Shown: positions 1 through 32,000 of the stretch, piece by piece | Numbering within the stretch: position 1 is the first letter of the stretch | Layout of the letters: each line of letters begins with the position of its first letter | Source: Allobaculum fili | GTDB lineage: Bacteria; Bacillota_I; Bacilli_A; Erysipelotrichales; Erysipelotrichaceae | Reading direction: 5' to 3' | DNA: 32,000 bases | Assembly: GCF_020969955.1 (NCBI RefSeq) | Contig: NZ_JAHDSX010000024.1 | Span: 3,084-35,083, forward strand | Notes under the pieces: generated by a model | Databases searched by the model: none | What the model was told of the DNA's origin: nothing | The model's input: the letters and a program-made list of their open reading frames with translations, nothing else | Position numbers and translations under genes: made by a program

Positions 1-440
1 AGCGCGATGGCTTTCAGCGAATTTGGAACGGTGTTCGTACGGCCAATCTGCTTCAGTCGTTCTTCATCAAAGGTCTGCAGACCGATCGAAACGCGATTGA
101 CTCCAGCTTCTCGATACAGCCGGAGCTTTTCTTTAGTGATCGATTCGGGATTGACCTCAACCGTCCACTCCGTATTTTCATTTGCAAAGTACTTAAACAG
201 CTCGAGCAGCCGTTTTGTCTGTGAAAGATTCAGCACGCTGGGCGTACCTCCTCCAAAATAGAGCGTCTGAAAGCGAAAATCCGGATGGTTCTGCTTCAGC
301 GGTCCAAGTTCAGCTTCCACTTCGCTTTGCAGGGCGTCGAGCCACGTATCGACAAGTTCAAGCCGGGCACTTTTGGCAAAGGCACAGTAGGAACAGATCG
401 AGGAGCAGAACGGAACGTGAACGTAAGCCGAAGGGATCAT
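1..440 (-). CDS. hemW: Radical SAM protein HemW / HemN-like (N-terminal part; gene continues beyond window start)
   Basis: Manual reverse translation from ATG at 440..438 gives [26 protein letters not shown]...[11 protein letters not shown]...[19 protein letters not shown]. It has the CxxxCxxC radical-SAM motif and a GGGTP motif. The start overlaps the lepA stop (ATGA). lepA-hemN/hemW synteny is classic in Firmicutes. Confidence 0.8.
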
Positions 441-2242
441 TTGTCGTCATCCATGCTTAGAACGGCCATGAAGGCTTCCTGCGGAATTTCGACGCTGCCG
501 ACCATCTTCATGCGCTTCTTTCCTTCCTTCTGCTTTTCGAGAAGTTTTTTCTTTCGGGAAATATCGCCGCCGTAGCATTTTGCCAGAACGTTTTTGCGCA
601 GCGCCTTGATGTTGGTACGGGCGATGACCTTGGAACCGATCGCTGCCTGGACCGGAATTTCAAACTGCTGTCTGGGAATCAGATCTTTCAGCTTGACAGC
701 CATCGCGTTGCCGCGCGCGTAAGCGAAATCCTTGTGGACGATGATGCTCAGCGCATCGACCGGCTGACCGTTCAGCAGGATGTCGAGTTTCTGCAGATCG
801 CTCTTTCGATAGCCGGAGAACGTGTAGTCAAAGCTGGCGTAGCCTTTGGTAGAACTTTTCATGCGGTCGAAAAAGTCGAAGATGACTTCCGAAAGCGGCA
901 TTTCATAAATGAGTTCCATGCGGGTGTCGTCGATCATCTGCAGATCAATGTACTCGCCGCGCTTTTTCTGGCAGAGATCCATCATCGTGCCGACGTATTC
1001 TTTCGGAACGAGAATTTCCGCTTTTACGTACGGTTCTTCGATCCAGTCAATGTTCTGCGCGGGCGGAAGAGCGGCCGGGTTGTCAACTTCTTCCACCGTG
1101 CCGTCGGTTTTATGAACCTGATAAATTACCGACGGACTGGTCGCAATCAGATTGAGGTTATACTCACGCTCCAGACGCTCTTCGACAACGTCCATGTGCA
1201 GCAGGCCTAAAAAGCCGCAGCGAAAGCCAAAGCCAAGCGCCTGCGATGTTTCGGGCTCAAACTGAAGGGACGCATCGTTGAGCTGCAGCTTTTCGAGCGC
1301 TTCCTTTAAATCGTCATAACGGGCATTGTCGACTGGATACAGACCGGCGTACACCATCGGCTGCATTTCCTTATAGCCGTGCAGCGGCGCGTCCGCCGGC
1401 TGATCGGCGAGCGTAATCGTATCGCCGACCCGCACGGTTTTAATGTCCTTAACCGAAGCAGCAACCCAGCCGACATCGCCGGCGGAGAGCTTTTCCTTGT
1501 TTAAAAGCTTGGGCGTACGAACGCCGAGTTCCGTGACTTCGTATTCGGCTTTGGACTGCATCAGACGAATGCGGTCGCCGACTTTGAGTTCGCCGTTTTT
1601 GACGGAAACCCAGGCGATAACGCCTTTGTACGGATCGTAAACGGAGTCAAAGACGAGCGCCTGCAGCGGCTTGTCCTTGGAACCGGTCGGCGCCGGAAGC
1701 TTGTTGACGATTTCTTCGAGAACCTTATCGACGTTCAGGCCGGATTTGGCTGAAATTTCCACCGCTTCCGAGCAGTCGAGGCCGATCAGGTTTTCAATTT
1801 CCTGTTTAACGACTTCCGGCTGGGCGCTTGGAAGGTCAACTTTATTGAGGACGGGAAGTATTTCCAGGTCGTTTTCCAGGGCCAGATAGACGTTGGCCAT
1901 CGTCTGGGCCTGCACGCCCTGTGCCGCATCCACGACGAGAATGGCGCCTTCGCAGGCGGCCAGCGATCGGGACACTTCATACGAGAAGTCGACGTGACCC
2001 GGTGTATCGATCAGATGAAAGAGATAGTCTTCCCCGTTTTTTGCGTGATAAACCAGTTCAACGGCGTTGAGCTTAATGGTGATGCCACGCTCACGCTCCA
2101 GATCCATGGAGTCGAGAATCTGCGACTTCATTTCCCTCTTTTCCACCGAATCCGTCAGTTCGAGGATGCGGTCGGCCAGAGTGGATTTTCCATGGTCAAT
2201 GTGGGCAATAATTGAAAAATTACGAATGTGCTGTTGATCCAA
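437..2242 (-). CDS. lepA: Translation elongation factor 4 (LepA)
   Basis: ORF 437..2287 contains [32 protein letters not shown] and the LepA C-terminus [13 protein letters not shown] favour the TTG start at 2242 because GGGGGA lies 5 nt upstream and it gives a typical N-terminal length. The ATG at 2287 has no SD and would overlap fmt by 68 nt, but cannot be excluded. Confidence 0.95.
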
Positions 2243-3176
2243 ATGAATCCCCCGCTTTCTTATCGAGCAGGCTTCTGCCTTTTCCATTTAAAAAATCGGC
2301 GGACTTCATGGCAGGCTTTCCTTCAAGCTGCACTTCATCGAGCAGAAACAGTCCTTCGTGTCCGCCCATGGCAAACTGTTTCTTTCCTTTTTTGGTAAAG
2401 ACGCCGATGCCTGGGGTTTCGCCCGGTTCGTAGCGTACTTCGAGAATCTTGAGCTTTTTGCCATCGGCGATGACATAGGCTCCAGGTTCTCTGGACAGGG
2501 CACGGATCTGGCAGCAGATCTGACGATCATCCCTGCTCAGATCGACCTTTTCGTCTTCCGGCAATATTTTCTGCGCGTACATAGCCTTGCATGCATCCTG
2601 CTTTTGGAAGACGAGTTCGCCTTTCAGCAGAGCAGGCAGATTTTTTACGATCAGCTTTCCGGCGGCTTCGCCCATTTTCTTAAAGAGCGTAGTCGAGGTT
2701 TCGCAGCTGTCGATTGGAATTTCAATACTGTCCGCGACCGGACCGGTATCCATTCCCTTTTCCATGAGCATGAGACACATACCGGTTTTGGGACAGCCGT
2801 CCCAGATCGCCCTTTGAATGGGAGCCGCTCCGCGGTATAACGGAAGCAGCGATCCGTGGAGATTGACGCACCCCTGTTTCGGTGCGTTCAGAACGCCTTC
2901 GGGGACGATCTGTCCGTAGGCGCAGGTTACGATCAGATCTGCATGGCAGTCTTCGATCGGTTTGTAGTCTTTGGAAATCTTCTCAGGTGAAAAGACGGGC
3001 AGGCCATGTTCAAGAGCAAGCTGTTTTACTTCGCAGGGCTGCAGTATGCCCTTGCGTCCTACCTTGCGGTCGGGCTGGGTAACTACGAGCACAATATTTG
3101 CCTTGTCATCAATCAGAGCCTGGAGAACATCCGCGGCAATTTGCGGGGTTCCCATAAAAATAATGCGATTTTCCAT
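2220..3176 (-). CDS. fmt: Methionyl-tRNA formyltransferase
   Basis: [18 protein letters not shown]..., [21 protein letters not shown] and a C-terminal [14 protein letters not shown] are typical of Fmt. ATG at 3176 is preceded by AAAGGAGGG (7-nt spacer). The 5' 8 codons of the tracked ORF are probably not translated. Confidence 0.92.
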
Positions 3177-3227
3177 TTGTCGGCCCTCCTTTCGGATCAC
3201 TATTATAAACGATAGTTATCCCTTTTG

Positions 3228-3256
3228 TTGCATCTCATAATTGGGTTTGCTATAAT
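3228..3256 (+). promoter_or_regulatory. Sigma-A type promoter of rpsT (TTGCAT - 17 nt - TGcTATAAT, extended -10)
   Basis: -35 TTGCAT at 3228-3233, 17-nt spacer, TG at 3248-3249, TATAAT at 3251-3256, 30 nt upstream of the rpsT start. Confidence 0.7.
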
Positions 3257-3285
3257 TTCAAAGCATTATGTCAGGAGGTGTCACC

Positions 3286-3549
3286 ATGCCGCAGATCAAA
3301 CAGCAGAAAAAGCGTGTTCTCACGAATAATAAAGCTAGAAGCCGCAATGTTTCGCAGAAATCCGCTCTCAAAACTGCCATTAAGAAAGTTCTTAAAGCTG
3401 TAGAAGCACAGGATAAAGAAGCAGCCCAGGCAGCTTACGCACAGGCTTGCTCCAAGCTTGATAAAGCTGTTGCCAAAGGTTTCAAGCATAAAAATTATGC
3501 TTCCAACCAGAAATCAAGACTGGCACAGGCTGTCAACTCCATTCAGTAA
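3286..3549 (+). CDS. rpsT: 30S ribosomal protein S20
   Basis: MPQIKQQKKRVLTNNKARSRNVSQKSALKTAIKKV... is basic and alanine/lysine rich, and 87 aa long. AGGAGG lies 7 nt upstream of ATG 3286. The in-frame upstream start at 3268 lacks an SD. Confidence 0.95.
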   Translation: MPQIKQQKKRVLTNNKARSRNVSQKSALKTAIKKVLKAVEAQDKEAAQAAYAQACSKLDKAVAKGFKHKNYASNQKSRLAQAVNSIQ

Positions 3550-3559
3550 AATGAGAAAC

Positions 3560-3607
3560 ACGATATCCGATTGAAAGCTTAGCGTGATCCGTCGATATCG
3601 TTTTTTT
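3560..3607 (+). terminator. Rho-independent terminator after rpsT
   Basis: ACGATATC (3560-3567) pairs with GATATCGT (3594-3601) and is followed by a T7 run (3601-3607). Confidence 0.7.
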
Positions 3608-3637
3608 ATTTTGATATACAATCCGTAAATCAGCCGT

Positions 3638-3680
3638 AAAAAAGGAACCCGATCGTGTAAACACATCGCGTTCCTTTTTC
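3638..3680 (-). terminator. Rho-independent terminator after holA
   Basis: On the minus strand GAAAAAGGAAC...GTTCCTTTTTT: a GGAAC/GTTCC stem with further inner pairing, followed by a U-run, 37 nt past the holA stop. Confidence 0.7.
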
Positions 3681-3716
3681 ATTTGGCAAAATTTTGATAT
3701 TCGCATACCGCGCGGA

Positions 3717-4655
3717 TTAAATTTCCTGCGCTCCCACCTGCAAAATAAAGTTTTCAAAGCCGGCGTCCTTGTCGATCCGCCCGCTTTTCATGCTTTCATC
3801 CAGCCGGCTGAGCCAGGCGAGATCATCGAGCAGCTGATCGGCCCGGAAGCGACGCGCGTTTCGCATCGAGTTCCAGATCCGCCCGGAAGAAGCGTTCAGA
3901 ATTTTCATCATGTCATTCTGACTGCGGCCTTCGTCCATGAGTACGCGAACCTGATAGACAAATCGAATCTGGCTGGCCAGCAGAGCGAGAATCGCGATCG
4001 GCTCCATATTCTGCCGTCGAAAATTCCGGTACAGGCCAAGCAGGCGGACTTTATCTTTTTCGAAGAGGGCATCTGTCATTTTAAAGACGTTCGTTGCCGG
4101 TTCGACGGTGGTCATCGCCTTCACATCCCCCATAGAAAGGTGATTCGAATAGAGCGCCATCTTGTCGAGCTGCATGGAAAGGTTCGAGGAAGAATAGCCG
4201 GCGTGCGCGCAAAACCATTCAAACGCACCCGGATCCATCGTAATCCCCTTTTCCTTCATCATTTCCCTTACTTCCGCCGGCTGTGTCTTTTCAGTCAGAC
4301 CGATGCATTCGATCACGGTCGAATTGGTCGCCAGCGTCTTGATCGCCTTTTTACGGGTATCGATCTTTTTGGAATGACAGAGGAAAACAACAACTTTATC
4401 GTCCGGCTTGCGTTCAGCGACTTTTGCCGGATCGACGCCAGAATCGTTTTTTGCACCAAGAAAAGAGGCGTTATCCACGATCAGGAGCGTTTTCGTTCCA
4501 AACAGATTCATCGTATCCATCTCAAACAGAAGTGCCGCTTCCCCATCCGCTTTCGCATCGATGCGAACGGTCTCTTCGCATTTCTCCTTTTCGCGGATCT
4601 TTTCGAGCTTATACTGCATTCTCGCTTCGTCTTCACCGACCAGAATATACATCAT
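3717..4655 (-). CDS. holA: DNA polymerase III delta subunit
   Basis: MMYILVGEDEARMQYKLEKI... has the typical HolA N-terminus (xIYLxxGED). Length is 312 aa. It is adjacent and convergent to rpsT, as in B. subtilis. GAGGGTG lies upstream of ATG 4655. The 47-codon 5' extension of the tracked ORF (to 4796) lacks an SD. Confidence 0.85.
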   Translation of the reverse strand: MMYILVGEDEARMQYKLEKIREKEKCEETVRIDAKADGEAALLFEMDTMNLFGTKTLLIVDNASFLGAKNDSGVDPAKVAERKPDDKVVVFLCHSKKIDTRKKAIKTLATNSTVIECIGLTEKTQPAEVREMMKEKGITMDPGAFEWFCAHAGYSSSNLSMQLDKMALYSNHLSMGDVKAMTTVEPATNVFKMTDALFEKDKVRLLGLYRNFRRQNMEPIAILALLASQIRFVYQVRVLMDEGRSQNDMMKILNASSGRIWNSMRNARRFRADQLLDDLAWLSRLDESMKSGRIDKDAGFENFILQVGAQEI

Positions 4656-4849
4656 GGCTGCACCCTCATTTCCTGACTGCCTGTTTCCATTCTCCAGAAG
4701 GAGAATTCGAATTGCCTCTATTGTACCGGTCCTCTTCTCGAAAGCCAAAATCGACCCATCGCAGGGCTGGGTCAGGAACCGTTGACCCGAAGCCAATTCT
4801 CCTCGCCTGCTCTCCGCCTGTTCCTCGCTCTCCTCTCTGTTTCCTGAAG

Positions 4850-4877
4850 AAAAAAGGACCTGCCAAAGCGCAGATCC
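4850..4877 (-). terminator. Rho-independent terminator after the SatP-like gene
   Basis: Minus strand GGAUCUGC-GCUUUG-GCAGGUCC followed by U6, 43 nt after the stop at 4920. Confidence 0.7.
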
Positions 4878-4919
4878 GAAAAAGGTACAAAAAGAAAAGC
4901 AGCTTGTTCTTTCCGTCGA

Positions 4920-5573
4920 TCAGATTCTTGGCCCCTGCCAGAGATGCCGGCCGTACTGGGCATACATTTCGCTCATTCCCTGATACAGCGAAAGAATGGC
5001 GAACACGAACAGCAGCCAGGCGGAAAGCTGGGAAAGAAACGGAACAGAGAGCAGGTCGCCAAACGAACTGCTCAGAAAGCCAAGCGATACACAAAGATGA
5101 GCCACCCATACGTAAACGGGCGCATGCATCATCAGCGGCAGAAACGACAGCATGTATACGCCGCCCACCAGCAATACCACAGAAAGAATCCAGGGATGGA
5201 AATGAAGGTGACTAAGTTCTGCTGCGCTCCACGCGATCTGCGTCAGACCGTTTGCAAAGCCCAGAATAACAGAAAGAATCAGATTGATGTTTCCATGCGG
5301 ATCATCCCGAAGCAGATTCATACGGCTTCCGGTAAAAGCCGCCACGCCAAGTGAAAGCTGCAAAACGCCCATGACTAAGCGGGCATCCGGTGTAATCATG
5401 ACGATTTTAGACAGCCACGTCAGCGTGGCAAACATCGCAAAGACAAACTGCAGCGCCGGATCCGGTGAAGCGCCGCGCAGAATTCCCGGCTTTGTCATCG
5501 ACGAGGAAGAATCCGCCGCTTTGGGCAAAATATCGTTTTCCATTCTGGATGAAGGATCCATTTCGTTTTTCAT
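4920..5573 (-). CDS. Integral membrane protein, probable GPR1/FUN34/YaaH (SatP-like acetate/succinate channel) family
   Basis: 217 aa from ATG 5573, preceded by AAAGGAGGAG. About 6 hydrophobic segments. The N-terminal ASPDPALQF and C-terminal SLYQGMSEMYAQYGR resemble the NPAPLG and C-terminal regions of SatP as I recall them. Family assignment is from memory only. Confidence 0.55.
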   Translation of the reverse strand: MKNEMDPSSRMENDILPKAADSSSSMTKPGILRGASPDPALQFVFAMFATLTWLSKIVMITPDARLVMGVLQLSLGVAAFTGSRMNLLRDDPHGNINLILSVILGFANGLTQIAWSAAELSHLHFHPWILSVVLLVGGVYMLSFLPLMMHAPVYVWVAHLCVSLGFLSSSFGDLLSVPFLSQLSAWLLFVFAILSLYQGMSEMYAQYGRHLWQGPRI

Positions 5574-5840
5574 ATTTCTCCTCCTTTGCCGGTTTGGATA
5601 CGCCTGATTTTCTCTTTCGAATATTGAATTCTGGATTGGTCTGCACTCTGGTTTCCGTTCCAGAAATGCATTCTGGAAAAGGATGAGACAAAAAATGCGC
5701 AGAGAAACAGGCGCAGACAGGCGGCAGATCCAGATCGGGCTTTCGCTTCCATTATCCAGAACGAGCACAATCCCTTCCCTTACGGTGCCCGCTTTTGCCC
5801 GATCGGCGCCAGCCCCATCCAAAACACGTAAAGCTCCATA

Positions 5841-5878
5841 AGAAAAAGGCACTTCCTTTCCAGAGAAAAGAAATGCCT
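5841..5878 (-). terminator. Rho-independent terminator after greA
   Basis: Minus strand AGGCAUUUCUUU-loop-AAGGAAGUGCCU (12 bp including 2 G-U pairs) followed by UUUUCU. It starts about 30 nt after the greA stop. Confidence 0.75.
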
Positions 5879-5909
5879 GATGATTTTGAAATGGAGTCAG
5901 GATGAAAAA

Positions 5910-6380
5910 TCAGCTGACGGATTCGATGCGGACTTCGTAAGGTTCGTCAACGCCTTTAACGACAACCGTATCGCCGGCTTTTTTATCCATGATCGCTTTG
6001 ACAACCGGAGTTTCATTGGACACTTTGTGTTCGTAAATGTCCGCTTCGAATGTACCTACGATCGTAAAGCTGAACGTGGAGTTATCGGAAAGATCGCGGA
6101 TCGTTACGTTGGATCCAAGACGAACGTTTTTCGCGTCGCCGGTATCTTCTTCGATCAGAACCGCATTTTTGATAAGCGCTTCGAGTTCCTTGATACGGGC
6201 TGCTACACGGGCCTGACGGTCACGTGCAGCATCGTAGTCGGCGTTCTCGGACAAGTCACCCTGAGCACGGGCTTCCTGCAGTTCAACGATGACCTGCGGC
6301 TGAACGACATGAATCAGATCTTCAAGTTCGGCTTTATATTTGTCGAGACCTTCCTGGGTCAATAAAATCTTTTCTGCCAT
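5910..6380 (-). CDS. greA: Transcription elongation factor GreA
   Basis: MAEKILLTQEGLDKYKAELEDL...GDLSENADYDAARDRQ...; 156 aa; AAGGAG upstream. Confidence 0.96.
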   Translation of the reverse strand: MAEKILLTQEGLDKYKAELEDLIHVVQPQVIVELQEARAQGDLSENADYDAARDRQARVAARIKELEALIKNAVLIEEDTGDAKNVRLGSNVTIRDLSDNSTFSFTIVGTFEADIYEHKVSNETPVVKAIMDKKAGDTVVVKGVDEPYEVRIESVS

Positions 6381-6510
6381 TGATTATTTCTCCTTACCTT
6401 ATGCCATACAACAGACGTACGCTGTTTTCTGACGTATGTATTTCCTGCCGATTCCAAATGCAGAACGGGCAGTCGAAACAGGTGAATTGTACCACAGCCT
6501 CAAAACCGAC

Positions 6511-7596
6511 TTAGTAATTGAGGTTGTATTTTTCCACGTTTTCGAGATGCTCTTCGTAAGTTCGTGCAAAATGCGTCGCGCCGTCTCCATAAATGTCGCT
6601 GACAAAATAGAGATAGTCGTTATCCGCTGGGGAAAGCGCCGCATCTAAAGCCGCTGCACCCGGATTGAGAATCGGTCCGATCGGCAGACCGTCATGCATA
6701 TAGGTGTTGTAGGGCGAATCGATATCGGCATTGGTTTCGCAGTCTTCCGGCTTTTCGAACTGGTCATACAGTGCGTAGCACACCGTGACGGAGCTCTGAA
6801 GCGGCATGCCCTGCTCGAGGCGGTTTTTAAACACGCCGGCGATATCAGGCATAATCGACGCATCGCCCGATTCAAACTGAACGACGCTCGCAAACGTAAC
6901 GATCTGCTGGACGCTCATCGAGGAGGCATCAAACTGCGCTTTATGTGCATCATAATATGCCTGGAACTGATCGAGCATCATGTAAGTGACCTGTTCGGCG
7001 CTCATGTCGAAATCCATGTAGTAGGTTTCCGGGTACAGATAGCCTTCGAGTTTTACAAAATACTGATCGTTGCAGACTTCCTCGGGATTGAGGAAGGAAT
7101 AGCGCGTACTCGCCTGCTGAATGAACTCATTGCTGTTCCACAGATCGAGAAGCTGATCCGCCGTCAGATCCGGCAGCGCTTCGCTGATTCGCTTGGCGAT
7201 ATCCTTGGCCCAGCTTCCTTCCGGAATCGTCACGACCGCATAGGAGGCGGCGAGATTGGCCGGATCGGAAAGATAGTCAAGGATTTCGGGAACGCTCATG
7301 TTTTTCGCGAGTTCGTACGTGCCCACGTAATAGGAAAAGCCATCGTGAATTTTGGAATACCATTCGGCTGCCGTCCGGTTTTTCAGAAGGCCGGCTTCGT
7401 CAAGCGACGTGAGAACTTCAGCGGCGCTTTCACCTTCGGTAACTTTAATCGCGATGGATTCGGTCTGGTCAGAAACGGGTTCAAGTCCGCTCTGAAACCA
7501 GAACCAGCCTCCGGCTCCTGCGGCAAGCACAAGAACCAGAAGGATGATGGTAACAGTTAGTCCGACGTGTGATTTGCGTTTTCTTACTTTTTTCAT
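6511..7596 (-). CDS. mltG: Endolytic murein transglycosylase MltG (YceG-like)
   Basis: N-terminal basic region plus a TM segment, and a C-terminal NTYMHDGLPIGPILNPGAAALDAALSPADNDYLYFV signature. Position matches B. subtilis yrrL. Confidence 0.9.
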   Translation of the reverse strand: MKKVRKRKSHVGLTVTIILLVLVLAAGAGGWFWFQSGLEPVSDQTESIAIKVTEGESAAEVLTSLDEAGLLKNRTAAEWYSKIHDGFSYYVGTYELAKNMSVPEILDYLSDPANLAASYAVVTIPEGSWAKDIAKRISEALPDLTADQLLDLWNSNEFIQQASTRYSFLNPEEVCNDQYFVKLEGYLYPETYYMDFDMSAEQVTYMMLDQFQAYYDAHKAQFDASSMSVQQIVTFASVVQFESGDASIMPDIAGVFKNRLEQGMPLQSSVTVCYALYDQFEKPEDCETNADIDSPYNTYMHDGLPIGPILNPGAAALDAALSPADNDYLYFVSDIYGDGATHFARTYEEHLENVEKYNLNY

Positions 7597-7634
7597 TGCA
7601 GGAAAGACAGTACACTCCGTCAGGTCGACCTGAA

Positions 7635-7895
7635 CTAGTCTTCTGTTTCCTCCTCGTCGGTCGCAAAAGCGCCGATGACTTCTTCAACCATGTTCCATTC
7701 GTCATCGGTTTCGATCGGAATCAGTTCGCCTTCATCGTTATAGGCGGAAGCGAATACTTCCTCTTCCGTTCCCTGCGGATCCTGGAAGACGACGTACTGT
7801 TTTCCTGTGTTCGGATCGTCAAACGTAAACAGAATGACCATGCGTTTTTCTTCGCCGTTTTCATCAACGACGTACAGTGAATTCGAGTCAATCAT
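7635..7895 (-). CDS. DUF1292 (UPF0473, YrzB-like) protein
   Basis: 86-aa acidic protein: YVVDENGEEKRMVILFTFDDPNTGKQYVVFQD...DDEWNMVEEV. AAAGGAGAA upstream. Conserved position between ruvX and mltG. Confidence 0.85.
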   Translation of the reverse strand: MIDSNSLYVVDENGEEKRMVILFTFDDPNTGKQYVVFQDPQGTEEEVFASAYNDEGELIPIETDDEWNMVEEVIGAFATDEEETED

Positions 7896-8065
7896 CGCGG
7901 TTTCTCCTTTCAGCTCCCTCAGGCCTGAGGGGATTCCCCTTATTACAGCTTTCTTTTATTTCTTTCTTACTGATGAACAGAATTCAGGGCAGATGATTTT
8001 TCGCTTATTTGTGCAATCGTCTGCTTCCTTTTTTGACTGTTCCTGTTCATTGTACCGAAAACATT

Positions 8066-8088
8066 GCCAGATTCTAAACGAATCTGGC
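8066..8088 (-). terminator. Hairpin / possible partial terminator between ruvX and the DUF1292 gene
   Basis: Minus strand GCCAGAUUC-GUUUA-GAAUCUGGC followed by AAUGUUUUC. It is nested inside an outer 9-bp pairing, CUGUUCAUU (8090-8098) with AAUGAACAG (8043-8051). Confidence 0.4.
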
Positions 8089-8109
8089 GAATGAACAGAC
8101 ATGCATCAA

Positions 8110-8547
8110 TTAAAAAGGCATCACCAGTCCGCCGCTCTGGCGGTCGAGATAGCTCTGCAGAATCTGTACGGCGGCCATCTGGTCGATGATCTGCTTTCTT
8201 TTCTTGCGCTTTACGTTGCCGGAAATCAGGATCTTCTCTGCGGCGGCGGTCGTCAGACGCTCATCCCAGAGTTCCACCTGGATGCCTTCGGCTTCCAGCA
8301 GTTTGGCAAACTTTTCTGAAACCTGACCGCGAATGCCGATATCGCCGTTCATGTGGCGCGGCAGACCGAGTACGACTTTTTTAACGCCGTTTTCCCGGAT
8401 CACCTTCAGTACATCCTGCAAAGCCGCATCGTAGTCGTCCGGTGCAAAGCGGACCGTGGTCAGCGCTCTGGCGATCATGCCAAGCGGATCGCTGATCGAA
8501 ATGCCGCAGGTTACCGATCCAAGATCAAGTCCGATAATCCGTTCCAT
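8110..8547 (-). CDS. ruvX: Holliday junction resolvase-like protein RuvX (YqgF)
   Basis: MERIIGLDLGSVTCGISISDP...VVLGLPRHMNGDIG...; 145 aa. The start follows the ireB stop directly (TAAATG). Confidence 0.92.
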   Translation of the reverse strand: MERIIGLDLGSVTCGISISDPLGMIARALTTVRFAPDDYDAALQDVLKVIRENGVKKVVLGLPRHMNGDIGIRGQVSEKFAKLLEAEGIQVELWDERLTTAAAEKILISGNVKRKKRKQIIDQMAAVQILQSYLDRQSGGLVMPF

Positions 8548-8799
8548 TTATTTCTCCAGATACGCCCGGACGAGTTCTTCAATGATCTCATAGCGTTCAA
8601 TCTTCTGGATGGTATTTCTGGCATCTTTATAAGAAGAAATGTAGGCAGGATCGGAACTGATCAGATATCCTGCGATCTGGTTTTCGGAATTGTATCCGCG
8701 TTCCTCGAGTGCTTCAGAAACTTCGCGAAGAATCTTTTTGATGTTCTCACGACGGATTTTTTCCGTGGTAAACATCACGGTTTCAGTAATACGGGCCAT
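8548..8799 (-). CDS. ireB: IreB family regulatory phosphoprotein (UPF0297, YrzL-like)
   Basis: 83 aa: ...VSEALEERGYNSENQIAGYLISSDPAYISSYKDARNTIQKIERYEIIEELV. GAGGAGGG upstream. Lies between alaS and ruvX, as in other Firmicutes. Confidence 0.87.
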   Translation of the reverse strand: MARITETVMFTTEKIRRENIKKILREVSEALEERGYNSENQIAGYLISSDPAYISSYKDARNTIQKIERYEIIEELVRAYLEK

Positions 8800-8993
8800 A
8801 ATTTACCCTCCTCTATAATATTCTAATCATACACCAAGAAAAACAGGCTGAAAAGCAAGCGCCAAAAGCGCTCCAGAGACGTCAGGCGCGCAGTTTCCGC
8901 CCTTTTCCTGGATTCGAACTGCCTCCAGCATACCTTCTTTTGGACGCAGTCTTTCTTCTTTTGCCTGTTCCATTCGGACAGCGTCCGAACAAA

Positions 8994-9035
8994 GCAAGAG
9001 AAAAGCATGCAGGAAAACTCTCTTCGCTGCATGCT
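8994..9035 (-). terminator. Rho-independent terminator after alaS
   Basis: Minus strand AGCAUGCAG-14 nt-CUGCAUGCU followed by UUUCUCUUGCUUU, about 78 nt after the alaS stop. Confidence 0.65.
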
Positions 9036-9112
9036 TTCGTCTTGCCTAACGCATTGATTTTCGGCTTGTATAAAGCCGTTTTGGCTCTGTTGATTTTGTT
9101 ACTGATCCAGAA

Positions 9113-11740
9113 TTAGAGCGATTTGGCCATCGCGGTAAAGGAATCGAAGGCTTCGCCGATCTTGGAGGCATCGCTGCCGCCGGCCTGAGCGAGGTCTTTT
9201 TTGCCGCCGCCTTTGCCGCCTGTAAGTACTGCGGCTTCACGAACGACGGTTCCTGCATTGACGCCTTTGACGATTGCATCGCTTCCTGCAGCAGCAACCA
9301 GCGTCAGCTTATCGCCGTTCTGCGCGATGAGCAGAATGGCTGCTTTCGGGTCGTTTCCTTTAATGCTGGAGGCAATTTCCTTCAGAGCCTTGCAGTCCAT
9401 GTTGTCGACTTTCTTGCAGAGAACATGAAGGCCGTTGATGTCCTTGGATTCCATTGCCCATTCCTTGCACTTGAAGGAAGCAATCTGGTTTTCGAGTTCC
9501 GCAATTTTCTTCTGCAGATCTTTCATCTGATCGAAAGCGGAATCGATCTTCGCATCCAGATTTTTAATGCCTTTCGCCTTAGCGGTGTGCGCAATGTGCT
9601 CAAGCATTTTCTGCTGCGCTGCGAAATCGTTATACGCCGCCTTGCGGGTCTTGGCGGTAATACGACGGGTATCGGAACCGATGGATTCCTCGCCGACGAT
9701 CTTGAGCACACCGATTTCACTCGTGTTGTCAACATGGCAGCCGGCACAGAATTCCTTGGAGACGTCGCCCATCGTTACAACACGAACCTGATCGCCGTAC
9801 TTTTCATCGAACAGCGCGGTCGCACCGGTTTTCTTTGCGTCTTCAATATCGAGGATTTCCCAGGATACAGGAATGGAGTCGGTAATCATGTCGTTGACTC
9901 TGGATTCAATTTCCGCGAGTTTTTCTTCGCCGATCTTATCGCGCATGTTGAAGTCAAAACGCAGATAGTCCGGTCCGACAAAGCTTCCGGCCTGATGAAT
10001 CTGATCGCCCAGTACGGATTTCAGTGCGCTCTGCAGCAGGTGCGTTGCCGAGTGGTTGGCCGTTACGTTTTCGCGGCGGACCGCATCCACGCTCTGCCAT
10101 ACGGTATCGCCGACATGCAGGATGCCTTCATCGAGTTCGATTTTGAGCAGGTGCTGCTTGTTGCGGGTTTTAACGCCATCCACTACGCGGGCTTTTACGG
10201 TATCGGAGCTGATCGTTCCGGTATCGGCAACCTGACCGCCGGACTGTACATAAAACGGCGTAACATCCAGGATCACCTGACCGTCGCCGTCGAGTTCATC
10301 GACAAGATGACCGTCCTTGAAGAGAGCGATGACTTTGCCTTCTTCGGCAAGAACGTTGTAGCCGTTGAATTTGCACGCGCCGGTGAAGTTCATCAGATCT
10401 TCGTTCTGGCTGGCGAAGGAATCTTCGACATTGCGGGCAGCACGTGCTCTTTCCTTCTGCTGCTTCATCTGTTCGTCGAATTCTGCGCGATCCGCTTTCA
10501 GACCGTTTTCTTCGGCGATTTCCTGGGTCATTTCAAACGGGAAACCGTATGTGTCGTAAAGCTTGAAGGTAATTTCACCGCTCAGCTTGCCGTCTTTGGC
10601 TTTGGCCATTTCATCATCGAGCAGCGCCTGACCGTTTTTCAGAGTTTTCTTGAAGATTTCTTCTTCCTGACGGATGACTTTTTCGTTTTCGTCAATTTTA
10701 TCCGTCAGATACGGATAGAAGTCTTTCATGTTTTCGCTGACGGTCGGAACGAGCTTGTAAAGGAACGGTTCATCCAGACCGAGCTTCAGACCGAAGCGAA
10801 CGGCACGACGGAGTACGCGGCGCAGAACGTAGCCGCGGCCGGAGTTGGAGAAGCCGGCACCGTCGGACAGCGCGAAGACGAGCGTACGGATATGGTCGGC
10901 AATAACGCGGAAGGCCATTTTGTTTTCGCCTTCGTATTTTTTGCCGGAAAGTTTTTCAGTTTCGTGAATGATCGGCAGGAACAGATCGGTATCGAAGTTG
11001 GTTTCGCCGTCCTGAACGAGCGCAACCAGACGTTCGAGACCCATGCCGGTATCGATGTTTTTCTGCGGCAGTTCCTTATAGTCCTTGCGGTCGATCGAAG
11101 GATCGCAATCGTACTGGCTGAATACGATGTTCCATACTTCGATGTAGCGATCGTTTTCCATTTCTTCAAAGAAGAGCTTTTCGCCAAGGTGCTGCGGATC
11201 GTACTTTTCGCCGCGGTCAAAATGGATTTCGGTGTCTGGTCCGCCCGGACCTTTGCCGATCTCCCAGAAGTTTTCCTGGGTACGCAAAATGTGCCTGGGA
11301 TCTACGCCGCATACTTCGGTCCAGATCCGGTACGCTTCGTCATCATCCGTATAGACGGTGATGTAGAGCTTATCCTTGTCGATGCCCATCCATTCATCAC
11401 TGGTCAGAAATTCCCACGCAAACGGAATGGCTTCCGGCTTGAAGTAATCGCCGATGGAGAAGTTTCCAAGCATTTCGAAGAACGTATGGTGACGGGCGGT
11501 TTTGCCGACGTTTTCAATATCGTTGGTACGAATGGATTTCTGCGCGTTGGCAATCCGGTTTTTCTTTGGCTTTTCCGATCCGTCAAAGTATTTCTTCAGT
11601 GCGGCGACACCGGCATTGATCCAGAGAAGCGTCGGGTCGTTATGCGGAATAAGGCTTGCACCGGGTTCGATCATATGGCCCTTGGATTCAAAGTAATCCA
11701 GAAACATCTGACGAACCTGATTTCCGGTAAGTTGTTTCAT
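9113..11740 (-). CDS. alaS: Alanine--tRNA ligase
   Basis: 875 aa: MKQLTGNQVRQMFLDYFESKGH..., HHTFFEMLGNFSIGDYFK, editing domain HSATHLL and C-terminal DHHA1-like GGGKKDLAQAGG. AAAGGAG upstream. Confidence 0.98.
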   Translation of the reverse strand: MKQLTGNQVRQMFLDYFESKGHMIEPGASLIPHNDPTLLWINAGVAALKKYFDGSEKPKKNRIANAQKSIRTNDIENVGKTARHHTFFEMLGNFSIGDYFKPEAIPFAWEFLTSDEWMGIDKDKLYITVYTDDDEAYRIWTEVCGVDPRHILRTQENFWEIGKGPGGPDTEIHFDRGEKYDPQHLGEKLFFEEMENDRYIEVWNIVFSQYDCDPSIDRKDYKELPQKNIDTGMGLERLVALVQDGETNFDTDLFLPIIHETEKLSGKKYEGENKMAFRVIADHIRTLVFALSDGAGFSNSGRGYVLRRVLRRAVRFGLKLGLDEPFLYKLVPTVSENMKDFYPYLTDKIDENEKVIRQEEEIFKKTLKNGQALLDDEMAKAKDGKLSGEITFKLYDTYGFPFEMTQEIAEENGLKADRAEFDEQMKQQKERARAARNVEDSFASQNEDLMNFTGACKFNGYNVLAEEGKVIALFKDGHLVDELDGDGQVILDVTPFYVQSGGQVADTGTISSDTVKARVVDGVKTRNKQHLLKIELDEGILHVGDTVWQSVDAVRRENVTANHSATHLLQSALKSVLGDQIHQAGSFVGPDYLRFDFNMRDKIGEEKLAEIESRVNDMITDSIPVSWEILDIEDAKKTGATALFDEKYGDQVRVVTMGDVSKEFCAGCHVDNTSEIGVLKIVGEESIGSDTRRITAKTRKAAYNDFAAQQKMLEHIAHTAKAKGIKNLDAKIDSAFDQMKDLQKKIAELENQIASFKCKEWAMESKDINGLHVLCKKVDNMDCKALKEIASSIKGNDPKAAILLIAQNGDKLTLVAAAGSDAIVKGVNAGTVVREAAVLTGGKGGGKKDLAQAGGSDASKIGEAFDSFTAMAKSL

Positions 11741-12028
11741 ATGACTCCTTTCAGCAGTTTCCTGCTTATAATTCCCATTTCAAACTCGAATCTGAAGCGG
11801 CTATCAGAGCGTATGGACAGACAAAATAAAAAACGCCCCTGTTTCCAGGAACGTGTACACGCGATGCCATCCCGGTTTGCCCATGGTTTTCCCATGGACA
11901 CCCTTAATTTTCTGATAACGCCAGACTGCGGCAGCTCAAGGATGGCTCGAGACAGATGCGCTGTCTTCTTTCACCGCCGAAGACTCTCTGCAAGCCGCAA
12001 CTCTGTCCTTTTTCCCTTCAATGCTGCT
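11741..12028 (-). promoter_or_regulatory. About 290-nt alaS 5' leader with an internal intrinsic terminator; T-box-like Stem I motifs but a degenerate T-box sequence
   Basis: Minus strand contains CAGAGAGUCUUCGGCGGUGAAAGAAGAC (AGAGA bulge-like plus GGUGNNA distal-loop-like, + coords 11961-11990). It also has AAAUUAAGGGUGUCC (11897-11910), which resembles AAUUAGGGUGG. A terminator lies at 11823-11853. No canonical UGGN bulge or antiterminator could be drawn by eye. Confidence 0.35.
11823..11853 (-). terminator. Intrinsic terminator (attenuator) inside the alaS leader
   Basis: Minus strand CGUUCCUG-GAAA-CAGGGGCG (8 bp) followed by UUUUUUAUUUU, about 80 nt upstream of the alaS start codon. Confidence 0.7.
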
Positions 12029-12034
12029 TTTAGA

Positions 12035-12063
12035 AGTATAAACTCTCAAAAAGCTGTGCGCAA
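12035..12063 (-). promoter_or_regulatory. Candidate sigma-A promoter for the alaS leader (TTGCGC - 17 nt - TATACT)
   Basis: Minus strand -35 TTGCGC (12063-12058), 17-nt spacer, -10 TATACT (12040-12035). Located just after the recD2 terminator. Confidence 0.45.
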
Positions 12064-12150
12064 ACAAATCCCATAAGAACACGTGCGGCCTTCCCATTCG
12101 ATTCCCGATCGCCCATCCAAAACGTACACAAACTTCGGGCTACGCTCTGG

Positions 12151-12184
12151 AAACAAAAAGGACGCCTTATGTCGCAGGCATCCT
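12151..12184 (-). terminator. Rho-independent terminator after recD2 (overlaps its stop codon)
   Basis: Minus strand AGGAUGCC-10 nt-GGCGUCCU followed by UUUUGUUU. Confidence 0.7.
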
Positions 12185-14774
12185 ATTTTGTTTCTTCAGA
12201 AGACTGGGATCGGAATTCGTCGTGCAGATCACCGGAATCCGATTCGTTTTCGCCGGCTGCATCGGACGCGTCCGGCTGAATACTTAAAGCTCTCTGATCC
12301 ATATCGGCCGAATCTCCCGGATCCAGCGCTTCGTCCAGATCGAGATCTTCGATGGCGGATAAATCTACAATTTCCTTATCGATCGCCGATGAATCGGCAT
12401 GGGTTTCATTTAAAGCGGATAAAACGGTCGATTCGTTTGAGCGTACCGGTTCTGCCTCAGCAGCCTGTGCAATCTGGGCATGATAGGCCGGCGAGGTCAG
12501 CGATGTGCCCGGCAGCGGCATATTCGTTCGGCTGACTGCTTTTTGTGCCTTCTCGCCTTGCTTTAGGCGTTTTTCGGCTACGCGTTTTGCGCAGAGGATT
12601 TTCCAGCGCAGACGTTCCTTGAGCGTGGTCTGCCGCGAAGCAGGATCGATACGTCTGGCGCAGATTTCAAAAACTTCCCGGACCGAAACAATCTTAAGAT
12701 CCCGCTTGGCCCGGGAAACAGCGGTATAGACCAGACGTTTTGCGCTCATCTTCATCGCCTGTTCCGGAAGGGAAAATACAACGTCCTGATATTCCGAACC
12801 CTGCGCCTTATGGACCGAAACGCACCAGGCGTGGGAAATCATTGCGTTGAACGGGCTGGTCACTTCGTATTCGATGTTGTCAAAATGCACGAGAGCCGTA
12901 CGGGTTTTCGGGACGATTTCCACGATTTCTCCAATATCGCCGTTGTAAATGCCTTCCTGAGCGATATTCACTTTTAACATGACTTTATCGCCTTCCCGGT
13001 AATGCACTTCGTGATAGCCGCCCTGGTTATGTCTTACTTTTTCTACGATTTCCGGCTTTGAAGTCGAAAAGGGGTTGAGCAGTTCCTGCATAATCGCATT
13101 CAGCTCAAATACGCCGCCTTCCCCTTCGTATTTCGGAGAAAGAATCTGCACCTTGCCGGGATTTGGCTTTTCCATGACGATCTGCGCGATCTGCTCCGAC
13201 ATTTTTTTCTCAGGCGCGCAAAGTTCGACGCCATCCGAAAATTCGAAGGGCTGCCCCTTGCGAATTTCATCCGACAGTTTTGCGATGCCGCTGCCTTTTT
13301 TCTGACGGTAAAGCTGGTCGAGATGAATCGTGGGAAACTCTTTTGAAGCGATCAGATCGCTGAGCACCTTGCCTTCCCCAACGCTTTCGAGCTGTTCTTC
13401 ATCGCCGATGATCAGAAGACGGGTATTTGCGGGCATCGCTTTGAGCAGTGCAGAAAAGAGACGCGTATCGACCATGGAAAATTCATCCACGATCATAAAA
13501 TCGCTCGAATACAGATTGTATTCGTTTTTTTCGAAGACATCCGCATCGGGATCCCAGCCAAGCAGCGAATGAACGGTACGTCCCGTGGAGCCCGTCAGTT
13601 CGCTTAAGCGCTTGGCAGCCCGTCCAGTCGGCGCACAGAGCTGATAGCGGCAGCCGGGCATTACGGTATCCAGACATTCGAGAATGGCTTTGACGATCGT
13701 TGTTTTACCGGTTCCGGGACCGCCGGTCAAAATGGAAACCGGACTGGAAAAGCACGTCTCAATCGCTTCGATCTGCTTTTCGCTGTACGTAATGCGATCG
13801 CGCCGTTCAATCTGCGCGATCTTTTCGATCAGAGACTGCCGGTCATATCCAGGATTGGATGAACCCGGATGTTCCTGCATCTGAAGCATCCGTTCAGCCA
13901 GAAGATCGCAGATCGAATTTTCCGCTTCCCAGAGAAACCGCGGAAATACGCGGTCTTTTTCCAGCTTGATCATTTCACAGTTGGACAGGGTAATCAGACT
14001 TTCTTCAAAATGGTCCATCCGCTCGCAGAGCTCATACAGAAACGGACGGACAATGAATGTACTGCCGCTCTGGAAACAGGCGTTTTTCAGTTCGTAGTAA
14101 ATTCTCGCTTCTGCGCGCTGGTGATCCGTGGCGGAAAGCTTCAGTCCGTTGGCAATGCGCGTACAGGCGCCATACGTTACGCCCATCCCGCCGTAAAACG
14201 GGGCGAAGCAGCTTTTCTGTAAATCTTCCAGAGAGTAATTGCGGGCGAGAATCGCACGCGTTTCGGACAGGCTGACGCCCCAGTGCATCAGGGTCAGAGC
14301 GAGTTCTTCTTTTCCCTGCAGATTCGCAATGCCTTCGCTGACGCGTACCGCCAGATTTGGGCGCAGATCGCATTTGGTGATCAGGACTTCCGGATTTTCT
14401 CGAATTTTCTCAAGCGCGCTTTCCCCGAGCGCGTCGACGATTTTTTCGGCGCTGCGCTGGCCGACATACGGGAAAAAATCGGAACTGAGAAAGCGGACCA
14501 GCGTCTCTTCCTTGCTGGTTTCCTGCGCCTGCCAGCTTGAAACTTCAAACTGAAGTCCATAGCGGGGATCCTGAATCCAGTGTCCGAAAAGCGTCACCGC
14601 GTCTCCGACGAGCAGAGAATTCAGACCGCCGCCCTTGAACACCAGATCTCTTTTTTCTTCATACTGCAGACGGCCGATCTTAAAGCTTCCCCGCTCAAAA
14701 ATGAAAGTGCGGACGGTTCCGCTTATCGATTCGGTTTCCGGCTGTTCCAGCTCCAGCGTTTCGTACTCGCTCAT
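12183..14774 (-). CDS. recD2: ATP-dependent RecD-like DNA helicase (RecD2/YrrC type) with an acidic C-terminal extension
   Basis: SILTGGPGTGKTT (Walker A), FMIVDEFSMVD (Walker B), SHAWCVSVHKAQGSEY and VYTAVSRAK motifs. Position between mnmA and alaS matches B. subtilis yrrC. ATG 14774 (MSEYETLEL) has GGGAGAAG upstream. ATG 14798 is an alternative start. Confidence 0.9.
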   Translation of the reverse strand: MSEYETLELEQPETESISGTVRTFIFERGSFKIGRLQYEEKRDLVFKGGGLNSLLVGDAVTLFGHWIQDPRYGLQFEVSSWQAQETSKEETLVRFLSSDFFPYVGQRSAEKIVDALGESALEKIRENPEVLITKCDLRPNLAVRVSEGIANLQGKEELALTLMHWGVSLSETRAILARNYSLEDLQKSCFAPFYGGMGVTYGACTRIANGLKLSATDHQRAEARIYYELKNACFQSGSTFIVRPFLYELCERMDHFEESLITLSNCEMIKLEKDRVFPRFLWEAENSICDLLAERMLQMQEHPGSSNPGYDRQSLIEKIAQIERRDRITYSEKQIEAIETCFSSPVSILTGGPGTGKTTIVKAILECLDTVMPGCRYQLCAPTGRAAKRLSELTGSTGRTVHSLLGWDPDADVFEKNEYNLYSSDFMIVDEFSMVDTRLFSALLKAMPANTRLLIIGDEEQLESVGEGKVLSDLIASKEFPTIHLDQLYRQKKGSGIAKLSDEIRKGQPFEFSDGVELCAPEKKMSEQIAQIVMEKPNPGKVQILSPKYEGEGGVFELNAIMQELLNPFSTSKPEIVEKVRHNQGGYHEVHYREGDKVMLKVNIAQEGIYNGDIGEIVEIVPKTRTALVHFDNIEYEVTSPFNAMISHAWCVSVHKAQGSEYQDVVFSLPEQAMKMSAKRLVYTAVSRAKRDLKIVSVREVFEICARRIDPASRQTTLKERLRWKILCAKRVAEKRLKQGEKAQKAVSRTNMPLPGTSLTSPAYHAQIAQAAEAEPVRSNESTVLSALNETHADSSAIDKEIVDLSAIEDLDLDEALDPGDSADMDQRALSIQPDASDAAGENESDSGDLHDEFRSQSSEETK

Positions 14775-14831
14775 AACTTCTCCCGTCTTTCTGGCCATTC
14801 CATTTCGAAATTGGAAATCGATCCGGCTTGC

Positions 14832-16115
14832 TTATTTCGTGTCTTCGGTTTGAGAAGACGCGCTGTTCTGCTCTTTGGCAGCTTTACGTCGGGCCTTTCT
14901 GGCCTTTTCCCGCTCTTTTGCTTCTTTTTTCTTTAATGCTTCCGCCTGACGAACGGCCTCTTCTTTCATTGCGGCTTCGGCTCGGGTCTCGATCGTTTCA
15001 AAGACATCGCGATCTTCAAAGAAAACTTGTTCAATGACACCGCCGCCCAGGCATTTATCGGCCATGTAAAATACGGCTTCCTGACCAGGCGTAACGGCTT
15101 CGACACCCTGCGGATAGGAAACGATCGCCTGATTGCCATGAACCTCGAGGGTTACCGGAATGTCCTTCTGGCGATAGCGGAATTTCACCGTGCACTGTTT
15201 CGGGAATTCAAATCCGTCGGGAACGAGCCAGTTGATCCTTTCAATACGGGCACGATCCGAAACGAGCCAGTGCATCTGGTCGGTACGGGCTACGAAAAGA
15301 AGGTTTCGTTCGACGTCCTTTGCTGCGACAAACCAGGGGCCGACAAAGCCGGTAATGTTTAAGCCTTTTCGCTGACCGATCGTGTAATACAGCACCCCCT
15401 GATGGGTACCCAGTTCCCGACCGGTATCGATATCGATGATCTTTCCTTCTTTCGCCGGCAGATAGTTGCTTAAAAACTCCCGGAAGTTGCGTTCGCCGAT
15501 AAAGCAGATGCCGGTGGAATCCTTCTTTTTGGAAACCGAATCCAGAAGAAGCTGACCGGCCAGCCTGCGCACTTCCGGCTTAGTCAGCGTACCTAATGGA
15601 AAGAGCGTTCTGGAGAGCGGCTCTTTGGCGATCTGCGCCAGAAAATACGTCTGGTCCTTATTCTGATCGGCGGCACGGCCAAGCCAGGCAAATCCGTCTT
15701 CGTCAATGCGCGAGCAGTAATGACCGGTCGCGATAGCATCGAATCCGTTTTCCATGGCGTATTTATAAAAGGAGTCAAACTTGATGTACTGATTGCACAA
15801 AATATCCGGATTCGGCGTCCGGCCTTTTTTGTATTCTTCCAGGAACGTCGTAAACACGTTGTCCCAGTACTCCCGTACGAAATCGACACGAAGCAAGGGC
15901 AGCTGCAGATGCTTTGCAACGGCCTGGGCATCGTGATAGTCCTGCTCCTGCGGGCAGACGGAATTGTACAGATCCGGATTTCCCGCAATGTCATGGTTGA
16001 GAAACGAATCCCAGTTGCGCATGAAGCAGCAGGTCACTTCATGGCCCTGCTCCTTCAGTAAATAGGCGGCAATGGCACTGTCCACGCCCCCGCTCAGTCC
16101 GACGAGTACTTTCAT
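14832..16115 (-). CDS. mnmA: tRNA 2-thiouridine(34) synthase MnmA with a lysine/glutamate-rich C-terminal extension
   Basis: MKVLVGLSGGVDSAIAAYLL (PP-loop SGGxDS), ...KDQTYFL..., ...GICFIGERNFREFL. AAAGGAG upstream. 427 aa, against roughly 360-375 aa for typical MnmA as I recall. Confidence 0.95.
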   Translation of the reverse strand: MKVLVGLSGGVDSAIAAYLLKEQGHEVTCCFMRNWDSFLNHDIAGNPDLYNSVCPQEQDYHDAQAVAKHLQLPLLRVDFVREYWDNVFTTFLEEYKKGRTPNPDILCNQYIKFDSFYKYAMENGFDAIATGHYCSRIDEDGFAWLGRAADQNKDQTYFLAQIAKEPLSRTLFPLGTLTKPEVRRLAGQLLLDSVSKKKDSTGICFIGERNFREFLSNYLPAKEGKIIDIDTGRELGTHQGVLYYTIGQRKGLNITGFVGPWFVAAKDVERNLLFVARTDQMHWLVSDRARIERINWLVPDGFEFPKQCTVKFRYRQKDIPVTLEVHGNQAIVSYPQGVEAVTPGQEAVFYMADKCLGGGVIEQVFFEDRDVFETIETRAEAAMKEEAVRQAEALKKKEAKEREKARKARRKAAKEQNSASSQTEDTK

Positions 16116-16457
16116 ACTTGAACTCCTTTCCTGTTCTGTTTCGATATTCCTTCAAGGATAAACTGCCAGAGAAAAAACGGCTGCCGGATCCCGTCTGTTC
16201 TGAAACCGTGCAGACTTTCCTCTTTTTCGTCCTTTTCTTTTGGCGCCTGAGGACGCGAAAACCTGCACCGTTAAGATTGTGCAGGGAAATTTGCAGTTCT
16301 TTATATTTTGGACTTCCGAGGGCAGTCTGTCAAAACTGCCTCTTTTTCACAAGACGGGCAGTCCAGACGGCCGGCAAGGCCAGTATGAGAAAGCAGCAGC
16401 CGACTCCAGGCCGGTCTTATTAGGGGTATACGCAGATCCGCAGCCGAGCCTTTCTCT

Positions 16458-16494
16458 ATTTTCAGTCTGGTTTCGATATTTTCTGTCTGGTTTC
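16458..16494. repeat. Tandem direct repeat, 2 x 17 nt with 20-nt period (ATTTTCNGTCTGGTTTC) plus a degenerate third unit
   Basis: attttcagtctggtttc at 16458-16474 and attttctgtctggtttc at 16478-16494 (16/17 identical). ctgtctttgctgtc follows at about 16502-16515. Confidence 0.8.
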
Positions 16495-16520
16495 TGGCGA
16501 TCTGTCTTTGCTGTCCCATG

Positions 16521-16550
16521 GAAAAAGGCTGCCCTTTTACAGACAGCCTT
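16521..16550 (-). terminator. Rho-independent terminator after the XRE-family gene
   Basis: Minus strand AAGGCUG-12 nt-CAGCCUU followed by UUUUC, 47 nt after the stop at 16597. Confidence 0.6.
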
Positions 16551-16596
16551 AAATAGTGGTTTTGGGATACGGTGCAGCAGCTGAAAAGCGAAGCCT

Positions 16597-16920
16597 TCAG
16601 TCCATCTCTTCAACCGGTTCTTCAGGCAGACAGAGAACCGGGCCTTCCCCGTTTTGTAATGCTGCGTCCTCAATAGGAATGAAAGAAATCCGCAGTTCCA
16701 TCCCCAGGCCGTCGGCCAGCCGCTTGAGCAGCTTCAGGGAAGGGTTGCGATGTCCCCGCTCGAGCTTGGAGATATCGCCCTGGTCAATACCGGTGCGGCG
16801 GGCTAGCTCGCTCTGCGTGATCTGCAGTCTTTCCCGGGTATCCAGAATGGCATGAACGATTGCGTATTCAGGACTGCCTTCTTCGAGGTCAATCGGTGTT
16901 TCCCGCTTTGAAATAACCAT
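16597..16920 (-). CDS. XRE-family helix-turn-helix protein (HigA-like antitoxin/regulator type)
   Basis: ...SPEYAIVHAILDTRERLQITQSELARRTGIDQGDISKLERGHRNPSLKLLKRLADGLGMELRISFIP is a classic HTH_3 fold with an antitoxin-like tail. The start is uncertain. ATG 16920 gives the usual length of about 107 aa. In-frame ATGs at 16968 and 17070 also exist but have poor SDs. Confidence 0.8.
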   Translation of the reverse strand: MVISKRETPIDLEEGSPEYAIVHAILDTRERLQITQSELARRTGIDQGDISKLERGHRNPSLKLLKRLADGLGMELRISFIPIEDAALQNGEGPVLCLPEEPVEEMD

Positions 16921-17457
16921 AATCAGATCGGCTTCTCCAAAAGGTCCGTCATGAACCGGACCTGTCATTTTCTTCACGTGCCGGCGAAAGCAGCAGCCGG
17001 ACAAAAACCGTACGAAAGAAAACAGCCCCTGCTGGATTTCAAAATCCAGGCTGCCTGCTTCATGATGCATTTCAGGAGCTTTGCACTCAGAATTCCGGTT
17101 TGCGAAGAAGCTTTTCCTTTCTGAACTCGCCGGATCGATTCACGTTCTTAAAGCCCATGGAACGTCTTTGAACAATCTTAATCCGGCCGGGGTGGGAATA
17201 ATGAGGCGGAAAGTACCCATTCAGCATTTTTTCTGTCGATAAATTAAGATTTTTGTATACCTTTATCATCTTTACAGGGTAATAGAATTGCACGAAATTG
17301 TGCTGAACGTGTCTTTAAATTTAGTTTGTATCTTTATGAGACAATTTACAATATTTTTTTATTCGTCTTCCACAATTTTATTCAAATCGGATCCGGATTA
17401 TGTTGAAATCCGATTCAAATGGGTTCGAATCGTTTTGTGATGATAGACTCATCCATT

Positions 17458-17471
17458 TGAATGCGCATTCA
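17458..17471. promoter_or_regulatory. Perfect 14-bp palindrome TGAATGCGCATTCA in the AT-rich spacer (candidate operator)
   Basis: Read directly at 17458-17471. It lies about 340 bp upstream of the siroheme synthase start, and also upstream of the divergent XRE gene. Confidence 0.4.
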
Positions 17472-17803
17472 TTTTGAAGTGTTCCTGTACATTATGCCCC
17501 CTTCCCGGAATTTCCTCTACTTATAAAGAAAAGAGGGTTGCTTTTGTTAAGAACAAGTAAGGGAAAAAGCGCTGTGAAAGAATTCCTTTCATTTTCATTA
17601 ACGATTCCTTATTGCTTTCTAATATAAAAGTGCTAAATTCCAGCTCCGGTCATTTTTTAAAAATCCGTTTTGTCCGTCTTTTTCCCTGCCCGAATTTCCT
17701 TTCCCGTTTCCTTCTGGAGAAATCCTGTTCGTATTTAAGTACCTTTTCTCGATCTTTGCGTACGATAGTCTTGCCTTATGTTTCATTTAAGGCGTGCAGA
17801 AAG

Positions 17804-19936
17804 ATGGAGTTTTTATTCATGGCCTGGTTTCCTCTGTTTTTTGATCTGGAAAACAAACCCGTTCTCATTCTGGGCGGCGGTCATGCCGCTCTGGAAAAAG
17901 CGCAGCGGCTTCTTCCCTTCCATGCCCGTATTACGGTCTGTTCCCCTTCTTTTCTTGAAGCATTTGCGTCTTTACCCGTGATGCAAATCGAGCAGGAATG
18001 GTCGCCCGACTGGTTTTGTCCGACCGACTATCTGCTGATCATTGCGGCGACCGATCAGCCCGAAATCAATCACGCGATTGCCCTGTGGGCCAAAGAGAAA
18101 AACGTTCTTTGCAACTGCGTGGACGATCCGGACTGGTGCACCGTCACCTTTGGAGCGGTCGTTTCCGGAACGGAGTACGCTATCGGCATTTCCACTTCCG
18201 GCGCTTCGCCGACGGCTGCCCGCTATTTAAAACAGAAAATCCGGGAGATCGTCCCGGAAGACTTTGATTCCATTCTTCTCTGGCTGAAGCAGCTTCGCCC
18301 TTATATTCGCGAGACCGTTCCGTCTTCCCTTCGGCCCGTCGTTTTTCGAAGGCTGTTTGAAGACGCCATACGGAAAGGAAGTGCCCTTTGTGCAAAGGAA
18401 GTCGAACGGCTGATTGAGCACGCAGAACACAGGAGGAACTCTATGAATCGAAAGCCTGAAATTTCTCTGGTCGGGGCCGGATGTGCCGGTATTGAAGGCC
18501 TTACACTCGCTGCCCGGCATGCGATCGAACGCGCGGATGTCATCGTCTATGACCGTCTGATCGATCCGGAAATTCTGGATTTAAACCCCAATGCTGAAAA
18601 AATCGAACGCGGCAAGCGCGGACATGAAAAAAGCTCCAGTCAGCAGGAAATTCATGAACTGCTTCTGGAGCTTTCAAAACGGTATGCGCATATTGTCCGT
18701 CTGCAGGGCGGCGATCCGATGGTCTTTGGCCGCGGCATGGAAGAAATCGAAATTCTTCGACAGCACAATATCGATCTGCAGGTTCTTCCCGGCATTTCGA
18801 GTTTTTACGGCATTCCCGCCAAAGATCTCTTTGGTCTGACCCGGCGAAATGTTGCCGGCGGATTCATGGTTCTGACCGGAACGAGCGAAAACACACCGCG
18901 AACAAAGGAAGAATGGAAAAACATTGCTGAATTTTCCGGAACGATCGTCTTTCTGATGGCGATGAACCGGCTTGATGAAATTTCCCATCATCTGATGGAA
19001 GCCGGTATGGATCCGCATACGCCCTGCGCCATTTTTTCGTCACGCTCATCCATGATGACCGCCAGCGCTTCCTGCACGCTCGATTCGCTTTCTGCCTGTG
19101 CAAAAGAGCATCAGCTGTTTTCGCCGGCCATCGTAGTCATTTCCGGAACGGCCGCTTTATACGATCCGCCCAGGCATTTGCGCGTCGGGCTTTGCGGATC
19201 GGACGCTCTCAATCAGAAGCTGAAAGATCTTCTCCCCGCTTCTGTGCAGTATCAGCAGCTGCTCAAAGTCCGCTATCACGATCTGCCTTTGCCAGACGAT
19301 CTGTTTGATTCAGGTCTGCCGCAGTGGATCGTTTTGACCAGCGCGCACGGCATTCATGTCCTCATGCGCGAATTTCAGCGCCTGCACATCGATCATAGGA
19401 AACTGGCCAATACCCGGTTTGCGCTGATCGGACGCCAGAGCGCCAGAGTTCTCGAATCGTACGGGATTTTCGCCGACCTTGTCGCATCGCCTTCCTCCAG
19501 TCAATCCCTTCTTGAAACCCTCAAGCCCGAACTCGCTGAGGGAGATCGCGTTTTCCTCGCACAAAGCCGGCAGGCCATTGATGTTCTCTCCAGAGGACTG
19601 CAGGAAATTTCTTCGATTACTGTGCTAGAACATCCGCTCTATGAAGTGACTTTTGAAAGTTCGAGCATGGATTTTCTCCCGGCAAAAGTAAAAGACGATT
19701 CACCGGCCTGGAAAGAGCTTCTCCAGACGGATGTGCTCGCCGTTTCCAGCCGGGAATGTGCCAAAGCCGTCCTGCGCGATCATCTGCTCGACCGTACAAA
19801 ATGTATTGTTGCCATTTCGAAAGAAGTTGCCGATATTCTGGAAAATGAACGCAGTAAGAGAGCGATCGATCTTCGCATTGCCGAAACGCCAGATGCACAC
19901 GGCATGGCCGAAGCCATTGAAACGCTGCTTCCCTGA
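17804..19936 (+). CDS. Trifunctional siroheme biosynthesis fusion: precorrin-2 dehydrogenase/sirohydrochlorin ferrochelatase (SirC/CysG-N) + uroporphyrinogen-III C-methyltransferase (CobA/SirA) + uroporphyrinogen-III synthase (HemD)
   Basis: N-terminus FPLFFDLENKPVLILGGGHAALEK (Rossmann, SirC-like). Middle ISLVGAGCAGIEGLTL...VIVYDRL...VRLQGGDPMVFGRG...PGISS (SAM methylase). C-terminus WIVLTSAHGIHVL...ALIGRQSARVLESYG (HemD-like). Start is ATG 17804 or 17819. The tracked ORF start at 17612 is a TTG in AT-rich non-coding DNA. Confidence 0.87.
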   Translation: MEFLFMAWFPLFFDLENKPVLILGGGHAALEKAQRLLPFHARITVCSPSFLEAFASLPVMQIEQEWSPDWFCPTDYLLIIAATDQPEINHAIALWAKEKNVLCNCVDDPDWCTVTFGAVVSGTEYAIGISTSGASPTAARYLKQKIREIVPEDFDSILLWLKQLRPYIRETVPSSLRPVVFRRLFEDAIRKGSALCAKEVERLIEHAEHRRNSMNRKPEISLVGAGCAGIEGLTLAARHAIERADVIVYDRLIDPEILDLNPNAEKIERGKRGHEKSSSQQEIHELLLELSKRYAHIVRLQGGDPMVFGRGMEEIEILRQHNIDLQVLPGISSFYGIPAKDLFGLTRRNVAGGFMVLTGTSENTPRTKEEWKNIAEFSGTIVFLMAMNRLDEISHHLMEAGMDPHTPCAIFSSRSSMMTASASCTLDSLSACAKEHQLFSPAIVVISGTAALYDPPRHLRVGLCGSDALNQKLKDLLPASVQYQQLLKVRYHDLPLPDDLFDSGLPQWIVLTSAHGIHVLMREFQRLHIDHRKLANTRFALIGRQSARVLESYGIFADLVASPSSSQSLLETLKPELAEGDRVFLAQSRQAIDVLSRGLQEISSITVLEHPLYEVTFESSSMDFLPAKVKDDSPAWKELLQTDVLAVSSRECAKAVLRDHLLDRTKCIVAISKEVADILENERSKRAIDLRIAETPDAHGMAEAIETLLP

Positions 19937-19989
19937 CCCCATCACGTATGCAAAGACCCAAAATACGAAAACAGGAAACACGAAGACAT

Positions 19990-20030
19990 AAAAATGCGAA
20001 CAGCCAGCTTAAAGCCGTTCGCATTTTTTC
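19990..20030. terminator. Bidirectional rho-independent terminator between the siroheme synthase and Nudix genes
   Basis: AAAA-ATGCGAAC-15 nt-GTTCGCAT-TTTTT: an A-run and a T-run flank an 8-bp stem (19994-20001 / 20017-20024). Confidence 0.75.
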
Positions 20031-20091
20031 GTGCAGTCAGAGATTTCCTCTGCCTGTTTCTTTTGAAATTTTCGTTGGAAGCCAGACCGGA

Positions 20092-20595
20092 TCAGCTTCC
20101 GGCTTTGTGTTCGGCTTTGAGCTGTACCGGCTGCTCTTTGTCATCGTAAAAGAGAATCGGCACATACAGACCGTCTTCGATTCGATACTGAAATTCACCG
20201 AGATGATCGTTGTCCATCGCTTCCAGCATCAGATCAAAGTCCATGACGAGTCCCTCTGGGAGTTCATCCCTCTTAAACCAGCGGTTTTCGCCTTCTTCGC
20301 TGGAAATCAGACTGCCTTCGAAGTCGTCTGAGCGAAACAGGAAAACGATATAGCGGGAATCGCCATGAGGAAACTGTTTCACGCCGACCAGTTTCACCGT
20401 ACGCAGGCGCAGCCCGGTTTCTTCGAGAACTTCCCGCTTGCAGGCGTGGACGAACGATTCGCCGTGTTCGACATGGCCGCCGGGGAAAACCCAGCCGTCC
20501 CATTCGCCTTTATTCCGTTTCTGTAAAAGAATTTCATCATTCCGTGTGAGCAGACAGATCGTCGTCAGCTCGCAAGATTCGAGTTTATGCTTCAT
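20092..20595 (-). CDS. Nudix hydrolase (MutT/8-oxo-dGTP diphosphatase-like)
   Basis: Nudix box GGHVEHGESFVHACKREVLEETGL (GX5EX7REUXEEXGU). 167 aa. AAGAGG upstream. Confidence 0.85.
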   Translation of the reverse strand: MKHKLESCELTTICLLTRNDEILLQKRNKGEWDGWVFPGGHVEHGESFVHACKREVLEETGLRLRTVKLVGVKQFPHGDSRYIVFLFRSDDFEGSLISSEEGENRWFKRDELPEGLVMDFDLMLEAMDNDHLGEFQYRIEDGLYVPILFYDDKEQPVQLKAEHKAGS

Positions 20596-20691
20596 CGTTT
20601 CGTACCTCTTTTCTCTCTTTTCAAACCGGTCCTGTATAAACCGTTTGAGCCGTAAAGAAAACGTACACCCATTCCTGAAAATCGAAAAAGT

Positions 20692-21528
20692 TTATTCATC
20701 CCGTACCGTAAAGAACGTTCGATTTTCACGAAGCGGAAACAGTCTGGCTGTTCGGGTAGACGGGTCCCAGTCGTTCAGGCGGATCTCGAAAACTTCCTGT
20801 AGAAGATCGCTTTGGGCAAGTTCGATTGCGCTGCCCTGAAACACTTTCTGATGTCCATCCAGGACGAGAATTTCATCCGCATAGCGTAAAGCGAGATCAA
20901 GATCGTGCGCCACGACGACGAGAATGCGCGAAGGATCTTTCAGCATGCAGAGCAGATCCATGAGTTCAAAACGCGCGGAAGGATCGAGGTTGGCTCCCGG
21001 TTCATCCAGAAACAGACAGTGCGGGTTTTGAACGAGCACCTGTGCGATGGCCGCTTTCTGCCGTTCGCCAGCGGACACTTCATCCAGGCGATGCGTCGCC
21101 AGCGCGTCAATCGACAATGCACGCATCGCATCCTGTGCCCGTTTTGCTGCATCTTCTGACTGCATGCCGGAGAGATCTGTCTTCCCGGCTTTTTTCCAGA
21201 AACGCGAAAACCGGCTCTCTTCTCTGGCGTAATCGCCCAGTTCCACAAAGCGCTGAACGCTCATCTGCACATTGAGCGTATCGTCCGCGATTCGCCCGGT
21301 AATTCTCGCCCGTTCCATCGCAGAAAGAGGAAGGAGATTTTTCCCGTTGTACAATACGCTGCCGCTTTGCGGTTTCATCCAGCCGCCGAGAATGGAAAGC
21401 AGCGTACTTTTGCCGGAACCGTTGCGGCCGAGGATGATATACAGCTTTCCTTCTTTAAAATCGGAGGAAAAGTCTTGGATGACGACTTTGTTTCCGTAGC
21501 CGGCGCGAATATGTTCAGCTTTAAGCAT
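20692..21528 (-). CDS. ABC transporter ATP-binding protein (FecE/BtuD-type iron-chelate/cobalamin importer)
   Basis: GRNGSGKSTLL (Walker A), LSAGERQKAAIAQ (signature), LFLDEPGANLD (Walker B). AAAGGAG upstream. The start overlaps the permease stop by 8 nt. Confidence 0.9.
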   Translation of the reverse strand: MLKAEHIRAGYGNKVVIQDFSSDFKEGKLYIILGRNGSGKSTLLSILGGWMKPQSGSVLYNGKNLLPLSAMERARITGRIADDTLNVQMSVQRFVELGDYAREESRFSRFWKKAGKTDLSGMQSEDAAKRAQDAMRALSIDALATHRLDEVSAGERQKAAIAQVLVQNPHCLFLDEPGANLDPSARFELMDLLCMLKDPSRILVVVAHDLDLALRYADEILVLDGHQKVFQGSAIELAQSDLLQEVFEIRLNDWDPSTRTARLFPLRENRTFFTVRDE

Positions 21529-22477
21529 CCAGTTTTCTCCTTTCCAGAAGCAGATAGAGAAAATACGGACCGCCAGCCAGTGAGAGGACCAGTCCGGCCG
21601 GCAGCTCCCACGGAAGCAAAATCCAGCGGCCGATCAGATCCGCCGCGCCGACGAGCAGTGCGCCGACCAGAACGCAAAGAAGCAGAAACGTCTTAAACGG
21701 CAGACGATAGCGCGAAAGCCAGGCAGGGACAATGAGGCCGACAAAGCCAAGCATGCCGCAGAGCGAAACGACCCCGCACGCCAGCAGCGCGCAAAGAAAC
21801 AGAAAGAAGACACTCCATTTTTCCACATTCAGACCGAGCGTCTGTGCCTGCCGGTCGCCAAGCGTAAACATTTCCAGTTCTCTGGAAAAGAGGAACACCA
21901 GAACAATTGCCGGCAAAATCAAGATGGACGCATACAGATCCTTATTTAAGGAAAGCGAAGCCAGCGATCCGATCTTAAACGAGGCATAGCCGCTCAGCGC
22001 ATCCGGGACCAGGACGGTCAGAAGATCGATCCCGGCAGAAAACAGCTGGCTGATCGCCATGCCCGCCAGCAGGATTGTCAGCCGGGACGCTTTTCGCTTT
22101 CTGGCCAGATTGGCGACGAGAAGGCCGCACGCCAGACCGCCAAAAAAGCCGAACACCGTTCCTGCGCTGAAGGAGAGCGGAAAGAGACTGCTGCCAAGAA
22201 TGGTAAAAAAGCCGACCGAGGCGTTGACGCCGATGATGTTGGCCGAGGCCAGCGGATTATGCAAAATGGTCTGGACCAAAGCGCCGGAGAGCGCGAGCGC
22301 ACTTCCCGCAAGAAGAGCGCCAAGTACGCGCGGCAGACGCAGATGCAAAACGATCGAGCGCATCGATTCCTGCATCGGATCCAGCCAGCCGGCCGGACCG
22401 GCCAGTATGGAAATCACAGAAAGCCCAACCAGGAGAATGAGCGCGCCAAGCACCATTTTGCGCGGTTTACTCGCCAT
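21521..22477 (-). CDS. ABC transporter permease, FecCD/BtuC family
   Basis: About 9-10 TM segments. RLPRVLGALLAGSALALSGALVQ and GAADLIGRWILLPWELPAGLVLSLAGGPYFLYLL are typical of FecCD. Start uncertain: ATG 22477 (MASKPRK...), 22456 or 22507. Confidence 0.88.
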   Translation of the reverse strand: MASKPRKMVLGALILLVGLSVISILAGPAGWLDPMQESMRSIVLHLRLPRVLGALLAGSALALSGALVQTILHNPLASANIIGVNASVGFFTILGSSLFPLSFSAGTVFGFFGGLACGLLVANLARKRKASRLTILLAGMAISQLFSAGIDLLTVLVPDALSGYASFKIGSLASLSLNKDLYASILILPAIVLVFLFSRELEMFTLGDRQAQTLGLNVEKWSVFFLFLCALLACGVVSLCGMLGFVGLIVPAWLSRYRLPFKTFLLLCVLVGALLVGAADLIGRWILLPWELPAGLVLSLAGGPYFLYLLLERRKLDA

Positions 22478-23489
22478 AGACGATCGTTTCGAGATTTTCC
22501 AGAGCATCCGCCCACTTCGCGTTTGGCTTCAGGTTGTACAGCTTCTGATCGAGGACATACACTTTTCCGTTTTTAACCGCGTCCAGGTTTTTCCATGCAT
22601 CGCTCTGAAACAGGGCATCGGCGATTTCCTGCGCCTGTTCGTTCGTTTTTCCCTGCGCGACATAAAAAATCTGATCCGGGTTTTCTTTCGCGATGACTTC
22701 CATGGACAGCGTGTCCAGACCGTCTTCGCCAGCAATGTTTTCCGTTTTCAGATCCGCTAACATGGAGCCTAATACTGAGTTGGAAGAGCCAAGCGCCTTG
22801 ATTCCCTTTCCAGTTTCGCGAAGAGCCAGAACTTTTGGCGGGTTATTGCGCTCTTTGTTTCGAATGGCTTCGATGCGTTTCTGCTGTTCGAGACCGTTCT
22901 TTTCATAGCTGCTTGTATCCCCGGTAATACGACAGAACTGTTCCAGGACGCGCAGATAGTCTTCAAAGGAAGACACATCATAGTAAACGACAGGAATGCC
23001 GGATTCCTCCAGCAGATCCGCCATTTTCTTCTGAGAATCGTTTTTGGCACTGGCGATGACCAGGTCCGGATCGGATGAGAGCAGCGTTTCCTGCGCAATG
23101 GATTTCACATCGCCCAGATCCTGTACCTTTTCGGAATCGAGATCCAGATCAAAGGACGTCCACGTATCGTGCGCCGCTGCCGCAATCTGATCCTTGCCGC
23201 CGGCATCCGCAAAAAGGTCCGCAAAGCTTCCGATCAGAATGGCTGCGCGCTCCGGCTTTTGAATTTCGACCTCACGGCCAAGATCGTCCTTAAGAACAAT
23301 CGTCTGCTCATCCGTCTGGGTGTAAAGCGCCGAAGAGAGCGAGGACGTCTGGGAAGAAACGGAAGCATCCGCGGTTTGCGAAGAGTTCGACGCGCAGCCG
23401 CCCAGAAGAGAAGTCACGGCGGCGCAAAGCAGAAGGCGCGAGGCTAAGGAAGATTTTAAATTCAGGTTTCGTTTTGTAATTTTGTTCAT
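22467..23489 (-). CDS. ABC transporter substrate-binding lipoprotein (periplasmic binding protein type 2, BtuF/FhuD-like)
   Basis: Signal peptide with lipobox LLGGC, followed by an S/T-rich linker and a Peripla_BP_2-like body (...PDLVIASAKN..., ...NPDQIFYV..., ...GKVYVLD). No obvious SD before ATG 23489. Confidence 0.88.
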   Translation of the reverse strand: MNKITKRNLNLKSSLASRLLLCAAVTSLLGGCASNSSQTADASVSSQTSSLSSALYTQTDEQTIVLKDDLGREVEIQKPERAAILIGSFADLFADAGGKDQIAAAAHDTWTSFDLDLDSEKVQDLGDVKSIAQETLLSSDPDLVIASAKNDSQKKMADLLEESGIPVVYYDVSSFEDYLRVLEQFCRITGDTSSYEKNGLEQQKRIEAIRNKERNNPPKVLALRETGKGIKALGSSNSVLGSMLADLKTENIAGEDGLDTLSMEVIAKENPDQIFYVAQGKTNEQAQEIADALFQSDAWKNLDAVKNGKVYVLDQKLYNLKPNAKWADALENLETIVYGE

Positions 23490-23513
23490 AAGACAGTATT
23501 TGAATGGTGTTTT

Positions 23514-23537
23514 GAAAACCGGTGTAAGAAAACCGGT
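23514..23537. repeat. Direct repeat GAAAACCGGT x2 (14-nt period) immediately upstream of the ABC operon start; a third GAAAAC follows at about 23547
   Basis: gaaaaccggt at 23514-23523 and 23528-23537. ACCGGT is itself palindromic. Located 25-48 nt upstream of the substrate-binding protein start codon. Confidence 0.6.
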
Positions 23538-23544
23538 CTGAATC

Positions 23545-23584
23545 AGGAAAACGCTTCGGGATCAGAATTCTGATGCCGAAGCGT
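23545..23584 (-). terminator. Terminator hairpin after the sulfite reductase gene
   Basis: Minus strand ACGCUUCGG-CAUCAGAAUUCUGAUC-CCGAAGCGU (9-bp outer stem plus an inner palindrome) followed by UUUCCUGAUUC. Confidence 0.6.
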
Positions 23585-23666
23585 GAGTGAAAATCAAATT
23601 GGATATTAAATCAGGTAATCGGCAGCGGCTTCTTTTACTCCGTCTGGATTGGCCTTTTCCCAGGCA

Positions 23667-25163
23667 TCATAGCCCATGCCAGAAGCTTCCACGATGCGCG
23701 CGAGATGGATCAGGAAATCCGGAATGCGATCCAACCGGAATATTGCCGAGCTCCACGCCCATTTTTTCTTCGCCCTGTTCATCGTTTCCTCCGGCATAAA
23801 GCAGGAAGGTCGGAACCGGCTTCTTATCGACGACTTTCAGAGCGCCGCGGAAACCGATCTTGCCGATCTGATGGGCGGCACAGCTCGACGGGCAGCCGGA
23901 AATATGAATCTGCGGCAGAGCGTCATCGGCGACGCCGGCTTCGCTGACTTTGGCCAGAATCGTGCGCAGCAGATCCTGCGAATCGCGCAGACCGACCTGA
24001 CAGATGGACGCACCAATGCACGATTCGGACGTTTCGAACGCCGTCCGCGCCGCTTCGGATTCAATGATTTCCAGAATCTGACGGGCTTCGTTTGCAGTCA
24101 GGTTAATGATATAGGCCCCTTCGTCCGGGGACAGTCGCATTTCGACCTGATCCATATGTTCGAGAGCGCCGGACAGACGGCCGAGCGTTTCGATCGAAGG
24201 AACGCCGCCGCGCGGATGGAAGAGAACGCTGTACAGATCGCCGTTGGTCTGATGCTTCACGATGAAGGACTCTTCGAGCGGTTCGCCCTCGCCTTCCTTG
24301 TGAATGCGCAGATCTTCAAAATTGTCTACATACAGGTTCTTTTCTTCTTTGAGCTTGCGGAATTCCTTGTCGAATTCCTCGATCAGACGATCGCGGCCAA
24401 GGCTTTCCTGCAAATAGCGGGTTCTGGCTTTGGAGCGGTTTTCGTAGTTGCCGTATTTACGGAACAGGCGGATCATCGCTTCAATGACGTACAGAATCTT
24501 ACCCGGTTCCAGGCTTTCTTTGACTTTTACGCCAAATTTAGGATTGTTTCCCAGACCGCCGGCGATATAGACATCGTAGCGGCCGTCTTCTCTGGCTACA
24601 AAGCCAAGATCGCGGAACGTCGCATGAGTGACGTTGGATTTCGAATTGGAGAACGCGACTTTCAGCTTGCGGGGCATTTTGTCCTGGTCGATGAAATCGA
24701 GCAGGAATTCAGCAGCCGCAAGGGCATGGGGCATAACGTCAAAGTATTCTTCTTCCACGCCGCTGAGCGGAGAGCACATCACGTTGCGCGGATAGTCGCC
24801 GCCGCCTCCGTAGCAGACGATGCCGACATTGGGGGCCTGCTCCATAATGTCGCAGACGGTATCGACATCGAGATCGTGCAGCTGGATGGTCTGGCATGTT
24901 GTAAAGTGCGCCATCTTGACATCGTGCTTGCGAATCATTTCAACAATAAAGCGCAGTTTTTCCGGCGTGACGCGGCCGCCGCTCATACGCAGACGCAGCA
25001 TGCTTTTCTGGCCGCCGCGCTGGGCGTAGCTTCCGTATTTTCCGGAGAAGCCTTTGTATTCCTTCATATTCATCTGGTGATTGAAGAATTTTTCCGCTCC
25101 TTCGCGAAATTTCGGAACGACTTTCTTATATTCATCGTAATCGACAGGTTTTAAAACAGACAT
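23667..25163 (-). CDS. Nitrite/sulfite reductase family protein (siroheme-[4Fe-4S] type, probable assimilatory/anaerobic sulfite reductase); 3' end appears frameshifted
   Basis: ...RLRMSGGRVTPEKLRFIVEMIRKH...TTCQTIQLHDL..., cluster cysteines CIGASICQVG ... ISGCPSSCAAHQIGKIGFRG. AGAGG upstream of ATG 25163. The last 23 aa of this frame look non-native, while an overlapping frame (23606..23797) encodes a native-looking C-terminus. See findings. Confidence 0.85.
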   Translation of the reverse strand: MSVLKPVDYDEYKKVVPKFREGAEKFFNHQMNMKEYKGFSGKYGSYAQRGGQKSMLRLRMSGGRVTPEKLRFIVEMIRKHDVKMAHFTTCQTIQLHDLDVDTVCDIMEQAPNVGIVCYGGGGDYPRNVMCSPLSGVEEEYFDVMPHALAAAEFLLDFIDQDKMPRKLKVAFSNSKSNVTHATFRDLGFVAREDGRYDVYIAGGLGNNPKFGVKVKESLEPGKILYVIEAMIRLFRKYGNYENRSKARTRYLQESLGRDRLIEEFDKEFRKLKEEKNLYVDNFEDLRIHKEGEGEPLEESFIVKHQTNGDLYSVLFHPRGGVPSIETLGRLSGALEHMDQVEMRLSPDEGAYIINLTANEARQILEIIESEAARTAFETSESCIGASICQVGLRDSQDLLRTILAKVSEAGVADDALPQIHISGCPSSCAAHQIGKIGFRGALKVVDKKPVPTFLLYAGGNDEQGEEKMGVELGNIPVGSHSGFPDPSRAHRGSFWHGL

Positions 25164-25528
25164 GGATATTTACCTCTATTCCACTTCAGTATAATACAGT
25201 GCATTTTCTGACACCCCTTACTTGAATCACAAATCTGAGGATTTTGACGTGCGGCTGTCTCCGCCCGGCTTCGTTTTTGAAACGTGTATATATCCTTTGC
25301 GGTTCCTTTCCTGCTCATTTCGGATAAAAAGAGCGTCTTCTCTGTTTTCTGTTCAAAATCTGGAACCTTCTATCTTCTTCCCCTTTTCTGGACTGCGCAG
25401 GATCCGCCTTGCTTCGTTCGCACGGAGTGCCCGCTGGATTGTGGAATATCACGCTATTCCTTCCAGGCTGCGAAACATGTCCTCGTGCCTGTCCGATTCG
25501 TCGGCTCTGGCGGCTTTTGATCTTTCCG

Positions 25529-25557
25529 TTGAATCCCCTTTTGGATTTCTTTATAAT
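25529..25557 (+). promoter_or_regulatory. Near-consensus sigma-A promoter of tRNA-Leu (TTGAAT - 17 nt - TATAAT)
   Basis: -35 at 25529-25534 and -10 at 25552-25557 with an exact 17-nt spacer. The tRNA 5' end is 10 nt downstream. Confidence 0.8.
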
Positions 25558-25566
25558 GAACACGTT

Positions 25567-25653
25567 GCCCGCGTGGTGAAACTGGTAGACGCAGTGGACT
25601 CAAAATCCATCGACAGCGATGTCGTGCCGGTTCGAGTCCGGCCGTGGGCACCA
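25567..25653 (+). tRNA. tRNA-Leu (anticodon CAA), type II with long variable arm, encoded CCA
   Basis: Acceptor GCCCGCG/CGTGGGC (one G-T pair), anticodon stem GTGGA/TCCAT with loop CTCAAAA, variable arm CGACAGCGATGTCG, T-arm GCCGGTTCGAGTCCGGC, discriminator A plus CCA. Confidence 0.95.
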
Positions 25654-25667
25654 TTTTCGAACTTCAG

Positions 25668-25690
25668 TCCCCAGATCTGGGGATTTTTTT
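25668..25690 (+). terminator. Rho-independent terminator after tRNA-Leu
   Basis: TCCCCAGATCTGGGGA palindromic hairpin followed by T7. Confidence 0.8.
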
Positions 25691-25702
25691 ATGAAACGAA
25701 AT

Positions 25703-25737
25703 AACGCGCAGATCCATACGGAAATCTGCGCGTTTTG
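25703..25737. terminator. Second, bidirectional hairpin terminator (serves the minus-strand nuclease gene)
   Basis: AACGCGCAGAT-10 nt-ATCTGCGCGTT. T-rich tracts follow on both strands (TTTTGTT on plus; TTATTTCGTTT on minus). Confidence 0.7.
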
Positions 25738-25764
25738 TTATGCGGGGTGAACAATGAAATCAAT

Positions 25765-25794
25765 CCGCTCACTTAATCGCCGCTCACTCAATCG
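25765..25794. repeat. Tandem 15-bp duplication spanning the stop codon of the nuclease gene
   Basis: ccgctcacttaatcg (25765-25779) and ccgctcactcaatcg (25780-25794), 14/15 identical. On the coding strand this gives GAT TGA ... GAT TAA, two in-frame stops 5 codons apart. Confidence 0.85.
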
Positions 25795-28025
25795 GATAAA
25801 TCCGAATGAACTGCGTCGTTTAGAGGTTCTTCGTTTTTTTGCGCTGTATTTTCGTCGATCCCGTTTTCCGGCTCCAGTCCGGAAAAATCGACAGAGCGAT
25901 CGACCGGCTCCTCGACCGGATTATCCTGTGCCGGATCCGAATCGAGCGAAGATGGGGTCATAGGCGGGAACGCTTCCTGATCTTCCGTGGCCTCCATCGT
26001 TTCGAAGTCTTCCTCAAACGGATCTTCGGGGTCAGCCTCATCGGGATCAAACAAAGACGCCTGCGAGAGTAGTGCCAGCGAGGCCAGCGGCGATTGCGAA
26101 TCCAGATTGGCGGGAAGCAGACTGTCGCTGTCCGAAACATTTAGCGGCCGCTCGTAAATCGCTCGGGCCTTTTCGATCTGATTGGTAAAGAGACGCTGCA
26201 AAGCTTCAAACTGATCGGCCTGCCGGGTTCCCGGATATTCGTAAAGCGAAATGATTTCGACCTGCGGAAAGATCGACTCCGAATCGCGGACCAGATCGTA
26301 AATCGAGCGGGCGATGCGCAGACGAGTCTGTACTTCCGGATTTCGTCCATTGAATACGTAAAGACCGGTAATCTGATCGTCCGGATGAATCGGCGAAATG
26401 GAAAACAGATACTTGAAGATCAGCGGGAAAATTTTCTGCTTTTTGACATCGTGCGACGTGGAGTACTTGGCATCGCCGAGAATGTAGCGGGCGCCTTTCC
26501 ACTTTGGACTTTCAATGCGGAATACGTAGTCCGGCGTGTAGTACGTTCCATAGGAAGATTCTTCACTGCCCTTGATCGGCATCGAAATCGATGTGGAGCG
26601 GCCAAGGCCGGTAATCGCGCGGTCTGGATGCTTGTGGTTGTAGATGACCGGCTGATAGTAAAGCGTGATTTTCAGATCGTCCTTCTGATAAATGTAGACG
26701 TTGTTGATCTCGGTGTTCTTATAAAACGTATCGCTTTCAAACGTGTAGTTGACCCGGTACGAACGGGTGCGCTGAAAGCCGCTGCTTTCGAAAAACTCGC
26801 CCAGCTTCGTCAGAACGTACACTTCATACATTTCCGTAATCTGCAAAAACGTTCGAACGAAGCGAAGATCGCCGACACTCACGTTTTTCCTCGCGAAGCA
26901 GCGGCTGATGCTTTCGTAAATCAGACGGTATGCGGGCAGCTGACGGAACGCCGGGGTCAGCGTCGGCGCTTTTTTCAGTTCAATGAGTCTGGCCGGAATG
27001 GCACGGGAATACACCTGATACAGATAACGGAACCCCGCGAGCAGATCCCGCAGTTCGTTTTCTGTCGAATCAAACGAGTTTTTCATGACTTCGTACAGGA
27101 AGGCCGCAGAGTTCTGCATGTTCGTGATCGTCTTGTCATGAAGAACCGACCGGGCAGGAATCAGCTTTTTCTCCCTGGCCAGTTCGGGAATCATGGCTTC
27201 AATATCGTCGCAGACACCCTTGAGAAACGAGAGAGTGACCTGATTTTCGTACACATCCGTCGTACTGAGCGTCTGATCGACGTGCGAGAGATCGGGAATA
27301 TATGTGTTCATTCCAATACGCAGACCGACGCGGGAATCGCGAACACGATGCAGGGCTTCTGGATGTCCCAGCAAATACCGCACGCTGGCCTGCATGGACT
27401 GGCTGCTGCCGTTCTGAGAGTGAAGCGCAGCTTTTCTTGGCCGCAGGCGAATGAGCCGCCAGGACCGTTCAAAAAGCGTCGCGGTCTGCTTGAGCTGACG
27501 GATCTTGTCTTCAAGCGAATAGTAGCCGGGCCCTTTAGATCCTTCCCGGGTATCGTAGTCTTCCCTGGTTCCGTAAAAGAGCATCGGATTGTGACGGGCA
27601 ATATAGGCGCCCATGGAATTGACGGAATAGTTTTCGTCCGTCAGCGGCGTGATGACTTCGATGTAGTCGGAGTAAAACATCTGAGCCGGTCCGCTGGCGT
27701 AAGTCACCCGGATGGTAAAGCGCGCAAAGCCAAAGGCATCGGCGAAAATCGATTTCGACCGGCCGCCGGGCGCGAAGTAGAGACGGTTGGTATTGGCGTA
27801 GTAGGTGGCACTGATCGGATAGTGGTTCAGCTGAACTTCCACATGCCGTATGTAGCCGGCACGCGGAACGCTGAGCTGCGCCGAATACGATCCCGTGGCA
27901 TACACCTGGGCTTTCTGCGCTTTTAACAAATAGGAGAGCGGCAGTACTTCATCGGCCGGATGCAGCGGAACTTCGATCAGTTCCGCCCGGTAGTCGTCAT
28001 AAAGCCGCAGTACGCTTTCGGACAT
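25788..28025 (-). CDS. McrC-like / DUF2357-like protein with C-terminal PD-(D/E)xK nuclease core and acidic low-complexity tail (745 aa)
   Basis: Start ATG 28025 shares one base with the upstream gene's stop (TGATG). Nuclease motifs: ITEMYEVYVLTKL (E398/E401), YYTPDYVFRI (D499), YILGDAKYS (D518-A-K520, DNA 26466-26474). The N-terminal 150 aa are beta-rich and the middle is helical. The last 118 aa or so are D/E/S/P-rich. The tracked ORF start (28097) lies inside the upstream gene. Confidence 0.8.
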   Translation of the reverse strand: MSESVLRLYDDYRAELIEVPLHPADEVLPLSYLLKAQKAQVYATGSYSAQLSVPRAGYIRHVEVQLNHYPISATYYANTNRLYFAPGGRSKSIFADAFGFARFTIRVTYASGPAQMFYSDYIEVITPLTDENYSVNSMGAYIARHNPMLFYGTREDYDTREGSKGPGYYSLEDKIRQLKQTATLFERSWRLIRLRPRKAALHSQNGSSQSMQASVRYLLGHPEALHRVRDSRVGLRIGMNTYIPDLSHVDQTLSTTDVYENQVTLSFLKGVCDDIEAMIPELAREKKLIPARSVLHDKTITNMQNSAAFLYEVMKNSFDSTENELRDLLAGFRYLYQVYSRAIPARLIELKKAPTLTPAFRQLPAYRLIYESISRCFARKNVSVGDLRFVRTFLQITEMYEVYVLTKLGEFFESSGFQRTRSYRVNYTFESDTFYKNTEINNVYIYQKDDLKITLYYQPVIYNHKHPDRAITGLGRSTSISMPIKGSEESSYGTYYTPDYVFRIESPKWKGARYILGDAKYSTSHDVKKQKIFPLIFKYLFSISPIHPDDQITGLYVFNGRNPEVQTRLRIARSIYDLVRDSESIFPQVEIISLYEYPGTRQADQFEALQRLFTNQIEKARAIYERPLNVSDSDSLLPANLDSQSPLASLALLSQASLFDPDEADPEDPFEEDFETMEATEDQEAFPPMTPSSLDSDPAQDNPVEEPVDRSVDFSGLEPENGIDENTAQKNEEPLNDAVHSDLSD

Positions 28026-30625
28026 CAGCTGAAGAACTGATAGAACTGCATGGAACCGTCTCCTTTTTCCATGATTTCCTTCAGTTTTCTGCCGCACTTA
28101 ATGAGTCCGCCTGTTTCGCAGACTTTTTTCATTTTTTCCAGAATGGTACGGAACTGGTGCGAAGACCCGTTGATTTTCGGAAGCAGACGCTGGAGTACGG
28201 CGTAGTCGAGCGCCATCGTGCCGGCATCACTATAGGCCTCGTCTTCATCGGGTACAAACCAGCGCAGAGCGGTCAGCACGTATTTGCGCAGCGCGCTTTC
28301 CGAACGGATGGAAACCGTAAGTCCGGCTTCCTTGAACAGAGCGGCCAGCGACTGATACACGTCTTCAAGCGCGCTTGGCAGCGTCTGGCTGTCTTCCTGC
28401 GGCAGGAACACTTCGTCAAGCTGTTCGTGCGTAATCAGCGAAGAGCGGAATTCGTCTTCCAGAAGCGGTCTGGCCGGCTTGAGCAGCAGACGCTTTTCCG
28501 GCATCGTAATGACCCAGGCACGGTCCAGCAGACGGCTGCTTAACGGTTCGGTCGTGTGGTCGGACTGAATGGCAGCCGCAAAATGCAGAGTCCTCGGAAT
28601 TTCAAACGTATACGTGTCGCCCAGCGCGATCGTACCGCGGATGGCGGCGTTTTCTTCCATGGACATGAAGTCGGCCCAGTAGTATTCCATGCTCGACAGG
28701 TTGGCATCGTCGAGAAGGACGAGCGCCGGGAGCGAATCCGAGCCGCTGTTTCCGCGGCTTTCCTGATTCAGAATGCTGAGCAGATCAAACAGACGCGGAT
28801 CCGCTTTTTCAAAGGAGCGGGTCAGCGAGTTGTAAAAGCCGATCAGATCGCGGCGGCTTGACCAGCCGCGTTCGACGCTGACGGAGACAAAACGGGAGCA
28901 GTACGGAAACTGCGGATGACTTTTTTCAAGTTCTGCCGGCTGATCGAGGTGAAGCGCCTGCGCCGTAACGCGGCAGATCGACGTTTTTCCAGAGCCTGGC
29001 TGACCAGTAAAGATAGTCAGGAAGCCCTGGGTCAGGCAGATGAGAATGTTCAGAATTTCATTGCGGGAATATTCCGGACGGCTTTTCTGCATCGTGAACA
29101 CCAGATAGTCCACGAGCTGTTCCTTCGAAAGGAAGGATCGCGGCATGGCCGCAATGGCGCGGGACGCCTGCTGGTAAATTTCCAGCCGTCTGGCATTTTC
29201 CAGACGGGCGGTATGTTCCATGAAGCGTTCGGAAATCATATCGTCAAATGAGATTTCCAGCGTTTTCTGGCTGGAGCGTTCGAGCAGTTCATCGAGTTTT
29301 CCCTGCAGGCCTTCCATCTGTACGTTGAGATCGGCAATGCTTTTTTCACGACGCGCAATTTCTTCCTGCAAGTAGGACGATCTTGCTTCCAGGTTGGCCA
29401 CATCCTTGCCGATATTGGCCTGCCGCAGCGCTTCCTGGAATTCTTCTTCGGCTTTGGCTTTCATGGACTTGAGCTGATCGAGCTCTTCCTGATAGCGTTC
29501 GAGCTGCTGCTTTGGCTGCAGGATTTCCAGCTCATCGACGGCTTTCTGGAGTTCTTCCTTCTGCGCCTTCAGTTCGCTGTTTTTCTGCTTGAGCTGGCTT
29601 GTAAACGTGACGTATTCCGAATACGCAGGGAGCGCTTCGACAAATTCCTCATTTTCGAGCAGCTCATGAACCATATCCATATAGTCAGGATCGTCCTTGC
29701 GGGCCTTGAACATTTCCGGAATGAGCGAGGAAAGTTCATTAAAAAGTTCGCCGTTTTTTGCGGACGATTCAAAGATCGCCTGAAGCCGCTTTACCCGCTC
29801 CGCAGCCAGTGCGGCCGGAATGTCCTTGCCGCTGATCAGCGAGTTCTGGTAACTGGCCAGCAGACTCGCAAACGCGGCGGGATCGACACCGATAGTTTTC
29901 GCCGTTTTTCCCTTGATGGATGCGGTAAAGTTTTCGATCAGTTCCTCATCGGAAATGGTGTCGGTCGGACACGGTTCGATGCCTTCGCCTTCGATGCGGA
30001 CATAGCCGCGCGTCACATCGATCTGTTCCAGCGTATGGATCCGATCCGCCAGAGAAGGCGAATACAGATAGCCGGAAATAATGGAGTTTTTCTGATCAAG
30101 CGAAGGATAGATCACCAGTTCATCGAGATCTTCGTCGTAACGGACCCGAAACGGACCGACGAGCGTATTTTCGATCGGACCTGGAATCATGACCCGCATA
30201 TCTTCGTTGACGTCGCGGGTATTCAAAATCACCGTTGAATCTTTACGCCAGTCCCCTTCTACGGCTTCCTGGGGCAGCGCATAGTACCAGCCCACATCTT
30301 CCATGCGAAGAATCGATCCGGAATACTGCTTGAACACATCGAGTTTCCAGGCGGAAGGATAGACGCTCCCATCGCTTTTCAAATTTGGAATGAGCTTATC
30401 GCTCTGAAAATCAATAATGACGTCGTCTCCGTCCTGAAACAGATCGTCTAAACGCATCGATGTCGAAGAGGAAAACAGATTCAGGTTGGGATACTGCGAT
30501 CCCGGAAGAATCTTCTCCACATCTTCATCGCTCAAACGAATAAATTTGTCTTTTTCATAAATGTACGTCGGATAAAAATTCACATAAAATCCGCTGGTTC
30601 GAATTTCTCCTACATAGCGCGGCAT
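28025..30625 (-). CDS. McrB-like AAA+ (AAA_5-type) P-loop NTPase with unknown N-terminal domain and long coiled coil (866 aa)
   Basis: Walker A GQPGSGKTS (aa 541-549, DNA 28982-29005). Walker B-like LVLLDDANLSS (aa 635-645), comparable to McrB hhhDEINRANLS. FAAAIQSDHTTEPLSSRLLDRAWVI is comparable to McrB GTMNTADRS...LRRRF. Heptad-rich, E/K/Q/L-rich segment at about aa 340-490. AAAGGAA upstream of ATG 30625. Confidence 0.8.
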   Translation of the reverse strand: MPRYVGEIRTSGFYVNFYPTYIYEKDKFIRLSDEDVEKILPGSQYPNLNLFSSSTSMRLDDLFQDGDDVIIDFQSDKLIPNLKSDGSVYPSAWKLDVFKQYSGSILRMEDVGWYYALPQEAVEGDWRKDSTVILNTRDVNEDMRVMIPGPIENTLVGPFRVRYDEDLDELVIYPSLDQKNSIISGYLYSPSLADRIHTLEQIDVTRGYVRIEGEGIEPCPTDTISDEELIENFTASIKGKTAKTIGVDPAAFASLLASYQNSLISGKDIPAALAAERVKRLQAIFESSAKNGELFNELSSLIPEMFKARKDDPDYMDMVHELLENEEFVEALPAYSEYVTFTSQLKQKNSELKAQKEELQKAVDELEILQPKQQLERYQEELDQLKSMKAKAEEEFQEALRQANIGKDVANLEARSSYLQEEIARREKSIADLNVQMEGLQGKLDELLERSSQKTLEISFDDMISERFMEHTARLENARRLEIYQQASRAIAAMPRSFLSKEQLVDYLVFTMQKSRPEYSRNEILNILICLTQGFLTIFTGQPGSGKTSICRVTAQALHLDQPAELEKSHPQFPYCSRFVSVSVERGWSSRRDLIGFYNSLTRSFEKADPRLFDLLSILNQESRGNSGSDSLPALVLLDDANLSSMEYYWADFMSMEENAAIRGTIALGDTYTFEIPRTLHFAAAIQSDHTTEPLSSRLLDRAWVITMPEKRLLLKPARPLLEDEFRSSLITHEQLDEVFLPQEDSQTLPSALEDVYQSLAALFKEAGLTVSIRSESALRKYVLTALRWFVPDEDEAYSDAGTMALDYAVLQRLLPKINGSSHQFRTILEKMKKVCETGGLIKCGRKLKEIMEKGDGSMQFYQFFS

Positions 30626-30912
30626 AGTTTCATTCCTTTCCTGCCTTTCGGCTGAATTAATTTGATTATAGGACCGATCCCGGCCAGATTTTACGTTAAG
30701 CCGCTGAATTCAGGGATGTTTAGAAAAAATATAGAAAAGGCGCTCCCGCTTTCCCCTATAATTGAATCGGTCTGTCCAGTCGCTTGATATTCAGCGCAGG
30801 CAATCTTGAATGTTTACGAATGTATTATTTCGTATTCGTTAAAATTGCGGTCGTTTAGGCAGCCGATCTGCACCGCTGCTTTAGGCGCTGGCTGGAGAAA
30901 AGAGGAAAATGC

Positions 30913-31686
30913 ATGCATTTTACATTTAAGGAAATCGAATACTACAAACCCGATGGAAAACCCGACATCTGTCTGGAATGCTTCAGCGTAATCGACCTGA
31001 ATGTCTATGAACTACTTGAATTCAGCCGCGACAAAAACAAGTGCTACTACTGGGCTTTGAAAAGTCAGATTACCGGCGATGTGAAAGCCTACATCACTTC
31101 GGTCTACTACATCGACGGCGAAAACAGCCTTACCGGAAAGCCGACGTTTAAAATCGTGCACGGTTTTGAATACGAAGACCCGCGCGAATATCACTGTCCG
31201 CGCTCGGTGCTCGACCGGCTGACGCCGACCACCGATCCGCGTGCCCTGCAATGGCGGCGCAAAGCGCAGTACGCGCTCAATCAGGCAGCCCTGCTCAATC
31301 AGAAATTTATCGAAGAACACCAGAAGGCGCAGCAGGAGCCGGATTTCTTGGTCCCTGCCCTGACTTCTTCTGTGACTGCGCTGATTGTTCAGGAAGAGAA
31401 GCTTCCCTTTTTGACCGAAGCAAAACCAGATAAGGTACACGATATGAAAAAAGAGGAAAACCAGACATACGCTTCAACTTCCCGTTCTCTTCTCAAAACC
31501 GACGCGGTGCTGCTTCCGCGCTCCCGTCATCAGACACCGAAACGCCGTCAGGTCCTTCTTGCGCCAAGACGTCTGAAAAAAGCAAAACGGCTGCCCAGAC
31601 GACCGAGCAAGGATCATCCTTCCTTTACTGCAGGCAAACCAATGCACTTTCAGGGCAATGTCCTGCTGCTGAATCTGAAATATTAA
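30913..31686 (+). CDS. Hypothetical protein; the N-terminal 130 aa or so resemble a phage/plasmid-associated domain with a CPxSxLDxLTPT...WR signature; basic low-complexity C-terminal half
   Basis: AGAGGAAAATGC precedes ATG 30913. ...YEDPREYHCPRSVLDRLTPTTDPRALQWRRKA... I recall this signature from the family named DUF6927, unverified. The C-terminal R/K/P-rich part may be non-native or frameshifted. Confidence 0.55.
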   Translation: MHFTFKEIEYYKPDGKPDICLECFSVIDLNVYELLEFSRDKNKCYYWALKSQITGDVKAYITSVYYIDGENSLTGKPTFKIVHGFEYEDPREYHCPRSVLDRLTPTTDPRALQWRRKAQYALNQAALLNQKFIEEHQKAQQEPDFLVPALTSSVTALIVQEEKLPFLTEAKPDKVHDMKKEENQTYASTSRSLLKTDAVLLPRSRHQTPKRRQVLLAPRRLKKAKRLPRRPSKDHPSFTAGKPMHFQGNVLLLNLKY

Positions 31687-31785
31687 GCGTACCTGTATCC
31701 TTTTCGCAATGGATTTTTGCGATTCTCTTTTCGCGACAGAGGATGACGCCTTCCGGCTGAATCCCTCCTGCCGACTCCATCCGCA

Positions 31786-31846
31786 GAAAAACCGGACTTT
31801 TCCGATCGTTTTCGATCCGGCAGAGTCCGGTTTGTTTGTTTTTTCT
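31786..31846. terminator. Bidirectional rho-independent terminator
   Basis: AAAAACCGGACT-25 nt-AGTCCGGTT followed by TGTTTGTTTTTTCTTT. The A-run on the other side serves the convergent minus-strand gene. Confidence 0.7.
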
Positions 31847-31895
31847 TTATGGCGATTTTGGACTGGCCGAATCGTAAGCGTCAAATAGAACCCGT

Positions 31896-32000
31896 CTAGA
31901 AATCGAGCGCAGACTCCTTCACAATTTCCGTGAAGACGTCTGCGCTCTTCTTTATAAAAAACTGCTCGACCGACTGCCCAGTGGGCTGCTGGTTGAGCAG
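31896..32000 (-). CDS. C-terminal end of an unidentified protein (gene starts beyond the window end)
   Basis: Open frame from the window edge to TAG at 31896-31898: LLNQQPTGQSVEQFFIKKSADVFTEIVKESALDF. It is followed by the bidirectional terminator. Too short to identify. Confidence 0.4.
   Translation of the reverse strand: MLNQQPTGQSVEQFFIKKSADVFTEIVKESALDF

Follow-up and report, generated by a model that had tools for sequence, protein, structure and literature searches.

The window analysed here, a 32,000-nucleotide stretch of an Allobaculum fili contig, carries on its minus strand two large genes. Gene A (28025..30625) encodes an 866-aa CnuB/McrB-like coiled-coil AAA+ NTPase, and gene B (25788..28025) encodes a CnuC/McrC-like nuclease of 745 aa when read from its ATG. 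The two genes share one base in a TGATG overlap (agcTGATGtcc), in which the A at 28025 is common to the stop codon of A and the start codon of B, and gene B is translationally coupled to A. The reading frames and the overlap are as the original prediction, made from the sequence alone, had described them. The assignment of A draws on its open reading frame, an hhalign alignment to McrB, its score against CnuB, a PDC-M26A match and AAA_5 matches in its relatives; that of B draws on its reading frame, the TGATG overlap, PDDEXK_7, an hhalign alignment to McrC and an AF2 model. A longer reading of B from a GTG (769 aa, to 28097, with a 72-nt overlap with A) was dropped because homologous loci start at the overlapping ATG, and antisense ORFs within both genes (e.g. 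26385-27926, 513 aa) were set aside as unsupported frame shadows. Since each protein has hundreds of homologues, among which the motif residues are invariant, the gene pair is far beyond chance.

A strong terminator-like hairpin (25703..25734, minus strand), with a stem of 13 bp and a T-rich tail after it, lies 3' of gene B and forms the end of the A-B operon. Upstream of A, the intergenic segment 30626..30912 is the presumed promoter and 5' UTR on the same strand; by reading of the sequence it contains a purine-rich SD, GGAAAGGAA, before the ATG, and a consensus scan called no promoter there. The convergent neighbour on the plus strand is tRNA-Leu(CAA) (25567..25653), the sole Rfam match at the locus, which serves as a syntenic marker of the locus rather than as a recognised component of the system. 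Only short chance matches turned up when att-like direct repeats were sought on both sides of the pair beside the tRNA. No integrase, transposase or defence gene was found within the window, and the neighbours in the genome are housekeeping genes. The system consists of two genes only, as no third conserved gene was seen at homologous loci. Another public assembly carries a copy of the pair at 99-100% identity, and Allobaculum mucilyticum has an orthologue (WP_230226765.1 with its neighbouring gene).

Residues 1-240 of A (29906..30625) form a beta-rich N-terminal domain, presumed to be the sensor, which is conserved in 33 family members with the motifs NF(K/Y)P, LLPES, TGYK and GPY. Searches including a domain profile detected no similarity to these residues in Pfam, PDB or the N-termini of CoCoNuT Type I-A proteins, and no CSD, YTH or EVE signal was seen in the Pfam, PDB-profile and Type I-A N-terminal comparisons. 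The AF2 model of A was built on a 5-sequence alignment and is of low confidence (pLDDT 47.5), residues 1-240 included, and Foldseek with it was uninformative; in this model, residues 1-75 show a beta1-3/helix/beta4-5 pattern compatible with an OB fold. The following residues, ~250-500 (29126..29878), are long helices or coiled coil according to the model and to coiled-coil-type matches, with modelled helices at 333-369, 371-401, 406-454 and 457-492 (pLDDT 60-76; ~160 residues, 333-492). Matches to the SMC-related ASRP, Rad50, JetC and LmuB in PADLOC and NCBIfam are confined to residues ~280-500 and have weak E-values.

The remainder of A, residues 520-866 (28028..29068), comprises a McrB-type AAA+ NTPase and a C-terminal helical domain. 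A 76-sequence profile of A aligned E. coli McrB 198-438, i.e. the whole GTPase domain, with A538-819 (hhalign 91.8%, E 7.6e-7), and the Walker A, Walker B and N-x(x)-D signature are in register, bearing out the proposed collinearity with the McrB motifs. The suggested comparison with AAA_5 held for relatives only: Pfam AAA_5 is matched by 9 of 42 relatives of A (best 7.9e-7), but not by the window protein alone, and the McrB link therefore needs family-level profiles. With the window protein, Pfam, NCBIfam and PDB sequence searches yielded generic P-loop matches only. HMM profiles of 9 and 43 sequences recovered neither McrB nor McrC from PDB sequences, and when the A alignment was used for a second, word-indexed search for homologues, nothing but the four close relatives came back, probably because the search was swamped by coiled-coil words.

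The catalytic motifs of A comprise Walker A (GQPGSGKT, 541-548; 28982..29005), Walker B (LVLLDDANLS, 635-644; 28694..28723), the signature or sensor-1 motif (IQSDHTT, 686-692; 28550..28570) and RLLDRAWVI (698-706); all motifs originally quoted for A and B were found at their residues. Invariant across the A family are G541, G544, G546, K547, T548, D639, D689, R698 and R702. The second acidic residue of Walker B is Asp in the window protein versus Glu in the family, the 76 relatives having DE (67/76), DD (7) or DN (2). The sensor-1 position is Asn in 67/76 and Gln in 9/76, the latter being the window protein and 8 close relatives with IQSD. Q687 is aligned with the Asn of NTAD in McrB, with the Asp one residue closer, two residues on versus three, and the distance from Walker B to (N/Q)xD is ~45 residues. 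The family consensus ATINNDHTTE is an NxD motif. As judged from the alignment, the family DE and NxD have given way to DD and IQSD specifically in this lineage; the positions given in the original prediction were right, and the residues at them are clade-specific deviations.

Protein B has three folded parts followed by a tail. Its AF2 model is confident (pLDDT 79.6, pTM 0.77) and contains a canonical nuclease core. Residues 1-127 (27645..28025) are an all-beta, Ig-like sandwich, for which Foldseek gave weak, non-significant matches to RhoGDI (1ajw, 5fr1), a resemblance that echoes the description of Type I-B/I-C CnuC (PMC11090510). Residues 130-392 (26850..27638) form the helical DUF2357, or McrC N-terminal, domain, in which residues 259-342 make a long helical hairpin, as seen in the model and from PF09823 in relatives; no CSD insert in DUF2357 was seen in the model. 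The PD-(D/E)xK nuclease core occupies residues 396-625 (26151..26840), with an alpha-beta-beta-beta-alpha core at pLDDT 90-97 and motif residues E398/E401 (TEMYEVY), P498-D499 and D518-A-K520, of which E401, D499, D518 and K520 are invariant in 43 sequences. The C-terminal tail, residues 635-745 (25791..26123), is acidic and disordered (pLDDT <50; D16, E15, S13 and P13 of 111 residues), and its length differs between homologues. With only 2 Cys and no Cys cluster, B has no zinc ribbon.

The window protein B matches PDDEXK_7 (PF04411) at 1.1e-4, a borderline value just above the gathering cut-off, and Pfam, NCBIfam and PDB sequence searches gave nothing beyond this match. Among its relatives, however, PDDEXK_7 is found in 27/43 and DUF2357 (PF09823) in 19/43, and hhalign of B to McrC gives 70.9% with the DAK motif aligned with the DAK of McrC. 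Together with the invariant residues and the confident model, these matches support the nuclease core that had been proposed. We therefore take it as established that A, with its beta-rich N-terminal domain and long coiled coil, is an AAA+ NTPase of the McrB family, and that B is a McrC homologue consisting of an Ig-like domain, DUF2357 and a PD-(D/E)xK domain with intact predicted catalytic residues.

The family occurs in 167 species genomes of about 185,000, in ~900 50%-identity clusters and in 256 plasmid records. The expected co-occurrence of the genes was observed throughout: A and B are adjacent in 78/78 testable loci, and in the other 2/80 loci the contig ends directly after A. In this Erysipelotrichaceae lineage the synteny is kept, with PulA-IMPDH upstream and tRNA-Leu(CAA), sulfite/nitrite reductase and an ABC transporter downstream; tRNA-Leu(CAA) also lies downstream of the pair in loci L002, L013, L014, L015, L091 and L093. 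The tRNA adjacency of the original prediction is thus real, but it reflects the conserved synteny of the lineage. A and B are 35-41% identical between genomes, as compared with 52-65% for the syntenic neighbours (three of four at 61-65%), and so the pair evolves faster. In this lineage the pair occupies a conserved chromosomal site among housekeeping genes and not a defence island, whereas relatives elsewhere lie on ICEs, plasmids and defence islands; one is carried on a Tn916-like ICE with methylases, GmrSD-HNH, a helicase, WYL and PemK, and another on an ICE with Type I R-M. Across the family, tRNA or tmRNA genes are found <=1.5 kb from the pair in 15/80 loci, and because many different tRNAs are involved, the adjacency is better explained by island integration sites.

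As a known system for comparison, E. coli K-12 McrBC (Type IV, AAA_5 GTPase plus McrC) shares with the pair the gene order B then C, the overlapping stop and start codons, the collinear AAA+ motifs and the aligned DAK nuclease motif. The similarity is detectable only profile-to-sequence, and the differences are considerable. The NxxD signature of McrB corresponds to (N/Q)xD in the pair, the DUF3578 DNA reader of McrB is replaced in A by the 240-aa domain and a 250-aa coiled coil, and McrC has 348 aa as against 745 for B, which has in addition the Ig domain, the helical hairpin and the acidic tail.

Within McrBC systems, the NxD motif, with one residue deleted relative to NxxD, is 'strictly conserved' and marks the CoCoNuT clade (PMC11090510). 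In A, D689 lies two residues past the sensor-1 position, which is NxD-type spacing, although the window residue at that position is Gln where the family has INNDHTT. Published Type I-A CnuB (fragments cut at 500 residues, PMC11090510 Supplementary file 3) scored 64-66 bits with the A profile, as compared with 2.3 bits for E. coli McrB. The placement of the pair in the CoCoNuT branch, NxD clade, of McrBC systems, as originally proposed, thus appears from the sequence comparisons to be largely right. Type I-A systems share the two-gene operon and the NTPase homology, including the motifs PV.P.WT..DLLGYYNP, LDE.NL...EYY.ADF and N.D.TT..LSP...DRA. Their hallmarks, the helical insert of the GTPase and the CSD insert and zinc ribbon of CnuC, are nevertheless absent from the pair: A has no 55-75-aa insert between Walker B and NxD, the profile alignment splitting exactly at that insert, B has neither of the CnuC features, and the N-terminal domains are unrelated in sequence.

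The closest likeness seems to be to Type I-C, described as CnuB with CSD-YTH-CoCo-McrB and CnuC with IG-McrC_N-PD-DxK (Bell et al., eLife 2024, PMC11090510). Each has just two genes whose frames overlap, CnuB preceding CnuC; both combine a beta-rich N-terminus, a coiled coil and an NxD-type McrB NTPase devoid of the helical insert with a partner composed of an Ig-like sandwich of weak RhoGDI resemblance, DUF2357 and PD-DxK, lacking a zinc ribbon. They differ in that the window protein has QxD versus NxD and, at Walker B, DD versus DE. The pair appears to match Type I-C by architecture alone, the comparison being with the published description of this type, whose CnuB sequences include GFD85286.1 and MBV0932852.1. 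The unusual features that the original prediction had stressed, a 240-aa domain and coiled coil in place of the DNA reader and a McrC homologue of twice the usual size, are present, but they are not novel, as this architecture has been published.

PADLOC gave a mixed outcome. The window protein A matches the McrB-like candidate PDC-M26A at 1.7e-22, partially (profile positions 152-438 of 724), and for 42/42 relatives of A the match spans the coiled coil plus the first half of the NTPase domain (best 4e-34). Klebsiella and Acinetobacter plasmid relatives match it in the same way, and E. coli McrB gives a weak match. B matches no PADLOC model, and PADLOC v2 would therefore not call the locus. 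The literature search found nothing on PDC-M26 and no experimental work on CoCoNuTs, in agreement with the claim that they are experimentally uncharacterised.

Taken together, we consider it likely that the two genes make up a CoCoNuT-type, McrBC-like module, an NTP-dependent nuclease of the NxD clade with Type I-C-like architecture, acting most probably against phages or mobile elements. The defence role is inferred only, because CoCoNuTs are known by computation alone. By analogy with the E. coli and T. gammatolerans McrBC structures, as summarised in PMC11090510, A would assemble into a hexameric ring, into which DUF2357 of B would insert and thereby stimulate NTP hydrolysis. The N-terminal domain of A might recognise a nucleic-acid feature of the invader, for which modified DNA or RNA are candidate ligands, while the coiled coils may bridge or space complexes. 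NTP-driven engagement would then license cutting at the PD-(D/E)xK site of B. The invariance of the nuclease triad leads us to favour DNA cleavage as the probable output.

Against this main model, the E->D change at Walker B and the N->Q change at sensor-1 might weaken hydrolysis. McrB mutagenesis, as cited in PMC11090510, showed that the residues at the positions of D640 and Q687 are needed for hydrolysis, and in two clade members Walker B even reads DN; A could accordingly be a non-hydrolysing NTP-binding scaffold or a decaying relic. This seems very unlikely to us, since both ORFs are intact, the 99-100% identical pair is present in another public assembly, and Walker A, R698, R702 and the nuclease triad are invariant across the clade at 39-53% identity. 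Moreover, DD and IQSD look like a reciprocal swap at the two water-positioning residues, which appears compensatory because E->D is shorter by one methylene and N->Q longer by one. We thus read D640 and Q687 as a probably compensated, re-tuned active site, not an inactivated one. The PADLOC and NCBIfam matches to LmuB, JetC, ASRP and Rad50 could instead suggest an SMC/Rad50- or Lamassu-type ATPase (LmuB/JetC-like), an identity that we find hardly credible and rejected, together with Wadjet, as the matches cover the coiled coil only. The NTPase lies C-terminal to the coiled coil as one uninterrupted AAA+ domain that carries sensor-1, arginine fingers and a DExN Walker B of McrB type and is alignable with McrB; it shows neither an ABC-type signature nor a split Walker A/Walker B head flanking the coiled coil, and its partner is DUF2357/McrC-like.

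The target and the purpose of the module are also open to other readings. According to the hypothesis of Bell et al., the N-terminus of A would combine a CSD-like OB fold with a YTH/EVE-like reader and sense (modified) RNA or translation components (tRNA, tmRNA), leading to RNA cleavage or dormancy and not to DNA restriction. The architecture fits Type I-C with its annotated CSD and YTH, and the pattern of residues 1-75 is OB-compatible, but we regard this reading as doubtful, though a possibility of some weight. Neither a CSD nor a YTH or EVE signal emerged from the comparisons above, and the nearby tRNA and tmRNA genes, being of many kinds, are better read as integration sites. The pair also has no HEPN or other RNase, its sole effector being the intact PD-(D/E)xK, and PD-(D/E)xK nucleases are usually a DNA-specific class. 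A long-kept chromosomal pair with an altered NTPase site might, on the other hand, have been domesticated in Erysipelotrichaceae to serve the host, for example in nucleic-acid quality control. The synteny conserved between genomes in which neighbouring proteins share no more than 61-65% identity, the window devoid of mobile or defence genes and the clade-specific E->D / N->Q changes are consistent with such a role; we nevertheless judge it distinctly unlikely, since A and B diverge faster than these neighbours, their relatives elsewhere are found on mobile elements and defence islands, and their spread is patchy, as the few species genomes that carry the family indicate. Conflict genes typically diverge faster than their neighbours, whereas housekeeping genes seldom do.

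The pair, read as a CoCoNuT-type defence module, adds a member to a large family already described by computation and opens no category. Rather unlikely, in our view, is the bolder suggestion that the Erysipelotrichaceae lineage, with Asp (or, in two genomes, Asn) plus Gln and long vertical retention at one chromosomal site beside tRNA-Leu(CAA), might represent a CoCoNuT subtype in which NTPase kinetics or nucleotide preference is changed and which acts as a slow switch, not a motor; this subtype might be host-integrated, and its 240-aa sensor might be a fold new to such systems. CoCoNuTs are a very large, computationally defined McrBC branch with putative sensing, cutting and defence functions, and a minimal two-gene pair with an intact predicted nuclease is a practical experimental entry point to it. 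This lineage also provides a natural experiment on the McrB catalytic pair, which is E/N in most relatives, D/Q here and N/Q in two genomes; it bears on the proposed joint positioning of water by Walker B and the Nx(x)D signature.

The two minus-strand ORFs of the pair occupy positions 28025-30625 (gene A, 866 aa) and 25788-28025 (gene B, 745 aa counted from its ATG), and their junction sequence, agcTGATGtcc, demonstrates that the stop codon of A and the start codon of B have the A at 28025 in common. The coupling of the two ORFs in the original prediction is thus present, and all of the motifs it quoted are found at the same residues: GQPGSGKT (541-548), LVLLDDANLS (635-644), IQSDHTT (686-692) and RLLDRAWVI (698-706) in protein A, and E398/E401, P498-D499 and D518-A-K520 in protein B. 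A terminator-like hairpin with a 13-bp stem (25734-25703) lies 3' of B, and tRNA-Leu(CAA) is encoded on the plus strand at 25567-25653. Three plus-strand antisense ORFs, located within B (26385-27926, 513 aa), A (29666-30238, 190 aa) and the sulfite reductase gene (23676-25154, 492 aa), were treated as frame shadows. Divergent from gene A is a plus-strand ORF of 257 aa (30913-31686), which is also gene-called in an identical Logan contig (L001); it has no Pfam match, and its C-terminal half is basic and of low complexity.

Protein B matches PDDEXK_7 barely over the gathering threshold. Among 43 homologues, PDDEXK_7 is detected in 27 and DUF2357, the McrC N-terminal domain, in 19, with E401, D499, D518 and K520 invariant. 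AlphaFold yields a good model of B (pLDDT 79.6, pTM 0.77) with four parts. Residues 1-127 form a sandwich made entirely of beta strands, and residues 130-392 are helical and include a long hairpin. The nuclease core follows at 396-625; it has the canonical alpha-beta-beta-beta-alpha order, and its catalytic residues sit in the expected elements with pLDDT of 90-97. The last part, an acidic tail (635-745), is disordered. Residues 187-305 of E. coli McrC, DAK motif included, align with the B profile (hhalign 70.9%). A Foldseek search of the model against the PDB returned nothing significant; the N-terminal sandwich gave weak matches to RhoGDI, a resemblance also described for Type I-B and I-C CnuC (Bell et al., PMC11090510). 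B has no zinc ribbon, since it contains only two cysteines. Its size, twice that of McrC, is accounted for by the Ig-like domain together with the hairpin and tail.

A single-sequence search of protein A against Pfam and NCBIfam yielded only generic P-loop matches with no AAA_5, and no match was found among PDB sequences. In PADLOC, A partially matched PDC-M26A, the model of a candidate system (1.7e-22). Relatives of A were gathered both as neighbours of B homologues and by scanning one genome from each species with a degenerate pattern. The scan found them in 167 species genomes, and the best 80 loci were retained. A profile of 76 sequences aligns with the entire GTPase domain of E. coli McrB (residues 198-438; hhalign 91.8%, E 7.6e-7), with both Walker motifs and the signature in register. 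Of 42 relatives, 9 matched AAA_5 (7.9e-7 at best) and all 42 matched PDC-M26A, a model that E. coli McrB also matches weakly. The A-family HMM scores 64-66 bits against three Type I-A CoCoNuT (coiled-coil nuclease tandem) CnuB fragments, taken from Supplementary file 3 of Bell et al., compared with 2.3 bits against E. coli McrB. Type I-A CnuB has a helical insert, whereas the A family lacks it, and the HMM alignment breaks exactly there. The family consensus at the signature is ATINNDHTTE.LSPRLIDRA; a shortened NxD signature is the marker of the CoCoNuT-containing clade (Bell et al., PMC11090510).

The N-terminal ~240 residues of A are beta-rich and conserved throughout the family, with no relative detected in Pfam, PDB sequences or Type I-A N-termini. 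Many relatives (L032, L060, L062, L077, L079 and others) reach 1,000-1,370 aa because of an extra N-terminal extension of 150-500 residues, which has no Pfam match; one of them shows a weak intein-splicing match (E 0.0036).

The two genes behave as a unit. In 78 of the 80 loci, gene A is immediately followed by a B-family ORF in the same orientation, and in the remaining two the contig ends just past A. At E <= 1e-30, a full-library HMMER search returned 903 clusters (50% identity). Relatives occur in 256 plasmid records, 157 of them from Klebsiella, and the family is present in only three viral contigs. The K. pneumoniae IncFIB plasmid NZ_CP141663.1 (L100) carries a shorter relative at 132480-136582 with a 4-nt overlap, annotated as a 764-aa 'AAA family ATPase' and a 603-aa 'hypothetical protein', with the signature INQDET; this type is common on clinical Klebsiella plasmids (L100 and 156 other records), flanked by IS elements. 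On an Acinetobacter plasmid, the second gene is annotated as DUF2357. Both plasmid pairs match the family HMMs strongly and have NxD motifs. Public annotation of the pair proteins is hypothetical, AAA+ ATPase or DUF2357.

Mobile contexts were found in several lineages. In L103, a Tn916-like element carries the pair in a densely packed defence island (1066-19877), together with two EcoRI-type methylases, GmrSD_N-HNH, a DEAD/ResIII helicase, WYL, a PemK toxin, Xis and an integrase; elsewhere it lies on an ICE adjoining a Type I R-M system, and a third copy adjoins a transposase. In L102 it stands immediately after smpB-ssrA (the tmRNA gene), and 15 of the 80 loci (L010-L089) have a tRNA or tmRNA gene no more than 1.5 kb away, suggesting that the pair is inserted at classical island integration sites. 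The genes are diverse (Leu, Arg, Gln, Pro, Asn/Met, Gly, Asp/Val, Thr, Ser, tmRNA), so that island integration fits better than a functional tie to one tRNA.

In protein A, residues ~333-492 appear as long helices in an otherwise poor predicted model and form a coiled coil. SMC, Rad50, JetC and LmuB models match A solely within these helices; the LmuB and JetC matches from PADLOC were rejected as coiled-coil noise, and an SMC-like identity of A is highly improbable. The reading as a McrBC-derived module is supported, with corrections. The DD and IQSD of the window protein depart from the family norm, in which LLDEANLS occurs together with INNDHTT (67 of 76 relatives). Window A and eight relatives (loci L002, L004 and L010-L015) carry Q at sensor-1 (window 28550-28570), and their Walker B (28694-28723) reads DD in seven and DN in two. 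These nine sequences, all from Allobaculum/Erysipelotrichaceae genomes, are at least 39% identical to window A, compared with at most 33% for all other relatives, and the substitutions are restricted to that clade. Walker B and sensor-1 residues are said to position the catalytic water jointly (PMC11090510); E to D removes one methylene and N to Q adds one. We infer that the D/Q pair may be a compensated re-tuning of the NTPase site, and hold a relic with a dead NTPase to be quite unlikely.

A domesticated host role is likewise unlikely. In this Erysipelotrichaceae lineage, the pair is outside any defence island, and its neighbours in the window are housekeeping genes (AlaRS, RecD2, MnmA, sirohaem synthase, an ABC transporter and sulfite/nitrite reductase). 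Several other Erysipelotrichaceae genomes keep the same order, PulA-IMPDH upstream and convergent tRNA-Leu(CAA), NIR_SIR and Peripla_BP_2 downstream (window 20692-25653; L014, L015 and L093 at 12-16 kb; upstream side in L002, L091, L093 and L095). Across the syntenic genomes, identity is 61-65% for three of four compared neighbours and 52% for the ABC ATPase, but only 35-41% for A and B, implying that the pair is retained at one site and fast-evolving. In the window, G+C at 17001-18000 is 0.40 against an average of about 0.51; the drop falls in the intergenic gap that separates an HTH regulator gene (16597-17070) from the sirohaem synthase gene (17612-19936). Some Allobaculum-like genomes have a conserved trio downstream of the pair (L002, L003 and L091, about 11.5-17.6 kb), comprising a 794-aa VWA-like protein, a 1,172-aa Tubulin_2 (PF13809) protein and another gene of >640 aa; the trio possibly constitutes an independent conflict or cytoskeletal module.

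The analysis shows the domain composition of the pair, its intact nuclease triad, its translational coupling and its strict co-occurrence. By analogy with McrBC, A would assemble as a hexameric ring, which the DUF2357 domain of B would enter, stimulating NTP hydrolysis. Target recognition would fall to the N-terminal domain of A, with the coiled coil bridging or spacing complexes; the PD-(D/E)xK site would then cut, most likely DNA. A variant that senses RNA, as Bell et al. propose, is conceivable but less likely.

Type I-A and I-C CoCoNuTs consist of CnuB and CnuC only; in Type I-A the GTPase bears the helical insert and CnuC includes a CSD insert as well as a zinc ribbon, and Type I-C is CSD-YTH-CoCo-McrB plus IG-McrC_N-PD-DxK (Bell et al., PMC11090510). 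The window pair is one member of a large class described earlier by computation, not experiment, and what is modestly original in it is the D/Q pair at the catalytic site and its retained synteny in Erysipelotrichaceae.
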